Of a DNA stretch of 64,000 bases, positions 1 through 64,000 are shown one piece after another; the first letter of the stretch is position 1; each line of letters opens with the position of its first letter. The translations under genes were made by a program, and so were the position numbers. This stretch comes from Pseudomonadales bacterium (GTDB lineage Bacteria > Pseudomonadota > Gammaproteobacteria > Pseudomonadales > IMCC2047). Under the pieces are notes generated by a model. It ran no database searches. It saw only the letters and a program-made list of their open reading frames with translations, and was not told the origin of the DNA. The stretch spans positions 1,604 through 65,603 of the forward strand of contig JAWKZQ010000015.1 in NCBI GenBank assembly GCA_041395865.1, read 5' to 3'.

Positions 1-2
1 TT

Positions 3-155
3 GCCGGCGTGCCGATTGTCTTTAACATCCCCAAGGAACGCGGGTTTATGTTTTCCGGTGCAATCCTGACCATTGCCCTGGTACTGGCCGTGGTGCTGCT
101 AATCAGCATGGTCATTGTCTGGGTCATGGGCTTCAGCCCTGAGTTCACCAATTAA
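3..155 (+). CDS. 3' end of a membrane protein gene cut by the window edge
   Basis: Frame 3 is open from the window edge to TAA at 153-155. The tail ...FSGAILTIALVLAVVLLISMVIVWVMGFSPEFTN is one hydrophobic helix. A terminator hairpin follows. Confidence 0.45.
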   Translation, partial: AGVPIVFNIPKERGFMFSGAILTIALVLAVVLLISMVIVWVMGFSPEFTN

Positions 156-170
156 GGCCACACAAAACAA

Positions 171-199
171 AAGGGGAGCCGAGGCTCCCCTTTTTTTCG
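171..199. terminator. Bidirectional rho-independent terminator
   Basis: GGGGAGCC/GGCTCCCC stem at 173-190. A T7 run follows on the plus strand, and an A-rich run before it gives a T-rich tail on the minus strand. Confidence 0.7.
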
Positions 200-209
200 C
201 CGAAGAAAA

Positions 210-404
210 CTAACGCCGCTCTTCAGCCTCAATAGCGCGACGCCGCTCCTCCAGACCGTCAATCACCTGCTGCCGCTGCTGATCGTCCATATCATGCCAG
301 TCAGAAATTTCCTCGATATTTCGAAAACAGCCCATACAGACGCCGTCGAACAGGCTACAGAGCCCTATACAGGGGGAAGTCACGGTTGGATTAGGGGTAG
401 GCAC
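210..404 (-). CDS. DUF1289-type small Cys-rich protein
   Basis: SPCIGLCSLFDGVCMGCFRNIEEISDWH matches the CxGxC...CxGCxR..EI..W pattern of the DUF1289/YdhL family. I prefer the GTG start at 404 (GGAG 7 nt upstream) over the 488 start in the ORF track. Confidence 0.6.
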   Translation of the reverse strand: MPTPNPTVTSPCIGLCSLFDGVCMGCFRNIEEISDWHDMDDQQRQQVIDGLEERRRAIEAEERR

Positions 405-513
405 AACAAACTCCAAACAATAAAACGAAACGGTTATTAAGCGGTAAAGTTTATGTTTTAATTGGCGCTTCGACTTGATTGAAAGCAATTAAAAGCAATT
501 TGGAACAGGCTAA

Positions 514-1071
514 ATGAATTATTGTAGTGAATGTGGTCAATCCGTAACTCATCGCATCCCCGAGGGTGACGACCGCCCCCGCTATGTCTGCGACAGCTGC
601 GGCGCCATTCACTACCAAAACCCGCGCATTATAGCAGGCTGCCTGACAACCTACGAAAATAAAGTGCTGTTGTGCAAACGTGCGATTGAACCCCGTTACG
701 GCCTCTGGACCTTACCAGCCGGTTTTATGGAAAATGGTGAAACCACGCTACAGGCAGCGATCAGGGAAACCTGGGAAGAGGCACTGGCGGAAGTGGAATG
801 CGAAGGCCTCTATGCCGTTTTTAACCTGCCTAAAATCAACCAGGTTTACATGATTTTTCGCGGTGAACTCGAAAGCCTCGACTTTGGCCCCGGAACGGAA
901 TCACTGGAAACCCAGCTTTTCGAAGAACAGGATATCCCCTGGGATGACCTGGCCTTTGAGGTTATGCGTAAAACCCTGGAACTCTACTTCCATGACCGTC
1001 AAACCGGCACATTCCCGGTACGCATGCTGGATATTACCCAGCACAAACGCTTCGCCAAAACGAAAAACTAA
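514..1071 (+). CDS. Nudix hydrolase with N-terminal zinc ribbon
   Basis: Nudix box GFMENGETTLQAAIRETWEEALA (GX5EX7REUXEEXGU). N-terminal CSECG...CDSCG zinc ribbon. Confidence 0.85.
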   Translation: MNYCSECGQSVTHRIPEGDDRPRYVCDSCGAIHYQNPRIIAGCLTTYENKVLLCKRAIEPRYGLWTLPAGFMENGETTLQAAIRETWEEALAEVECEGLYAVFNLPKINQVYMIFRGELESLDFGPGTESLETQLFEEQDIPWDDLAFEVMRKTLELYFHDRQTGTFPVRMLDITQHKRFAKTKN

Positions 1072-1388
1072 AGCCTGTTGACATCCGTCAGAGGCCAAAC
1101 TGAATAGGCCGGTTCCTCATAGGGGTGAGCCGCCAGCATGGCCTCGACGGCCGCTTTGAGCACGGTTTTTTCGCAAACCAGCTCGACCCGATACTCAGCC
1201 ACCTGCTCCACCTTCCCCTGCTGCCCCAGATAAGGCGCACTCCCTTGCAGCGGCCTGAACTGCCCCTGCCCCAGGGTTTGCCAGGCACAGCTGTCATAAT
1301 CCCCGATTTTACCCGCGCCCGCCTCAAACAAAGCCGTCTTTACCGATTCCAAATGCGCCTTGGGCACATACACAACAATTTGATACAT
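1068..1388 (-). CDS. Small NIF3/YqfO C-terminal-domain-like protein (about 106 aa)
   Basis: MYQIVVYVPKAHLESVKTALFEAGAGKIGDYDSCAW...HPYEEPAY resembles the small NIF3-associated fold family. The ATG at 1388 is preferred because the longer 1652 start would overlap the yaaA start. Confidence 0.55.
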   Translation of the reverse strand: MYQIVVYVPKAHLESVKTALFEAGAGKIGDYDSCAWQTLGQGQFRPLQGSAPYLGQQGKVEQVAEYRVELVCEKTVLKAAVEAMLAAHPYEEPAYSVWPLTDVNRL

Positions 1389-1467
1389 AAGCTCCACTCG
1401 AAATAAAAACCGCCGCCTTTTTACGCTAGAATAGCGGCTTTGAAACGCAACTGTCACTGGAACCATT

Positions 1468-2235
1468 ATGCTTGTTGTTATCTCGCCTGCAAAAACCCTC
1501 GACTTTGAAACACCTGCACGCTCTGACATTTCAACAATACCCGGTTTTCTGGAGGACTCGGAACGCCTGGTCGAACGCATGCGCGAGCTGGCTCCGGCCG
1601 ACATTGCCAAACTGATGAAAATCAGTGACAAGTTGGCGGTACTGAACAGCACCCGCTACGAAACCTGGTCACAGCCCTTTACGCCCGACAACGCCAAACA
1701 AGCCGTACTGGCCTTTAAAGGTGATGTCTACACAGGCCTGGATGCGGAAACCCTTTCACCTGACCAGGACCAGTATGCCCAACAACACCTGCGCATCCTG
1801 TCTGGCCTGTATGGCATCCTGAAGCCGCTCGACCTGATCCAGCCCTATCGCCTGGAAATGGGCACTAAATTAAACAATGCGCGTGGTAAGGACCTTTACC
1901 AGTTCTGGGGCGATAAAATTACCGATGCCCTCAACGAAGAGCTCGGCGAAGACGACGTGCTCATCAATCTGGCATCCAATGAGTACTTTAAATCGGTCAA
2001 CACCAGGAAACTGCATGCCCGTATCGTTACGCCCGTGTTCAAGGATACCAAGAACGGCGTACAGAAAATCATCAGCTTCTATGCCAAGAAAGCCCGCGGC
2101 CTGATGACGCGCTACATGATCGACAACCGGATCGAGCAGGCTGAGGCGCTCAAGGACTTCGATGTGGCCGGTTACCGGTTTGACGCCAGTCAGTCGACAG
2201 CGAATGAGTGGGTGTTTACGCGCCCGGAGCAATAG
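1468..2235 (+). CDS. yaaA: Peroxide stress protein YaaA (UPF0246)
   Basis: N-terminus [14 protein letters not shown] and a 255-aa length are typical of YaaA. Confidence 0.9.
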
Positions 2236-2523
2236 CCTAAAACCCGTTCGAATAAGCGAACAGGGTGGGCACGACCAAAGCAGCCTGCCCCGGCGGATCG
2301 TTTCACGCTCGGCGTCGCTCAGCGTATCGAGCCTCTTCCGACGGTAATTGCCGTTCAAGCGCTCGTCCTGCAGAATGAAGCCACCCTTCACCCCCGGCAA
2401 TCGAGCCGTGGCATTGGCAATACTCCTATACCACCGCCTCAAAAGGCCAGCCTAGACCTTCACTCCTATCGATGACGACCTCCAGCAGCCCAACGCTCTT
2501 AGCCAGGATTTTGTCAGCCTACA

Positions 2524-3633
2524 TTGAAGGCGTATGATGGCCCTATTCACAACAAACAATACGGCCAAAACCCAATCAAGCCTATGCTACTACTGATCCT
2601 ATATGCGTTGACGGCGTTGCTTTTCTCCTTTCTCTGTTCAATTGCAGAAGCGGTGATCCTCAGCATCAGCAATGCACATATCGCCAACCTGGAACAACAG
2701 GGCAAACCGGCCGGAAAATTACTCCGCCGACTGAAAAAAAACGTCGACCAGCCCTTAGCCGCCATTCTGACCTTAAACACTATTGCCCATACCGTCGGCG
2801 CTGCCGGTGTCGGCGCGCAGGCCTCTGTGGTATTCGGCAGCGCTTCCCTGGGCATCACCTCGGCCGTTCTGACCTTCCTTATCCTGATTTTCTCGGAAAT
2901 CATCCCCAAAACCCTGGGCGCACTTTACTGGCGACAACTGGCGCCGGTCACTGCCCACGGCCTCAAATGGTTAATCCGTGTGCTCTACCCCTTTGTCAAA
3001 CTCTCCGAGAAACTGACCCGGCTTCTGGGCGACAAACCTCACCTGCATGGCCTGAACCGAGCCGAGTTTGCCGCTATGGCTGAGGTCAGCGCCAGCGAGG
3101 GGCAGTTGGCGCTTCAGGAATCGAAAATCCTGCAAAACCTGCTGAACCTGCGTGAAATTCGCGTCAGCGATGTGATGACCCCGCGGACCGTGGTTTTCTC
3201 TGCCGATGAAAACCTGACCATTGCCGAGTTCCTGCAACTGCAACACCCCCACCAGTTTTCCCGCATCCCCATCTTCGAGGAAACCGCCGACAAGGTTCAC
3301 AGTTTTGTATTGCGTAGCGACCTGCTGGTCGCTCAGGCTGAAGGGCGGGCCCGGCAACCGCTGAAACAGTTTCGTCGGCCTGTTAACGTCACCCTGGATT
3401 CGATGGCCCTGTCACAGGTACTGGATGAGTTTATCCGCCTTAAAGCGCATTTAATGCTCGTCGTTGACGAATACGGGGATATGAAGGGCATCATCACGCT
3501 TGAGGATATTTTCGAAACCCTGCTGGGCCTCGAAATTACGGACGAAAGCGATAATATCGAAGACATGCAGAAACTTGCACGCAAGTTATGGAAGCACCGT
3601 GCCAGGGAAATCGGATTGAACATCAGGGAATAA
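2524..3633 (+). CDS. CNNM/DUF21 plus CBS-pair membrane protein (HlyC/CorC-type transporter family)
   Basis: N-terminal transmembrane helices followed by a CBS-pair-like region (VMTPRTVVFS...ITLEDIFE). The start is uncertain: TTG at 2524 or ATG at 2584. Confidence 0.75.
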   Translation: MKAYDGPIHNKQYGQNPIKPMLLLILYALTALLFSFLCSIAEAVILSISNAHIANLEQQGKPAGKLLRRLKKNVDQPLAAILTLNTIAHTVGAAGVGAQASVVFGSASLGITSAVLTFLILIFSEIIPKTLGALYWRQLAPVTAHGLKWLIRVLYPFVKLSEKLTRLLGDKPHLHGLNRAEFAAMAEVSASEGQLALQESKILQNLLNLREIRVSDVMTPRTVVFSADENLTIAEFLQLQHPHQFSRIPIFEETADKVHSFVLRSDLLVAQAEGRARQPLKQFRRPVNVTLDSMALSQVLDEFIRLKAHLMLVVDEYGDMKGIITLEDIFETLLGLEITDESDNIEDMQKLARKLWKHRAREIGLNIRE

Positions 3634-3678
3634 TTGCTCACGTCGATAGCCCTAATATGACCGGAAAGGAGCCCGTCA

Positions 3679-5124
3679 ATGCGTTCACCCCTCGCCAATG
3701 AAAACCTTCATCGCGATCCAACTTGCCCAGCGGACGACAAGGGGCTAAGTGGCATCCACCCGCTGGCCAATGCACGGGACAGTTTCGCGGTAAGGGTTCT
3801 GTTCGCACGGATGGCAAAACACACGCTGGATGTGCAGTATTACATCTGGCACAAGGACACAACCGGCCTGCTATTGCTGAGCGAACTGCTATCGGCGGCC
3901 AGGCGTGGCGTTCATGTCAGGCTATTACTGGACGATAACGGCATTGCCGGACTGGACGCTTATTTATCGGCACTCAACGAACACCCCAATATTGAAGTGC
4001 GGTTATTCAACCCGTTCGCCCAGCGCCGCCATAAATGGCTAGGGTACCTGACCGACTTCTCGCGCGTGAATCGCCGCATGCACAATAAAGCCTTCGTTAT
4101 GGACAACAGGATGGCGATCATCGGGGGGCGGAACATCGGCGACGAATATTTTGCCGCAACGCACGATGTCTTATTTGCGGATTTGGACATGATGATCGCC
4201 GGCGATGTCATCAAGGAGTTATCGACGAGCTTCAATCGCTATTGGACAAGCCAACCGGCCTGCCCCATCGAACAGATTATCCGCCAGCGTGGCACTGATG
4301 CCCTCAATCAGTTAAATGAAGCGGTGCAAGGCATCTTCTCGCGGCCCGATGCAGAAATAAAAGCGTACCTCGACACTCTCCAGAAATCAGTGCTGATACA
4401 TCAAATGATGACAAACACCCTGGATTTAGAGTGGACCCATGTGCGCATGGTCTGCGACGACCCCGTTAAAAGTCTCGGCAAAGCAGACGATAACAAGCTC
4501 GTGATAACCCAACTGCAGTCTATTTTTGAAAATGCCAAACGTTCCATCACGCTGGTTTCCCCATATTTTGTACCAACCGCTACGGGCACCCATACGCTCA
4601 GGAAACTTGCCGATCAGGGCTTACAGATTCGTATTCTGACCAACTCCCATGGCGCAACGGACGTACTACCGGTACATGCCGGATATAACAAATGGCGAAA
4701 AAAACTGCTCAAAAGCAATATCAAATTGTACGAAATGAAACGCCTGGCTGACATCGAATACCATCAACGTATCGGTCGCCTTGGCAGCTCCGGCTCAAGC
4801 CTGCATGCCAAAACCTTTGCCGTGGATGGCGAGCGTATTTTTGTTGGCTCCTTTAACTTCGATCCGCGCTCGGCAAAACTGAATACCGAACTGGGTTTCA
4901 TCATTGACAGTTCTACACTCAGCTCGCAGCTGGACAGCCTGTTCAACAGGGTAATCCCCAATGCCGCCTATGAAATCCAAATCAACGCCGCGGGCAGGTT
5001 GTCCTGGCTCGAGCGGCTTGACGACGACCACCAGAGGCGACACCGTACCGAACCGGACAGCAGTTTTTTTCAACGCCTGGTTGTACGTCTTTTGGGGATG
5101 CTTCCCATCGATTGGCTGCTTTAA
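3679..5124 (+). CDS. Phospholipase D / cardiolipin synthase-family protein
   Basis: Two HKD motifs: HNKAFVMD and HAKTFAVDGERIFVGSFNFDPRS. Confidence 0.85.
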   Translation: MRSPLANENLHRDPTCPADDKGLSGIHPLANARDSFAVRVLFARMAKHTLDVQYYIWHKDTTGLLLLSELLSAARRGVHVRLLLDDNGIAGLDAYLSALNEHPNIEVRLFNPFAQRRHKWLGYLTDFSRVNRRMHNKAFVMDNRMAIIGGRNIGDEYFAATHDVLFADLDMMIAGDVIKELSTSFNRYWTSQPACPIEQIIRQRGTDALNQLNEAVQGIFSRPDAEIKAYLDTLQKSVLIHQMMTNTLDLEWTHVRMVCDDPVKSLGKADDNKLVITQLQSIFENAKRSITLVSPYFVPTATGTHTLRKLADQGLQIRILTNSHGATDVLPVHAGYNKWRKKLLKSNIKLYEMKRLADIEYHQRIGRLGSSGSSLHAKTFAVDGERIFVGSFNFDPRSAKLNTELGFIIDSSTLSSQLDSLFNRVIPNAAYEIQINAAGRLSWLERLDDDHQRRHRTEPDSSFFQRLVVRLLGMLPIDWLL

Positions 5125-5162
5125 TCTTCGGCAAACTCAAAACGCAGCAGAGTGCTTTTATT

Positions 5163-7103
5163 TCAAGGCGAAACGCTGGCCAACAACGGCGGCATTGGGC
5201 AATCCAGGCTCAGCGCCACCGCCCTGATCAATTCGATTTCTTCGGGCGTGATCTTGCCGTCCTGGGCCGCACACCGGCACAGGGCTTTCAATAAGCGCGG
5301 TTTTTGCAAAGGTTGTAACCGGTTGAGCACCTGGGTCGCCCGGGAAAGGTCCTTAAGACGGTAGTCAGATCGGGGGACAAAGCGCAAACGCCGCAAGCCA
5401 AGCGATGCCGACGCCTCAGAAAAGCTCTGCACAGCGGCGGCCTCGTCTCCAGGCGCGCCCGCATCGGCGACAGCAGAGAGCAAAAGGCCGCAGGCTTTTC
5501 CAACCAGCTTCAAGGAGCGGATCGGAGCGAATTCAGCAGGATTATATGACGCGGGCTCGAGCTGCTGTAACAGCACCCGATACAGAGCCCACTCATGAAG
5601 GTCAATTCGCTGATCGGCCTGCATCAGGGCAACCAGATTGACCCGGAAACGTTGTAGCTGAGGCTCGGATAGCTGTTTAAGCGCCGGGATACAGAGTTCC
5701 AGTAACGGTAGTCGATAGCGGGCCTCCCTCTCCAGGCTTTTATCCAGCGTTTGAGCCAACCCATAGACCACGGAATCGGCCTCTTCCCTGAGCTGTTGCC
5801 ACTGTTTTTCGCGTACGGCTTCATCCGTATCCAACAGCAGACAGTAAACCAGGGCGCGTGCTCCGTAGGGTTCGGCCGCTGACGCCAGCAAGGTTTCCGG
5901 CAGGGACGCCAGCAGCGCATGGGCATAGGCCACGTGCCTGTCATCGGTAACGCCAACACTATCCAGCAGCGCCTGTCCGGCACTGTCGGCAGCCATACGC
6001 CCGGCCGCAGCGCTGAACCCGGAAATCGGTTCGGCAACAGCCTCTGAACGCGAGCGCCTTGACGCCGCAGCAGGCTGTGAAATAACGGCATAACGCCCGT
6101 TCCAGTGCGGATCAATGCGTCGTATACGCTCATCGAGCGGTGGGTGGGTAGCCATCAAGTTGCCAAAAAAAGGCTTCACGGCCTGCCCGAAGAACATATG
6201 GCTGATTTCAGTGGCCTCCGGATGCTCGACCGAAGAACCCGCGCTGAAACCGCCAATTTTCTTTAAAGCCCCGGCGATACCGTCCGGGTTCCGGGTAAAT
6301 TGCACCGCGGAGGAATCCGCCAGGAATTCACGTTGCCGACTGACGGCTGCCTTGATCCAGTTCCCGAAAAAAGTACCCGCATAACCAATTACCATCAAAC
6401 CCGCGCCCAGCGCCAGGAAGGGCAATGCCCCATTATTTTTACTGGATCGGCTGCGGTAACCTGAGCGGGATACACTGCGCAACAGGAAATGTCCGATCAG
6501 CCCCAGGACGAGGATACCGTGCAATACACCGATCAGGCGGATATTAAGGCGCATATCGCCATTGAAAATATGACTGAATTCATGGGCAATCACGCCCTGC
6601 AGTTCGTCCCGGCTAAGCTGTTGAATGGAGCCCCGCGTTACGCCTATCACTGCATCGGAGGGCTTATAACCGGCTGCGAAGGCGTTAATGCCCGCTTCAT
6701 CGATAAGATATACCGGCGGCACAGGCGTACCCGAAGCAATGGCCATTTCCTGCACCACATTGAGCAACTTACGCTCGTCGGCATCATCGGTATTGAGGTT
6801 CAGCAGTCGCCCACCCATGGCTTCAGCCACCACCTTGCCGCCACCGGACAGCTGGGTCAGTTTGTAAACGCTGGCCAGCAGCACAACAAACACTATCACC
6901 GCCGCAACCTTGAAAAGCGTGCTCCAGCTGAAGTATTGCAGGGCAAGCTGCCACTCCTGCATCGGCACACCGTTCATCCAGGCCAGGACAGCCACCACCA
7001 GTAACTGGGTAAGGCCGATCAGCAGGAGTACCGCAATACTGAAAAGCACCACCAGGCGGCCAGTCTTGCGACGCGCCTGGTCCTGGTGTTCAAAGAAATT
7101 CAT
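5163..7103 (-). CDS. M48-family zinc metallopeptidase with long C-terminal domain
   Basis: HEFSHI (HExxH) after N-terminal transmembrane helices. It lies directly downstream of lemA, the usual LemA-M48 pairing. Confidence 0.85.
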   Translation of the reverse strand: MNFFEHQDQARRKTGRLVVLFSIAVLLLIGLTQLLVVAVLAWMNGVPMQEWQLALQYFSWSTLFKVAAVIVFVVLLASVYKLTQLSGGGKVVAEAMGGRLLNLNTDDADERKLLNVVQEMAIASGTPVPPVYLIDEAGINAFAAGYKPSDAVIGVTRGSIQQLSRDELQGVIAHEFSHIFNGDMRLNIRLIGVLHGILVLGLIGHFLLRSVSRSGYRSRSSKNNGALPFLALGAGLMVIGYAGTFFGNWIKAAVSRQREFLADSSAVQFTRNPDGIAGALKKIGGFSAGSSVEHPEATEISHMFFGQAVKPFFGNLMATHPPLDERIRRIDPHWNGRYAVISQPAAASRRSRSEAVAEPISGFSAAAGRMAADSAGQALLDSVGVTDDRHVAYAHALLASLPETLLASAAEPYGARALVYCLLLDTDEAVREKQWQQLREEADSVVYGLAQTLDKSLEREARYRLPLLELCIPALKQLSEPQLQRFRVNLVALMQADQRIDLHEWALYRVLLQQLEPASYNPAEFAPIRSLKLVGKACGLLLSAVADAGAPGDEAAAVQSFSEASASLGLRRLRFVPRSDYRLKDLSRATQVLNRLQPLQKPRLLKALCRCAAQDGKITPEEIELIRAVALSLDCPMPPLLASVSP

Positions 7104-7117
7104 GCAGGGTACTGGGA

Positions 7118-7714
7118 TTAAAACTTGATTTCCGGGGCTTTACGGATTTCCGCACTATCGTCAAACTCCAGCAAACTGGCGTCTTTACCGTGCCCAAAGG
7201 TAGGCGCGAAAATCACCGGGGGGAAGCTCTGGCGATAGGTGTTGTACGTGGTTACGGCATCATTAAAGGCCTGCCGGGAAAAGGAAACCTTGTTCTCGGT
7301 GCTGGTCAGCTCTTCGCTAAGCTGCATCATATTCTGGTTGGCTTTCAGATCGGGGTAAGCCTCCATCACCACATTCAGACGCCCCAGGGCACCCGCCAGC
7401 AACCCCTCGGCACCCGCCAGCTCACCCAAGGCCGCAGCACTGCCCGGATCGGCGGCTGCCGCTTTCAGGCCCGCCATAGCCTGGTTGCGGGCGCCAATCA
7501 CGGCTTCCAGGGTCTCACGCTCATGGCTTAAGTAAGCCTTGGCGGTTTCCACCAGGTTAGGGATCAGGTCATATCGACGTTTGAGCTGCACTTCGATCTG
7601 GGCGAAGGCATTTTCATAGCGGTTCTTTAATGAAACCAGCTTGTTGTAAATGCCGACGGCGTAAAAAATGATCAGGGCCAAGACCACGAGAACCACAATC
7701 GTACTGATATCCAT
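7118..7714 (-). CDS. lemA: LemA family protein
   Basis: One N-terminal transmembrane helix plus a YNKLV...[24 protein letters not shown] LemA-type core. The ATG at 7714 has an AAAGGAAG Shine-Dalgarno (SD) sequence, so the 7780 start is probably an extension. Confidence 0.85.
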
Positions 7715-7840
7715 AGGGCTTCCTTTGCTGAACTGTTGGATCAAATGCTTTAAGTGTGGCCAATATCTGCGCTTTTTCAACGCGTTTCACAGACAAACTT
7801 CTATACTCAAATCACTGTCTGCCACATTCGCTAGCAATCC

Positions 7841-8191
7841 ATGTTCAAAAGCATCATTTACCTGACAGGCGCATTGGCCCTGCACTTTACCGACTTCGCT
7901 CACCCGAGTGCCTTTTTCAGCGTCTTCCTTCCTGTCATCGACGCCCTGTTCCTGATTTTCTTATGTTGGCAGCTCTTGTTTTTCATGACCCTGAACACCG
8001 GCTTTTCCGACGGCGACAGCTACTCTTTTTACGACCTGGTTGCCGATATTTATGACCTGCGTTACGACATACAGGAACAGGGTCCCCTGAAAGCTTTCCT
8101 TTCCCTGGCCCTGAACCTCTTCGACCTGGTTTGCTTTTTCATAGCCATGTTTTATTACTATGGCATGGTCATCGATTTAGTTCGCCTGTAA
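7841..8191 (+). CDS. Hypothetical small membrane protein
   Basis: 116-aa ORF with three or four hydrophobic segments, followed by a terminator. No family recognised. Confidence 0.4.
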   Translation: MFKSIIYLTGALALHFTDFAHPSAFFSVFLPVIDALFLIFLCWQLLFFMTLNTGFSDGDSYSFYDLVADIYDLRYDIQEQGPLKAFLSLALNLFDLVCFFIAMFYYYGMVIDLVRL

Positions 8192-8193
8192 AC

Positions 8194-8224
8194 AAAACGG
8201 GCCGCATTAGCGGCCCGTTTTGTT
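8194..8224. terminator. Bidirectional terminator between the small membrane ORF and serC
   Basis: AAAACGGGCCGC-ATTA-GCGGCCCGTTTT perfect hairpin with A/T runs on both sides. Confidence 0.75.
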
Positions 8225-8243
8225 AAGCTGGAGCGAACAGTGA

Positions 8244-9338
8244 TTAACCGTTTTTACGCTCGAACTCCTTCATAAAGTCAGCCAGCAGCTGAACGCCTTC
8301 AACCGGCATAGAGTTGTAGATAGAGGCGCGCAGGCCACCTACCACGGCATGCCCTTTCAAGGCATACATACCCTGCTCCAGCGCTTCAGCGATGAACTTG
8401 TCCGCCAACTCGTTATTGTTCGGCAGGTGGAAGGAAACGTTCATTGTAGAACGGAAATCCGGGTGCGCTACCGCCTGGTAGAAATCGGAGTTATCCAGCA
8501 CATCGTAGAGAATCTTCGCCTTATGCTCGTTGATTTCCTCAATAGCCGCCACGCCGCCCTTCTCTTTCAACCACTCCAGTACGCACATCAGCAGGTAAAT
8601 GGCGAAGGTATTGGTGGTGTTAGCCAACGAGTTTTCATCAGCGCTGACCTTGAAGTTGAGCATGGTTGGCGTGTGAGGCATGGCATGGCCCAACAGATCT
8701 TCACGAACAACCATCATGGCGACACCGGAGGGCCCCAGGTTCTTTTGCAGGCCCGCATACACCAGGCCAAACTGGTTGTAATCCATTTGACGGGACAACA
8801 GCTCGGAGGTCGCATCGACAACCAGCGGCACCTCACCGGTATCCGGGAAATCAATCCAGCGGGTTCCGTAGATGGTGTTGTTGGCAGTAATGTGCGCGTA
8901 GGCCGCATCCTGGTCAATGTCAGCCGGATCAAAGTCAGGAATACGGCTGTAACCACAGCTTTCACCATCGACAACGCGTTTGACCTCCCCGTAGCGCTCA
9001 GCTTCAAGGCGTGCCTGTTTGGCAAAGTTGCCCGTTTCAAAATAAAGCGCTTTGGGCTTGGCAACACGAGGCATCAGGTTCATTGGTATCGACGCAAACT
9101 GCATGCGCGCACCGCCGTGCATATAGAAGATTTCGAAGTTGTCGGGCACACCGGACAGCTCACGAAACAGGGAGTTACTGCGCTCGATAATTTCGATAAA
9201 TTCCTTGGAGCGGTGGCTCAGCTCCACCACGGAAACACCCAAACCACCATAATTCAGAAATTCACGCTGCGCACGTTCCATCACTGGCGTTGGCAGCATC
9301 GCCGGACCGGGGCCAAAATTAAAAACGCGATGACTCAT
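8244..9338 (-). CDS. serC: 3-phosphoserine/phosphohydroxythreonine aminotransferase
   Basis: N-terminus FNFGPGPAMLP, 364 aa, class V aminotransferase layout as in SerC. Confidence 0.92.
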   Translation of the reverse strand: MSHRVFNFGPGPAMLPTPVMERAQREFLNYGGLGVSVVELSHRSKEFIEIIERSNSLFRELSGVPDNFEIFYMHGGARMQFASIPMNLMPRVAKPKALYFETGNFAKQARLEAERYGEVKRVVDGESCGYSRIPDFDPADIDQDAAYAHITANNTIYGTRWIDFPDTGEVPLVVDATSELLSRQMDYNQFGLVYAGLQKNLGPSGVAMMVVREDLLGHAMPHTPTMLNFKVSADENSLANTTNTFAIYLLMCVLEWLKEKGGVAAIEEINEHKAKILYDVLDNSDFYQAVAHPDFRSTMNVSFHLPNNNELADKFIAEALEQGMYALKGHAVVGGLRASIYNSMPVEGVQLLADFMKEFERKNG

Positions 9339-9524
9339 AAGTTCTATCTTCCTGATGTATTAACCCGCACAAAGCCATTAATTTCGCGCAGGTTTTGGTT
9401 TTTTATCAAAAATTTTGCGGAGGATTTATACAGCAAATCGCCATTTTTTTCTAGCCATTAAAACAAGACACCCTGCAAAACACATGGAATAATCTCCAAA
9501 TCATTTCAAGTATGTAGACAGCTT

Positions 9525-10316
9525 ATGTCCGATTTAAAAACCACCCTTATCCAGCAACCCCTTTACTGGCTCGATGCAGATGCCAATCGCCAGCACTTTG
9601 AACAACTGATAACGCCCTTGAGGGGACAAACGGACCTTATCGTTTTGCCGGAAATGTTCAGCACCGGATTCAGTATGGAGCCCGCGCCCATTGCCGAACC
9701 GCTGAATGGTCCGACCCTGCAATGGCTGGGTGAACAAAGCGAAGCGGCCGACGCAGCGATCACCGGCAGTTTTACGGTTGAGGAAGACGGGTGTTTTTAT
9801 AACCGCATGGTGTTTATGCAGCCTGACGGCACGTACCAGTATTACGATAAGCGTCACTTATTCCGCATGGGGAATGAACACCATCGCTACCAAAGCGGCC
9901 GCCAACGACTCGTTGTCGACTACCGCGGCTGGCGCATATGCCCGATGGTTTGTTACGACCTGCGCTTTCCTGCCTGGTCCCGCAACGGTTACCACAACAG
10001 TGAGCATGACTTCGACCTGCTCATCTATGTGGCCAACTGGCCCCAACCGCGGCGTGAACACTGGTTGACGCTACTCAGAGCCCGCGCGATAGAAAACCTC
10101 TGTTACGTAGCCGGCGTTAACCGCCTGGGCACCGACGGAAACCAGCTTCACTACAGCGGCGACTCTGCACTTTTCGATGCATGGGGAGAGGAAATAATCA
10201 GCGCCCAGTCCCAGGCCGGCTGCTTTACCCAGACGCTCAGCCTGCAGGATTTACGTAAGACCCGTAAGCAATTCCCCGCTCACCTGGATGCCGACACCTT
10301 TGAGCTCAAGGTCTAG
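9525..10316 (+). CDS. yafV: Carbon-nitrogen hydrolase (omega-amidase YafV-like)
   Basis: Colinear with remembered E. coli YafV: LPEMFSTGF, YDKRHLFRM, CYDLRFPAWSR, YVANWP, ARAIEN. Confidence 0.85.
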   Translation: MSDLKTTLIQQPLYWLDADANRQHFEQLITPLRGQTDLIVLPEMFSTGFSMEPAPIAEPLNGPTLQWLGEQSEAADAAITGSFTVEEDGCFYNRMVFMQPDGTYQYYDKRHLFRMGNEHHRYQSGRQRLVVDYRGWRICPMVCYDLRFPAWSRNGYHNSEHDFDLLIYVANWPQPRREHWLTLLRARAIENLCYVAGVNRLGTDGNQLHYSGDSALFDAWGEEIISAQSQAGCFTQTLSLQDLRKTRKQFPAHLDADTFELKV

Positions 10317-10318
10317 GA

Positions 10319-10657
10319 TCAAGCCCGGACGTCAATAAAGCGCCCTTTGCGCGAGCTCCCTTTGGTTTCTGGCGTCTCGGTTTCACCTGCCAGGCGATCA
10401 TCGGGCTCCCTGTTTACACTGGAGGCCCGGCGGTCAGGGTTTTTACGTCGTTCAGGTTTTGTCCACCTGACGCCTCGTGTAACGCGACGGTCGCCTTTGC
10501 GGCGTTTGAAACGCCGCCGGGGCTCATCAACTCGCTGTCGATTATCAGCCGCTACGGGATCGGACTGCGCCGTTTCCTTGACGTTATCGCTGCTTTTGAT
10601 CGAATTATTCTCAGCTGCAGTGCGGTTCACCGTGCCGATCGGTATCAGATCGACCAT
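10319..10657 (-). CDS. Hypothetical Arg/Asp-rich basic protein
   Basis: ORF with GGGAG about 8 nt before the ATG at 10657. Repeated (D/E)RR and RRK motifs. No family recognised, so it could be non-coding. Confidence 0.3.
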   Translation of the reverse strand: MVDLIPIGTVNRTAAENNSIKSSDNVKETAQSDPVAADNRQRVDEPRRRFKRRKGDRRVTRGVRWTKPERRKNPDRRASSVNREPDDRLAGETETPETKGSSRKGRFIDVRA

Positions 10658-10841
10658 ACGCCCACTCCCGGCCACACACCTGTGACCTAAACTAACTCAC
10701 TGATTTATAGATATAAAACCATTAACCAGCGAAATCAAGCGGCCACCCCGCTCACCTTATACTTTATAGGATTCCAATTGGTCTTATTTGTTATATCGGC
10801 CGCTCAACAAAATCTGTAGTCATATCGCCGGCAAAACCCGG

Positions 10842-11909
10842 CTACTTGTTGAATAAATCATCAAAGTCGAGCAATTGCCCAGCGTGCGAAGTGTCGTAGC
10901 CAGGTACCGCTGCGACACGGTGCCGGAATTCCTCGGACTTAAGCAGTTCCCGCAATCGGGCAACCCGCTCATTGTCATCATCCCTGGCCACCGCCAACAC
11001 ATAGGCTTCTTCCAGCACGGGAATAAAACTCAGCCCGAACTTTTCGGCCGCCGCTTTAATCCCCATACCCGCATCAGCAGACCCGCTGGCAATCATTGCA
11101 GCCACCGCCAGGTGAGTGAATTCCTCATGGCCGTAACCCGCAATCTCGCGTGCGGGAATGCTTTCGCGTTCCAGCAATCGATCAAAAATGGTGCGAGTTC
11201 CCGAACCCCGTTGCCGGTTCACAAAGCGCACGGATCGCTTGGTCAGGTCCGCAATTTCGTGGATATTTTTGGTGTTCAGGGCATCCGTCATCAACCCCTG
11301 CTGCCGGGTGGCAAGCAGTATCAGCGTATGCTGCCGCGGATCCAGCCAGGCACGGTACAGGGGAGCCAGCTCCGATTTAATCTTTTCCAGCGGGAAGTGA
11401 AAGCCAGCCACATCGCTCTGGCCGCTGGAAAGCAGACGCAGCGCATCAATACTGCCTCGTGTTTCCACCAACGCATCCAGCTCGGGTTGCTCCTGCAGCA
11501 GCTGAATAAATTCGGCGACCACAATGCCGTGACTGGCAAACATCCGCAAACGCACATTTTTAGTACCCTCAATCTCCGGTAATAACGTGGCATTAATGCG
11601 TTCAGCCAACTCACTGAAGCGGGACTGGATACTGTCGTTACTCTCCTGGACACAGGTCAGCAGCTTTTCGCCAAAATCACTCAACCTGGCGCCACGCCCC
11701 CGCTCCAGCACCAGTAAGGGAACCTGGAAAATTTCTTCCCAGTTTTTGATCAATCCCCAGGCATAACGGTAAGACACCCCAAGCACTGTGCTGGCTTTTT
11801 TCAGGGAGTGATCGCGGCGCACCGCATGCAACAAAAGGAAAAGGTTTTCCTCAATCTCGCGGCTTTCTTTACCTTCAATCTGCCAACGTAGCGAAAGCGA
11901 TATATGCAT
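10842..11909 (-). CDS. ModE-type HTH regulator fused to a periplasmic-binding-like domain (TunR-like)
   Basis: The N-terminus SLKKASTVLGVSYRYAWGLIKNWEE...ERGRGARLSDFGEKLL is a ModE-like helix-turn-helix (HTH). The C-terminal ~230 aa look like a solute-binding-fold domain (RQRGSGTR). Confidence 0.7.
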   Translation of the reverse strand: MHISLSLRWQIEGKESREIEENLFLLLHAVRRDHSLKKASTVLGVSYRYAWGLIKNWEEIFQVPLLVLERGRGARLSDFGEKLLTCVQESNDSIQSRFSELAERINATLLPEIEGTKNVRLRMFASHGIVVAEFIQLLQEQPELDALVETRGSIDALRLLSSGQSDVAGFHFPLEKIKSELAPLYRAWLDPRQHTLILLATRQQGLMTDALNTKNIHEIADLTKRSVRFVNRQRGSGTRTIFDRLLERESIPAREIAGYGHEEFTHLAVAAMIASGSADAGMGIKAAAEKFGLSFIPVLEEAYVLAVARDDDNERVARLRELLKSEEFRHRVAAVPGYDTSHAGQLLDFDDLFNK

Positions 11910-11952
11910 AGTTTTACCTATTTAAAACCACTGAGAAATTAATAACATGCGC

Positions 11953-11964
11953 TGCGATATCGCA
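11953..11964. promoter_or_regulatory. Perfect 12-bp palindrome TGCGATATCGCA in the divergent regulator/porin intergenic region
   Basis: Seen directly. It is the only perfect palindrome in the 97-bp gap between 11909 and 12007, so it is a candidate operator. Confidence 0.3.
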
Positions 11965-12006
11965 TTACCTGACTACAAAATAAAAACGACGAGAAGGAAA
12001 GTTTAA

Positions 12007-13314
12007 ATGAAATACGCTTCCCTGGGAAAAACTCTATTGGCCGGTTTAGCACTCGGCACCTCCGGTTCAGCCCTGGCAGCAAATTCTGCTGTTGAGGAAC
12101 TGCTGAAAGCCCTTTACCAAAACGGCACCATCGACCAGGCCACCTATGAACTGGTAAAACAGGCCGCAGAAGCTGAAGCGCAGCAAAATCGTGAACAGAT
12201 TCGCGAAATTTCCGTCGCCGAATCGAAAAAGGCTGCCGGGGAAGTGGTTGCCAAAGCGAAAAGCAGCAAGCCCAGCGTGAAGCTGGGTGGCCGCATTCAA
12301 CTGGATGCCGGCTCCGTTCATGAAGACAATGTTGATCATAACAGCGGCACCGAATTCCGCCGCGCCCGCCTGTTTGCCCAGGGCGATCTGGATGAAAACT
12401 GGGGTTATAAGCTGCAATACGACTTTACTTCCTCCGGTAGTAACGGCATTCAGGACGCTTACCTTGATTACAAGCCAATGAAAATCCGTATTGGCCACGC
12501 CAAGGAACCTTTCAGCCTGCAGAACATGACCAGCTCCAAGTACATCACCTTCATGGAGCGCGGCCTGCCGCACGTGTTTGCAGAAGGCCGTAATATCGGT
12601 ATCCAGACCTCCCGCAACGGCGACAACTGGATGATTGCCGGCGGCATCTTCGGCGACGGCCGTGATGGCAGCAGCAGCGGCGAAAACAACGAAGGCTGGG
12701 GCCTTGCAGCTCGCGCCACTATTGCACCTATCCATGCCGACGGCGAAACCCTGCACCTGGGTACCTCCCTGTCCTATCGCAATGTCGGGGGCGACCACAC
12801 CTTACGCTTCCAAGAACGTCCCGAGGCCCATATTACCGACACGCGCATCGTCGATACGACCAGCTTTGACGCCAACGACCTGATCCGCGGGGTACTGGAA
12901 GCGGCCTACATCAACGGTCCCTTCCACGTACAGGGCGAATACTACCTCACCGAAATTGATCGCCAGATGTCGGCCAATGAAGACCTGAGTTTCAGTGGTT
13001 ACTACGTCGAAGCCGGCCTGTTCCTGACCGACGATACCCTGAACTACAAAGCCTCCAAAGGCGCTTACAGCAAGGTGACACCCAGCGGCGACAACGGCGC
13101 CTGGCAAGTCGCTGCGCGCTTCAGCAGCCTGGATCTTTCGGACGAAGACATTGACGGCGGAGAAGCCGATAGCTTTACCCTGGGCCTGAACTGGTTCGCA
13201 ACGCCCAACGTCCGCTTTAGCGCCAACTACATCAGCATCCTGGATGTTGACGGCGGCCCAACAGACGGTGACGAGCCTGATGCCTTCACCTTCAGAACCC
13301 AGGTTGAGTTTTAA
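12007..13314 (+). CDS. Phosphate-selective porin O/P family (OprO/OprP-like) outer-membrane porin
   Basis: Signal peptide ...GSALA, an N-terminal coiled-coil-like segment, then beta-barrel repeats ending in F. Matches the porin O_P family layout (GGRIQLD..., EFRRARL...). Confidence 0.75.
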   Translation: MKYASLGKTLLAGLALGTSGSALAANSAVEELLKALYQNGTIDQATYELVKQAAEAEAQQNREQIREISVAESKKAAGEVVAKAKSSKPSVKLGGRIQLDAGSVHEDNVDHNSGTEFRRARLFAQGDLDENWGYKLQYDFTSSGSNGIQDAYLDYKPMKIRIGHAKEPFSLQNMTSSKYITFMERGLPHVFAEGRNIGIQTSRNGDNWMIAGGIFGDGRDGSSSGENNEGWGLAARATIAPIHADGETLHLGTSLSYRNVGGDHTLRFQERPEAHITDTRIVDTTSFDANDLIRGVLEAAYINGPFHVQGEYYLTEIDRQMSANEDLSFSGYYVEAGLFLTDDTLNYKASKGAYSKVTPSGDNGAWQVAARFSSLDLSDEDIDGGEADSFTLGLNWFATPNVRFSANYISILDVDGGPTDGDEPDAFTFRTQVEF

Positions 13315-13393
13315 TCCAATCACCTGAACCGCTTGCCCCGGCGGAACAGCAGGGGCAAGCACCTCATTGATCAACTACCCACAGGTTGAACCC

Positions 13394-14206
13394 ATGAAAA
13401 CTTTAAGATTTGCGTTAGCCTTCACACTGTCGCTATTCCTGTCCGGTCAAGCGTTTGCCCACGAGATGCAGCGTATCCGCCTGGCAACCACCACCAGCAC
13501 CGACAACTCCGGCTTGCTGGCAGTACTGCATCCGGTTTTTGAAGAGAAAAACCACATCAAGGTCGACGTGATTGCTGTCGGCACCGGTAAAGCCCTGCGC
13601 CTGGGCACTAACGGCGACGTGGATGTGGTAATGGTGCACGCCCCGGGCGCCGAGAAAAAATTTATTGCAGAAGGCAGCGGCGTGGAACGTCTGCCGGTGA
13701 TGCACAATGACTTTGTCTTACTGGGCCCAGCCGAAGATCCTGCCGATGTTAAAGACGCTGCCAGCCTGGATGAAGCGTTGCAGCGTATCGTAACCTCAAA
13801 CGCCACCTTTGTTTCGCGTGGCGATGATTCCGGCACCCATAAAAAAGAAAAAGCGCTATGGAAGTCCGCCGGCATCGAGCCGCAAGGCAGCTGGTACCAG
13901 GCCGCTGGCCAGGGCATGGGCGCAGTTCTGCAAATGAGCAATAACAAACAGGCCTATACGCTGTCGGATCGCGGCACTTACCTGGCCTTCAAAGACAAGT
14001 TGTCACTGGCTGTGGTTTACGAAGGCGCGCCTAACCTGCTGAACCCTTACCACGTGATTCTGGTGAATCCGGAAAAACACCCGCATGTTAAAACCGAGCT
14101 GGCGCAACGCTACGTGGACTTTATTCGCAGCCCGGAAGGACAGCGCATCATTGCCGACTTCAAGGTTAACGGAGAGGCTCTGTTCAAGCCGGACGTCGTT
14201 AAGTAA
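13394..14206 (+). CDS. Periplasmic oxyanion-binding protein, TupA-like (tungstate/molybdate type)
   Basis: Signal peptide MKTLRFALAFTLSLFLSGQAFA. The RLATTTSTDNSGLL segment carries the TTTS motif known from TupA. Confidence 0.7.
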   Translation: MKTLRFALAFTLSLFLSGQAFAHEMQRIRLATTTSTDNSGLLAVLHPVFEEKNHIKVDVIAVGTGKALRLGTNGDVDVVMVHAPGAEKKFIAEGSGVERLPVMHNDFVLLGPAEDPADVKDAASLDEALQRIVTSNATFVSRGDDSGTHKKEKALWKSAGIEPQGSWYQAAGQGMGAVLQMSNNKQAYTLSDRGTYLAFKDKLSLAVVYEGAPNLLNPYHVILVNPEKHPHVKTELAQRYVDFIRSPEGQRIIADFKVNGEALFKPDVVK

Positions 14207-14260
14207 TCCCCGCTTTTTCCTCGTTTGTGCACACCTCCAATGACTCCCCCTTGGAGGCAC

Positions 14261-14292
14261 AAAAAAAGGGAGGCAATGCCTCCCTTTCCTTT
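14261..14292. terminator. Bidirectional terminator (TupA-like gene / ibpA)
   Basis: A7, then the GGGAGGCA/TGCCTCCC stem, then a T-rich tail. Confidence 0.7.
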
Positions 14293-14306
14293 TCCTGGGT
14301 TAGCCC

Positions 14307-14771
14307 CTAGGCTGCATCTTCTGCCCGGTTAGCTTCAATCAACTTATCGCCACTGCCAATCGCGATCTTACGAGGCTTCATGGCCTCAGGAATTTCACGC
14401 ATCAGGTCAATGTGTAACAGACCGTTTTCCATGTTGGCACCCGTTACCTTGACGTAATCGGCCAACTGGAACTTGCGCTCAAAGTTACGTGCAGCAATAC
14501 CCTGATGCAGGAAATGGCGATCCTTGCTGTCTTCCTGTTTGACGCCGGTTACCGTCAAGGTATTGTGTTCGGATTCGATATTCAGTTCGGTTTCGTTAAA
14601 ACCGGCTACCGCCATGCTGATACGGTATCTGTCTTCATCCACCAGTTCGATGTTGTAGGGTGGATAGCTCGGTTGCTCAACCCGGTTAGCCGCGTCCAGC
14701 ATGGAAGCCAGGCGATCAAAACCAACGGTTGAACGGAACAGGGGAGTTAAGTCTAAACGTGCCATTTTCAT
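14307..14771 (-). CDS. ibpA: Small heat-shock protein IbpA (Hsp20)
   Basis: LDLTPLFRSTVGFDRLASML...YPPYNIE...RYRISMAVAGF matches the IbpA/IbpB alpha-crystallin family. Confidence 0.9.
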   Translation of the reverse strand: MKMARLDLTPLFRSTVGFDRLASMLDAANRVEQPSYPPYNIELVDEDRYRISMAVAGFNETELNIESEHNTLTVTGVKQEDSKDRHFLHQGIAARNFERKFQLADYVKVTGANMENGLLHIDLMREIPEAMKPRKIAIGSGDKLIEANRAEDAA

Positions 14772-14910
14772 ATCCTCTCAATGAAGCAATATGGTTTCGC
14801 CCATCAACAGATCGGGCAATTCAATAGTCATGGTCATTCATGGCTGCCAATCGGCCAGCTTCAATAACCAGGTTAGGTTTACAGGCCTCGGTTGAGCGCC
14901 CGTACTACTG

Positions 14911-14938
14911 ATATAAGGACAGGAAAAAGCGTTTCAAG
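14911..14938 (-). promoter_or_regulatory. sigma32-type heat-shock promoter candidate for ibpA
   Basis: On the minus strand: CGCTTGAAA, 13 nt, CCTTATAT, against the consensus CCCTTGAA-N13-17-CCCCATNT. Confidence 0.5.
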
Positions 14939-14955
14939 CGCGGAGTCATAATTTT

Positions 14956-15816
14956 TTACTCCGCTAAACCCCGTTCGGTTTTGCGGCTGCGCCAGCGGCG
15001 ATTCGACCACAACCACCCTTCAGGTGCATGCTGAATCAGCGTTTCCAGCTCGCGTACATAGGTCTCGGTAATGGGGTAGGCATTGCGCTGCTTTTCATAG
15101 GGGGGCTCGGCAATCACCTTGAAGGTAACGCGATAATAACCGCGTCGCTCCCGTTGCATGGTGACAAACACCACCGGAATCTTCACGAACTGGGCAATTT
15201 TTTCGGGCCCGATAAAGAAACGGGTTTCACGATGCAGGAAATCGCTGGTATGGGCTTTCCCCTTTGAACGCGGTTTTTGGTCCGCCAGGATACAATAGGC
15301 ACGCTGAGTGCCCTTGCGTTTGATAATCTCATTGGTAAATTCATTCAGGTCGATCGGGTCGACATTGAAGCGTGAGCGCGTGTCATACATAAACCGGTTC
15401 ATCGACGCGTTATGCAGGGGCTTATAGACCACATCCAGGGGAATAGGCATTTTCAGCGCCGTGCCAAGCAGCAGCCACTCCCAGTTACAATAATGGGCCG
15501 AGAGCAGGATCATCGATTGGCCACGATCCAGAATCGGCTGCAGTGCCTCCAGGTTTGCAAAACTGACCCGTTTATCGAGGTCGGCAGGCGTCATGCTGCC
15601 CACCTTGAAAATCTCCAGCGAAACATCGCAGAAATTCCGGTAAAAGCCCTTTGCCAGCGTTTTAATTTCAGCCGGGCTCCGGTCCGGAAAAGCCTGTTGC
15701 AAATGGGAAAAAACCACTTTGCGCCGGTAACGCACCACATAATAGACACAGAAATACATCAGCGTGGATAACCCGTAAAGCAGGCCAAACGGTAATTTTG
15801 AAAGCAGTTTCGGCAT
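14956..15816 (-). CDS. Lysophospholipid / lipid A (LpxL-HtrB family) acyltransferase
   Basis: N-terminal membrane anchor and an LLSAHYCNWEW H-box typical of the late acyltransferase family. Confidence 0.7.
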   Translation of the reverse strand: MPKLLSKLPFGLLYGLSTLMYFCVYYVVRYRRKVVFSHLQQAFPDRSPAEIKTLAKGFYRNFCDVSLEIFKVGSMTPADLDKRVSFANLEALQPILDRGQSMILLSAHYCNWEWLLLGTALKMPIPLDVVYKPLHNASMNRFMYDTRSRFNVDPIDLNEFTNEIIKRKGTQRAYCILADQKPRSKGKAHTSDFLHRETRFFIGPEKIAQFVKIPVVFVTMQRERRGYYRVTFKVIAEPPYEKQRNAYPITETYVRELETLIQHAPEGWLWSNRRWRSRKTERGLAE

Positions 15817-16055
15817 GGGTATTATTATCCGCTCAGGTAAAAAAAGCCGCCCGGGCTCCGGTCGGTTCAGGCTGCCCCATTATAGGCATGTTAGTCTTCA
15901 GGGGAAGACTGTCGAGCAGGCATCCGCCCATAAAATCCACGAACCAGCCAGAACGTCAGAAAATACCCGCCCATGAGTGAGCCGGGATTGAACCTGCGTT
16001 AAAATCCGCAGTCAGTTTTCTGACAAGTAAAATCACTCACCACAGGGAGTTTCCG

Positions 16056-18947
16056 GTGTCAAAACCCTTTTCTACGGCTATCACCACCCCCCAGAAGTTT
16101 TTAAAACCGCTGGCGCTTCTTCTTACCTTCACCTTGGCGCTGGCAGGGTGTGCCGGACAATTTCAAACGCATTCACCGACCCGTGACATCGAAAAAAGCG
16201 CAACCGACCCGCGTGATTACCTCGCCTTTCAGCTCGACAACCAGCTGAATGTACTGGTTATTTCCGATCCTGATGCAGACAAGGCGGCAGCGGCCCTCAG
16301 TGTTGCGGTGGGTAGCGGCTCCGATCCCAAAAACCGCGAAGGATTGGCTCATTTTCTCGAACATATGCTGTTTCTTGGCACCGAAAAATACCCCCAGGCC
16401 GATGCCTACCAACGCTTCATCAGCGAGCATGGCGGCTCGCACAATGCCTATACGGCCTTTGACGAAACCAATTACTTTTTTGATATCAATGCGACCGACC
16501 TGCAACCGGCTCTAGACCGGTTTGCCCAGTTCTTCATCGCCCCGCTGTTTAACGAGGAATATGTAGAGCGGGAAAAACATGCCGTTCACTCCGAATATCA
16601 ATCCAAAATCCGCGACGACAGCCGTCTGCAATACGACATATTCAAAACCCTGAGCAACCCCGAACACCCCTTTTCGCAATTCTCCGTCGGCAGCCTGGAG
16701 ACACTGGCCGATCAGCCCGGCGATCCCGTGCGCGATGACCTGCTTAACTTTTACCGAAGCCACTACTCTGCCAACCTGATGACCCTGGTGGTTCTGGGCA
16801 AGCAGTCAACCGCTGAATTGCAGCAACTGGTCACCGAGACCTTTAGCGACATTGCCAACTACAACAGCGCCCGGCCCGAATTCAAACAACCCTTGTTCAA
16901 CCAACTGCCCCTGCAGGTGAACACGCAGCCCAACAAAAACCTGCGTCGCCTGGTGTTCAACTTCCCCATCCCGCCAACTCGCGAGGTTTACCAAACCAAG
17001 CCCACCTATTACCTCAGCAGTCTGTTGGGGCATGAAGGAAAAGGCAGCCTGCTTTCCTACCTCAAACAGCAGGGATGGGCCGACAGCCTCAGCGCCGGCA
17101 TTAATTTTGAAAGCGACCAGCAGGCCAGCCTGCAAATCGCCATTGGCTTGACCGAGGCAGGCCTGCAACAAACCGACGCCATTGCCTCGGCACTGTTCCA
17201 TACCATTCGATTGATTCGCGAGCAGGGCCTTGAGGATTGGCGCTATCAGGAGCAGGCAAAGCTGGCGGCACTGAATTTCAGGTTCCAGCAAAACAGCAAC
17301 AACATACATTATGTCACCCGTCTCGCCAGTGAGCTGCATCAGGTGCCGGCGGCAAAGGTATTATCGGCACCGTACCAAATGGAGCGTTTTGATCGCGACC
17401 TCATCCGCACTTATCTTGATGCGTTACGCCCGGACAACCTGCTCTTAATGCGGGTAGGCAAGGGGCTTGCAACCAATCAGCAGACGCAACACTTCAACGC
17501 GCCCTATGCGGTGAAACCTATTGATAAGGCAACTCAGGAAAGCTGGTTAAAGCCGACCGAAATCGAACCGATCCAGTTACCGGCACCCAACCCCTTTGTC
17601 CCTGAAAACCTGGTTTTACTGGCAGGGAACAGTGATTCGGATAAACCTCGATTAAGCGAAACAGGTTCCGATACCCGGCTCTGGTATCGCACCGACACCA
17701 GCTTTGATGCCCCACGCGCCGATTTTTATTTCACCCTGCGTTCGGCGCAGGTTAACCGCTCGGCCCGTAATGTTGCCCTGACCCATTTACTGGTGAAAAC
17801 CATTAACGACCAGTTAAACGAGTTCAGTTACCCGGCCTCCCTGGCAGGTCTCGGTTACCAGCTTTATCCGCATGTTCGCGGTGTCAGCGTGCGTATCTCG
17901 GGTTATCAGGACAAACAAAGCGTCTTGCTCGACGAGATATTGAAGAGCCTTACCGCCCCGCAAATTGAACAGGATACCTTCAATCGCCATAAGGACGAGC
18001 TGGCCCGGCAATGGGAAAACAGCCTTAAACAAAAACCCTACCAGCAAAGCATGCAGAAGATTTCAGCGCTACTCACTGAGCCTGACTGGTCTGAAACAGC
18101 GTTAATCGCGGCATTAGCGCCCTTAACGACAGCCGACCTGCAAGCATTCAGCAAATCGTTCCTGGATAGGCTGGATATCGAAGTGCTCGCCAACGGAAAC
18201 ATCGAGCCCGGCACCGCACAGGCCATGACCAAACAGCTCGATAACTACCTGGCAAACAGGCAAAAGACACAAGTACAACGGCCCCGTATCGCCCGCCTTG
18301 GCAAACAAAAACTGCTCTACCCTTTTCACACCAGCCATAGTGACCACGCGGCCACCCTGTATGTGCAGGGCAATGACAAACGCATCGCCACACGCGCTCG
18401 CTTTGCACTGCTCAACCAATTCCTGTCCGCACCCTTTTACCACGAACTGCGCACCCGCCAACAGCTCGGGTATATCGTTTTCAGCAGCCCGCTCAGCCTG
18501 ATGGATGTGCCCGGCCTGGCCTTTACGGTGCAGTCGCCGAGCACGCCTGGCGAAGCGATTATCGAGGCGATCGAGCAGTTTATTGCAGACTTTGCCCTAA
18601 CGGTCGAAAACCTGGATAGCGCCGGACTCGACAAACACAAACAGGCGCTGACCGGTCGTATCCTGGAAAAGGATGCCCAGTTAAGCCAGCGCAGCAACCG
18701 CTACTGGTATGAAATTGATCGCCGTAATTTCCAGTTTGATACGCGAGAGCAACTGGTCGCCGCCATTGAACAGATCAGCCTGGCCGATTTCAAACAGGCC
18801 TATCGGGAATATCTGCTGGACCAGCCGCGCCTATTGGCAAGCATTACCACCCCCAATAACAATGAAAGCCCTGCCGTTCCCGCTCATTATCAACGGATTG
18901 ATGAAGACCAACTGGCCGCAAAAACTGATGGCTTTTTCACGGACTAA
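16056..18947 (+). CDS. M16 (pitrilysin/insulinase-type) zinc peptidase, exported
   Basis: Inverzincin motif HFLEHMLF (HxxEH). 963 aa, like protease III. Lipoprotein-type signal LALAGC. Confidence 0.85.
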   Translation: MSKPFSTAITTPQKFLKPLALLLTFTLALAGCAGQFQTHSPTRDIEKSATDPRDYLAFQLDNQLNVLVISDPDADKAAAALSVAVGSGSDPKNREGLAHFLEHMLFLGTEKYPQADAYQRFISEHGGSHNAYTAFDETNYFFDINATDLQPALDRFAQFFIAPLFNEEYVEREKHAVHSEYQSKIRDDSRLQYDIFKTLSNPEHPFSQFSVGSLETLADQPGDPVRDDLLNFYRSHYSANLMTLVVLGKQSTAELQQLVTETFSDIANYNSARPEFKQPLFNQLPLQVNTQPNKNLRRLVFNFPIPPTREVYQTKPTYYLSSLLGHEGKGSLLSYLKQQGWADSLSAGINFESDQQASLQIAIGLTEAGLQQTDAIASALFHTIRLIREQGLEDWRYQEQAKLAALNFRFQQNSNNIHYVTRLASELHQVPAAKVLSAPYQMERFDRDLIRTYLDALRPDNLLLMRVGKGLATNQQTQHFNAPYAVKPIDKATQESWLKPTEIEPIQLPAPNPFVPENLVLLAGNSDSDKPRLSETGSDTRLWYRTDTSFDAPRADFYFTLRSAQVNRSARNVALTHLLVKTINDQLNEFSYPASLAGLGYQLYPHVRGVSVRISGYQDKQSVLLDEILKSLTAPQIEQDTFNRHKDELARQWENSLKQKPYQQSMQKISALLTEPDWSETALIAALAPLTTADLQAFSKSFLDRLDIEVLANGNIEPGTAQAMTKQLDNYLANRQKTQVQRPRIARLGKQKLLYPFHTSHSDHAATLYVQGNDKRIATRARFALLNQFLSAPFYHELRTRQQLGYIVFSSPLSLMDVPGLAFTVQSPSTPGEAIIEAIEQFIADFALTVENLDSAGLDKHKQALTGRILEKDAQLSQRSNRYWYEIDRRNFQFDTREQLVAAIEQISLADFKQAYREYLLDQPRLLASITTPNNNESPAVPAHYQRIDEDQLAAKTDGFFTD

Positions 18948-20376
18948 GTGAACGCTGAAGTGCCTCGCCATACTGCTGGAGCTGCAGCAATAGCTCACGC
19001 TTTGGCGAGGACAAGTCCTGCTCGGACAGCAGGCACTCGAGCTTTTTAAAGTACTCAGCCAGTGTCAGGCTGCCGCCGCCGTCAGGATCAGTCAGCCGTT
19101 GCGCCCTGAATAACTGCCAATTCGCGGCTTCCTCCGCATCCAGCGTAGCGGGATAGTTACGGGCCCGATAACGAAATAGCATTTCCGGCAAACGCGCATC
19201 GCCAAAAGGCAGCCGCGCCTGGCTTAACTGCTCCGGGGTCATGTGCCGCAATTGCTCCATCAATTGTCGATCATGCTGGCTAAAGAAGCCCCCGCTGTAA
19301 ATTGCCAGGTCCGGGTCATCAACCGTATCAAGCTGCCGCTGTGAAAACACCCTTTGCACCTTCTCCGCCAGTCCTTCGGCAACCTTTAACTTTTCCAGGT
19401 GCTGGCGACAGGCTTGCAGATCCAGGCCCAGGCGCTCAGCCACCTCGGCTGTAACAATACTGACCGGCACGACAATGGGACATTTATTCACGTGTACCGC
19501 CTTTATCGGCACGCGCTCAATACCTTCAGGCAATTCGTCGCGGCGTGTAAAGATGCGTTCGGCTACCTGTTCGGCACTCAGTGACAGCAGGGGCTGCGGA
19601 TCCACGCTCAGGTCGTAGACATAAATCGCGTTTTTGTTGGTCAGGTCCCGCGCCAGGGGCAATACAACGGCGGCACAGCCCCGCTCAGCCGGATACATGG
19701 AAGAGATATGCAATACCGGCTTTTGCGCCAGCAGGTTAAGCTGTTGCTCCACCAACCGTTTATCGCGGTGGCGGTAAGCAAAGTCAAACAGCTTCGGCTG
19801 CTTGCGCTTAATCAGTTTTGCCATTTCAATCGTGGCCCAGACATCGGACATGGCGTCGTGTGCGGCTTCATGCGCAATACCATTGGCCGCGGTCAGGTGC
19901 TCCAGTTTAAAACTGGGGCTGCCATCCTCATGCAGGGGCCACTCAATGCCCTCCGGCCGCACCGCCCGGGTCAGGCGAACCATATCGATAATGTCCCAGC
20001 GCGAATTGCCGTTTTGCCACTCGCGCGCATAGGGGTCGTAAAAATTACGGTACAGGGTGTTACGCGTCACCTCATCGTCAAAACGGATACTGTTATAGCC
20101 CGCCACACAGGTACCGGGTTCGGAAAACTGGCGATGAATGCGGGCAATAAATTCGGCTTCAACAACCCCCTCGCGCAGCGCCTGCTGGGGCGTAATTCCG
20201 GTGATCAAACAAGCCTCGGGTTGCGGCAGCACCTCGTCGGAGGGTTGACAGAAAAAAACCTCGGGCTCGCCAATGACATTAAAGGCCTCATCGGTACGAA
20301 CACCGGCAAACTGGCAGGGCCTATCGCGGAAAGGATCGGCGCCGAAGGTTTCGAAATCGTACCAATAGAAGCTCAT
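18937..20376 (-). CDS. sbcB: Exodeoxyribonuclease I
   Basis: N-terminus FYWYDFETFGADP...RPCQFAGVRTD and a 479-aa length as in SbcB. Its 3' end overlaps the convergent M16 gene by 11 bp. Confidence 0.92.
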   Translation of the reverse strand: MSFYWYDFETFGADPFRDRPCQFAGVRTDEAFNVIGEPEVFFCQPSDEVLPQPEACLITGITPQQALREGVVEAEFIARIHRQFSEPGTCVAGYNSIRFDDEVTRNTLYRNFYDPYAREWQNGNSRWDIIDMVRLTRAVRPEGIEWPLHEDGSPSFKLEHLTAANGIAHEAAHDAMSDVWATIEMAKLIKRKQPKLFDFAYRHRDKRLVEQQLNLLAQKPVLHISSMYPAERGCAAVVLPLARDLTNKNAIYVYDLSVDPQPLLSLSAEQVAERIFTRRDELPEGIERVPIKAVHVNKCPIVVPVSIVTAEVAERLGLDLQACRQHLEKLKVAEGLAEKVQRVFSQRQLDTVDDPDLAIYSGGFFSQHDRQLMEQLRHMTPEQLSQARLPFGDARLPEMLFRYRARNYPATLDAEEAANWQLFRAQRLTDPDGGGSLTLAEYFKKLECLLSEQDLSSPKRELLLQLQQYGEALQRSLSP

Positions 20377-20430
20377 CAGCAGGGCTCACATGTGTTAAGG
20401 AAGCTTTATTGTAGGGAAAACCACACATAA

Positions 20431-20459
20431 AAAAACCCGCCAGTTGGGGCGGGTTTTTA
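20431..20459 (-). terminator. Rho-independent terminator after pilU
   Basis: AAAAACCCGCC-agttgg-GGCGGGTTTTT. The stem is followed by a T run on the minus strand. Confidence 0.75.
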
Positions 20460-20492
20460 TGAACAACCATCAGGCCTCATTATAATGGCCGG

Positions 20493-21764
20493 TTACATGG
20501 GCGGCTCTTCATCATCCAGGGGTTGCAGCGAAAAGCCTGAAGCGGTTAGCTTTGGCTTGGGTTTAGGCGCTTCTCTGGGCGGAACGACGCCCTGCATGGC
20601 CTGCTCGCGTAATTTCCGAAGATCATCCTTCACACTCGGTGCTTTAGGCACCTCCCTTTTCACTTCGGCAGGTTTAGGAACCGGTTGGGGCTTGCCGCCC
20701 TCCTTCTCGCCCAGGGTGATCTTCAACCGCAGGTTGTTCGCCGAATCGGCATTACGCAAAGCCTCTTCCATGCCGATTTTGCCCTGCTGGTAAAGTTCCA
20801 GCAACGCTTGGTCAAAGGTACGCATACCCGAGTTGGCGGACTTCTCCATCACCTCTTTCAGGGAGTCCACTTCACCTTTTTTAATCAGGTCGCGCACCCG
20901 CGGCGTTCCGGTCAACACCTCAATCGCCGCAGCCCGTTTGCCGTCTACCGTGGGAATCAGGCGCTGGGAAATAATGCCGCGCAGGTTAAGGGACAGGTCG
21001 AGGAACAGCTGGTTATGACGCTCTTCGGGGAAAAAGTTGATGATACGGTCCAGGGCCTGGTTCGCATTGTTTGCGTGTAACGTGGATAAACACAGGTGTC
21101 CGGTTTCGGCAAAGGCAATCGCATGCTCCATGGTTTCACGGCTACGGATCTCACCAATCAAAATCACATCCGGCGCCTGCCGCAGCGTATTTTCCAGAGC
21201 GTCTTCATAGCTATCGGTATCCATACCCACTTCGCGCTGGTTGATGATGCTCTTCTTGTGGCGGTGCACAAATTCAACCGGGTCCTCAATGGTGATGATA
21301 TGCCCGGCACTGTTGCTGTTCCGGTGGTCAATCAGGGATGCCAGCGAGGTGGACTTACCTGAGCCCGTGCCGCCCACAAAAAGGATCAGGCCCCGCTTTT
21401 CCATCACCAGTTCAGGCAGGATATTGGGTAAGCCGAGATCCTTGTAGTAGGGAATGTCCGTCTTGATGGAACGGATAACCATGGACACTTCATTGCGCTG
21501 CTTGAAGATATTAACCCGGAACCGGCCCAGCCCCTCCTCCGAAAGCGCCAGGTTCATTTCCGGCTTATGCTCGAACTCCTTAATCTGGTCCTGATTCATT
21601 GCCTTATAGGCAAGCTCCCTTACGCGTCCTTTGGGCAGAGACTCGTTGGCAATCGGCACTAACTGCCCCATGGTCTTGATACTGGGCGGAGCGCCGGTAC
21701 TGAGATATAAATCAGAACCATCGCGGTCGATTAATACGCGAAGATAGTCTTTTAACTCCTGCAT
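20493..21764 (-). CDS. pilU: PilT/PilU-family type IV pilus retraction ATPase (PilU-like) with Lys/Pro-rich C-terminal tail
   Basis: Walker A GGTGSGKST. LSTLHANNANQALDRIINFFP and ADSANNLRL match remembered PilU. The ATG at 21764 has an AGGAAG SD. Confidence 0.85.
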   Translation of the reverse strand: MQELKDYLRVLIDRDGSDLYLSTGAPPSIKTMGQLVPIANESLPKGRVRELAYKAMNQDQIKEFEHKPEMNLALSEEGLGRFRVNIFKQRNEVSMVIRSIKTDIPYYKDLGLPNILPELVMEKRGLILFVGGTGSGKSTSLASLIDHRNSNSAGHIITIEDPVEFVHRHKKSIINQREVGMDTDSYEDALENTLRQAPDVILIGEIRSRETMEHAIAFAETGHLCLSTLHANNANQALDRIINFFPEERHNQLFLDLSLNLRGIISQRLIPTVDGKRAAAIEVLTGTPRVRDLIKKGEVDSLKEVMEKSANSGMRTFDQALLELYQQGKIGMEEALRNADSANNLRLKITLGEKEGGKPQPVPKPAEVKREVPKAPSVKDDLRKLREQAMQGVVPPREAPKPKPKLTASGFSLQPLDDEEPPM

Positions 21765-21917
21765 AACCACTTCCTGAATTTCGTTGTTATTGCTGAGTAT
21801 TCCGGCCGCCTCGAATGAGTCGAATCGAGAACACTCGTTCTTTAAGTTAACGTTTTTCAGTATAGGCAGGATTTATAAATCTGCTAAACAGTCGTCGAAG
21901 AATTCGACAGTCAGGGG

Positions 21918-23153
21918 TTAGTAAAGTATGACCCGGTTGCGCCCGGCTTTTTTGGCACGATAAAGCGCTTTATCGGCGGCTTCCATCACAGCCAGGGGCG
22001 TTTTCAGCGACTCACTTCGGTGCGCGGCGCCCAGGCTGATCGTGACGCTCAAATCTGTTGCACCGGAAATCTTCTTGCGCAACCGTGCGCCCTTTTGTGC
22101 GTCTTTAGGCCGCCCCTGGCCACGAATTCGCATCGGGTAATTCGCCACATTTTGACGCAGTTTTTCCAAATAGGGTTTTACCTGTTGCAGAGATTTGTGT
22201 TCAAACACCAACACAAACTCCTCGCCGCCATATCGATAAGCCCGTCCGCCACCGCCGGTTTTATCGAGGTGGGAAGCGAGCATTTTCAGCACCTGATCAC
22301 CCACATCGTGACCATAGGTATCGTTAAATTTTTTAAAATGATCCACATCGACCATCACGATAATGTAATGCCCGCCCAACCTGAGAAAGCGTTCGTTCAG
22401 GGCCCGCCGCCCCAGCAGGCCGGTGAGTTCATCGCGGTAAGCCATATCGTAGGAGTGCTGTAGCAGGCATAACAGGGCGACCAGGCCCGAAACAACAAAA
22501 AGCACCACCACGATGGTCGTAGAGCCAATAAAATTGAAAGCCAGGCCCTGCGCAAGCAGGAGCACCATCAACGCATTATTCAATGGCGTGTGTCGAAAAA
22601 GCAGACGTGCAGCGATAACAATTGACGATAACAATAAACTCAACAGCACCGCATTCGGCAGGAAAACCCCGACGTCAGCAAAGAGGGTCTGCGTTAAATA
22701 GGTCAGCTCCAGGCCCTCAAGCCATTGCCCCACATGCCCATTCATTACCTCGACAACAAGGGCAAGCTGCAAACCCAGCATGGAAACGAAAATATAGCTT
22801 TGCACGAGGCTCATGCCCCGGTCACGGAGCAACGACAGTATTGCCAGATTAATGGGGCCAAGCACACCGAGCACCAATAATAAGGACAGCTGCTGCGAAA
22901 GCTGCTGGTAGGGATAATAGCTGGTCAACGCCCAATGCAGCAGGGCCATGAAAAAGGATAAGTAGAATATTCTGCTGCGGCCAAAATACAGGCTAATAAA
23001 GGCGCTGACGATAAAAAAACTGTAGGGCACCAAGCGTAGCGTGGCGAGCTGGTTAACGGATAAATTATGCATCAACCCCAGGCCGAAATAACCGATCAGC
23101 AGGAGCAGATACGGCGCAAAAAAGGATAACAGGGAACGATTAAAAAAACGCAA
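21918..23153 (-). CDS. Membrane-anchored diguanylate cyclase (GGDEF)
   Basis: About 230 aa of transmembrane helices, then RDELTGLLGRR...YGGEEF (the GGDEF active site). Confidence 0.88.
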   Translation of the reverse strand: MRFFNRSLLSFFAPYLLLLIGYFGLGLMHNLSVNQLATLRLVPYSFFIVSAFISLYFGRSRIFYLSFFMALLHWALTSYYPYQQLSQQLSLLLVLGVLGPINLAILSLLRDRGMSLVQSYIFVSMLGLQLALVVEVMNGHVGQWLEGLELTYLTQTLFADVGVFLPNAVLLSLLLSSIVIAARLLFRHTPLNNALMVLLLAQGLAFNFIGSTTIVVVLFVVSGLVALLCLLQHSYDMAYRDELTGLLGRRALNERFLRLGGHYIIVMVDVDHFKKFNDTYGHDVGDQVLKMLASHLDKTGGGGRAYRYGGEEFVLVFEHKSLQQVKPYLEKLRQNVANYPMRIRGQGRPKDAQKGARLRKKISGATDLSVTISLGAAHRSESLKTPLAVMEAADKALYRAKKAGRNRVILY

Positions 23154-23240
23154 AGACTACCCCACCGTTAAACAACAACGAATTAATTATCAGTATAGTC
23201 GGATAGACCTTTTTCGACAGATATTGCTCCTTTGAAAACG

Positions 23241-23591
23241 CTAATATTTCCCTGTCTCAATCAGCATGTCGAACCTCGCCAGAACACTGATAATCCGGTT
23301 GGGATTAAAGCTCACCTGCCTAAAGCTTTCTTCGGCGATGGGGACAATACCGCTTTGCTCCGGCAAAGGCGCCTGGGTCTCGATAATCAGCTTGATTCGG
23401 GTAATAAAAACAAACTGCAGCCACTGACTAAAACGCAGCGTATCGATGCAGAATGGCTCACAGCTCATTAACGCTTCCGGGGGCGGCGGCGCAGGCTCCC
23501 AAAGTGCGCAGGCTCGTAACGCCGCCTCCAGCTCAAGAATGATATCGGCCAGTTGGCTATAGGGTTCAGGGGGGAAATGCTGGTTAACCAA
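23241..23591 (-). CDS. yqcC: YqcC-family protein (DUF446)
   Basis: FCIDTLRFSQWLQFVFITR is the YqcC signature region. The start is uncertain; TTG at 23591 avoids overlap with phhB. Confidence 0.65.
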   Translation of the reverse strand: MVNQHFPPEPYSQLADIILELEAALRACALWEPAPPPPEALMSCEPFCIDTLRFSQWLQFVFITRIKLIIETQAPLPEQSGIVPIAEESFRQVSFNPNRIISVLARFDMLIETGKY

Positions 23592-23604
23592 GCGTTGATT
23601 AACC

Positions 23605-23946
23605 TTAATCCGGGTACAACTGATCCGTGCGGGCCGCCATAATAAAATCGTTTTTATGCAGGCCGCCAATTTTATGCGTCCACCAGGTGACAGTGACTCG
23701 CCCCCATTCCGTCAGTATGGCCGGATGGTGGTTTTCGCTTTCGGCCAGCTCACCCACATCATTGGTAAAAGCCAGCGCCTGGGCAAAGTTCTTGAACTTG
23801 AAGATTCGTTCCAGCTGCTTTTCAGCATACCGCTCCTCCACCCGCCATTCGGGCAGTTCAAGCATCAACTCGGTTAGTTCGGCATCGCTGACTTTGGGTG
23901 CGTCGGCACGACAGGCTTCACAGGCTGTTTCGATTAAATAGGTCAT
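23605..23946 (-). CDS. phhB: Pterin-4-alpha-carbinolamine dehydratase
   Basis: [43 protein letters not shown] is the PCD/DCoH core. ATG at 23946. Confidence 0.88.
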
Positions 23947-24020
23947 CTTTCTGTTACCTCCTGCTTTGCTCAACAGCTCAATTTTACGCCTGTCATCCAA
24001 AGAACGACAGGCGCAAAACC

Positions 24021-25538
24021 TTAGCGGACCTCGACAGCCCGCTCTTCGATGATGTGATGCCATTGCTCTGGGCCGGTCTGGTGTACCGATTCTCCCTTCA
24101 CATCAACAGCGACAGTCACAGGCATGTCCTCAACCTCAAACTCGTAGATAGCCTCCATGCCCATTTCAGGAAATGCCACTACCTCGGCTTTTTTGATGGC
24201 CTTGGACACCAGATAAGCCGCACCGCCTACGGCCATCAGGTAAACCGCCTTGTGCTTTTTAATCGCTTCGATCGCCACCGGACCACGTTCGGCCTTACCG
24301 ATCATGCCGATCAAGCCCGTTTCCGCCAGCATGGTTTCAGTAAACTTATCCATACGTGTTGCTGTCGTCGGACCGGCCGGGCCCACTACTTCGTCACGCA
24401 CCGGATCAACCGGGCCAACGTAATAAATAAAACGATCCTTAAGATCAACCGGCAAAGGCTCGCCCTTGGCGATCATATCGGTCATTTTCTTGTGCGCCGC
24501 ATCGCGGCCGGTCAGCATCTTGCCCGATAACAGCAGCGTTTCGCCCGGTTTCCAGTCCTGGATATCGGCATGTTTAACCTCATCCAGGTTAACGCGACGC
24601 ACCTCATTACCAGCCGTCTGGGTGATTTCAGGCCAGTCTTCCAGTTTAGGTGGCGTCAGCTCAGCGGGTCCGGAACCATCCAGCGTAAAGTGCGCATGGC
24701 GGGTAGCCGCACAGTTGGGGATCATGGCAACCGGCAAGGACGCCGCATGGGTTGGGTAATCCTTGATTTTTACATCCAGTACGGTGGTCAAACCGCCCAG
24801 TCCCTGAGCACCGATACCCAGGTTATTCACCGCATCCATGATTTCCAGGCGCAACTCCTCAACACGGTTCTGCGGCCCACGTTCGCGAATCTCATGGATA
24901 TCAATCGGATCCATCAGCACTTCCTTAGCCATCACCGCCGCTTTTTCAGCCGTTCCGCCGATGCCGATGCCAAGCATGCCCGGCGGACACCAGCCGGCGC
25001 CCATGGTCGGAACCGTTTTCACCACCCAGTCGACAATGCTGTCGCTTGGGTTGAGCATGACCATTTTGGATTTATTTTCTGAACCGCCACCCTTGGCCGC
25101 CACATGGACTTCCACTTGATCGCCCGGCACCAGCTCCATATGAATCACCGCCGGCGTATTATCTTTGGTGTTTTTGCGGGCACCGGCCGGATCTTCCAGT
25201 ATCGACGCGCGCAACAGGTTATCGGGATTGGTGTACGCCCGGCGTACGCCTTCGTTAACCAGGTCGGAAACGGACTTGTCCGTATCCCATTGCACGTTCA
25301 TACCCACCTTCAAAAAGACCGTTACAATGCCCGTATCCTGACAAATGGGGCGATGCCCCTCGGCACACATCCGGGAGTTAATGAGAATCTGCGCCATGGC
25401 ATCCTTGGCTGCCTGGGACTCCTCTTTCAGATAGGCTTCATGCACCGCCTCAATGAAATCCGTAGGGTGGTAATAGGAAATGTACTGCAGCGCACCTGCA
25501 ACACTTTGTATAAGGTCTTCTTCGCGAATTAAAGTCAT
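24021..25538 (-). CDS. fumA: Class I (Fe-S dependent) fumarate hydratase, fused alpha/beta type
   Basis: [11 protein letters not shown] and the GGGSENKS region, about 505 aa. ATG at 25538 (MTLIREEDL...). Confidence 0.85.
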
Positions 25539-25642
25539 CTTCACGTCCCGAATGGTTAAGCCAATAAAAAGGCGGCTATTGTACCCCAAGCTTCGAAAAT
25601 GCTCAGCCCCTAACCTCTCCTGTTCGCTGAGATTTTCTGCCG

Positions 25643-27019
25643 CTATCGCGGTTTTAGCAGGTTGTCAGGCTCCAGCAGGCGTTTCAGCTCATCGGCAGGA
25701 ATATCCGTCACATCTAGGGCAACATCGAGAATCGGCCGCTTTTCGCGATACGCCTGCTTGGCAATTTGCGCGGCAAGATCGTAACCGATCAAGGGGATGA
25801 GCGCCGTCACCAGCATCGGATTTTGCGCCAGGTTCGCAGCCAGCACATCATGCCTCACCTTAAAGGTCGCTATTGCCTTATCGGCCAGCAATTCAGCCGC
25901 CGATGACAACATCTCAATACTCTGCAACAGGTTATGGGCGATCAGGGGCAGCATGGTATTGAGCTGAAAATTACCGTTTTGACCTGCCTGGGCGATGGCT
26001 GCGTCATATCCCGTCACCTGCGCGGCAACCATCAGTACGCTTTCAGGAATCACCGGGTTTACCTTGCCCGCCATGATGCTGCTGCCGGGCTGCAGCGACT
26101 GCAACTCAATTTCTCCCAATCCCGCCAATGGCCCGCTGTTCATCCAGCGCAAATCATTGCAAATTTTCGTAAAACTCAGCGCCACCACCCGCAGCTGCCC
26201 CGAAAGCTCTACAGCAGTATCCTGAGAGCTCAGGCTTTCAAAAAAGCAATCACTGACGATAAAAGGATAACCGGTGTCACGGCTGATCAGTTGCGCGAAC
26301 CGACGGGCAAAATCAGGGTGTGCATTCACGCCAGTCCCCACCGCAGTGCCGCCCTGCGCCAGCCGATACAGGCGAGGCAAGGTCGCTTTCAAGCGTTCAA
26401 TATCCAGGTTAATTTGAGTTTTCCAGCCCTCGAGCTCCTGCGCCAGGGAAACGGGCATGGCGTCCATCAGGTGGGTTCGGCCGGTCGTGATTTCACCGTT
26501 GAGCCTCTCGGCTCTGCTGCCAATCACCTCAGCAAGGTGCGCCAAGGCGGGGAGTAACCGTTGATTAAGCTGGTCAACAACGCTTACATGAATCGCCGTT
26601 GGAATCACATCATTACTGCTTTGGCCCAGGTTCACGTGATCATTCGGGTGAACCTCGAGTCCGCTGGAGCGGGTTGCCAACGTGGCAATGACCTCATTGG
26701 CATTCATATTAGAGCTGGTCCCGGAACCTGTCTGGAAAATATCAACCGGGAAATGCGGATTATATTGGCCCGCCTGCACAGCTGCCGCCGCTGTTTCAAT
26801 CGCCGCGGCTCTTTGGTCATCCAGCAAACCCAACTGGCAATTCACGCGAGCTGCTATTTTTTTTATCAAGCCCAAGGAGGCGATGAAAGGGCCAGGCATA
26901 ACCTGGCCACTGACAGAGAAATTATCCACCGCGCGTTGGGTTTGCGCACCATACAACGCATCGACAGGCACCTTCACAGAACCGAGGGTGTCACGTTCAG
27001 TTCGGTACTTTTTTGCCAT
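25643..27019 (-). CDS. fumC: Class II fumarate hydratase
   Basis: Fumarate-lyase signature GSSIMAGKVNP and N-terminus ERDTLGSVKVPVDALYGAQTQRAVDNF. AspA cannot be fully excluded by eye. Confidence 0.8.
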   Translation of the reverse strand: MAKKYRTERDTLGSVKVPVDALYGAQTQRAVDNFSVSGQVMPGPFIASLGLIKKIAARVNCQLGLLDDQRAAAIETAAAAVQAGQYNPHFPVDIFQTGSGTSSNMNANEVIATLATRSSGLEVHPNDHVNLGQSSNDVIPTAIHVSVVDQLNQRLLPALAHLAEVIGSRAERLNGEITTGRTHLMDAMPVSLAQELEGWKTQINLDIERLKATLPRLYRLAQGGTAVGTGVNAHPDFARRFAQLISRDTGYPFIVSDCFFESLSSQDTAVELSGQLRVVALSFTKICNDLRWMNSGPLAGLGEIELQSLQPGSSIMAGKVNPVIPESVLMVAAQVTGYDAAIAQAGQNGNFQLNTMLPLIAHNLLQSIEMLSSAAELLADKAIATFKVRHDVLAANLAQNPMLVTALIPLIGYDLAAQIAKQAYREKRPILDVALDVTDIPADELKRLLEPDNLLKPR

Positions 27020-27105
27020 CGCAGCCAGCCTCTTATCGGCTCAAACAGGATGACTACACGTTACCAGAGCCCCGGATAGATTGCATCCCAGGCAAGAGGC
27101 CCTGA

Positions 27106-27597
27106 TCAGGGGGTAAATTCAATCCGGCTGGATTCCTGAACGCCCGGGTCGCAGAAACTAATTTCCACATCCTTCTCGTCACAAAAACGCAACACCGAGG
27201 CAGCAACTTTCGGCTGACTGGAGCGCGCATACCACGTAGATCCCTGGCTTTGCGGCTCACCGTCCAAATAACGCACGACATATCGCAACTGGCCGTCCTC
27301 GTACCAGGCAACCTCCTGGCCGTGCTTCAGGCCATCTTTAAAGCTCACCTGTAACCTTTGCAGGCCATCTTCAAAGTAACTCACCGCATCTCCGGTAAAA
27401 GGCTGAGGCTGCCCGGGGGCGTAGCGTAAATGGCCTCGAACTTCGAGGCTTTCCAGGCTCATAACCTGCTCATCGCTTACACGTGACTGCTCATCCGCCA
27501 GCGCTTCCTGCGCCAAGGCTGGCCCTGAGGCAACCAGACAGGCCACCACGGCAAGCCAAATAAAGGTTAAGTTGTTACATTGAAAAATCTGTTTCAT
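27106..27597 (-). CDS. Exported MORN-repeat-variant (YwqK-like) protein
   Basis: Signal peptide ...ASGPALA plus repeats such as YFEDGLQRLQVSFKDGLKHGQEVAWYEDGQLRYVVRYLDGEP. Confidence 0.6.
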   Translation of the reverse strand: MKQIFQCNNLTFIWLAVVACLVASGPALAQEALADEQSRVSDEQVMSLESLEVRGHLRYAPGQPQPFTGDAVSYFEDGLQRLQVSFKDGLKHGQEVAWYEDGQLRYVVRYLDGEPQSQGSTWYARSSQPKVAASVLRFCDEKDVEISFCDPGVQESSRIEFTP

Positions 27598-27704
27598 AGT
27601 AATTCCGTAATATTTCCTTGAACCGAAAGACCGATTCCTTGTTACTCTCAGTATAGATTAGGCCCTGACTCGTTTATTATTGCGGGGCTAAACAGGAGCC
27701 CCCA

Positions 27705-28055
27705 ATGTCCCGATCTTCACAACTCGTCTATTCCACTGACCAGGGCCGTATTTGCCCCGACTGCCGCCAACCCAAAACAGCCTGCTGCTGTAAAACAGCG
27801 GCAGCTCCTGTCAGCGATGGTCCAATCCGAATCCGGCGCCAAACCAAAGGTCGCAAAGGCAAAGGCGTGACCCTCATTGAAGGCATCCCCCTTGCCGATG
27901 ACGATCTCAAGGCACTGGCCAAACAGCTGAAAAAGGCCTGTGGAAGCGGTGGAACCGTCAAGAACGGGGTAATAGAAATCCAGGGCGACTACCGTGAACA
28001 GGCACTGGCCTACCTCGTCAAGCAGGGCTACGAAGCCAAGCTTGCGGGAGGTTAA
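27705..28055 (+). CDS. yciH: SUI1/eIF1-family translation initiation factor YciH
   Basis: [13 protein letters not shown]...[21 protein letters not shown] is the SUI1 core. ACAGGAG SD. Confidence 0.88.
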
Positions 28056-28688
28056 GCCGCTACCTGCAGCTCCTGGCCCTGTGCCTCCCAGATTCCTGCA
28101 AATACTTTTTCCGAAGTAGCTCCTGTCAAAGCTTCTCGCTCAGCTTCCGGAATAAACGCAATTGACAGCAGGTGCTCCAGGTGTGAAAAGCCCTTTTCAA
28201 CGGGCAGATCAAGATGGTCATAAATTTTATAGCTGTACCCTAAACCTGAATGGACACGCTTATAAAGTCTCGCGCGCTTCAGGCCCGTCACATTAAAGGC
28301 ATAGTGATAGCCCAAACTCGCACAGCCTCTATCGCCACACCGCCCGGAATATTTCCGTTTTGCGGTATTCAGGCCGTAGCACCAGGCGTTCATGCTGGCA
28401 GTAGGCGCCAGCGGCAAATCCAACCCTCGAGGAAGCACCTTGTTAAGATTCAGTCCCTGCTCTCCAGTGGCGTCAGGGTTTGGTTAAACAGCGAACACCC
28501 GCACTTCTGACACCACCGAGCACAAACATCCCCATCTCTCACGATCAGGATATTTCCCGTCTGATCATAAATATCTTCCCGGCTGTTGAAGGCATCGAAG
28601 TTTGAGTTCTTTCCGAAAACATTTTCCCTTAACCAGTAATACTGTTCCAGCAAATATCCTGCTTGCTGAACTCAAAGGTAATGGACAC
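28052..28688 (-). pseudogene. Hypothetical Cys-rich protein gene, readable as one 212-codon frame only after restoring one base at about 28651-28653 (T run) and one at about 28470-28478 (A/C runs)
   Basis: AGGAG, 7 nt, then GTG at 28688 opens a 19-codon frame. The 67-aa (28450-28653) and 128-aa (28052-28438) track ORFs each lie one frame further on, and the junctions fall on homopolymers. No family recognised. Confidence 0.35.
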
Positions 28689-28807
28689 CTCGTTTCTCCT
28701 GTTGCGCATTTTGTATTCAGGGAACGGGCTAAAGCGATAAAGCCCAAAATTAAATTTCTTCGAAGGGTTCAATACAAAATACGCCAATCCCTTTTTTATT
28801 ATTACTT

Positions 28808-28820
28808 TTTCAATAAGTTA
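28808..28820. promoter_or_regulatory. IHF-like site TTTCAATAAGTTA
   Basis: Matches WATCAANNNNTTR at 8 of 9 defined positions. It lies between the GlrR-type sites and the GTG at 28688. Confidence 0.3.
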
Positions 28821-28872
28821 CACAAAAACTACAAAAAAGCTGAGACACATCCCCCTGAAAACCGGGGAAAAA

Positions 28873-28890
28873 CGTCTCCATTTAGAGACA
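28873..28890. promoter_or_regulatory. GlrR/QseF-type site CGTC-N10-GACA (proximal)
   Basis: CGTCTCCATTTAGAGACA has inverted arms GTCTC/GAGAC and matches 7 of 8 positions of TGTCN10GACA. Confidence 0.5.
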
Positions 28891-28936
28891 CATTTTTGGT
28901 AACCAATAAAAGTCCTTTTAAATCATATGGTTAGCA

Positions 28937-28954
28937 TGTCTCTTTTTGGAAACA
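28937..28954. promoter_or_regulatory. GlrR/QseF-type site TGTC-N10-AACA (middle, imperfect)
   Basis: TGTCTCTTTTTGGAAACA matches 7 of 8 positions of TGTCN10GACA. Confidence 0.35.
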
Positions 28955-29032
28955 AAGTTATTAGCCAGCCTACAGCTGAAAGGGGGAATGGAGGAAAGGC
29001 CCGCCCTGCCTGGTTTGCAAAGCCGCTACAAA

Positions 29033-29050
29033 TGTCTCCATATAGAGACA
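29033..29050. promoter_or_regulatory. GlrR/QseF-type site TGTC-N10-GACA (distal, perfect)
   Basis: TGTCTCCATATAGAGACA, with 7-bp perfect arms ATGTCTC/GAGACAT, lies 12 bp past the glrR-like stop codon. Confidence 0.55.
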
Positions 29051-29061
29051 TCCGTGCCGTT

Positions 29062-30414
29062 TTAAGGTTTGAACTGGTCAGGCCGCAAATCGTGGCGCTG
29101 CAGAAGTTTATAGAAATCAGTCCGGTTACGCTGGGCCAGCTTGGCAGCCCGGGAAACATTTCCTTCCGTAAGCCGAAGCACCTTCACCAGGTAGTCACGT
29201 TCAAAATGGTGCCGAGCCTCATTGAAGGAAGGCATAACGCCTGACTCGTTATCGATGGCGTCACGCACCAACGCCTCTGGAATTAAGCTGGTATGCGCCA
29301 GTGCAACAATCTGCTGCACGGCGTTTTCGAGTTGACGTACGTTGCCGGGCCAGGAAGCCCCGACAAGCAGATTCATCGCCTCGGGACTAAAGGCAGAGAC
29401 TTTGCTGTAATGCCCCTTCTGGCTTTGTTTAAGGAAATGATTGGCAAGCAGCGGTATATCCTCGCGTCGCTCGCTTAAATCAGGCAATTTCAGGTTAACT
29501 ACATTGAGGCGGTAATACAGGTCTTCGCGAAACTGGCCGTTCTTCATTTCCTGCTCAAGATCCCGGTGCGTCGCCGAGATAATCCTGACATCCACAGGGT
29601 AGCTCTGCGTGCTTCCCACCGGGCGTACCTGGCGCTCCTGCAGGACTCGCAACAGCTTGACCTGTAGCGGCACCGGCATATCGCCAATTTCATCCAAAAA
29701 CAAGGTGCCTCCGTCGGCCGCCCTTAACAACCCCAGGTGATCGGTACTTGCGCCCGTAAAAGCACCCTTTACATGCCCAAACAGCTCCGACTCCAGAAGC
29801 GGCTCTGGCAGCGCACCACAATTGATCGGTATAAAGGGCTGATCGTTGCGCGCACTGCCCCTGTGTATGGCCTGCGCCAGCAACTCTTTACCCGTACCGC
29901 TGGCACCGGTAATCAACAGACTGACATCCGATTCGGCAACGCGCTTGGCGGTTTGCAGCAGCCTCTCCATGCTTTCGCTACGAGTCAGGATATGGGAACA
30001 CCAGGCCGGTTCGTCCGTATCCAGCTTGGGACGACTGGTTTGAGCAATGGCCTGCTCGATTTGAGTAAACAGTTCATCCTTGTCGATGGGCTTGGTCAGA
30101 AAGCCAAACACCCCTTTCTGGGTTGCCGCTACCGCATCAGAAATCGAACCCTGGGCGGTAATGATAATAACCGGCAAACCCGGATGATGCTGCTGGATTT
30201 GATCAAACAGCTCTATGCCGTCCATTCCATCCATGCGCAGGTCGCTCACCACCAGGTCGATGTCATGGACTTTCAATTCCCGAAGCGCTTCCTGGCCGTC
30301 ATTGGCCGTTCTCACGCGATAATTCTGGGCCTCCATGCGCATCACCAGCAACTTCTTGAGACTGGGATCGTCATCCACTAAAAGAACCTGTGGTGCAAAT
30401 TCGGCCATTACCAT
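29062..30414 (-). CDS. glrR: sigma54-dependent response regulator, GlrR/QseF-like (NtrC family)
   Basis: Receiver domain (VLLVDDD...D), AAA+ Walker A GASGTGKE, sigma54-contact loop GAFTGA, C-terminal HTH. It is the last gene of a kinase-lipoprotein-regulator trio. ATG at 30414 or 30408. Confidence 0.85.
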
Positions 30415-30415
30415 A

Positions 30416-30964
30416 TCACTCTTTGGGCTGGTCAGGGTCGCTCTGTAAATCCGCATCCTGAGCCTGTTCTTTACGGGAACTCATGTTTTGCTCAAGATGC
30501 GTAATCGCCTGGATTTTCTCCTCCAGCACGCGCTGCATGGCCTCACTTTCTTCCAGCTGTAAAGCCACCTTGCTGTAGCGCGCCTCCCAGTTAATCATGC
30601 TTTGATTATAACGCAGTAATAATTTTACCAGTCCCTTCAGGTCCTGCCCAAGATCCTGTGAAGCAAGCACATGCCTGAATGCGTCCCGGGCGCGAATCCA
30701 CCCCGCCCTTTCCGACAGCTGCTGATTCAAGAGGCCGTAACGAAACCACTGCAGGCTGGTTTTTTCGTCATCGCTGATCTTATCCAGGCGCTGCTGCGCC
30801 TGCTGGGGGGTTAACGCCATATAGAGATCGGCAATACGCAGCCAGTAATGGCGCTGTTCAACCGTCAAAGCGGGTTGGCGATCCCAACCTTCATAGTAGG
30901 AGGTCTGCCAGTATTGGCACCCTGTACAGACCAACACCATCGCAACAATCGCGATCTTTTTCAT
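30416..30964 (-). CDS. qseG: QseG/YfhG-like lipoprotein of the two-component module
   Basis: Lipobox LVCTGC. HYWLRIADL, EARYSKV and NMSSRKEQ align with remembered E. coli YfhG blocks (LYWLRAMD, RQRYSKL, QLSTRK). ATGA overlap with the kinase gene. Confidence 0.65.
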   Translation of the reverse strand: MKKIAIVAMVLVCTGCQYWQTSYYEGWDRQPALTVEQRHYWLRIADLYMALTPQQAQQRLDKISDDEKTSLQWFRYGLLNQQLSERAGWIRARDAFRHVLASQDLGQDLKGLVKLLLRYNQSMINWEARYSKVALQLEESEAMQRVLEEKIQAITHLEQNMSSRKEQAQDADLQSDPDQPKE

Positions 30965-32394
30965 ATCCCGTTATTCTCCAATGTTGGACAGGTAATCCGG
31001 AAACACACCGGTAACTCAGGGTGCTGTGAAAGGGTCAATGTCCCACCATGCGCCAGTATGCATTCACGCGCAACACTGAGTCCGATACCCGACCCCTTTA
31101 TAGGCCCTGTACGGCTGTTAACCCCTTGGTAAAAGGGCTCGAAAATCTTTTTCCACTCATCCTTCGGAATCGCCTTCCCTGAATTAGCCACCTCCATGAC
31201 CAGCGCTTCATCCTGTTGATGCCAGCCGATATCAATCCGGCCCTTCTCAGGGGCATAGTTGACCGCATTAGAAAGCAAATTATCCAGCACAGTGCGGAAC
31301 TTTGCTTCATCCAGTGGCCAGCTCTCAACATCTCCCTCACAATCAATTTGCAGCTGTTTTTGCTCGATGCTGATCTGGTGCGTCGACATCAGCTCCTGCC
31401 AAACCGTGTGCAAGGAGAGCGGTTGCACATCCAACTGCTGATTATGCACAACCTGATTGTAATCCAGCAGGTTCTCGATAAGTCGCTGCAACTCGCGGCT
31501 GTTATCGCGGATGATATCAACAACTTCGGACTGTTTGGCCTGCAACTCGCCCGCCACCCCTTCCGCCAGGAGATCGGCGCCTTCGCGCAAGCTTGCCAAC
31601 GGCGTTTTCAATTCGTGCGACATGTGCCGAAGGAACTGCAACTTCTGCTGCTCAAGTTCATCCAGGCGTTTTCGCAGCCATTCCAGCTCGTTACCCAGCA
31701 ACTGCATCTCCGCCGGGCCTGAAATCTGAATGGGCTGACTCATATCACCACTGCCCAATTGCCGGATCTCCCGGCCTATCTGTTTTACCGGAGTGGCTAT
31801 CCAGTAAATCAATAACAGGGAAAAGATCAGCGTCAAGACCGCCAACAACGCGACCATCAACATCAGGGAACGCTGGATATCCTCCGCATTACGGCTCAAC
31901 TCTCCCAACTGCGCATCAACGTAGGCCTGCACCTGCTGGCGGAAAGCATTGGCGGCAGCGCTCAATTCGTCAAAGCGCGGCAATGCCGCACTGATTTCAT
32001 CACTGGCTTGGGGAATTGCCTGTAAGCCCTGGTCAAGCTGTAACCACTGTTGATAAAGAGCGCTCCTGGATTCATGATCGATTGCCGTCAACGTCTCATT
32101 GATCTGAACCAATGCCGCCTGCAACTGTTTCCTTTCCCTTACAAACAATTCCAGCAGATCCGGGTCTCCCAGCGCGACAAACTGACGGGCACGTCGCTCA
32201 AGATCCAGCAAATTGGTTTCAAAGAACTGACTACTGCGGGTAAGGGAAATGGTATGCTGACTGGCTTTCTGATTTTGGCTGGCCAGCTCGTCAAGGGTCT
32301 GAACCGTATAAAAAATCGCTACACACAGGGGCGCTACCACGGTAATCAGGCCGAATAGCATCAACTGCAGGATTGATCGAGGGCGCCATAGCAT
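30961..32394 (-). CDS. glrK: Sensor histidine kinase, GlrK/QseE-like
   Basis: Two transmembrane helices plus HAMP, H-box MSHELKTPL, HATPase N/G boxes. 477 aa (E. coli GlrK is about 475 aa). Confidence 0.8.
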   Translation of the reverse strand: MLWRPRSILQLMLFGLITVVAPLCVAIFYTVQTLDELASQNQKASQHTISLTRSSQFFETNLLDLERRARQFVALGDPDLLELFVRERKQLQAALVQINETLTAIDHESRSALYQQWLQLDQGLQAIPQASDEISAALPRFDELSAAANAFRQQVQAYVDAQLGELSRNAEDIQRSLMLMVALLAVLTLIFSLLLIYWIATPVKQIGREIRQLGSGDMSQPIQISGPAEMQLLGNELEWLRKRLDELEQQKLQFLRHMSHELKTPLASLREGADLLAEGVAGELQAKQSEVVDIIRDNSRELQRLIENLLDYNQVVHNQQLDVQPLSLHTVWQELMSTHQISIEQKQLQIDCEGDVESWPLDEAKFRTVLDNLLSNAVNYAPEKGRIDIGWHQQDEALVMEVANSGKAIPKDEWKKIFEPFYQGVNSRTGPIKGSGIGLSVARECILAHGGTLTLSQHPELPVCFRITCPTLENNGI

Positions 32395-32486
32395 GGGGTT
32401 AGTTAACAGTCCGGTGGAATGTCCGTAAAAAACGCAGGGCTATTTTACTGCTGACGGTAACTATTTGACAGTCGCCAGCGCCCCCG

Positions 32487-33887
32487 CTAGCGACGTTTAT
32501 TATGACGAGTGTGCTCGAACAGCCTGCGTTTTTTGTTGATTTGTCGGTCTGTCAGCAGGTTCTTCCTACCTTCAAAGGGGTTTTTACCTGACTTAAATTC
32601 AATAAAAACAGGCGTGCCTTCGATTTTCAGCTTTCTACGGAAGTAGTTTTCTAAAAAGCGCTTGTAGCTGTTGGGCACGCTTTCTGTCTGGTTGCCGTGG
32701 ATAATAAACCGTGGCGGGTTTGAACCGCCCAGGTGAACCAGTCGCAGCTTGATTCGCCGCCCTCTTACCATTGGCGGCGCATGTTCCGTGGTGGCTTCCT
32801 GGAGAATAGTCGTCAGCTTGTTGGTTGACCAGCGACCGGTCGCAGATGCATAGGCCTTATCGATCGAGCCATAGAGTTCGCCTACGCCGGTACCGTGCAA
32901 TGCAGAAATAAAATGAATTTTTGCGTAACTCACAAACTCAAGGCGACGTTGTAATTCCTGTTTCACCTTGCGTTTATCGTCCGCATCCATGCCATCCCAT
33001 TTATTAATGGCAACTACCAGGGCGCGCCCGGCATCCAGCGCATACCCAAGCATGTGCAGATCCTGGTCAACCACGCCTTCACGGGCGTCGAAGACACAGA
33101 CCACGACATTGGCGTCGGAGATCGCCTGGAGCGTCTTGATAATGGAGAATTTCTCGACCGCTTCTTTGACGTTTTTACGGCGCCTGACACCGGCGGTATC
33201 AATCAGGGTGTAAGGCTTATCGAAGCGTTGATAGGGAATATAGACGCTATCACGCGTCGTTCCCGGTTGGTCATAGACCACCACCCGCTCTTCGCCCAGC
33301 ATTCTGTTGACCAGTGTGGATTTACCGACATTAGGGCGGCCAATAACGGCGATGCGCGTTCCTTTGCTTTCCTCGGTTTCGCTCTCCGCATCCGGTTCAG
33401 GGAAAGGCGCCAACACCTCCTCAATCAGGCTGCGAACCCCGCGGTTATGGGCCGCCGCAATATGGTAAAGGTTGGCAAAACCCATGCGATGGAACTCAGC
33501 AGTGGCCACATCGGCATTCAAACCATCGGTTTTATTGGCCACCAGGAAGCAGGTTTTATTGATTTTCCTCAGGTGATTGGCAATCATTTCATCCGCAGCA
33601 GTCAGCCCTGCCTGCGCATCGACCAGAAACAAAACCGCATCGGCCTCTTCCATTGCCTGTAGCGACTGGCCGGCCATTACAGAGTCGATACCGCTCTCAT
33701 CGCCGCTGATACCGCCGGTATCAATCACGATAAATTTACGGTCGTCGATCTCGCCTTCACCGTACTTACGGTCACGGGTCAGGCCTGCATAATCGGCCAC
33801 CAGCGCATCGCGCGACCGTGTCAGGCGGTTAAAAAGCGTAGACTTGCCAACATTAGGGCGTCCTACAATTGCGATGACTGGAATCAT
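32487..33887 (-). CDS. der: Ribosome-associated GTPase Der (EngA)
   Basis: Two tandem G domains, each with GRPNVGKST, and a KH-like C-terminus. Confidence 0.93.
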
Positions 33888-33919
33888 GAAAAAAACCTGT
33901 AAAGCGCTTAGAGAAAAAG

Positions 33920-35071
33920 CTATTTGATCGTCAGCGCAACTAATTTGCCACTGTTACCATAAACGTACAGCAAATTTCCCTTTGCCAGTGGACGAGTGCG
34001 AACACCGTCGCCATCAACTTTTTTACGGGCCACAAACTGGCCATTATTTTGCGTCATCAGGTGCAAATAACCCTGGTCATCCGCAACCGCCAAGTAGTTG
34101 GCAAAGGCTGTCGGTGCCGTCACCGTTCTATGCTCCAGGCTCTTTTGTACCCAGGCTTCTTCGCTGGTTGCCTGATCGAAGGCATAGACGTGATCATCGG
34201 CAGCGCTGACAAAAAGGTTGCCCAACGCTTCGTCGGGACCCTGGAAGCTGGACAGCGGTTTGCGCCAGAGCGGGCGACCGTTATTAACGTCGATAGCAAC
34301 GACAAACCCTTGGAAACTGGTGGCATAAAGCGTGGAACCGGCCAGCAACAGATCGCCGTCGACATCGGTCATACGCTCAAACTCGGAACGTCCCTGGGGC
34401 ACAGTCGCCCGTTGTTTCCACAGCAAGGAGCCGGTATCAGCCTGCAGGGCAACCACCTGACCGTTCCCCAAGCCAACCAGAGCCAGCTCAGGTGTCAGGA
34501 TAGGGCTGCTGGTCCCGCGCAGGGAAAGCGCCGGCGTATTGCTTTCATACTGCCAGCGATGCTCTCCCGTTTTATGGTCAAAGGCGTAGACCTTCTCGTC
34601 CAGCGTTTGAACCACCACCAGACGGGCATTGGTTTTGGGTGCAGATAAAATTTCACTGGAAACGGCAACACGCCACACAGAACTACCGTCTTTCTGGCTT
34701 AGCGCCAACAGATGGCCGCTTTCGGTGCCGACAAATACCATGCCGTAACCGGCGCCAACGCCACCGCTCAGGTTTTCATTGAGCTTAACGCGCCACTGCC
34801 GCTTGCCCGTCTCCCGATCGAAAGCGACCACAATGCCTGCAGCGTCGGCGGCATAGATCACCTGTCCGTCGACAGCCGGCGTTAACTTCACGTAACGTGC
34901 CCCGATACCATCACCCACCTTGGCAGACCACTGTTTAACAAGCTTTACCTGCTCGTCGAATTTCACCAAAGGTGAAGGCTCAGGGCCTTGGTCGTCCTTG
35001 GAAAACAGGGCACACCCGGATAAAAAGGATAACAGGAGAGTTGTTAAAACAGCCCGATTAAAGGTTTTCAT
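33920..35071 (-). CDS. bamB: Outer membrane protein assembly factor BamB
   Basis: Lipobox FLSGC, PQQ-like beta-propeller repeats, conserved yfgM-bamB-der position. Confidence 0.9.
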
Positions 35072-35731
35072 TTAGTGCTCCGCCACCGCCAGATCATTCA
35101 ACTTCATGTTCAGGACCAAACGGTTTTCGCCCCTTTCCTTCAAAGCATCGGCCGCTTTTTGATAAGCCTTGCGAGCATCATCTTCACGCCCCAGCGCAAG
35201 GTAAATATCACCTTTAACCTCATCATAAGTTGGCTGGTGCGAACCGGCATCAACCGTTTCAATCAGGGCCAGGCCAGCCTGCAGGTTATCTTCTCCGCCC
35301 TTAGCCACCATGACCCTGGCCAGCCTCAGGTTGGCAACCAGGTACAGCGACTCGCCGGGCTGACTATGCTCGACCGCCCAGCGCAACTGCGCTTCGGCAG
35401 CAGCCAGGTCATTGCCAAGCAACGCCTGTTTCGCGGCCAGCAAGGCGGCATATTGTGCATAAGTCTGCGAACCGAACTCATCTTGCAACTGGCTTGCCAG
35501 GTGCATCACCGTCGAGGTCTGGCCCTCATCGTTCTGGGTAACTGCCTCCAGCAGGTTAAAATAAAGTTCGGAGGCGGCTTCACCGCTATTTTTTTGATGG
35601 TTTTGCCATGCCTGCCAGCCAAAAATAACAGCCATTGCCAAACCCACACCAATCAGCAGCGAGCTACCGTTTTTCTTCCACCAGCGCTTCAGTGCCGCCA
35701 GTTGTTCCTCTTCCGTACGATAAACGTCCAC
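35072..35731 (-). CDS. yfgM: YfgM-family membrane-anchored TPR protein
   Basis: EEQLAALKRWWKKNG, then a transmembrane helix, then a TPR-like region. Position between hisS and bamB. Confidence 0.8.
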   Translation of the reverse strand: MDVYRTEEEQLAALKRWWKKNGSSLLIGVGLAMAVIFGWQAWQNHQKNSGEAASELYFNLLEAVTQNDEGQTSTVMHLASQLQDEFGSQTYAQYAALLAAKQALLGNDLAAAEAQLRWAVEHSQPGESLYLVANLRLARVMVAKGGEDNLQAGLALIETVDAGSHQPTYDEVKGDIYLALGREDDARKAYQKAADALKERGENRLVLNMKLNDLAVAEH

Positions 35732-35746
35732 AACAACTCCCGAAAA

Positions 35747-37027
35747 CTAGTTAGCCAATAGCTCTTGAAGAGCAACAACCACTTCATCATTTGCCAGTGT
35801 TCGCTGCTCTCCCTTGCCCCGTAAAGGTTTAAGTGAGACCACGCCCTCTGACAACTCCTGTTCGCCAATCAACAGGGCAACTTCAGCACCGCTTTTATCG
35901 GCCTTTTTCAGTTGCCCCTTAAATCCACCGCCACCGCAATTCACCTGGACCTTCAGCCCTTGCTGGCCGGTGCGCAGGCTTTCCGCCAGCTGCAGCGCGG
36001 CTGACGCTGTACCTTCACCGGCTGCAGCAATATAAACATCCGCGGTTTTATCCAGTGCCGTGGGCACCAGCTGCAGAGTTTGCAGCATCAGCACCAAACG
36101 CTCAACTCCCATCGCAAAACCGACCGCGGGCGTTGCTTTACCACCGAGTTGCTCAACCAGCCCATCATAGCGACCGCCCGCACACACGGTACCCTGCGCG
36201 CCCAACTCGGTTGTCACCCACTCAAACACGGTTTTACTGTAGTAATCCAGTCCCCTGACCAGACGAGGGTTAACCTTATAACGGATCCCGGCAGCATCCA
36301 GGATGTGCAGCAGGCTCCGGAAATGGCTGGCCGACTCCTCATCCAGGTAGTCCCTGAAGTTTGGCGCCCCATCAAGAATTGCCTGGGTATCCGGGCTTTT
36401 ACTGTCCAGGATGCGCAGTGGATTGCTGTCCAGGCGGCGCTGGCTGTCAGCATCCAGCTGGTCGATATGAGCCCGCAGGTAAACCACCAGGTCATCGCGG
36501 TAACGGGCGCGCGCTTCGGCGCTACCCAATGAATTGATTTCCAGTGTGACATGATCCAGCAGCCCCAGTTCACGCCACAGCCGCGCTGACAACAGAATCA
36601 GTTCCGCATCAATATCCGGCCCGGCCATGCCAAAGGTTTCCACACCGATCTGGTGAAACTGCCGATAGCGCCCTTTCTGCGGACGCTCGTAGCGAAACAT
36701 AGGTCCGTTGTACCACAGGCGCTGCACCTGGTTATAAAGCAAGCCATGCTCTTCACAGGCGCGCACACAGCAGGCCGTTCCCTCGGGGCGCAATGTGAGG
36801 CTTTCCCCGTTACGATCGTCGAAGGTATACATTTCCTTTTCAACGATATCGGTAACTTCGCCGATGGAACGCTTAAACAGATCAGTCTGCTCAACGATTG
36901 GCATGCGGATCTGCTGATAACCGTAGGATTTCAGCACCCGCAGCACAGTTTCCTCAAGGTACTGCCAAGTCGCCGTTTCGGCAGGCAAAATGTCATTCAT
37001 GCCTCTGATGGCTTTTATCTTTGCCAA
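35747..37027 (-). CDS. hisS: Histidine--tRNA ligase
   Basis: [13 protein letters not shown]-terminus and class II aaRS motifs ([14 protein letters not shown]), 426 aa. Confidence 0.95.
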
Positions 37028-37155
37028 GGCGTCGTCCTTACAATTCTCAGTTATTCAAAAGGATTTCAGGCAGGAAAGGCATCAAGCTCCTGCGCTGGGG
37101 GGACCTGACCAGCAAAAGATTGCTAGCGTCAAACAACTACAGCAAAGAATGGCAA

Positions 37156-37992
37156 TTACAAACCAAGCTGAAACCTGGCTTCATTGCCCTCACCCATATA
37201 CGGTGTCAGGTCAACCGGCGCACTATTGTATGACAGTTTAACCGCGGCTGCATTGCCAATTACAACATCAAAGTAAGAGGAACTGGTCAGGCTCAGGGTT
37301 TCGCCCGTTTCTTTGACACCGCTGAAAAGAACAGAGCCGCTGGCATCGCGCACTTCCAGCCAGCTGCTATCGACGAAAGTCACCTGCATACTATCCACAG
37401 CAACAGGAGCTTGCGAATTTGCTACCGCTGCTGCGCTTTCCTCGGGCTGCACACTCAAGTCCAGCTTTTCCACACGCGTTTCACCGGATACGGTTTCCAC
37501 TTCAACGACCGTAACCGCTTCGGCAACGGTCTCCAGCCCTCCGGCTTGTTTCTGCCACCAATACATGGAGGACACAACAAATAAAACAACCGATAGCACG
37601 CCCAAAGCACGCATCACCGGATCGGTGGAAGCGACCTTAAGCTTCCCACGCCGACGCACATTTCCCTGCTCACTAACCGGCTGCGCCTGCCGCTCGTAAA
37701 CACCGAGGATTTCCTGTGGCGAAAGCCCTACACAGACCGCATAATTTTTTATATACCCCTTCACAAAGGTGGGGCCCGGCAAACGATCAAACGCATCGGA
37801 CTCGAGCGCCTGTACATAGGTCTCGGTTAAATTAAGACGTCGTGCGACCTGCGCTTTCGACCACCCCTTTGCCTTTCGGGCCGAAAGCAGCCGCTGGCCA
37901 ACACCAGGCTGCTGACTGGCAACGACAACCAGCTCGTTGACTTGCTTTTTTTCAGCCTGTTCTGTTTCGCGAACGACAGCGAGATTGGTCAT
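37156..37992 (-). CDS. rodZ: Cytoskeleton protein RodZ
   Basis: N-terminal HTH (GQRLLSARKAKGWSKAQVARRLNL...), a central transmembrane helix, and a C-terminal DUF4115-like domain. Confidence 0.85.
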   Translation of the reverse strand: MTNLAVVRETEQAEKKQVNELVVVASQQPGVGQRLLSARKAKGWSKAQVARRLNLTETYVQALESDAFDRLPGPTFVKGYIKNYAVCVGLSPQEILGVYERQAQPVSEQGNVRRRGKLKVASTDPVMRALGVLSVVLFVVSSMYWWQKQAGGLETVAEAVTVVEVETVSGETRVEKLDLSVQPEESAAAVANSQAPVAVDSMQVTFVDSSWLEVRDASGSVLFSGVKETGETLSLTSSSYFDVVIGNAAAVKLSYNSAPVDLTPYMGEGNEARFQLGL

Positions 37993-38801
37993 TACCCGCC
38001 CTTAATGATGTCTTTATTTTCAGGAGAGTCGGGGAACAGGTTGCGCAACTTCAGCGCATAACTGGCTTCCGCATTTTTATCACGTTCTTCGCGAGACAAC
38101 TGGACGCCCAGCCACAGGCTCTTAGGCGTTTGCGAAGCCATACGATAGCGCACCAGGCGTTGGTAGCTGGTGTGATATTGGCGGCTCAAATTCAGGCTGT
38201 TATTGACGAAATGCAGGTAAGAGGCCTCCAGCAACGCCCGGGCCCGGCTATCGTCAATACTGATTGCCCGCTCATAGGCCGCTAAAGCATCGGTCGTTTT
38301 CCCAATTCGCTGGTAACAAACCCCCAGGTTTTCATAAACCTGCGATCGCTTTTCGTAAAAAGCGTCTTCGCTCGCCAGCCTCAATTGCTCACAGGCATCC
38401 ATCAACCGGTCAGTGCGAAATAAAAATCCTGCATAATTATTGCGGATACGGGTTTTGCTCACGCCATTGCTGTATCGCAGTGCATTCTGAAAATATTTTT
38501 CAGCCAGCGAATCGTCCTTTTCCACCTGGAACAGCATGGCCAGTGCGGCATGCACATCGGCAGAGCGGGAATCGATTTCCAGGGCGCGTTTTAAAGGCGG
38601 CATCGCATCCACCGTATTACCCTGCTGAATATAAGCCAAGCCCAGCTCTGTGTATTTGCGAAGCGCCTCTTGTTCGTCGGCATTCTTTTTAAAGCGCGAA
38701 TCAGAGGTCGAAACACACCCCGCCAGCAAAGCCAGGCAAACCACGAGCCCTAACTTGGAAAGGAGGGAAACTTTTCCTGGAACAACCGCTTTATTCATCA
38801 A
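37992..38801 (-). CDS. pilW: Type IV pilus biogenesis/stability TPR lipoprotein PilW (PilF)
   Basis: Lipobox LLAGC, TPR repeats, conserved rlmN-pilW-rodZ position. Confidence 0.85.
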   Translation of the reverse strand: MMNKAVVPGKVSLLSKLGLVVCLALLAGCVSTSDSRFKKNADEQEALRKYTELGLAYIQQGNTVDAMPPLKRALEIDSRSADVHAALAMLFQVEKDDSLAEKYFQNALRYSNGVSKTRIRNNYAGFLFRTDRLMDACEQLRLASEDAFYEKRSQVYENLGVCYQRIGKTTDALAAYERAISIDDSRARALLEASYLHFVNNSLNLSRQYHTSYQRLVRYRMASQTPKSLWLGVQLSREERDKNAEASYALKLRNLFPDSPENKDIIKGG

Positions 38802-38930
38802 GGTTACTCAACACTGTCGGAGGAACAATACAACTGAAAACAAACAGTTGCACATCATTGCTGTTGTTTATTATAGACCAGCACAGGATATGGCAAGTAA
38901 ATTCAGTCCCGGCAGCCCAATTAATTACAC

Positions 38931-40040
38931 TTAGCCAATATTGACCGCATTGATATAGCGACTGCTACGGCGGGTCCGATCATCCACCTGGCCAACCAGC
39001 TGTCCACAAGCGGCATCGATATCATCCCCGCGTGTGCTGCGTATGGTAGCGGTATAGTTAGCCCGGATCAAAATATCCTGAAAGGCTTTCACGGCATTGC
39101 GCGAAGGTCGGCGGTAATCCGATTGAGGAAAAGGGTTAAAAGGAATCAGGTTAATCTTGCAGGGAATCTGCCGCAACAATTGCGCCAATTCACGGGCATG
39201 TTCAGGCTTATCATTAATTCCGGCAATCAGGGTGTACTCCACCGTCACAACTCGGGTATCACCGAGCGCATCCAGATAACGCTTGCAGGAGGCCAGGAGC
39301 TCCGAGATCGGGTACTTTTTATTCAGGGGCACCAGCTGGCTACGCAGTGCATCATTCGGCGCGTGCAATGAAACCGCCAGGGATACATCGATCACCTGGC
39401 TAAGCTGGTCCAGCGCGGGCACAACGCCAGAGGTGCTCAAGGTGACACGACGTTTGGAAATGCCGTAACCCCAGTCCTGCATCATAATATGCATGGCATC
39501 GACGACATTATCAAAATTGAGGAGCGGCTCACCCATGCCCATCATAACAACATTGGTGATCGCCTTGTCATTAGCACCGAGCTTCTCTGTAACGGCCTTA
39601 CTGGCAATCCAAACCTGCCCGATGATTTCAGCGGCAGTCAGGTTACGGTTAAAGCCCTGCTTTCCGGTCGAGCAAAAACTGCAATCCACGGAACACCCAG
39701 CCTGCGATGAAACACAGAGCGTCGCGCGACTGCCTTCTGGGATAAGCACGGTCTCTACGCTGCTCCCGCCTTCAACCTTAACCAGCCACTTGCGGGTGCC
39801 GTCTTTGGAAATGCCCTCATAGACCACTTCCGGACCACGAATTTCGGCAATATCACTGAGCTTCTGGCGAAGCGCTTTGCCTAAATCCGTCATGTCATTG
39901 AAGTCGGAAACGCCAAAATGATGAATCCATTTCATCACCTGCTTGGCGCGAAAGCTCTTTTCCCCGATTTCGAGGAAAAAAGCTTCCAGCTTCTCGATTG
40001 GCATACCGAGCAGATTAACTTTATTTACAGCCTCTGTCAT
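38931..40040 (-). CDS. rlmN: 23S rRNA/tRNA adenine-C2 methyltransferase RlmN (radical SAM)
   Basis: [15 protein letters not shown] and the radical-SAM cluster CSVDCSFC. The ATG at 40040 has a GGAG SD. Confidence 0.93.
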
Positions 40041-40080
40041 AACCAGCTCCGTATACCTCAACGCTTAAGACCAATGGGTC

Positions 40081-40506
40081 TTAACGTGGGCAAATCTCGT
40101 CTTCTGCGAAGAAGTAAGCCACTTCACGGGCAGCAGACTCAACCGAGTCAGAGCCGTGAACCGCATTGGCGTCGATGGACTCGGCAAAATCGCGACGAAT
40201 GGTACCTTCCGCGGCTTCGGCAGGGTTAGTTGCACCCATCAGTTCGCGGTTTTTAGCCACCGCATCTTCACCTTCCAATACCTGGACAACAACCGGACCG
40301 GAAGTCATGAACGCCATCAGGTCTTTGAAGAAAGGACGCTCTTTATGCTCAGCGTAGAAACCGCCTGCTTTTTCTTCAGACAAGTGCAGCATTTTTGCAG
40401 CAACAATCTTCAGACCGTTGGTTTCAAAACGGCTGTAAATCTTGCCAATGATGTTTTTGGCTACTGCATCGGGTTTTATAATAGAAAGGGTGCGTTCAAC
40501 GGCCAT
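40081..40506 (-). CDS. ndk: Nucleoside-diphosphate kinase
   Basis: [15 protein letters not shown]...NAVHGSDS, 141 aa. The 40572 start in the track is a spurious extension. Confidence 0.95.
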
Positions 40507-40610
40507 GGACTTTCGTCTCCAAAAATTAGTGTACTTAGGGTTATAAACTCTAGGGGCGCGTATTATACGCACTTTGAAATGAAAAGAATATGACGTTTCG
40601 TCAATGAGTT

Positions 40611-40644
40611 AGGGCATAAAACAACAACGGCGCCAATTGGCGCC
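40611..40644 (-). terminator. Hairpin/terminator candidate after iscX
   Basis: Perfect 16-bp palindrome GGCGCCAATTGGCGCC (40629-40644), followed on the minus strand by GTTGTTGTTTT. Confidence 0.4.
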
Positions 40645-40667
40645 GCTACATGACTCAGCAATAGCTA

Positions 40668-40868
40668 TCAGTCCATTTCCTCAATCCAGGCCATCTGGAT
40701 CGCCTCCAGGATCTTTTCACCGCAGTGACTGGGATCATCATCAAAGTCGTCAAGATCAAGCACCCAGTTACGCAGATCGACAAAATTAACATATCGCGGG
40801 TCAACATCTTCGTGCCGCTCAGAAAGCTCAATTGCAATATCCTGCACATCCAGCCATTTCAGCCCCAT
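40668..40868 (-). CDS. iscX: Fe-S assembly protein IscX
   Basis: 66 aa, acidic, MGLKWLDVQDIAIEL...; last gene of the isc cluster. Confidence 0.9.
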   Translation of the reverse strand: MGLKWLDVQDIAIELSERHEDVDPRYVNFVDLRNWVLDLDDFDDDPSHCGEKILEAIQMAWIEEMD

Positions 40869-40880
40869 CAGTCAGCCCTC

Positions 40881-41222
40881 CTAGACCTTAGCTTCAGACA
40901 CCTGGTTAATGGTGTACTTGGGAATCTCAATGACCAGGTTTTCATCACCAACCACTATTTGGCAACCCAGTCGCGACTCGGGTTCCAGCCCCCAGGCCTT
41001 GTCCAGCATATCATCTTCCAACTCGTCAGATTCATCCAGCGAATCGAAACCTTCACGGACAATCACATGACAGGTCGTACAGGCGCAGGACATTTCACAG
41101 GCATGCTCGATTTCAATATCGTTATGCAGGGCGACATCCAGCAAATTGGTACCCGGCTCAACCTCAAGCACAGCCCCTTCCGGACAGATTTCAGGATGCG
41201 GCAAAAAAACAACCTGCGGCAT
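40881..41222 (-). CDS. fdx: ISC-system [2Fe-2S] ferredoxin
   Basis: MPQVVFLPH..., Cys ligands in CEMSCACTTCH, 113 aa. Confidence 0.93.
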   Translation of the reverse strand: MPQVVFLPHPEICPEGAVLEVEPGTNLLDVALHNDIEIEHACEMSCACTTCHVIVREGFDSLDESDELEDDMLDKAWGLEPESRLGCQIVVGDENLVIEIPKYTINQVSEAKV

Positions 41223-41225
41223 AGT

Positions 41226-43112
41226 CTATTCCTCTTTCTCCACGTTAATCGCATCAAGCGACTTACCCGATAACGCCTCTTTAATACTGGCGTCCATACG
41301 GCGCATAGCAAATTCGTTACTGGCCTGGCCAGCTTTTTCTATTTCACGTGCGATTGCATGCTCGTCATCACCGACCGCAACCTCACGCAGACGATCAAGG
41401 GCAACCTCGATCGCCTTTCGCTCATCAACATTCAGAAGTGCGTCACCATTTTCAGCCAGGGCATTTTCAATACTGATCAACAGCCCTTGCGCATCCACCT
41501 GTTTTTCACGCAGCTGACGCGCCGCCACATCCTCACGGGCATGAGCAATCGAATCCTTCAGCATCTGGGTGACCTGTTCCTCCTCCAGACCATAGGAAGG
41601 CTTAACGGTCACACTGCTTTCAATGCCGGTCGTCATTTCCTTTGCAGACACATTCAACAGTCCGTCAGCATCCACCTGGAAGGTCACGCGAATACGTGCA
41701 GCGCCAGCCACCATTGGCGGAATGCCGCGCAATTCAAAACGCGCCAATGAACGGCAGTCAGCAACCAGTTCGCGTTCACCCTGCACTACATGAATCGCCA
41801 TGGCTGTCTGGCCATCCTTATAGGTCGTAAACTCCTGGGCTTTGGCAATGGGTATGGTTGCATTTCGCGGAATAATTTTTTCGGACAGCCCGCCCATCGT
41901 CTCAATACCCAATGACAACGGGTTAACATCCAACAGCAACATATCATCACTGCTGCGGTTACCAACCAGCACATCCGCCTGCAATGCCGCACCTGTGGCC
42001 ACAACCAGGTCTGGGTCGATATCCACCTTCGGTTCACAACCAAACAGCTCGCCCACACGTCGACGGACATAGGGCACGCGAGTGGAGCCGCCCACCATCA
42101 CAACATTGGTTAAATCCTTGGCCTTAACCTTGGCATCACGCAGGGCACTCTTGCACACCTTCAACGTGCGCTCAATCAAAGGGCTGACCAACGCTTCAAA
42201 CTCTGTACGGGAAATCTCCCCCTGCCAACAAAAATCGCCCCGCTTTACCTCAGCAGCAACGACATCCTGCCCGGAAAGCTGCTCCTTAATGCTACGGGCT
42301 TTTTCCATCAATTCACGGCTTAGCTGCGGCGTAACATCGCCCGTATAGCCGGAGTCGGCAAGCATCCTCTCGGCAATAGCCCGATCAAAATCATCGCCAC
42401 CCAGCGCCGTATCGCCGCCAGTAGCCAGCACTTCAAAAACGCCAGCCTGCAACCTCAGAATGGAAATATCAAAGGTACCGCCGCCCAGGTCGTAAACGGC
42501 AATCAGCCCTTCACCTTCCTGATCAAGCCCGTAGGCGATAGCCGCTGCTGTCGGTTCATTCAGCAGGCGCAGCACCTTCAAACCAGCCACTTGCGCAGCA
42601 TCCTTGGTTGCCTGTCTCTGGGCTTCATCAAAGTAAGCCGGCACGGTAATAACCGCGCCATCGAGGTCGCCGTCAAGAGCCTCCCGGCCGCGGGCGGCCA
42701 ACACTTTAAGTATCTCCGCTGAAACTGAAACAGGGCTGACATTACCCGCCGCCGTCTCAATCAACGGCATGCCAGCCCCTTCAGTTTCGGCAAAATGATA
42801 GGGCATCCTGTGGTCGAAGGTGGCAACATCCTCAACACCCCGACCCATCAGTCGCTTGACGGAAATGATCGTATTCAGCGCGTCTTTAACCGCTTTTTCC
42901 CGAGCCTCATAGCCAACTAAAATCTGTCCAGGCGCGTAGTGCACCACCGACGGCAACAAATTACGGCCTTGATGATCTGCGATCACCTCAGCCGTTCCGC
43001 TGCGCACGGTAGCAACCAGTGAGTGAGTCGTTCCCAGGTCAATGCCGACTGCCAGCTTACGCTGGTGTGGCATAGGGGTCATACCGGGTTCCGATAACTG
43101 TAATAACGCCAT
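41226..43112 (-). CDS. hscA: Fe-S cluster assembly chaperone HscA (Hsp70)
   Basis: [10 protein letters not shown]...[12 protein letters not shown] matches the HscA N-terminus. The start at 43157 is an extension. Confidence 0.95.
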
Positions 43113-43166
43113 TAAAAACTCTCTATACGTCGGGTATGCTTTTGATGCAAAGTCCAAACAACCAAG

Positions 43167-43697
43167 CTAATCGCTTAGCAATTCGTGCGCCAGGTGCTCA
43201 ACCTCTGTTTCCAGCTTCACCAGAAACTGCATTTTTTTAACGGTTTCGACAGCCGCTTCCGTGTCATCTCGCTCAATTTGTGCCTTAAAGTCGGCCTGCA
43301 GGGCATCAAGCTCTGTATCCAGGTGTTCGGTCACTTTCTCCAGTGCCGCTTCCGGATTGTTAGCATGGCTGGCCTGCTCAAGTTCCTCTCGCAGCTCCAT
43401 CTGTTCCATCAGGAAGGCCGGATCCATTAAGCCCGAGCCCTGCTCATCCAGCTCAACGCCACGCAACTGCAACATGTAAATGGCCCGCTTCAGTGGTGAC
43501 GTCAGCACATCGTAGGCATCATTAATGGTGGCAGCATACTGCACCGCCAGCATCTGTTCGTGCTTGCCAGCTTCAGCAAATTTGTCTGGGTGGGTCTTAC
43601 GTTGCAGTTCCCGATATGTCGCCCGCAGGGCGTTTTCATCAAGGCAATACTGTTCTTCTAAATCAAACAGCTGAAAATAGTTTTCCGTTAAAGACAC
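43167..43697 (-). CDS. hscB: Co-chaperone HscB
   Basis: J-domain with HPD (KTHPDKF), 176 aa, position between iscA and hscA. Confidence 0.92.
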   Translation of the reverse strand: MSLTENYFQLFDLEEQYCLDENALRATYRELQRKTHPDKFAEAGKHEQMLAVQYAATINDAYDVLTSPLKRAIYMLQLRGVELDEQGSGLMDPAFLMEQMELREELEQASHANNPEAALEKVTEHLDTELDALQADFKAQIERDDTEAAVETVKKMQFLVKLETEVEHLAHELLSD

Positions 43698-43815
43698 TGT
43701 GCTTCGCCTTTATCTTGCGGGTTCAAAATTAAAAATGAGGGAAGCGATGATACCAGAAGGGAATCAGTGGATAAATGCGGCCACACAGAGCGCGCCGCCC
43801 GGCAAAAACTTCCGC

Positions 43816-44139
43816 CTAGACGTTAAAGCTCTCCCCACAACCGCATTCGCCAGTGACATTGGGGTTGGTAAATTTGAAACCCTCATTTAGCCCTTCGGTG
43901 ACGAAATCCAATTCGGTACCGTCCAGGTAAACCAGGCTTTTTTCGTCGACCACGATTTTCAGCCCGTGGTCTTCAAAAATTTGATCACCCTCTTCGACCT
44001 GATCAACAAACTCAAGCACATAGGCAAGGCCAGAGCAGCCGCTGGTGCGCACTCCAACCCTAACGCCAACGCCTTTTCCACGTTGAGTCAGGTGTTTACT
44101 GACGTGCTCAGCCGCCGCATCTGTCATTGTGATCGCCAT
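43816..44139 (-). CDS. iscA: Iron-sulfur cluster insertion protein IscA
   Basis: 107 aa, C-terminal CGCGESF motif. Confidence 0.93.
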
Positions 44140-44177
44140 AGGGTCTCCCGATGTCCTTACGCTTTAAGCCGTACTGA

Positions 44178-44564
44178 TTAGCTTTCGCCGCGCTTGCTTT
44201 TCAGATCGTTGATAGCCGCTTTGATTGCGTCCTCAGCCAATACGGAGCAGTGCACCTTTACCGGTGGCAACGCAAGCTCTTCAGCAATATCGGTATTTTT
44301 AATCTGAGTCGCCTCTTCCAGGGTTTTACCTTTCACCCATTCGGTCAGCAACGAACTGGATGCAATTGCAGAACCACAGCCATAGGTTTTGAACTTTGCA
44401 TCTTCAATCACATCGTTCTCATTAACCTGAATCTGCAGGCGCATAACATCACCACAGGCAGGAGCACCCACCATTCCGGTGCCTACATCCTTAGAGTCCT
44501 TGTCCAGAGCCCCAACATTACGCGGGTTCTCATAATGATCCAGTACTTTATCGCTATATGCCAT
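44178..44564 (-). CDS. iscU: Fe-S cluster scaffold IscU
   Basis: MAYSDKVLDHYENPRNVG...GAPACGDVM...LPPVKVHCS, 128 aa. Confidence 0.95.
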   Translation of the reverse strand: MAYSDKVLDHYENPRNVGALDKDSKDVGTGMVGAPACGDVMRLQIQVNENDVIEDAKFKTYGCGSAIASSSLLTEWVKGKTLEEATQIKNTDIAEELALPPVKVHCSVLAEDAIKAAINDLKSKRGES

Positions 44565-44608
44565 TGTCTTACCCTCCAACCTCTCAACTATTTCTGCGCG
44601 GGACTAGC

Positions 44609-45823
44609 CTAGTGGGCAGCCCACTGTACCTGCTCCAGATCAATGCCTTCTTTGTACATTTCCCAGAGAGGTGAAAGTTCACGCAATTTTTCTACAGCTT
44701 CACGCACGTGACTAACCACGTATTTAATTTCTTCTTCGGTCGTGAAGCGACCGATGCCAAAACGGATAGAACTGTGAGCCATTTCATCGTTAAGCCCCAG
44801 CGCACGCAGCACGTAGGATGGCTCCAGGCTTGCGGAAGTACAGGCCGAACCTGACGACACCGCAATATCCTTGAAGGCCATAATCAGAGATTCGCCTTCT
44901 ACAAAATTGAAACTGATATTCAGGTTACCCGCCACGCGTTGCGTCGCAGAACCGTTCAAGTGCACCTCTTCCATATCCTGCAGGCCTCCCAGCAGCATAT
45001 CGCGCAGCTTGATAATCCGTGCATTTTCTTCTGCAAACTCTTCCTTAGCAATACGGAAGGCTTCACCCATGCCAACAATCTGGTGAACAGCCAACGTACC
45101 CGAGCGCATGCCGCGTTCGTGACCGCCGCCATGCATTTGCGCCTCAAGACGCACACGGGGCTTGCGGCGCACATACAGAGCGCCAATACCTTTAGGGCCG
45201 TAGACCTTATGCGCACTCAGGGACATCAGGTCCACCTTCATACGATCCAGGTCCACCTCGACCTTACCGGCACTTTGCGCGGCATCCACGTGAAGCAGAA
45301 CACCTTTACTACGCGTCACTTCGCCAATCGCCTCAATGTCGTTGATCACACCAATTTCATTGTTCACATGCATCAGCGACACCAGGATGGTGTCTTCGCG
45401 GATAGCGTCCGCCACAGCCTGAGGCTGGATAATACCTTCTTCATCAGGCTCCAGATAAGTCACTTCGTAACCTTCACGCTCCAACTGGCGGCAGGTATCC
45501 AGCACCGCTTTGTGCTCAATTTTAGAAGTGATGATGTGCTTGCCTTTTTTATTGTAAAAGTGCGCAACACCTTTAATCGCCAAGTTATCGGACTCGGTCG
45601 CACCGGATGTCCAGACAATCTCACGGGGATCACAATTCAGCAGGTCAGCCACCTGCCTGCGCGCTGTTTCTACCGCCTCTTCTGCTTTCCAGCCAAACAC
45701 GTGGGAACGCGAGCCAGGATTACCGAAATTCCCTTCCAGCGTCAGACACTCGCTCATCTTTTCCGCAACGCGCGGGTCAACAGGCGTGGTAGCTGAATAA
45801 TCAAGATAAATAGGCAAATGCAT
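44609..45823 (-). CDS. iscS: Cysteine desulfurase IscS
   Basis: [31 protein letters not shown] (PLP Lys), SSGSACTS active-site loop. 404 aa from the ATG at 45823. Confidence 0.95.
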
Positions 45824-45853
45824 TGAATTCAAACTCCGATAAACAGTCTCGTT

Positions 45854-46336
45854 TTACAAGCTGGCTTCCATTTTAATCAAGCCTTCTTGGGTTTTCTTGG
45901 CATGTTCTTCCTGCCGCGAAGCAACGGCACGAACCTCGCGCCTTTCAACCAAATCCTTCAGGCTGATATTACTTAAAAATGTGTGTATCTGCCGACTCAG
46001 GTCGTCCCACAAATGGTGGGTCAGGCAAACCTCGCCATGCTGGCAGTTGTTGTCGCCATTACAAAGCGTCGCATCGACCGACTCGTTCACTGCATCAACA
46101 ATTTCTGCAACACAGATATTGTCCAGCTCGCGAGCCAACTGGTAACCGCCGCCAGGCCCCCTGACACTGCTGACCAGCTGGCTACGACGCAACTTCGAAA
46201 ACAGCTGTTCCAGATAGGACAGAGAGATATCCTGGCGCAGGGAAATATCAGACAAACTGACCGGTCCATTTTCACTGTAAAGCGCGACATCAAGCATCGC
46301 TGTTACCGCATAACGGCCTTTAGTCGTCAAACGCAT
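45854..46336 (-). CDS. iscR: Fe-S cluster regulator IscR (Rrf2 family)
   Basis: [19 protein letters not shown]... with three Cys ligands (C92/C98/C104-like: [13 protein letters not shown]). Confidence 0.93.
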
Positions 46337-46378
46337 AACGCTCTCTCATCATTACTACTTAGACTCGGGCATTATGCT

Positions 46379-46403
46379 AAAACCCAGTAAATTAGTCAAG
46401 TAT
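46379..46403 (-). promoter_or_regulatory. IscR type-1 binding site in the iscR promoter
   Basis: The minus-strand sequence ATACTTGACTAATTTACTGGGTTTT matches ATASYYGACTRWWWYAGTCRRSTAT at about 20 of 25 positions. It lies 43-67 nt upstream of the iscR ATG. Confidence 0.6.
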
Positions 46404-46830
46404 ACTCAAGAAGCATCTCAGAAAACGCTTGTTGCTTTTCACGGTTCCGTGAAGCATCGCACATGAGTGCTCGGCCCAACGCCGTCGGCAGGCGAGATGA
46501 TAAAGGGAATGGATAAAACAAGAAAGCTCTCGTCCTTCCGTATAGCAACAAATAACGGTCATCCAGGCATTTAGCCCGGCATCCAGGTCTTCGACTCTTA
46601 TTTGCTGCCTTGAATACAGTTCTCGGATGAGAGTGTCTTGCCAGAAGGAACGCTCATCAAGGCAAGGAGGGCAGCGACATAACGCTAGCCGTAACGACGG
46701 GATGGTAAGTCGATTGGGGTCAGCCAGAACTCAACGCAATTCCAACCTGGCCATCGCTTGATAAAAAGCGGACAACAGCCGAACCAAGCCTGGTTTATTA
46801 CACTTGATTTCTGGCCAAGGAAAAACGTCT

Positions 46831-46860
46831 AAAAAAAACCGGTGCCAATAAGACACCGGT
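46831..46860 (-). terminator. Rho-independent terminator after the micro-ORFs
   Basis: ACCGGTG-9 nt-CACCGGT stem, followed on the minus strand by T8. Confidence 0.75.
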
Positions 46861-46874
46861 CCTCAGTTAAAGGG

Positions 46875-46976
46875 TTAAACCTGATTAGCAGCAGCCTTTT
46901 GTCTTTTTTGTTTTTTCTCAAGGCGTTTTTCTTTCAGTGTTTTCTTTGCACCTTTTTTCTCTTTTTCTTTTGTCAC
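46875..46976 (-). CDS. Micro-ORF 2: 33-aa Lys-rich peptide
   Basis: GTG at 46976 preceded by GAAGGGTG. Product (M)TKEKEKKGAKKTLKEKRLEKKQKRQKAAANQV. A strong terminator follows. Confidence 0.35.
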   Translation of the reverse strand: MTKEKEKKGAKKTLKEKRLEKKQKRQKAAANQV

Positions 46977-46988
46977 ATTGATCACCCT

Positions 46989-47069
46989 TCAGGATTGCAT
47001 GGACAAGCGCCGCAGTGACTTATCCCGTTTAGATTCAAAGTTATCTTTGCGGCCTGTTAAGTCATGCAT
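46989..47069 (-). CDS. Micro-ORF 1: 26-aa peptide
   Basis: Very strong SD: AAAGGAGGG, 7 nt, then ATG at 47069. Product MHDLTGRKDNFESKRDKSLRRLSMQS. Its TGA is in frame with micro-ORF 2. Confidence 0.4.
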   Translation of the reverse strand: MHDLTGRKDNFESKRDKSLRRLSMQS

Positions 47070-47102
47070 GTCGATACCCTCCTTTTACTTGATGGTTAAA
47101 GT

Positions 47103-47516
47103 CTAAGCATGAGCAATATCAACAACTTGAAGATCAACCCGGCATCCCAGAAACCGGAATTTAACCCGATCACCAACACCTCGGCCAAGCAGACGAATTC
47201 CTAACGGTGATAAACAGGACAACTCCCCTTCCTTGGCGACATCGCCTGTAGCAGAAACCAACGTAAAGCTCGCGGTTTCATCGGTGGTACGATCCAACAG
47301 CGTCACCCGGCTGTTTAATGCAACGACTTTTTCCTGCCGCACACTGCCGCTTTGTTGACGCTCAACAGCCGAGATCGCGTCGGCCAGATACACAGGCGAA
47401 CTGCTGAGATCTAATGGTGAATAAATCAAAAATCTGTTTACGCAACGGTTGGACACCAATTGCGCTCTACTTAATAATCCCCTGTTCAAGGCAACCCTCC
47501 AGCCGAACCATTTCAA
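47103..47516 (-). CDS. GreA/GreB C-terminal-domain protein (Rnk-like, regulator of nucleoside diphosphate kinase family)
   Basis: VVALNSRVTLLD...LSCLSPLGIRLLGRGVGDRV aligns with the remembered Rnk/GreA C-terminal fold. There is no ATG start (TTG at 47516 or 47429, GTG at 47456), so the N-terminus is uncertain. Confidence 0.6.
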   Translation of the reverse strand: MKWFGWRVALNRGLLSRAQLVSNRCVNRFLIYSPLDLSSSPVYLADAISAVERQQSGSVRQEKVVALNSRVTLLDRTTDETASFTLVSATGDVAKEGELSCLSPLGIRLLGRGVGDRVKFRFLGCRVDLQVVDIAHA

Positions 47517-47749
47517 TTCAATAGAAATAACAAACCGGAAACTGCAAGCGGGCGCACAAGCGCCCCTAACGGGGGAAGATGGGGGAAACTCTCCAAGAAA
47601 AGAACCGGGCTAACTTATCCACTGCAACTCCTTTGCCAACAATAAGCCTGGCCGGCTAGACAAGAAACTACAGGCTACCTGCTTTAAATATAAAGTCAAA
47701 GCCTAAGCGTGAAATAACCCGCTTAGGCTATGCAATAAATCCTAATTGC

Positions 47750-47924
47750 CGTTTCACAGGAAAGATTCCACAGGTTTGCCGGCGAGCCCTTCGCTTGAAG
47801 GGTCTCGCGGGTTTACCTGTAGCTATCCGTAACCGCAACCGGGTATTGCAGCAGTACTACTAGACCCAAGGGCTTTTTGGGGGTTTCCCTCACAGGCCTA
47901 GTAATACTGTCGCTGCAATTTTTT
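47750..47924 (+). ncRNA. Candidate small RNA (strand and ends uncertain)
   Basis: Lies in an ORF-free gap. Long hairpin at 47769-47820 (ACAGGT..GCGAG.CCTTC-GCTT-GAAGG.CTCGC..ACCTGT). A roughly 70-nt branched hairpin at 47846-47918 (TTGCAGCAGTACTACTAG / CTAGTAATACTGTCGCTGCAA) is followed by T6 at 47919-47924. Confidence 0.25.
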
Positions 47925-48046
47925 CGGCGAAGCACTCCTGCGCCTGTTAAAAAAAGGCGACAGGCATGAAAGCCTCACACATTCTTTCTCATTCATTTTC
48001 TCGCGGGCGAACAATCAGCCTCATACCGCCTGGAAATCTCACCCTT

Positions 48047-48733
48047 TCAGGAGGGATTTGCCCATTGGCGGATCAGGTTATGGTAGATGCCACTCAGACT
48101 AACCACTTCGCTATGGTCCGTTCCAAGCGTTGCCGACAAACGCTGCACCGAGCGATCCAGATCGAATAGCATCTCCCGCTGTTGGATATCGCGCACCATG
48201 CTTTGTATCCAAAAAAAAGAAGCCAGCCTCTCCCCCCGCTGAACCGCGGAAACATGGTGCAAGCTGGTGGCTGGGTAAAGCACCATATCGCCCGCCGGCA
48301 ACTTCACGGCCTGCGTACCGAATTGGGTTTCAATCGTCAGCTCTCCACCTTCGTACTCTTCAGGCCCCGAAAGAAACAGGGTCGCCGACAAGTCCGTTCG
48401 TAATGTCTGGCTGCTTGCCGGCATCTGCATTAACGCCGCATCAATATGCGCCCCGTAGGTTTCAGACTCGCTATAACGATTAAATTTCGGCGGATAAATC
48501 CTGTCCGGCAACGCCGCTGAGATAAATACCGGGTGCTGCGACAAAGCCCTAAGAATATGGTTACCGAGACTGATCGCCGGCTCCTTGGTATCGTCTAACT
48601 GCCGGTTCTTTTTGACATGGCGAGCAATGCTGCCTGCGCTACTTGCGCCATCCTGCCAGTCAGCCTTCTCTAAAAGCTCCCTGAACTGGCCGACTTCATC
48701 AGCTGTCAGGACCTGAGGAATTGTTATCAGCAT
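48047..48733 (-). CDS. Fe(II)/2-oxoglutarate-dependent PKHD-type hydroxylase (PiuC/YbiX-like)
   Basis: MLITIPQVLT..., YGAHIDAA (HxD), GGELTIE, LYPATSLHHV. 228 aa, like YbiX/PiuC. Confidence 0.8.
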   Translation of the reverse strand: MLITIPQVLTADEVGQFRELLEKADWQDGASSAGSIARHVKKNRQLDDTKEPAISLGNHILRALSQHPVFISAALPDRIYPPKFNRYSESETYGAHIDAALMQMPASSQTLRTDLSATLFLSGPEEYEGGELTIETQFGTQAVKLPAGDMVLYPATSLHHVSAVQRGERLASFFWIQSMVRDIQQREMLFDLDRSVQRLSATLGTDHSEVVSLSGIYHNLIRQWANPS

Positions 48734-48737
48734 CGGT

Positions 48738-49865
48738 TTACCACTCCACGTTGCTTACGAGTTGAGTTGCCCTGATATCAGCAATGCTTGCACAACCCGC
48801 CATTGCCATACAAAGCGCCAGTTCCTCTCTGAGCAGCTTGATCATATGCGCAACACCCAGCGGGCCCGCCACGCTCAAGGCATATACCTGCAAGCGGCCG
48901 ATTAACACCGCGTTCGCCCCGAGAGCAATCGCTTTAAAAACATCATCGCCGGAGCGTATGCCACTATCGAGCAATAGCGGGTAATCATCACCCACTGCCT
49001 GGCGAATAGCAGGCAGCACGGAAAGACTTGCCGGCGCTCCATCCAGCGTCCTGCCGCCATGATTGGAGACAATTATGCCAGCCACGCCCAGGGCTTTTAA
49101 TTCGCGGGCGTCGTCAGCATGCAACACCCCTTTCACCAGCACCGGCACAGGACTCTCATCAACCAGCCGCTTCAGTTTTTCCCGGCTGGGCGCATTTTGC
49201 ATATAACTAAGAAAGATATGACGCTGATCGGCTGTTTCAATAACCGGAGGCGTCACCGGACGCTGATCAACCAGGTTAGCGGGCACAAGCTGCTCCGGAA
49301 ACTGAAATCCCGCCCGGATCGCCCGAATACTGGGTGCCTGCAACGCCGCATCGACGGTCACCACAAGGGCACGATAACCGGCACCCACAGCTCGTTCGAC
49401 AAGCGCTGAGGTATCTTCGTCCCGTGACTGGAAATAAAGCTGAAACCAGCGCTCATCTCCTGCGGCCGAGGCAACCGCTTCCAACGCCGTCGATGACAGG
49501 GTACTTGAAACCAGGCAGGTATCCGTTGCCGCGGCTGCGCAGGCGGTCGCCATCTCCCCGTTCTGGTGTACTAACGCCTGATACGCAACAGGCGCCAGCA
49601 ATATCGGATGTTTCAACGAGCACCCCAGGATCTTCACCTGGGTATGGGCGTTGCTGACATCCTTAAAAATTCGTGGCGTTATCGCCAGGTTCGCAAAGGC
49701 TTTTCGATTGTTTTGCAGCGTCACCTCATGACCGCTACCCCCTGAAAGATAGGCGAAACAATCAGGCGAAATAAAGGCTTCGGCCGTCCGCTCATAGTCT
49801 CTGGCACAAATTATTTCAGAGGGAATAGAGCTCAGCGGCGCTGCAACGATATTTGGAATGCTCAT
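48738..49865 (-). CDS. FMN-dependent alpha-hydroxy-acid dehydrogenase/oxidase family protein
   Basis: TIM-barrel family motifs: LLAPVAYQ, WFQLY, VVTVD, VKGV, SNHGGR, DSGIRSG. Confidence 0.85.
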   Translation of the reverse strand: MSIPNIVAAPLSSIPSEIICARDYERTAEAFISPDCFAYLSGGSGHEVTLQNNRKAFANLAITPRIFKDVSNAHTQVKILGCSLKHPILLAPVAYQALVHQNGEMATACAAAATDTCLVSSTLSSTALEAVASAAGDERWFQLYFQSRDEDTSALVERAVGAGYRALVVTVDAALQAPSIRAIRAGFQFPEQLVPANLVDQRPVTPPVIETADQRHIFLSYMQNAPSREKLKRLVDESPVPVLVKGVLHADDARELKALGVAGIIVSNHGGRTLDGAPASLSVLPAIRQAVGDDYPLLLDSGIRSGDDVFKAIALGANAVLIGRLQVYALSVAGPLGVAHMIKLLREELALCMAMAGCASIADIRATQLVSNVEW

Positions 49866-49897
49866 TCGACTGACACACCCATTACGGTTAAACGTGA

Positions 49898-49922
49898 GCG
49901 GGGCAGCAGTTCACTGCCCCGC
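49898..49922 (-). other. Intra-operon GC-rich stem-loop
   Basis: GCGGGGCAG-7 nt-CTGCCCCGC in the 67-bp gap after the receptor gene. No U-tract follows on the minus strand. Confidence 0.45.
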
Positions 49923-49932
49923 CGACAGAGGC

Positions 49933-52293
49933 TTAGAAGCTGTACTGGACCGTCAACTGCGTATTGCGTCGATCGCCAATATAAGCAAAGGAACCCGAAC
50001 GATACGCCGCAAGGTAATAATCTTCATCGAAGATGTTTCCAATATTCAGCCGTACCAGCATCTCTGGGCTGACCTGATAGGAGGCAAACGCATCGACAAC
50101 TGTATAGGAAGGAATTCCCAGATCCTCATTGGCTGCCGAGTCAGGCTGTCCGACGAAACGAGCACTCTCATAGGTTGCCGTACCACCAAAAGCAAACTTC
50201 TCGGTCGCCTGATAACGCAAATGCAAAGAGGCAGACTTGTCGGCAAAGTTTGCCAGCGTTTTCCCTTCATTATCCTCGTTGATGGATTTCAGCACTTTCG
50301 CATTCATGAGCGTCAGTCCCGCCTGAAGGCTCAGCTTATCCGTCAAGTTGCCCACAAGCCCCAGCTCAACCCCTTCAACTTCGTTTTTACCCGTATTAAG
50401 GCTGCCCAGCGTGCTGTATGAATTACCTGTCGGCTGCTCCATGACATCATTTTTCGTAATACGGAACAGCGCTGCCGTTGCCAGCAATTTATCGCCATTC
50501 AGCTGCCACTTGGTGCCAAGCTCCCAGCTTTCGGTTTTTTCAGGCCCGCCCAGGTTTGGATCACTGCCGTCTACACAAATACCGCCATAACCACAGCTGG
50601 TGCCAACATCGGATTCACCACCGTTCAGGTTGGTTGCAGTCGAATAGCTCACATAGATGTTTGCACGCGGGGTAATTTTGAAGCTTGTCCCAACATGCCC
50701 ATTCCAGAAACCGTCTTTATCCTTAAAGTCGGTCAGCACTCGAGGCAGCGGTCCGCTCCGTCCATCGGCATCAAAATAGGCCGTTGTATCGTAGTCGTAA
50801 TAATCGTAACGAAGCCCGCCGAATACCGTCCACTTGTCATCCAGGTCAACCGTATCCATAAGATAGACCGAGGTGGTTTTAATACTCCAATCGGAGTCCC
50901 AGTCGCCTTTAGTCACGTTCCGTTGCAACAGGTCATTAATACCTGCAACTGCATTGCCGTTGGCATCAATAATACAGTAACTCGCGTTAGGACCTCCTCC
51001 CCCGGCTGCAAAACAGTTTGTCGCACCGGTGGCAGTATAGTCATAGACGCCGTTCAGGACGCTATGGTCACTGTACTCCAGCCCCATCACCAGCTCATGA
51101 TTCAGCCCGCCGATTTCCTGGTTAGTCAGCAGGTTAAGCTGGTTAGCGAAGTACTCCACCTCCTGCCAGCCCTGGTGAGTACTGAGTCCTGCCGAAGCAT
51201 AGCCATTGGTATCCGCACCTGCATCAGCCAGCGTCGGGTAAGCTGTACTACCGCGGGTGCCTGTCGCCAGATAGCCGTTATCGGTCGTTCCGTAACGGGT
51301 TAAATTCACAATACGGGACTGGGGGTTGAGTTCATATCCGATTCGCAAGGTGGCCGTATCAACCTGAGACTCCAGGAAGTCTTCATCCTGCACATAAACA
51401 GGAATATCTTTCACCGGTTTACCGCTTACCCTGTCGATATAGGTTCCCAGATCCGGTTTGTCCTCACCATCAAAGTGGTAATAATCGGCGGTTATTTCCA
51501 GCTTATCGCTCGCCCTGTGGGAGATAGAGAAAGCGGCACCCTTTCGGTCGCGCTCTGCGGGATCCCGATCAGGCACATCTTCCTGCGCATGCAACAAATT
51601 AACCCGCACGGCTGTGTCATAGTTGATCACCTGGTTCGTATCGAGTGTCAGCCGGTGATGATTATCGGTGCCAATACCGACGGACACTTTACTGAAATCG
51701 TATTCGGTGCTGGCCCGTTTGGTCGCCGCATTTACTGCACCACCCGTGGTTCCTCGGCCGGCGAAGCTCGAACTGGGTCCTTTGCTGATCTCAACCTGCT
51801 CAACGGCAAAGCTTTCCCGAATGGTCATACCCGGGTCCCTTAAGCCATCAACAAACATATCGCTGCGAGCTTCATGACCACGGATGATATAACGGTCCCC
51901 GAAAGCATTACCGTTCTCCCCCGTTCCCAGCGTAATGCCCGGCTGCCCATCCAGAATTTCACGCAAATCGCTGCGCCCGGTATCGGCAATTTCCGCCGCC
52001 GTCAGTACCGTGATGGTCTGCGGCGTCTCGGCCACCGAACGGGTACGGCGCGGATCCGACACCCGATCAGACAGGTAAGGCGCGCCCGGAACAGCATAGG
52101 GGTTGGTATCCGGGGTAACGGTTTCTTCGATCGTCAGTTTATCCAGAGACACACTGCTTTTCTCTTCGGCATTTGCCACACCGGCCACCAACGCACCAGA
52201 AATAGCCAACGCTAAGGTACTGGAACCAAAACCAACGGCCTTGTTTATTTGCTGAGGTCTAACCAGCGGATGTTTAAGTTGTTTCTTGGACAT
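49933..52293 (-). CDS. TonB-dependent outer-membrane receptor, Fiu/PiuA-like (catecholate-siderophore type)
   Basis: Signal peptide. The plug region LSDRVSDPRRTRSVAETPQTITVL resembles the remembered Fiu sequence ADR.S.PKFT..L.DTPQTITV. 786 aa, C-terminal ...LTVQYSF. Confidence 0.85.
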   Translation of the reverse strand: MSKKQLKHPLVRPQQINKAVGFGSSTLALAISGALVAGVANAEEKSSVSLDKLTIEETVTPDTNPYAVPGAPYLSDRVSDPRRTRSVAETPQTITVLTAAEIADTGRSDLREILDGQPGITLGTGENGNAFGDRYIIRGHEARSDMFVDGLRDPGMTIRESFAVEQVEISKGPSSSFAGRGTTGGAVNAATKRASTEYDFSKVSVGIGTDNHHRLTLDTNQVINYDTAVRVNLLHAQEDVPDRDPAERDRKGAAFSISHRASDKLEITADYYHFDGEDKPDLGTYIDRVSGKPVKDIPVYVQDEDFLESQVDTATLRIGYELNPQSRIVNLTRYGTTDNGYLATGTRGSTAYPTLADAGADTNGYASAGLSTHQGWQEVEYFANQLNLLTNQEIGGLNHELVMGLEYSDHSVLNGVYDYTATGATNCFAAGGGGPNASYCIIDANGNAVAGINDLLQRNVTKGDWDSDWSIKTTSVYLMDTVDLDDKWTVFGGLRYDYYDYDTTAYFDADGRSGPLPRVLTDFKDKDGFWNGHVGTSFKITPRANIYVSYSTATNLNGGESDVGTSCGYGGICVDGSDPNLGGPEKTESWELGTKWQLNGDKLLATAALFRITKNDVMEQPTGNSYSTLGSLNTGKNEVEGVELGLVGNLTDKLSLQAGLTLMNAKVLKSINEDNEGKTLANFADKSASLHLRYQATEKFAFGGTATYESARFVGQPDSAANEDLGIPSYTVVDAFASYQVSPEMLVRLNIGNIFDEDYYLAAYRSGSFAYIGDRRNTQLTVQYSF

Positions 52294-52301
52294 ACTGTCT
52301 C

Positions 52302-53074
<773 letters not shown>

Positions 53075-53078
<4 letters not shown>

Positions 53079-53485
53079 TGCTGACTCACGGTTGCGATGC
53101 TTAGCTGGCGAATACCCAACTCTCGCACCGCAATCAACACCGGATCCAGGGCCGTTGCCGGCAGGTCGCGGTGAACATGGCAAACTACAGCAATATCCGC
53201 CGAGAGCGGCACCATGCCCTTAAGTTGCTCAGACAAATTGGTATCAACGGCCTTACCATTGATGTAATAGACTCGATTGGCATCGATTTTTATTTCAAAC
53301 TGTCCGGCTTCCAGCTGGGTTTCACTGTAGGAAGCGGGCACCTGAAGGTGCTCATTTCTCGCCTCGATATGCCCGGCAATCATGAAAAATATCAACAGCA
53401 GGAAAACGATATTTATTGCCGGAATCATGCTGTCATCCAGCTTATTCTGCGATGCGGTGCGTAACTCGGTGTTCACGATTTTCAT
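53075..53485 (-). CDS. exbD: ExbD/TolR-family biopolymer transport protein
   Basis: 136 aa, N-terminal PAINIVFLLLIFFMI transmembrane helix, ExbD periplasmic domain. ATGA overlaps at both ends. Confidence 0.85.
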
Positions 53486-53880
53486 GGCGTCACCGATTGG
53501 CCGAGCTTCAGGTTCGCAACGCCAGCCTGATGCATCCGGTCGACAAGCTGAACCAGCGCCTGAATGCGAACATCCGCACCCGAGACCAGGATCACAGGCC
53601 CACCCTCTTTGGCAAGCTTGTCCAGCAACGCCGTAAAACGCGGCCCCTGTAGCGGATAAACCTCATGATTCACAACCGCCGTTTCGGCAGCGCTCAGGAC
53701 TATCCGTGTCGCCTCACCGTGCTGTTGCTGCTGACCGGGCGATGCAGCAGTAACTTCCATCTGCCTGGCTTTGTTGAACGTCGACGACAACATGAAGAAC
53801 AGCAGCAGAATAAACACCACGTCAATCAGCGGTGTAATACTGATCAGTCGCCGGCGCGGCCTGGCAAGCTCAAGCAGCAT
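53482..53880 (-). CDS. exbD: ExbD/TolR-family biopolymer transport protein (second copy)
   Basis: MLLELARPRRRLISITPLIDVVFILLLFFML. The ATG at 53880 overlaps the exbB stop within ATGCTGCTTGA. The 53973 start in the track is an extension. Confidence 0.8.
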   Translation of the reverse strand: MLLELARPRRRLISITPLIDVVFILLLFFMLSSTFNKARQMEVTAASPGQQQQHGEATRIVLSAAETAVVNHEVYPLQGPRFTALLDKLAKEGGPVILVSGADVRIQALVQLVDRMHQAGVANLKLGQSVTP

Positions 53881-54736
53881 GTTGCGCCACTCCGCGCACC
53901 TCAGGAACGGCCGTAATGAAAGCCTCCTGACTGGTAAAAACCTGAGTAATCGCATCATTAATGGCGCTCGCAACCCTTTCGGCTTTCCGATCCAGCCAGC
54001 TATGCACCGCAGAAACAGGAATCGCTACAGCCAGCCCTGCCGCAGTCGTCAATAACGCCTGCCAGATGCCGCCGGATAAAGTGGATGGATCCACCTGTGC
54101 ACCTGCCGCTTCCATCTGCTGAAAGGCAACGATCATGCCCAGCACCGTCCCCATTAAGCCTAACAAGGGACTTAAATTCGCAATCACCTCGAGTGGGCGC
54201 AGCAGGGAACGCTGCTGCCCAATAAACACATCAGCCTGACGCCTCAATTCTTCCAGCAACAACCCGTAGTCTTGTTTCTGCAGGACACCCTGCATCGCAT
54301 ACAGCACGATTTTGCCAACCGGGTGCCTGTGATCAACGGCCTGAACCGCCGCCTCCGTATTCCGGTTACGCCAATGCGCCAAACCTCCTTTCACGGCATC
54401 AAGCTTTTCCGGGCGCTGTACGGCAATCTGCCAAAGCTTCAACAGAACGATGGTCAAGGCAAAAATGGAGAGGAAGATCAGAATCCAAACAACGGGGCCA
54501 CCAACACCCGCCAGGTCTATAAACTGGTTCAAGGTTCCTTCCACCTGCCCGGCACCTGATCCGTCAAACGCCGTCGTCAAGCTGTCCGGCGCAGCCACGG
54601 GGGTTTGTGCCGGATCAACGAGCTCTGGAGCCGCAGAGAGATCGCCGCCTAAATCTCCACCTGTTATTTCAGCTTTATTGGCGGCGCTATCGAGCATCTC
54701 GCCGCTCGCCGCTTCCACTTGATGACTACCGTTCAT
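53870..54736 (-). CDS. exbB: MotA/TolQ/ExbB proton-channel protein with long N-terminal extension
   Basis: Three transmembrane helices and the ...LGLMGTVLGMI... motif. About 90 aa of acidic, low-complexity N-terminus. Confidence 0.85.
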   Translation of the reverse strand: MNGSHQVEAASGEMLDSAANKAEITGGDLGGDLSAAPELVDPAQTPVAAPDSLTTAFDGSGAGQVEGTLNQFIDLAGVGGPVVWILIFLSIFALTIVLLKLWQIAVQRPEKLDAVKGGLAHWRNRNTEAAVQAVDHRHPVGKIVLYAMQGVLQKQDYGLLLEELRRQADVFIGQQRSLLRPLEVIANLSPLLGLMGTVLGMIVAFQQMEAAGAQVDPSTLSGGIWQALLTTAAGLAVAIPVSAVHSWLDRKAERVASAINDAITQVFTSQEAFITAVPEVRGVAQHAA

Positions 54737-54767
54737 ATTCAGTACCGGGTATATTGCAAAACTAAAA

Positions 54768-54786
54768 GATAATGATTATCGTTAGC
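54768..54786. promoter_or_regulatory. Fur box
   Basis: GATAATGATTATCGTTAGC matches GATAATGATAATCATTATC at 16 of 19 positions. It lies 32 bp upstream of the exbB ATG. Confidence 0.75.
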
Positions 54787-55082
54787 TTTATTGTTTAAAG
54801 CTTTGCACACTTTAACGTCGGTACTGTTAAGAAAGCGTTAACACAAACGCCGGTTGTCGTATTTAGCGCCTAAAAAAAAGCTAACCCATAGATTTGCCTC
54901 AGCTTTTGCAAAGCTGCTGGCAGGTTCGGAGTTAAAAACTGTCGGCGATACGAGAAAACCGGGAAAACCTGTGCCTGTGCGTTCACCGCCCGGGCAGCAG
55001 GAAAAACGGGCGGATTAGCGCACTGCAAACAAAGAAAATGCTCCTTAAAAACTACAGCCCTGCAGTGGGAAGAGGTTCTCGC

Positions 55083-55748
55083 ATGTTGAACATACTGTTG
55101 GTAGAGGATGATCGCGATCTTGCCTCGTCAATCATCGACCATTTGGAACTCGAGCAGATCATCTGCGATTACGCGACAAACGGCCTGGAAGCTGCCGTTT
55201 TAGTTAAGAAAAACAGTTACCACGCGATCATCCTGGATATCAATATGCAGGAAATGGATGGATTAACGCTGTGCAAAAGAATCCGGGATCTGGGAAACGA
55301 TACGCCGATACTGATGCTGACGGCCAGAGATACGCTGGCTAACAAGCTTGAAGGGTTTAGCGCAGGCTCGGATGATTACATGGTCAAGCCATTTGATATC
55401 GAGGAATTGCTTGCCAGGTTATATGTGCTCTCCAAACGCCGCAGCGGCCAGGTTTCTGTATTAGAAAGCGGCCCACTGAGCCTCAACCTCAGCAACCTCT
55501 CCGGCAAGCTCAATGATGAGCCCATCAAACTGACGCCCACCACCTTCAAGCTGTTGGAAACCCTGATGAGGGCCAGCCCCAATCCGGTTTCTCAAAGCGA
55601 CCTAATCCAAAGCGTCTGGGGGGACGAAATACCGGACAGCAATAAACTCCGCGTCCATATTTATAACCTTCGAAAGGTGCTCAGTGCAGGCAATGCCGAG
55701 CACCTGCTGAAAACCGTCCCTGGTTATGGTTTCTGCATAACCGGTTAA
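55083..55748 (+). CDS. OmpR/PhoB-family response regulator
   Basis: MLNILLVEDDRDL receiver domain plus a winged-helix C-terminus (LTPTTFKLLETLM...TVPGYGF). The ATG at 55083 has an AGAGG SD. Confidence 0.88.
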   Translation: MLNILLVEDDRDLASSIIDHLELEQIICDYATNGLEAAVLVKKNSYHAIILDINMQEMDGLTLCKRIRDLGNDTPILMLTARDTLANKLEGFSAGSDDYMVKPFDIEELLARLYVLSKRRSGQVSVLESGPLSLNLSNLSGKLNDEPIKLTPTTFKLLETLMRASPNPVSQSDLIQSVWGDEIPDSNKLRVHIYNLRKVLSAGNAEHLLKTVPGYGFCITG

Positions 55749-55767
55749 CCCGCTAAGCCCCCGAAAC

Positions 55768-57015
55768 ATGACAAAAAAAAGCAGCCTGAAAAAGCACATT
55801 ACGCTACGGATAATCTTCCTGGGTTTATGCATGTCATTTCTGCTTTCCTACCAAAGCGGACAATTTTTCCTCAAGGGCTTCGACCTGATGAGAAAAGAGC
55901 AAATGATCCTGGCCGCCAGCTATCCGCTTGCAGGTAAAAAAACAACGCAGGTACTTGGGTATCATGTAGCGGCCGACTGGGACCATGTACCGAAAAAGAT
56001 AAAGCAGGTGTTTCCCGCCCCGCCGCAAAAGCCCGGACAATACTTTAAGCATTTTCAGAACTGGTGGTATTTCGCTCCTCCGGAAACGGGCTACTTCCTG
56101 ATGCTGGTGCCTACGGAATCTGGCGCATCCCGATATGTCTCACTGGTGCGTGAGAATATCGGGAAATCAATACGCCCCGCTAAAGGATTTTATGTCGACC
56201 CGATGGTACAGATCGCACTCTGGGGGCTAGGCGCCCTCTTGAGTTTTATACTGCTGATTTCCTGGTCGTTCAGGGGCCTGAGCCAACCCGCTCAGGCGCT
56301 TTACAACTGGGCCAGCCAGCTCAGGTTGGAATCTATTGATAAAAAAGCCCCGGACTTCCAATACCGCGAGCTTAATGAGCTCTCAGCCATTATTCACAAC
56401 AGTCTGGAGAGCATGGGGGAAGCGATGAAAAGGGAAAATGAATTCCTTGGGTATGCCAGTCACGAACTGCGAACCCCCATAGCTACCCTGAGAAGCGATG
56501 CGGCCCTGCTGGATAAAATCAGCCCGGTCCCGTCACCCAAGGAACGCGAAGTAAGGGACCGCATGATCAGGTCCAGCCTATCAATGAAAGGCATTACAGA
56601 AACCCTTCTCTGGCTAAACCGTAACGACCAGGAACCCTTGCAATACAGCAAAGTGAATCTTGAACAACTTTTGAAACAGGAAATACAAACACTGAGATAC
56701 CTGCTTGCAGGCAAGGACGTCGCCCTGCAGCTGGAGACAACGCCCTGTACAAGAAACCTGCCTCAAGCCGCCTATCAAATGCTCGTGAGCAACCTAATCA
56801 GAAACGCTTTCCAGCACACTCAACGGGGGACTATCCATATCCGCCAAAGGGGTTCAGAGTTACAGATCGTTAACCGTCTTCCAGCAGGAAAAAGCCGTGC
56901 CAGCACGGGCTTTGGGTTGGGCTTAAAGCTGATCCGCAAAATTGCCGAGCGCTTTCAGTGGGCGCTGACCGAAGAGAAGTCTGACACACACAATAGCGTC
57001 ATCATTAAAGTCTGA
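55768..57015 (+). CDS. Sensor histidine kinase (partner of the OmpR-type regulator)
   Basis: Two transmembrane helices flank a periplasmic domain of about 130 aa. H-box ASHELRTPI, then a HATPase domain. Confidence 0.85.
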   Translation: MTKKSSLKKHITLRIIFLGLCMSFLLSYQSGQFFLKGFDLMRKEQMILAASYPLAGKKTTQVLGYHVAADWDHVPKKIKQVFPAPPQKPGQYFKHFQNWWYFAPPETGYFLMLVPTESGASRYVSLVRENIGKSIRPAKGFYVDPMVQIALWGLGALLSFILLISWSFRGLSQPAQALYNWASQLRLESIDKKAPDFQYRELNELSAIIHNSLESMGEAMKRENEFLGYASHELRTPIATLRSDAALLDKISPVPSPKEREVRDRMIRSSLSMKGITETLLWLNRNDQEPLQYSKVNLEQLLKQEIQTLRYLLAGKDVALQLETTPCTRNLPQAAYQMLVSNLIRNAFQHTQRGTIHIRQRGSELQIVNRLPAGKSRASTGFGLGLKLIRKIAERFQWALTEEKSDTHNSVIIKV

Positions 57016-57144
57016 ATGAAGCGCTTTAGGTCGTACAGATTCGCCTGAGCATTCAGTTTGGTTACTTCACGCCAACCCTTTCAATAAATTGACTGCGTAG
57101 AAGAAACAAGCGTAGCCGACCCGCAAAGAGTCGACGGCCGGGCG

Positions 57145-57930
57145 CTAGCCTGGCTTTTGCTCACTCTCGTCATCCAAACCTTCGCACTTAAGCTCAGGCA
57201 AGTCCGTCGCCTTAAAGTTTGCATCCATCGCTTTCAGGGCTTTGCACATGCTTTCCAGGCGTTCGTCAACGGCATGCATATGGTCGAGAATGCCGTGTAT
57301 CGACTTGGCAACCGGGTCCGGCGAATCCTGAGTCACGCCATAGGCATCGAAGCCCATGCGATCGGCCATCGCCTGCCGCCGCTGCCTGAGCGCTTCGTCA
57401 GTTTTCTCTTCTTTCTGTTGCTTGGTAATAATCCGACCGGGAATGCCCACCACGGTAGCACCCTCCGGAACCGCCTTGGTCACCACGGCGTTAGAACCAA
57501 CCCGGGCGTTTCGCCCCACCAGAATCGGCCCGAGCACCTTGGCTCCCGCTCCGACAACCACGCCGTCCTCAAGCGTAGGGTGGCGCTTGCCTTTGTTCCA
57601 GGTGGTGCCGCCAAGCGTCACCCCGTGATACAGGGTCACATCGTCGCCAACTTCGGCCGTTTCGCCAATCACCACGCCCATGCCGTGATCGATAAAGAAT
57701 CGGCGGCCGATTTTGGCGCCCGGATGAATCTCAATGCCGGTCACCCACCGGGAAAACGTCGATAAGGCGCGCGCCAGCCATTTCCAGTTATTACGCCATA
57801 ACCAATGACTGGTACGATGGAACTGAATGGCATAAAACCCTGGGTAAGTGGTACAAACTTCAAACACATTGCGTGCGGCAGGGTCACGGTCAAAAACGCA
57901 GTTAATATCTTCTTTTATTCTTTCAAACAT
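57145..57930 (-). CDS. cysE: Serine O-acetyltransferase
   Basis: N-terminal SATase helix domain ([30 protein letters not shown]) plus hexapeptide repeats. Confidence 0.92.
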
Positions 57931-58067
57931 TCGAGTTACACTTTTTTTTGTAATTTCACCTTTTGGTAAAATTAGCTAGACTTGCATTATAAACCCAGCG
58001 GGCACATTTGGACGTTCCCCGTCCACCTCAAGGAACCAATGACTGTTTAGCAGGCTGGTAGCTTCCC

Positions 58068-58304
58068 ATGTCACAAATCGCACAACATCGTGCCGGAGAA
58101 ACCGGCCACTATCCATTCCGCAGCGAACGTCTTTATTTTTCCGGTGATGCCTGGTATTTCCTGATCCGCGGCGGCGGCTCCAAAGGCCCCTACTCAACCG
58201 CCCAGGACGCAAAAGACGCCCTTAACGGCTATGTCGAGACCCTAAAACAACTGCATGAAGTCTTCCACAGACCCACTGAAGACGACCATCATCATCACTC
58301 ATAA
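58068..58304 (+). CDS. Small conserved hypothetical protein (DUF6316-like) with His-rich tail
   Basis: FRSERLYFSGDAWYFLIRGG.SKGPYSTAQDAKDAL resembles a small family remembered as DUF6316. It ends in DDHHHHS. Confidence 0.5.
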   Translation: MSQIAQHRAGETGHYPFRSERLYFSGDAWYFLIRGGGSKGPYSTAQDAKDALNGYVETLKQLHEVFHRPTEDDHHHHS

Positions 58305-58327
58305 ACCGAACCAGGATTAATCTCTGG

Positions 58328-59071
58328 CTATTTCTTGAGCAGTTTCTGGGTTGCCGAGAGCACGCCACGCAATATACTCACTTCCAGCTTATCCATACGT
58401 GCCCGCATAAATAAACGCTTCAGCCTTGGCATCAACTGCCTCGGACGCGTTGGGTTCAGCACATCCAAGCCAATCAGGGTTTCCTCCAGGTGCTCCAGGA
58501 AGTATCGCAGTTCATCCGCGGAAGCCGCTTCTTCATCCCAGTCCTGTTCCCAATCCCAGGCTTCCTTGAGCCCGGATTTATTCAACATCGCCATCCGCAA
58601 TTCATAGCAGACTACCTGCACGGCGGTTCCCAGGTTCATCACTGGATATTCCGGGTTCGCCGGAATCTGCAAATGAAACTGGCAGCGTTGCAACTCTTCG
58701 TTGGTCATACCGCGGTCTTCACGCCCGAACAGAATAGCCACCTGATGGTGCGCCGGCTCGCTCATTACAGTTTCCGCGCTCTGGCGCGCATCCATCATTG
58801 GCCAGGGCATGCTGCGATCCCGGGCGCTGGTACCCAACACCAGCTGACACCCGTCAATCGCCTCATCCAGGGAAGCACATACCACGGCCTTATCCAGCAG
58901 GTCCAAGGCATTGGCGGCACGCCAAACGGCCTTTTCATGCGGGTACTTCTGCGGGGACACCAGGTACAGCTTGTCCAGCCCCATGTTTTTCATAGCCCGG
59001 GCTGCTGCACCGATATTACCGGGATGTGTCGTATCAATAAGAACGATTCTGATATTTTTCAAGTCCAGCAT
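58328..59071 (-). CDS. trmJ: tRNA (cytidine/uridine-2'-O)-methyltransferase TrmJ
   Basis: SpoU/TrmH fold: IRIVLIDTTHPGNIGAAARAMKNMG, ILFGREDRGMTNEEL. ATG at 59071. Confidence 0.9.
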   Translation of the reverse strand: MLDLKNIRIVLIDTTHPGNIGAAARAMKNMGLDKLYLVSPQKYPHEKAVWRAANALDLLDKAVVCASLDEAIDGCQLVLGTSARDRSMPWPMMDARQSAETVMSEPAHHQVAILFGREDRGMTNEELQRCQFHLQIPANPEYPVMNLGTAVQVVCYELRMAMLNKSGLKEAWDWEQDWDEEAASADELRYFLEHLEETLIGLDVLNPTRPRQLMPRLKRLFMRARMDKLEVSILRGVLSATQKLLKK

Positions 59072-59111
59072 GGCCAACCACTTGCAAGATAATGTAAGCA
59101 AACATTTCAAA

Positions 59112-59148
59112 CAAAAAAGCCCACGAGCAGGTTTCGCGGGCCTTTTTG
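59112..59148 (-). terminator. Terminator after secF
   Basis: GCCCGCGA-7 nt-TCGTGGGC stem (minus-strand reading, one mismatch), followed by T6. Confidence 0.6.
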
Positions 59149-59176
59149 TCACATTAAAAGGTATTTATAGCTAAAT

Positions 59177-60102
59177 TCAGGGTCCCAGGTCTTCCTGTTC
59201 AGCCCCTTCTTTAACCGGCAGCATTAAGTCCTCTTTACTGATGCCCAACAGCATCAGGAGGTTCGCTGATACATAAATTGACGAGTAGGTTCCCGTTACC
59301 ACGCCAATCATCAAGGCTAACGCAAAACCGCGAATCAACTCACCCCCGAAAACAGCCAGCGCAACTAACACAAGAATGGTGGTCAAGGAAGTCACCAACG
59401 TACGGCCCAGCGTTTGGTTCAGGGACTCGTTAATGATTTCATGAGCCGTCCCTTTTCGCATTTTACGGAAGTTTTCCCTGATACGATCCGAGATCACAAT
59501 AGTATCGTTCAAGGAGTAGCCGATCACCGCAAGCAATGCAGCCAATACCGTCAAATCAAAATCCCAGCCAAACAGGGAAAAAACACCCAGTACAATCAGC
59601 ACGTCATGGATCAAGTCCGTCACCGCGCCCAGCGCGAATTTGATCTGAAAACGCATGGCCACATAAACCATAACCATACCCAGCGCCAACAACAGGCCTA
59701 ATCCGCCCTGCTCACGGAGCTCCTCCCCACCTGGGCGCCCACAAACTCAGAGCGGCGCAGCTCGACACCGTATTTACCACCTTCGCTAAGCGTCGCCAGC
59801 ACATCGTCACCGACAGTTTGGCCATGCCCCTGTGGCAAACGTACCAGCACTTCCGTGTCAGTACCAAAATACTGCACGACTGCCTTTTCGTACCCCCCTT
59901 CTTCGAGTTGCTTCCGTATCTGGTTCAGGTTAGCAGGGTCCTGGTAACCCACCTCGATAAGGGTACCACCGGTAAAATCCAGCCCGAGTGAGAGCTGTTT
60001 GATTGCCAGGGATGCGATGGACGTCACCAACAATATGATTGAAAAGATGGCCGCAAGCTTACGCCTGCCCATGAAATCGAAATAAAACCGAGTGTTCGAC
60101 AT
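59177..60102 (-). pseudogene. secF: Protein translocase subunit SecF, interrupted by a 1-nt deletion in a C4/G4 run at 59725-59728 (probably a sequencing artefact)
   Basis: The 186-aa and 171-aa track ORFs are the N- and C-halves of SecF. Restoring one G gives ...EFVGAQVGEELREQGGLGLLLALGMVMVYVAMRFQ..., 308 aa in total. Confidence 0.85.
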
Positions 60103-60112
60103 GTGCAGGCTC

Positions 60113-61971
60113 CTAAATATACAGCTTCTTGATGTTGCGGCGGCCATAAATAAGGTTGACCAGCGCTCGCGTGCCAACAATTGCCGTAAACATCGAAGTG
60201 ACAATGCCGATGGACAGGGTAACCGCGAATCCCTTAACCGGGCCGGTTCCCACCGCAAACAGGATCACCGCAACCAGCAGGGTGGTGATATTGGCATCAA
60301 AAATTGTCGAGAAGGCTCGCTCGTAACCGGCGTGGATGGCCGACTGGATCGGCACTTTATTCCGTAGCTCTTCCTTAATGCGGGCAAAAATCAACACGTT
60401 GGCATCCACCGCCATACCCACTGTCAGCACAATACCGGCAATACCCGGCAATGTCAGGGTTGCCGACAACATGGACATGACCGCCACCAGCAACACCAGG
60501 TTAAGCGCCAACGCAAGGTTGGCGATGAGGCCAAAGATCTTGTAGTAAACGAGCATAAACGCCAGCACCAGCAACAGACCGATCTGTACCGAGGTAACGC
60601 CCAAATCGATATTTTCCTGGCCAAGGCTCGGACCAATGGTCCGCTCTTCAACGATATAAACGGGGGCTGCCAGCGAGCCGGCACGCAGCAGTAATGCAAG
60701 CTCTGACGCTTCCTGCGGACTGTCCAGACCGGTTATACGGAACCGGTTGCCCAGCGCGGTTTGGATATTGGCCAGGCTGATAATGCTTTTTCCACGTACT
60801 TGGCGGTTTCAGGCACCAGCTCACCGTCCACTTCCTTGTAGCGTGTGCGGGTTTTATGCTCGATAAAGAGCACCGCCATGGAGCGGCCAACATTATCGCG
60901 GGTGGCACGGTTCATTAATTTGCCGCCCTTGCTATCCAGCGTAATATTGACCTCTGGGCGACCATTTTCATCGTAACCCATGGCAGCATTGGATACGCTG
61001 TTACCCGTGATAATTAATTCCTTTTCCAGACGTGCCGTACGCCCACCCCTTGCCGGGTCGCGGAATTCAAAAACTTCGGTACGGCTGGAAAGCTCGTCGG
61101 GCTGGGCTTCCAGGCGGAATTCGAGGTTGGCGGTTTTACCAATGATGTTTTTACAAAACGCCGCGTCCAGACAACCCGCGAGCTCGACCACAATACGGTC
61201 GCGCCCCTGACGCTGAACCAACGGCTCGGCAACGCCCAGTTCGTTGACGCGGTTGCGCAAGGTCGTCAGGTTTTGCTTGATGGCGTAATCCTCAATTTCA
61301 CGCTGGGTCGCTTCGTCCAGCGTCAAATTAAGTAAGTAGCTGCCCTCTGATTCGGTGTCGGTCACCAGGAATTCGCTATAGTCGCCACGCAGCAGGCTTT
61401 GCGCCTTGTCCCTGTAATCTTCGCGGGTAAACTTGATCTGCAGGCTACCATCTTCAAGATGGTCAATGCGGCGGTAGCGCAGCTTTTCCTCGCGCAGGCG
61501 GTTGCGAATCTCGCTGAGGTAGACATCCATGCGCTGCTCAACGGCCTTGGCCATATCCACTTCCAGCAGGAAGTGCACGCCACCGCGCAGGTCAAGCCCC
61601 AGGTTCATTGGCGCAGCACCCAGGCTGACCAGCCAATCCGGTGTTGATGGCGCCAGGTTCAGGGCAACCAGGTAATTATCACCCAGCACACGGCTGGCAA
61701 TGGCTTTACCCTTAAGCTGCTCTTCACTGTTATTAAAGCGAATCAGGCCGTTGCGACCATCAACTTCTGCCGTCTTGTAATTGACGCCTTCCCTCTCCAG
61801 CGCATTCCTGACCTGGCCCATGGCGGCCTCATCAATTGGCACCGAAGCATTGGCCCCGGATAATTGAAGCGCCGGATCATCCGGATACAGGTTTGGCGCT
61901 GCATAAATGCCTCCCAGCACCAGCACTGCCAGTACCAGCAGGTATTTCCATAGTGGGTATCGGTTCAGCAT
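60113..61971 (-). pseudogene. secD: Protein translocase subunit SecD, interrupted by a 1-nt deletion in a T5/A5 run at 60787-60791 (probably a sequencing artefact)
   Basis: The 412-aa ORF ends in out-of-frame residues. Restoring one A gives ...[60 protein letters not shown]..., joining the 163-aa ORF for 619 aa in total. Confidence 0.85.
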
Positions 61972-62006
61972 TACGCCACCTGATTCCTTAGTATCAATCG
62001 TTTCCG

Positions 62007-62339
62007 TTAGATGGATTTAAGTGTGCCCTTCGGCAGAACGCTGACGATAGCCTGCTTTTGCACAGTCAGCTCGACATTGTCAGCCACTTCGATTCCGACA
62101 AAACCTTCGTCAACCTTGACGATTTTGCCGACCACGCCGCCGCTGGTGCAAACCTCATCGCCCTTGCCCAGGTTTTCGATCAGGTTTTTATGCTCTTTGT
62201 TGCGCTTGCTCTGCGGACGCCAGATCAGGAAGTAAAAAACAGCGGCAAAAATTGCCAGCATGATAAAGGGCTCAAAAGAACCACCGGCGGCAGCTTCCGC
62301 GCCTTCTGCAGCGACGGCTTCAGGGATTAAAAAACTCAT
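62007..62339 (-). CDS. yajC: Preprotein translocase subunit YajC
   Basis: 110 aa: one transmembrane helix, RPQSKRNKEHKNLIENLGKGDEV..GG.VGKIVKV. Confidence 0.92.
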   Translation of the reverse strand: MSFLIPEAVAAEGAEAAAGGSFEPFIMLAIFAAVFYFLIWRPQSKRNKEHKNLIENLGKGDEVCTSGGVVGKIVKVDEGFVGIEVADNVELTVQKQAIVSVLPKGTLKSI

Positions 62340-62369
62340 AATAAACTCCGTTATATCGATAGGTTTTAA

Positions 62370-63472
<1,103 letters not shown>

Positions 63473-63492
63473 ATATTCCACAATTATTCCTA

Positions 63493-64000
63493 TTACTCAG
63501 ATTCGGATAGTCCGGCGCCAATGAACATGGCATCGCCATAGCTGAAAAACCGGTAGCGCTCCTCGATCGCCTCCTGGTAGGCGGCAAGGATGATCTCCCG
63601 ACTCGCGAAGGCTGACACCAGCATTAACAGCGTCGACTCAGGCAGGTGAAAGTTCGTTAACATGGCATCCACGCAGCGGAAACGCTTGCCGGGATAGAGG
63701 AAAATATCGGTATCGCCGGTAAAAGGCGCAATCGCCTCGCCCTGCTCTTCTGCTTTCAAAGCCGCCGTTTCAAGGCTGCGGACGCAGGTTGTTCCCACGG
63801 CAATCACCCGGCCGCCACGATCCCGACACGCCCGGATCTGCTCGCAAACCAGCTCGTCCACCTCCAGGTATTCGCTGTGCATCTGGTGCTCATGGATGTT
63901 ATCGACTCGCACCGGCTGATAAGTTCCCGCGCCGACGTGGAGGGTGACATACCCCACAGCAATACCCTTTGCGCGAATCTCATTCAGCAGCGGCTCGTCG
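63493..64000 (-). CDS. queA: S-adenosylmethionine:tRNA ribosyltransferase-isomerase QueA (3' part; 5' end outside window)
   Basis: The frame is open to the window edge (...[30 protein letters not shown]...[16 protein letters not shown]...[10 protein letters not shown]). Confidence 0.9.

Follow-up and report, generated by a model that had tools for sequence, protein, structure and literature searches.

The window, i.e. the whole 64-kb stretch of DNA that was analysed, carries on its minus strand, in this order, the genes yfgM, bamB and der, a sensor kinase gene, a small lipoprotein gene and a sigma-54 activator gene, followed by a gap of 373 bp and a reading frame initiated by GTG (28688-28686, minus strand). 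This frame is broken, and a SUI1 gene in convergent orientation comes after it. Coordinates of the features are collected in Table 1.

The best NCBIfam model for the sigma-54 activator was GlrR (NF011695) with 678 bits, which is below the cutoff of the model (763), and the next best was NtrC with 426 bits. Over its full length the protein was 61% identical to E. coli GlrR, and its C-terminal HTH and recognition region was near-identical to that of the E. coli protein, which reads RNRTEFYKLLSRH. The open reading frame of 464 amino acids found for this gene begins 16 codons too early. The protein was 100% identical to sequence P0001; a search of the genome contigs for GlrR yielded only distant paralogues, and megablast of the window locus against E. 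coli genomes returned no match. The domains of the kinase were assigned by Pfam on the identical gene in contig L013, and the position of the gene matches that of E. coli qseE, with no GlrK-specific model among the best 25 NCBIfam matches listed for it. The lipoprotein gave a weak match to Pfam YfhG (E=0.041), and it is located between kinase and regulator as is qseG in E. coli. The locus thus includes a cognate GlrK/QseG/GlrR system, in which the QseG assignment is weak.

Table 1. Features of the window (positions in the 64-kb stretch) and sigma-54 promoter sequences of related loci.
Feature	Locus	Positions	Strand	Description
glrK/qseE-like sensor histidine kinase gene	window	30961-32394	-	477 aa; HAMP-HisKA-HATPase
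qseG/yfhG-like small lipoprotein gene	window	30416-30964	-	182 aa; N-terminal signal peptide ending in Cys
glrR/qseF-like sigma-54 activator gene	window	29062-30408	-	448 aa
Distal GlrR-type site (ABS1 equivalent)	window	29033-29050	n/a	TGTCTCCATATAGAGACA; perfect TGTC-N10-GACA
Middle GlrR-type site (ABS2 equivalent)	window	28937-28954	n/a	TGTCTCTTTTTGGAAACA; 1 mismatch
Upstream IHF-like site	window	28921-28933	+	AATCATATGGTTA; 1 mismatch to WATCARNNNNTTR
Proximal GlrR-type site (ABS3 equivalent)	window	28873-28890	n/a	CGTCTCCATTTAGAGACA; 1 mismatch
Promoter-proximal IHF-like site	window	28808-28820	+	TTTCAATAAGTTA; 1 mismatch to WATCARNNNNTTR
Damaged block	window	28331-28846	n/a	515 bp; all window-specific indels, 14 events in 23 indel columns
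Sigma-54 promoter remnant	window	28773-28786	-	TTGGC--GTATTTTGTA
Predicted 5' leader of mRNA	window	28689-28762	-	~72-76 nt; AGGAGA Shine-Dalgarno; start inferred from promoter position
FeeM-like GNAT acyltransferase gene	window	28052-28688	-	GTG start; broken by ~10 indels
Sigma-54 promoter	L017 and L024			TGGCACGGCTTTCGCA
Sigma-54 promoter	L016			TGGCATGAATTTCGCT
Sigma-54 promoter	L019			TGGACCGGTTTTTGCT
Sigma-54 promoter	L037 (Parahaliea)			TGGCACGGCTTTCGCT

Palindromes, IHF-like sites and a promoter remnant in the gap

The gap had been predicted to hold three GlrR/QseF-type sites TGTC-N10-GACA, one of them perfect and two matching at 7 of 8 positions, together with one IHF-like site. These sequences were recovered where they had been placed: the palindromes had 0, 1 and 1 mismatches and centre-to-centre spacings of 96 and 64 bp, the IHF-like site deviated from the consensus WATCARNNNNTTR at one position, and the distal palindrome begins 12 nt past the stop codon of glrR (29062-29064). 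The upstream IHF-like site had been overlooked. In the window, multiple activator-type sites are thus found over 100 bp upstream of the predicted start site, and sequence matches to the IHF consensus flank the proximal one.

The loose motif is common, as TGTC-N10-GACA with at most one mismatch was matched 27 times in the 64-kb window against 18.9 expected. The three sites, though, have in common a longer palindrome, TGTCTC-N6-GAGACA, with 0, 1 and 1 mismatches. When at most two mismatches were allowed, it was matched exactly three times in the 64 kb, i.e. by the three gap sites, and with at most one mismatch ca. 0.14 chance matches were calculated for the window, when all three real ones are located within 178 bp.

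A GG-N10-GC pair with correct spacing was not found anywhere in the gap, as the original prediction had cautioned, because two bases are missing from the -24 box. The sigma-54 promoter remnant, which had not been noticed before, lacks these 2 nt (AC) and reads GT at -12, and its -24 GG is 97 bp from the centre of the proximal palindrome. The -24/-12 candidate put forward earlier, TGGGCTTTATCGC (28746-28734), was rejected, as it is located in the predicted leader, when the conserved promoter is 40 nt further upstream, at 28786-28773. An alternative sigma-70-like pair received no call in the promoter scan. What had been taken for its "-35" is in fact the -12 region of the sigma-54 promoter, and the pair lacks conservation in other clades and in any species but that of the window. 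In the conspecific contigs L013-15, the promoter reads TGGCACG(T/C)ATTTTGTA, with correct spacing but with GT at -12, and the L013-type counterpart of the lesioned window sequence is TGGCACGTATTTTGTA, with an unbroken ORF of 214 amino acids downstream. The -12 dinucleotide of sigma-54 promoters is near-universally GC, and GT is atypical.

Conservation in relatives and damage in the window copy

Loci were retrieved around GlrR homologues of 60-100% identity from metagenomes and MAGs, including IMCC2047-like "Pseudomonadales", Motiliproteus and Parahaliea. In 13 distinct related lineages, glrK, the lipoprotein gene and glrR were followed by a gap of 295-579 bp and, on the same strand, by an intact FeeM-like GNAT ORF of 211-229 amino acids. 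The linkage of glrR to the acyltransferase gene was kept even in L019, L020 (Motiliproteus) and L037 (Parahaliea), where the genes farther out are wholly different. The gap had the same layout in all 13 lineages, with two or three GlrR-type sites and a sigma-54 promoter of the consensus TGGCAYG-N4-TNGC (in detailed form TGGCAYG-N4-T(C/A/T)GC(A/T)), and -24 GG and -12 GC were correctly spaced in twelve non-conspecific relatives.

The elements were also conserved in register. The centre of the proximal palindrome is 95-96 bp upstream of the -24 GG in 11 lineages, and the spacing deviates in the two most distant ones (87 bp in Parahaliea, 107 bp in L034). The middle palindrome is located 64-65 bp above the proximal one, 159-161 bp from the GG in relatives, and the distal site, a perfect TGTC-N10-GACA, is 255-267 bp from the -24 GG in most relatives. 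With loci anchored on TGGC, IHF-like matches with at most one mismatch were found on the same strand at -32/-33 and also at -145 to -147, in each case in 13 of the 15 loci of the family. Without anchoring, a MAFFT alignment of nine gaps returned the palindromes, the IHF boxes, the promoter and the Shine-Dalgarno/GTG region as conserved islands in otherwise variable sequence. The comparison of orthologous gaps, by which the prediction could be judged, retrieved palindromes, two IHF-like sites and a -24/-12 promoter across the 13 lineages.

Inverted repeats of this kind might instead serve the glrKR operon as hairpins or terminators in the RNA at its 3' end, or be generic repeats. Their symmetry, the closeness of the distal one to the glrR stop codon, and a terminator scan that flagged 28874-28889, though on the plus (antisense) strand, would be in line with this. 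Conservation is, however, restricted to the outer TGTC/GACA half-sites and the exact length of 18 bp, when the centres are variable and A/T-rich; distances to the sigma-54 promoter and the IHF boxes are fixed across lineages, no T-run follows the palindromes on the sense strand, and the motif is the same as the experimentally defined GlrR site (PMC3045617). We hold a hairpin or repeat origin to be extremely improbable.

It is also conceivable that the module is real and that the palindromes are bound by a sigma-54 activator other than the adjacent GlrR-like protein, which scores below the NCBIfam equivalog cutoff (678 vs 763 bits). Yet module and glrR occur together in 13 lineages although the flanks differ, the motif is the same as that of E. 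coli GlrR, the recognition helix is conserved, and FeeM-like homologues that do not adjoin glrR (L033, L035) have neither sites nor promoter, which makes another activator very improbable. ORF homologues away from glrR (P0145, L033 and P0146/L035) were without GlrR-type sites and promoter throughout. Linkage to GlrR as a trait of the whole FeeM-like family was rejected on these distant members, where glrR is absent as well, and conversely the GlrR loci of Halomonadaceae had no FeeM-like ORF.

The gap after glrR is thereby best read as a GlrR/IHF/sigma-54 control region of the glmY type which would drive the next gene on the minus strand, with a probability of roughly 0.8. The architecture conserved in 13 lineages supports the original prediction of an enhancer for a direct, leftward target of the adjacent GlrKR-like system. 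Weighing against this reading are the failed promoter spacing and the broken ORF of the window copy, the -12 GT of its own species, and a spacing that is not universal in the family.

The defects of the window copy are local. Three-frame translation indicated that the GTG-initiated frame falls apart after 19 codons, which had been missed earlier, and alignment to L013-15 identified ca. 10 frameshifting indels in the FeeM-like ORF. As the -24 box is short by 2 nt and the ORF is frameshifted, the copy as written cannot work. When 11.3 kb of the window was aligned to three conspecific contigs, 68 window-specific substitutions were identified, with an even spread, and all window-specific indels were confined to a single block (Table 1), in which substitutions were in ca. 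5-fold excess; the flanks of the alignment had substitutions only. The block takes in promoter and leader as well as the 5' two-thirds of the ORF and is sharply bounded, and over its last 280 bp the ORF does not differ from relatives. Over a further 20.4 kb (30081-50508), 1-3 gap openings and 2-4 gap columns were counted against each of three contigs. General sequencing noise was rejected as the cause of the frameshifts, since ca. 31 kb of flanking sequence is virtually free of indels and the defect is thus local. In the same species, four metagenome assemblies that are independent of one another had gene and promoter intact.

The damage is probably a local stretch of low assembly quality, poorly polished or patched. 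This is favoured over natural decay by an indel-to-substitution ratio of ca. 1, by the sharp edges and by the four intact assemblies, and over a real pseudogene because the flanks of ca. 31 kb are almost without indels. Real mutations, by which the strain would have lost the output gene of GlrR and carry an inactivated allele, are less likely. The 14 indel events and the excess of substitutions do fall exactly on the promoter and the 5' two-thirds of the ORF, when regulator genes and flanks are clean, and the -12 GT of the species is atypical to begin with. However, 14 indel events against ca. 17 substitutions, at an overall identity of ca. 99%, are far above what neutral decay would leave, and the sharp edges, the identical end of the ORF and the intact conspecific copies speak in the same direction. 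A "missing" -24/-12 element can hence stem from a local sequence defect, and a few relatives suffice for its recovery.

The predicted transcript and its putative acyltransferase product

The earlier proposal had left open whether the target is an unrecognised GlmY/GlmZ-like sRNA or a sigma-54-dependent mRNA, with preference for the latter. The mRNA part is supported by the conserved and linked ORF after the promoter, which is conserved as a protein with a mean column identity of 64% in 15 sequences and has a GTG start in 13 of 14 loci. The sRNA part did not hold. Rfam models, including GlmY_tke1 and GlmZ_SraJ, which had been suggested for scanning this region, gave no match in the window gap or in six relatives, neither to GlmY or GlmZ nor to another family (the GlmY/GlmZ searches used E≤10 for the window region and E≤0.1 for the relatives). 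A weak RsmY-like match at 27430-27522 is inside a conserved CDS and was set aside as probably false. Predicted leaders in relatives, of 51-185 nt, had no shared sequence or structure and no terminator, and were directly followed by the conserved ORF, which favours an mRNA over a short sRNA. Neither a covariance-model match nor a short terminated transcript thus places the locus among the GlmY/GlmZ sRNAs.

We see only the slightest chance that the enhancer drives a GlmY/GlmZ-like sRNA between promoter and GTG, with the ORF being incidental. The cis-architecture is nearly identical to that of glmY, and in Halomonadaceae a seemingly non-coding stretch of ca. 430-450 nt and a terminator come after a promoter of the GlrR type that is located upstream of glrK. 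These points are opposed by the absence of GlmY/GlmZ matches even at relaxed E-values, by a promoter-to-start distance of 51-185 nt that is without conserved sequence, structure or terminator, and by an ORF directly downstream that is conserved and always linked.

The product of the predicted mRNA is a putative N-acyltransferase of the FeeM, exosortase-associated and AHL-synthase-like group. Against Pfam FeeM (PF21926, gathering threshold 27 bits), the orthologues in L019, L020, L013 and L017 scored 33.9, 26.7, 17.5 and 14.4 bits, respectively, and the orthologue closest to the window is thus below the threshold (17.5 bits); the L017 orthologue scored 21.6 bits against PF13444. NCBIfam had no model for the GlrR-linked acyltransferases, and TIGR03694 was not matched at E≤0.01. 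When 1.84 billion representative proteins were searched with a profile, 692 clusters were retrieved at E≤1e-3, and in a sample of 46 members of the wider family, FeeM was matched by 29 (E≤1e-3), PF13444 by 24 and TIGR03694 by 18.

The AF2 model (pLDDT 84.5, pTM 0.84) had a predicted fold of the GNAT/AHL-synthase-like type. With a probability of 1.0, Foldseek matched it to small GNAT proteins, to the CoA-dependent AHL synthases BjaI and RpaI, to LasI and to FeeM (2g0b), at TM-scores of only ca. 0.5-0.6. The invariant residues, including Y17, R21, D42, G58-G59-R61, E76 and R143, are ones which we take to resemble the LuxI/FeeM signature.

The likeness to FeeM (PDB 2g0b, PF21926) refers to the GNAT/AHL-synthase-like fold and to the Pfam and Foldseek matches, whereas sequence identity is only ca. 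10%, the protein of the window clade is under the Pfam threshold, and a fee-type gene cluster is absent. Through the 18 matching members of the wider family, the PEP-CTERM/exosortase-associated acyltransferases (TIGR03694) belong to the same broad group, but no exosortase or PEP-CTERM genes were located near the GlrR-linked orthologues. Haft and co-workers are said to have described, in 2006, exosortase/PEP-CTERM systems as likewise under the control of a two-component pair of the sigma-54 type, PrsK/PrsR.

Comparison with known GlrR targets and proposed regulation

In E. coli, the sites of GlrR at glmY are three TGTCN10GACA motifs at a distance of over 100 bp upstream, and two IHF sites flank the third of them, ABS3 (PMC3045617). 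In the E. coli glmY sequence extracted here, the distances of the ABS centres to the GG of TGGCACAGTTACTGCA were 196, 163 and 100 bp, and IHF-like sites were located at -150 and -31. The marine family has the same set of elements, i.e. three TGTC-N10-GACA sites, two IHF sites around the proximal one, and a sigma-54 promoter ca. 95-100 bp below the proximal site, with a spacing of 63-65 bp between middle and proximal sites, and in both cases the element adjoins glrK-qseG-glrR. Judged by its sequence, the cis-element belongs with the GlrR/QseF-IHF-sigma-54 promoters already known; the window copy fails the -24/-12 spacing of this class and the relatives pass.

The differences concern position, spacing and product. 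The element is downstream of glrR, when that of E. coli is upstream of glrK; the predicted product is the mRNA of an enzyme rather than an sRNA; an overlapping sigma-70 promoter, as present at glmY, is unsupported; and the host is a marine non-enteric gammaproteobacterium. Distal and middle sites are 96-170 bp apart in the marine family, compared with 33 bp at E. coli glmY. The looser conservation of the distal site agrees with the minor role of ABS1, the least important GlrR site at glmY (PMC3045617).

An element of similar make-up was found upstream of glrK, in the position of glmY, in Halomonas beimenensis (L021) and Larsenimonas suaedae (L038). It comprises GlrR-type sites, an IHF-like block and the sigma-54 promoters TGGCACGAAGTTGGCA and TGGCACGTTTTTGGCA, and the ca. 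430-450 nt after the promoter are without a called gene and have at the end the motif ACCCTTCAGTTCCCTGCGTA, which is conserved, and a strong terminator. Rfam returned no match on this stretch upstream of glrK in L021 and L038, and its layout suggests that it may be an undescribed GlrR-dependent RNA.

A protein-coding target is not new in kind, since E. coli rpoE is activated by QseF/GlrR from upstream activating sequences (PMC6075780). To that extent the marine locus resembles rpoE, in that GlrR targets need not be sRNAs; rpoE, for its part, encodes a sigma factor instead of an acyltransferase and does not adjoin the regulator genes.

From these sequences we infer the following course of regulation. 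The GlrK-like kinase, with the QseG-like lipoprotein as its partner, would phosphorylate GlrR, which would then bind at the three TGTC-N10-GACA palindromes. IHF, bound on both sides of the proximal palindrome, would bend the DNA, and GlrR could thereby touch the sigma-54 RNA polymerase ca. 95 bp downstream and open the promoter, in which case transcription would depend on RpoN. As transcript, a monocistronic mRNA is predicted, which has a short leader that is not conserved and encodes an N-acyltransferase of ca. 212 amino acids and GNAT fold, the likely product of which would be an N-acylated amino acid or amine, either a lipid or a signal.

In a full-text search of the literature, nothing was found that links GlrR/QseF to a FeeM-like enzyme or describes GlrR/QseF in these lineages. 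What appears to be new is the FeeM-like acyltransferase as a predicted target of GlrR, its tight linkage to glrR in several non-enteric lineages, and a promoter geometry nearly identical to that of glmY.

More tentatively, the envelope-associated GlrK/QseG/GlrR system may be wired directly to a dedicated FeeM/AHL-synthase-like N-acyltransferase outside Enterobacterales, as an ancient cassette of the glmY type with lineage-specific outputs. If so, the ABS-ABS-IHF-ABS-IHF-sigma54 cassette would drive an acyltransferase gene in one case, an unrecognised RNA of ca. 440 nt upstream of glrK in Halomonadaceae, and glmY/glmZ in enteric bacteria, and in the marine family the system would put out an N-acyl amino acid, which would act as a diffusible signal or be an aminolipid of the membrane.

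The direct targets of GlrKR/QseEF in enteric bacteria are glmY, glmZ and rpoE, and to our knowledge the system has been studied almost exclusively in these bacteria; we know of no GlmY or GlmZ outside Enterobacterales. Through the predicted link, FeeM-like acyltransferases of an orphan subfamily would gain a regulator and, in the cell envelope, a physiological context, and the conserved linked target would offer a handle on GlrKR function where GlmY and GlmZ are absent, i.e. in the IMCC2047-like group, Motiliproteus and Parahaliea.

Variation between the window and conspecific contigs

All 14 indel events specific to the window, as compared with contigs of its own species, were located in a single block of 515 bp, in which substitutions were also in ca. 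5-fold excess, and indels were almost absent from the ca. 31 kb of flanking sequence. The block has the look of a stretch that was patched or left unpolished locally, or else of an unusual mutation cluster.

Coordinates of the features, on the window or on the locus named.
Feature	Location	Strand
Indel and substitution block	window 28331-28846	
Sigma-54 promoter, -12 dinucleotide	window 28775-28774	-
FeeM-like gene, start codon	window 28688-28686	-
glrR ORF, upstream extension	window 30409-30456	-
RsmY-like match	window 27430-27522	-
RsmY-like match	L013:7893-7985	
163-aa CDS	window 27106-27597	
Second sigma-54-like box	L020:6757-6772	
Element upstream of glrK	L021:2185-2850	
Element upstream of glrK	L038:2190-2845	

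Promoter, leader and start codons

The -12 dinucleotide of the sigma-54 promoter was GT in the window and in the three conspecific contigs (L013-L015), and GC in every other clade; the promoter of this species, even if otherwise intact, may be weakened or under different regulation. In the Motiliproteus locus (L020) the first sigma-54 box was followed, 40 nt downstream, by a second sigma-54-like one, TGGCATAGTTTTTGTA; the leader, at ca. 185 nt, was unusually long and had strong predicted structure (-64 kcal/mol).

The FeeM-like acyltransferase gene has a conserved non-ATG start codon, being GTG in 13 of the 14 loci and TTG in the distant relative L034, which suggests deliberately low translation. 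The mechanically called glrR ORF has 464 aa, 16 codons more at its 5′-end than the 448-aa form whose start all database homologues use; in the longer form, glrR and the lipoprotein gene would share an overlap of 41 nt.

RNA candidates

A weak RsmY-like Rfam match, which scored 27.9 bits where the gathering score is 57 (E ca. 1e-3) and was present also in conspecific contig L013, is probably a false positive, because it lies inside a conserved 163-aa CDS.

Upstream of glrK in the Halomonadaceae loci of Halomonas beimenensis (L021) and Larsenimonas suaedae (L038), GlrR-type sites, an IHF-like block and a sigma-54 promoter were followed by ca. 430-450 nt with no called gene, at the 3′-end of which an intrinsic terminator accompanied the conserved motif ACCCTTCAGTTCCCTGCGTA. 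The stretch returned no Rfam match, and is a candidate for a GlrR-dependent sRNA in the glmY position.

Follow-up and report, generated by a model that had tools for sequence, protein, structure and literature searches.

An iron-uptake gene block inserted between cysE and iscR in an uncultured marine species

Genes and features between cysE and iscR

The window (the whole 64 kb stretch of DNA that was analysed) contains a block of about 10.5 kb of ordinary iron-uptake genes, whose insertion between cysE and iscR is confirmed. From the cysE stop to the iscR promoter, ten genes with Pfam support were counted, together with two micro-ORFs and some 950 bp that contain no ORF (Table 1); the gene content and coordinates proposed for this interval in an earlier note were borne out by ORF calls and by Pfam and NCBIfam searches. 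The approximately 900 bp of ORF-free structured DNA mentioned there was located in two segments (46405-46831 and 47517-48046), both of which fold better than shuffled sequences (z -2.6 and -4.6, respectively). No ORF longer than 58 aa is present in the non-coding parts of the block.

Table 1. Features of the inserted block and its flanks (positions in the window)
Feature	Position	Strand	Remarks
iscR	45854-46336	-	Pfam Rrf2, E 2.4e-39; first gene of iscRSUA-hscBA-fdx-iscX; conserved low-coordinate flank
iscR core promoter with IscR-box-like block (TATACTTGACTAATTT..GGTTTTAGCATAAT)	46371-46404	-	invariant in 8/8 family sequences
ORF-free spacer	46405-46830	.	longest ORF <=58 aa; fold z -2.6
Predicted intrinsic terminator (GGACCGGUGUC-UUAUU-GGCACCGGU then U8)	46831-46864	-	closes Rnk/micro-ORF unit
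Micro-ORF, 36 aa, lysine-rich (MINVTKEKEKKGAKKTLKEKRLEKKQKRQKAAANQV)	46875-46985	-	putative coding
Micro-ORF, 26 aa	46989-47069	-	putative coding; AAGGAGG upstream
Rnk-like gene	47103-47516	-	Pfam GreA_GreB, E 6.4e-14, residues 61-135; C-terminal domain only
Conserved non-coding hairpin, 3' end of uptake operon	47842-47924	-	common to the L097-L100 module
PiuC/YbiX-type Fe(II)/2-oxoglutarate dioxygenase	48047-48733	-	Pfam PKHD_C and 2OG-FeII_Oxy_3
FMN-dependent alpha-hydroxyacid oxidase/dehydrogenase	48738-49865	-	Pfam FMN_dh, E 9e-115
PiuA/Fiu-type TonB-dependent catecholate siderophore receptor	49933-52293	-	Pfam Plug and TonB_dep_Rec_b-barrel
tonB	52302-53078	-	Pfam TonB_C, E 5e-18
exbD, second copy	53075-53485	-	Pfam ExbD, E 5e-17
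exbD, first copy	53482-53880	-	Pfam ExbD, E 2.9e-17
exbB	53870-54736	-	Pfam MotA_ExbB, E 4e-26; first gene of operon
Predicted Fur box	54768-54786	.	2 mismatches to GATAATGATAATCATTATC; 32 bp upstream of exbB start codon
OmpR-family response regulator (RR)	55038-55748	+	Pfam Response_reg and Trans_reg_C
Sensor histidine kinase (HK)	55768-57015	+	Pfam HisKA; HATPase_c weak; convergent with cysE
Spacer between convergent HK and cysE stops	57016-57144	.	holds right breakpoint
cysE	57145-57930	-	Pfam Hexapep and SATase_N; conserved high-coordinate flank

The cargo is of a type already known, namely an exbB-exbD-exbD-tonB-PiuA/Fiu-type receptor-FMN oxidase-PiuC operon accompanied by a divergent two-component system of the OmpR type. 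The start of the first exbD was taken to be the ATG at 53880, which gives an 11-nt overlap with exbB, and the ATG of tonB overlaps the exbD stop by 4 nt; both overlaps recur in the corresponding module of a probable sister lineage (L097-L100, see below). The tonB gene contains a (GAGCCA)n Glu-Pro repeat (52765-52859).

Among PDB entries, the receptor finds its best full-length matches in PiuA (5FOK, E 7e-94, residues 72-786), PiuD (5NEC, 2e-81), 5FP1 (8e-78) and Fiu (6BPM, 7e-64), while the next-best receptor matches reach E 1e-31 only. It passes the NCBIfam TonB-siderophore subfamily cutoff (240.2 bits vs 223.5) and, judged from its sequence, is a relative of Fiu but not its equivalog; the latter assignment (NF007349, the best equivalog model) was rejected, the score being 317.7 bits where 686 are needed. 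The dioxygenase was assigned to the NCBIfam equivalog NF003975 (337.5 bits vs cutoff 180) and matches PiuC (PDB 9QN1, E 1e-67) over residues 2-225. These two genes lie on the same strand, 1.2 kb apart, and are separated by a single FMN_dh gene, whose product matches L-lactate oxidase (7F22, E 3.7e-101) in PDB; the gene order, including the position of FMN_dh, is kept in the modules L097-L101.

The operon and the two-component genes diverge from a control region of 301 bp, which aligns with that of the probable sister lineage (69% over 91 nt). The predicted Fur box is the sole such site in the 64 kb, where 0 were expected (100 shuffles); it is found at the same position in L097-L100 and in weaker form in L101. 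The response regulator reached no NCBIfam equivalog cutoff.

The hairpin that follows the PiuC gene is 75% identical to its L097-L100 counterpart over 88 nt (E 5.5e-11). It folds with -56.9 kcal/mol, lacks a U-run, has no Rfam match, and the differences within its stem preserve pairing on the operon-sense strand only. Beyond it, the Rnk-like gene, the two micro-ORFs and the terminator occupy about 1.4 kb that is not part of the conserved module. Identification of the Rnk-like gene as Rnk proper (N-terminal coiled-coil plus GreA/GreB C-terminal domain) was rejected, because only the C-terminal domain matches; the product scores below all NCBIfam cutoffs (NF004396, 32 bits vs 109) and a search for close relatives found none. 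Its codon usage is strongly atypical, the first 41 codons being non-coding-like (z -9.5), and translation probably starts at the GTG at 47393, which gives 96 aa. The gene is intact in all strains, which differ by substitutions only. Neither micro-ORF has a Pfam match; the 36-aa one is free of SNPs in nine same-species contigs, in which the flanking non-coding DNA is polymorphic. The predicted terminator (fold -21.5 kcal/mol, z -3.8) is placed between the block and iscR, 430 bp upstream of the iscR promoter.

Boundaries of the block and the junction in relatives

Both cysE and the iscR core promoter have remained intact despite the insertion. The promoter includes a sigma-70-like match (TTGACT-17-CATAAT, 10/12), its sequence is unique within the window, and homology with empty-site relatives ends there. 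IscR is 86-93% and CysE 80-90% identical to the proteins of family relatives, the latter being intact up to its naturally variable tail. The limits of homology to empty-site relatives in blastn comparisons (46404-46411 and 57166-57182) agree closely with the insertion bounds suggested earlier (46420-57144). On the left, the breakpoint falls somewhere from 46405 to about 46831 and can be placed no more closely, since conservation ends with the core promoter: upstream of it the empty sites do not even resemble one another, their cysE-iscR spacers (143-436 bp) being mutually unalignable. Neither spacer flanking the block has a match among the fetched loci; the left one may include the ancestral cysE-iscR spacer.

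Both junctions are real and an assembly artefact is excluded. The left junction was observed in independent metagenome contigs of the same species (L081-L083, L085, L086, L088-L090) and the right one, between cysE and the kinase gene, in three others (L108-L110, 99.4-99.7% identity), one of which (L109) yielded the same HK gene call. It is true that four independent short-read contigs (L081, L082, L083 and L086) stop about 6.47 kb upstream of iscR, that their ends map to the repeat region within tonB, and that secF of the window lacks 1 nt present in another contig. However, a chimera joined via the GGCTCT repeat inside tonB is scarcely credible, given that the sequences on either side of the repeat together make up a single tonB gene, that the gene order is that of L097-L101, and that the junction with each core gene is covered independently.

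Five family-level lineages have an empty junction: L092 (IscR 93% identical, cysE-iscR distance 188 bp), L094/L095 (87%, 436 bp), L096 (86%, 167 bp), L102/L103 (88%, 152 bp) and L106/L107 (86%, 143 bp). Moreover, cysE or trmJ abuts iscR in 71 of the 76 informative species loci, and no block gene was found within 10 kb in this census. Between cysE and iscR, the block was detected in no contigs other than those of the window's own species, which is uncultured and marine. Adjacency of cysE (or trmJ) and iscR is the ancestral state, and the arrangement in the window is derived and limited to this species, since five related lineages are empty and 71 of 76 loci abut. The situation that would have contradicted the earlier note, i.e. 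relatives all carrying the same genes at this junction, was not encountered, and the empty sites support its interpretation of an accessory insertion without canonical mobility hallmarks. Of its description of the insertion as "old or non-canonical", the second term holds, while the first lacks support: the event is phylogenetically young, because a relative with a 93% identical IscR does not have the block.

An ancestral origin of the arrangement in the lineage, with loss of the block from the relatives, is very improbable, as it would require no fewer than five separate clean deletions in the family, together with a loss in essentially all outgroups, and as the nearest relative of the module resides at a different locus. 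This scenario has no direct support; the junction is also occupied in L093/L104 and L044, but by unrelated cargo (a gene for an MCP chemoreceptor, accompanied in some cases by one for a PEP-CTERM protein, and an ORF of 683 aa in which Pfam recognises no domain). The chemoreceptor insert at the cysE-iscR junction is that of one sub-lineage.

The same module at other loci

A stretch of about 9.2 kb, bounded by the HK stop and the hairpin (47842-57015), recurs in L097-L100 at another locus. The order of the genes is unchanged there, and the divergent control region, the Fur box within it and the 3' hairpin are likewise present. Amphritea also carries the module at a locus other than that of the window, without the two-component genes, and in L101 too the block sits away from this junction. 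Because the same block sits elsewhere in the probable sister lineage and in Amphritea, it appears to have arrived pre-assembled. The cargo is a conserved, pre-assembled module and not a miscellany; its nearest relative is the same block at another locus of a probable sister lineage. Elsewhere the module ends with a binding-protein gene, which is missing from the window's copy.

The receptors of the window and of L097-L100 are mutually closest (85% identity, vs about 77% to all others), and the protein database contains no receptor that is 86-99% identical to that of the window. The remaining products are conserved to a varying degree between the two modules (PiuC 77%, RR 71%, ExbB 69%, FMN_dh 65%, ExbD 61% and 49%, TonB 56%, HK 51%), whereas the core genes of the window show 77-92% identity to those of the empty-site lineage. 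Amphritea is nearly as close as the presumed sister for PiuC (75%) and FMN_dh (64%). Vertical orthology followed by relocation is therefore insecure, given these uneven identities and the proximity of Amphritea. L097-L100 is a probable sister lineage, tied to the empty-site lineage by co-occurrence in two samples and by composition only (GC 0.480 vs 0.479, r 0.90), with no physical linkage.

Young as the event is, the bulk composition nonetheless matches that of the host. Profiling of the kind proposed in the earlier note revealed agreement in GC, GC3 and tetranucleotides (r 0.91 between block and window core) and a slightly low codon fit. Module and host GC values are similar in three genomes (0.525 vs 0.531-0.539 in the window, 0.468 vs 0.480, and 0.548 vs 0.540). 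Codon-usage fit is low for seven of the nine module genes, with normal GC3, which suits an old transfer and weakly expressed accessory genes equally. The two-component genes, which had seemed AT-richer by eye, do not differ significantly (GC 0.514-0.515 vs a window mean of 0.531, sd 0.015; GC3 z -0.1 and -0.9).

As the earlier note had stated, signatures of mobility are missing. All ORFs of at least 60 aa in 46337-57144 were assigned to families other than integrases, recombinases or transposases, and no tRNA, tmRNA or Rfam match was found in the 64 kb window. Repeats at the boundaries are at chance level, the longest (8 nt direct, 9 nt inverted) being equal to the shuffle expectation.

Relation to known systems and probable origin

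Pairs of a receptor and a dioxygenase are established, Fur-regulated, broadly syntenic and co-conserved across Proteobacteria (PMC12004947). The operon of the window resembles Fiu-YbiX (E. coli), PiuA-PiuC (P. aeruginosa, A. baumannii) and CciT-CciO (Caulobacter) in combining a receptor and an Fe(II)/2OG dioxygenase, with a predicted Fur box at its promoter. It differs from them in the FMN-dependent alpha-hydroxyacid oxidase gene placed between these two, in its own exbB-exbD-exbD-tonB genes and in the divergent two-component system; furthermore, the receptor is below the Fiu equivalog cutoff.

In P. aeruginosa, the OmpR-type two-component systems PfeRS and PirRS adjoin the catecholate receptors PfeA and PirA, respectively. 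Here too, an OmpR-family regulator and a kinase adjoin, in divergent orientation, the operon of a catecholate-type receptor, a likeness in gene layout; the receptor is of the PiuA/Fiu type and not, as PfeA, of the FepA/PfeA type. By analogy, the two-component system probably adds substrate-dependent induction. Under iron limitation, Fur would release the exbB promoter, and the predicted products would supply an ExbB-ExbD-ExbD-TonB energiser together with an outer-membrane receptor for catecholate-type iron chelates, while the oxidase and the PiuC dioxygenase, both cytoplasmic, presumably process the imported ligand.

The insertion is genuine, but it represents an ordinary genome rearrangement. 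We consider it likely (probability about 0.8) that a pre-existing, self-contained iron-uptake module was inserted, as a derived feature of one species, at the boundary where the transcription unit of cysE gives way to that of iscRSUA. The module may have arrived by recombination, without a self-mobile element, at a spot where insertions would be tolerated because it is situated between the end of a gene and the next promoter.

As to its source, the move of a module already resident in the lineage seems somewhat more plausible to us than transfer from another lineage. Horizontal acquisition from a carrier of the same module family, perhaps on an element that never had mobility genes or has lost them, is possible but doubtful. 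It would account for the uneven and partly very low identity to the nearest known module (49-85%), the near-equidistance of PiuC and FMN_dh to Amphritea, the low codon fit with the strongly atypical Rnk-like gene, the spread of the module family across several genera at different loci, and the empty site of the closest relative, L092, combined with the gap in receptor identities noted above. On the other hand, GC (0.525) and tetranucleotide usage match the host and not the other known carriers (0.468 and 0.548), GC3 is normal, and the receptor, hairpin and control region are closest to L097-L100, whose composition resembles that of the window's family; the failure of the searches for an integrase, tRNA or repeats also argues against transfer.

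It is improbable that the placement is adaptive, coupling iron import to Fe-S assembly by Fur-controlled readthrough into iscRSUA or in another way. Operon, Rnk-like gene and iscRSUA are indeed co-oriented, the hairpin after PiuC has no U-run, and both systems handle iron. However, a strong canonical terminator precedes the intact, invariant iscR promoter, the module is found at unrelated loci in other genomes, and unrelated genes fill this junction in other lineages. In view of the terminator, transcriptional coupling to iscR is unlikely, and the position beside the Fe-S regulon is therefore probably incidental.

Small accessory blocks that lack mobility genes and lie at variable positions among conserved core genes are known as genomic islets. 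The block differs from them in its GC and tetranucleotide profile, which is not distinct from that of the host, and in the nearest relative of its cargo, which is chromosomal (in the probable sister lineage) and not located on a plasmid or phage. It resembles them in having an empty site in relatives and accessory cargo with no integrase, tRNA or repeats, as well as in the presence of different cargo at the same spot in other lineages.

Relatives with an empty cysE-iscR junction

Judged by the synteny of its relatives, the arrangement in the window, where a block of iron-uptake genes, two-component genes and a Rnk-like gene lies between cysE and iscR, is a derived one. In five lineages with 86-93% identical IscR (contigs L092; L094/L095; L096; L102/L103; L106/L107), cysE is followed by iscR after 143-436 bp. 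Aligned with these empty sites, the window loses nucleotide homology at 46404-46411 on the side of iscR and regains it at 57166-57182, in the last part of cysE. The contigs that carry the block at this junction are all 98.5-99.7% identical to the window, and therefore represent the same species. The closer relatives were found by protein search and exact-sequence look-ups, after which their contigs were fetched. More distant genomes were covered by an IscR scan using one genome per species, which gave at least 80 loci, 76 of them with enough upstream sequence; IscR was at most 75% identical among the matches listed. Among these matches, cysE lies within 600 bp of iscR in 54/76 and trmJ in 17/76, and no homologue of any block gene occurs within 10 kb of iscR in the 76 listed loci. 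A literature search on cysE-iscR-trmJ synteny returned nothing useful. The earlier note had read the region as an accessory insertion splitting trmJ-cysE from iscR-iscSUA; the synteny of relatives, set beforehand as the test of this reading, bears it out, and the genes that the note had listed are those found in the region (see table). The event is an ordinary one, in which a small accessory block that lacks mobility genes came to lie at a variable spot between core genes.

An assembly chimera is excluded for practical purposes. The left junction is present in 8 independent contigs of the species (L081-L083, L085, L086, L088-L090) and the right junction in 3 (L108-L110). Four independent short-read contigs (L081, L082, L083 and L086) end roughly 6.47 kb upstream of iscR, at a place that corresponds to a GGCTCT repeat inside tonB; read on the coding strand, this repeat encodes a Glu-Pro run, or spacer, of the type typical of TonB. 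The sequences on either side of it are the halves of a single tonB gene, ordered as in other genomes. Elsewhere in the window, secF is split at 59728, where one base is missing (GGTTGGGG -> GGT-GGGG) by comparison with L108, a 99.4% identical contig encoding an intact SecF (308 aa), and secD is split at about 60605-60732 into ORFs of 412 and 163 aa (619 aa in relatives). Assembly errors, or else strain variation within this MAG, are the probable cause of both breaks.

The core iscR promoter, beginning TATACTTGACTAATTT (window 46404 downwards), is invariant across family members, and upstream of it there is no conservation even between empty sites. The left breakpoint can therefore only be bracketed, between 46405 and a terminator at 46831-46864. 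On the opposite side CysE has its full length, with an acidic C-terminal tail that differs in every relative; this places the right breakpoint within the 129 bp between the kinase and cysE stop codons. Dedicated searches for direct or inverted repeats at the block boundaries found none beyond chance; a 17-nt inverted pair (46583/57126, 82%) was rejected as a boundary repeat, being at chance level. Beyond cysE, a small DUF6316 gene (58068-58304, +) lies on the opposite strand between trmJ and cysE, a placement kept throughout the family (equivalents in L092-L096, L102-L104 and L106-L109). This gene does not belong to the Pseudomonas-type layout cited in the earlier note, and suhB does not occupy this position.

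Coordinates of features at the cysE-iscR junction and of their counterparts at other loci
Feature	Sequence	Position	Strand	Remark
iscR	window	45854-46336	-	
Two micro-ORFs	window	46875-47069	-	36 and 26 aa
Rnk-like gene	window	47103-47516	-	
Conserved hairpin	window	47842-47924	-	~75-88 nt
Conserved hairpin	L099	9232-9319		
Conserved hairpin	L100	15365-15452		
PiuC-type dioxygenase	window	48047-48733	-	
FMN-dependent dehydrogenase (FMN oxidase)	window	48738-49865	-	
FMN oxidase	L097	12438-13562		
FMN oxidase	L101 (Amphritea)	12425-13543		
TonB-dependent receptor	window	49933-52293	-	
tonB, two exbD, exbB	window	52302-54736	-	
(GGCTCT)n repeat	window	52765-52859		~14 units, inside tonB
OmpR-type response regulator	window	55038-55748	+	
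Histidine kinase	window	55768-57015	+	
cysE	window	57145-57930	-	
thrS cluster	L097	15723-22358		
thrS cluster	L099	9590-16225		
thrS cluster	L100	15723-22358		
Other cargo at the junction	L093	5943-9500		
Other cargo at the junction	L104	1900-3936		
Other cargo at the junction	L044	7568-9619		

The iron-uptake module and its conserved hairpin

The cargo is of a known kind. Among solved structures, the receptor finds its best full-length matches in PiuA, PiuD, A. baumannii PiuA and Fiu (E 7e-94 to 7e-64); it scores above the NCBIfam cutoff for the TonB-siderophore subfamily and below the Fiu equivalog cutoff. The dioxygenase exceeds its equivalog cutoff and matches the solved PiuC. Receptor/dioxygenase pairs of this type (Fiu-YbiX, PiuA-PiuC, CciT-CciO) form an established Fur-regulated unit, syntenic across Proteobacteria, in which the role of the dioxygenase is still open (PMC12004947). 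Unlike this co-conserved pair, the module described here has an FMN oxidase gene between its two members, and it further includes a TonB complex of its own plus a two-component system. The FMN enzyme is nearest to L-lactate oxidase and other alpha-hydroxyacid oxidases, and a gene of this type separates a PiuA/Fiu-type receptor from PiuC in three lineages. It might point to the substrate chemistry of the PiuC/CciO dioxygenases, and the module variant as a whole could help to explain their role.

A near-consensus predicted Fur box, the sole such site in the 64 kb, where none is expected by chance, lies 32 bp upstream of exbB. Under iron limitation Fur repression would be lifted and the operon expressed, supplying an energiser (ExbB, two ExbD and TonB) as well as the receptor and a pair of cytoplasmic enzymes. 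Induction by the substrate probably comes in addition from the divergent two-component system, on the model of PfeRS and PirRS in Pseudomonas aeruginosa.

Homologues of the receptor reach 84-85% identity, and then none exceeds 77%. The 85% copies are located in L097-L100, contigs of a probable sister lineage, which carry the same block (kinase, regulator and a divergent exbB-exbD-exbD-tonB-receptor-FMN enzyme-PiuC operon) together with a gene for a periplasmic binding protein, the whole being flanked by a DAO-type oxidoreductase gene and thrS. Amphritea atlantica has the eight-gene operon, lacking the two-component system, at yet another locus. Two non-coding features are also common to the window and L097-L100, namely the control region with the Fur box and a 3' hairpin. 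Taking into account the same gene content and these shared features, 47842-57015 already formed a unit when it arrived in the cysE-iscR spacer. The window lacks the binding-protein gene and has no detectable remnant of it; a search of non-coding DNA for decayed remnants of this gene, DAO, thrS, MCP and polB gave nothing better than E 0.03.

The hairpin (AAUUGCAGC..GCUGCAAU, with CCCCAAAAAGC in the loop) stands directly 3' of the last uptake-operon gene in two lineages, with 75% identity over 88 nt (E 5.5e-11). Stem changes from A-U to G-U and from U-G to U-A keep the pairing on the operon-sense strand only. No U-run follows it, and it has no matching family in Rfam; it may act as a 3' UTR stabiliser or be a small RNA.

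Beside the L097-L100 module, thrS is accompanied by genes for GCHY-1 (folE2-type), PRA-CH (hisI), MerC, Maf, PTPS and an amidohydrolase, without infC-rpmI-rplT. This thrS has almost no close homologues (one at 88%, then at most 75%), and because of this scarcity and of its neighbours (folE2, hisI, PTPS and amidohydrolase, not infC-rpmI-rplT) we regard it as a probable accessory paralogue. Its use as a phylogenetic marker for the L097-L100 organism, or as a lead to the donor site, was rejected on the same grounds. The cluster as a whole looks like accessory paralogues of metal-dependent enzymes, possibly zinc-regulated.

Origin of the module and of the adjoining segment

At roughly even odds, we favour relocation of a resident module over its transfer from a related lineage. 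Module GC follows host GC in all three genomes, module GC3 is normal, and the tetranucleotide profile of the block correlates with that of the window core (r = 0.91). Moreover, the flanks of the L097-L100 module resemble the empty-site contigs (GC 0.480 vs 0.479, tetranucleotide r 0.90), and both are present in the same two samples. Composition and shared samples are what links L094/L095 to L098/L099, which may come from one genome. We count all of this in favour of long residence in the lineage. Transfer, which we regard as rather unlikely given this host-like composition, draws on observations opposed to simple vertical descent: identity to the L097-L100 module is 49-85%, against 77-92% for core genes compared with the empty-site lineage, for PiuC and the FMN enzyme the distance to Amphritea is hardly greater, and codon fit is low in 7/9 module genes.

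No fetched locus matches the 1.4 kb that separates the hairpin from the iscR promoter. Since the Rnk-like gene residing there also lacks a close relative in the metagenome contigs (a single match, 31% identity), the insert may be composite. The product of this gene contains only a GreA/GreB C-terminal domain and falls below every curated cutoff; codon usage is strongly atypical and the first 41 codons look non-coding, and the ORF is intact in all strains, with substitutions only. Towards iscR the gene is followed by two micro-ORFs (26 aa, behind AAGGAGG, and 36 aa, lysine-rich), the terminator and a spacer of about 430 bp. The micro-ORFs are free of SNPs in nine strain-level contigs in which the adjoining non-coding DNA is polymorphic, a weak hint that they may be constrained. 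All block ORFs of at least 60 aa were assigned to the gene families listed in the table. ORF-free DNA amounts to about 950 bp, in two stretches that each fold better than shuffled controls: 46405-46831 (z -2.6) and 47517-48046 (z -4.6). Rfam searches of the window at gathering score identified no family, and those at gathering and E-value thresholds gave sub-threshold matches only, on the terminator; the 64 kb contain no tRNA.

The junction as an insertion spot and the Fe-S regulon

The same module occurs at unrelated loci in other genomes, and other lineages carry unrelated genes at the cysE-iscR junction. Contigs L093 and L104 share a gene for a 678-aa chemoreceptor (96% identical), joined in L093 by a PEP-CTERM protein gene, and L044 ('Salinisphaera sp. 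G21_0') has a 683-aa ORF without any Pfam domain. Insertions thus seem to be tolerated repeatedly in the spacer from the cysE end to the iscR promoter. The simplest reading of the iron theme common to the block and its iscR neighbours is coincidence: the iscR promoter block is intact and occurs once in the window, and the strong intrinsic terminator stands between the co-directional upstream genes and this promoter. We consider it improbable that the spacer is a recurrent capture site in the family, acquiring sensing and uptake genes by a mechanism without mobile-element signature, and that the Fur-controlled co-directional operon here partly couples iron import to Fe-S assembly via read-through or local effects.

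The value of the case is mainly descriptive, and current understanding is not overturned. A well-bounded, pre-assembled operon block without mobile-element signature lies between highly conserved core units, and it is documented together with the empty sites, a different cargo at this spot and the occurrence of the block at a second locus. Even very widely conserved adjacencies of the cysE/trmJ-iscR type can be broken up harmlessly, provided that the break lies after the end of one gene and ahead of the next promoter. The most reusable by-products are the conserved hairpin and the presence of an FMN oxidase within a PiuA/PiuC-type module.

A further observation concerns the iscR promoter of L092, the closest of the empty-site relatives, where two tandem IscR-box/-35 copies lie upstream of iscR (region 3368-3436). 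Window 46376-46404 matches both L092 3401-3436 and 3368-3396, which suggests two putative IscR sites in L092 and one recognisable copy in the window.
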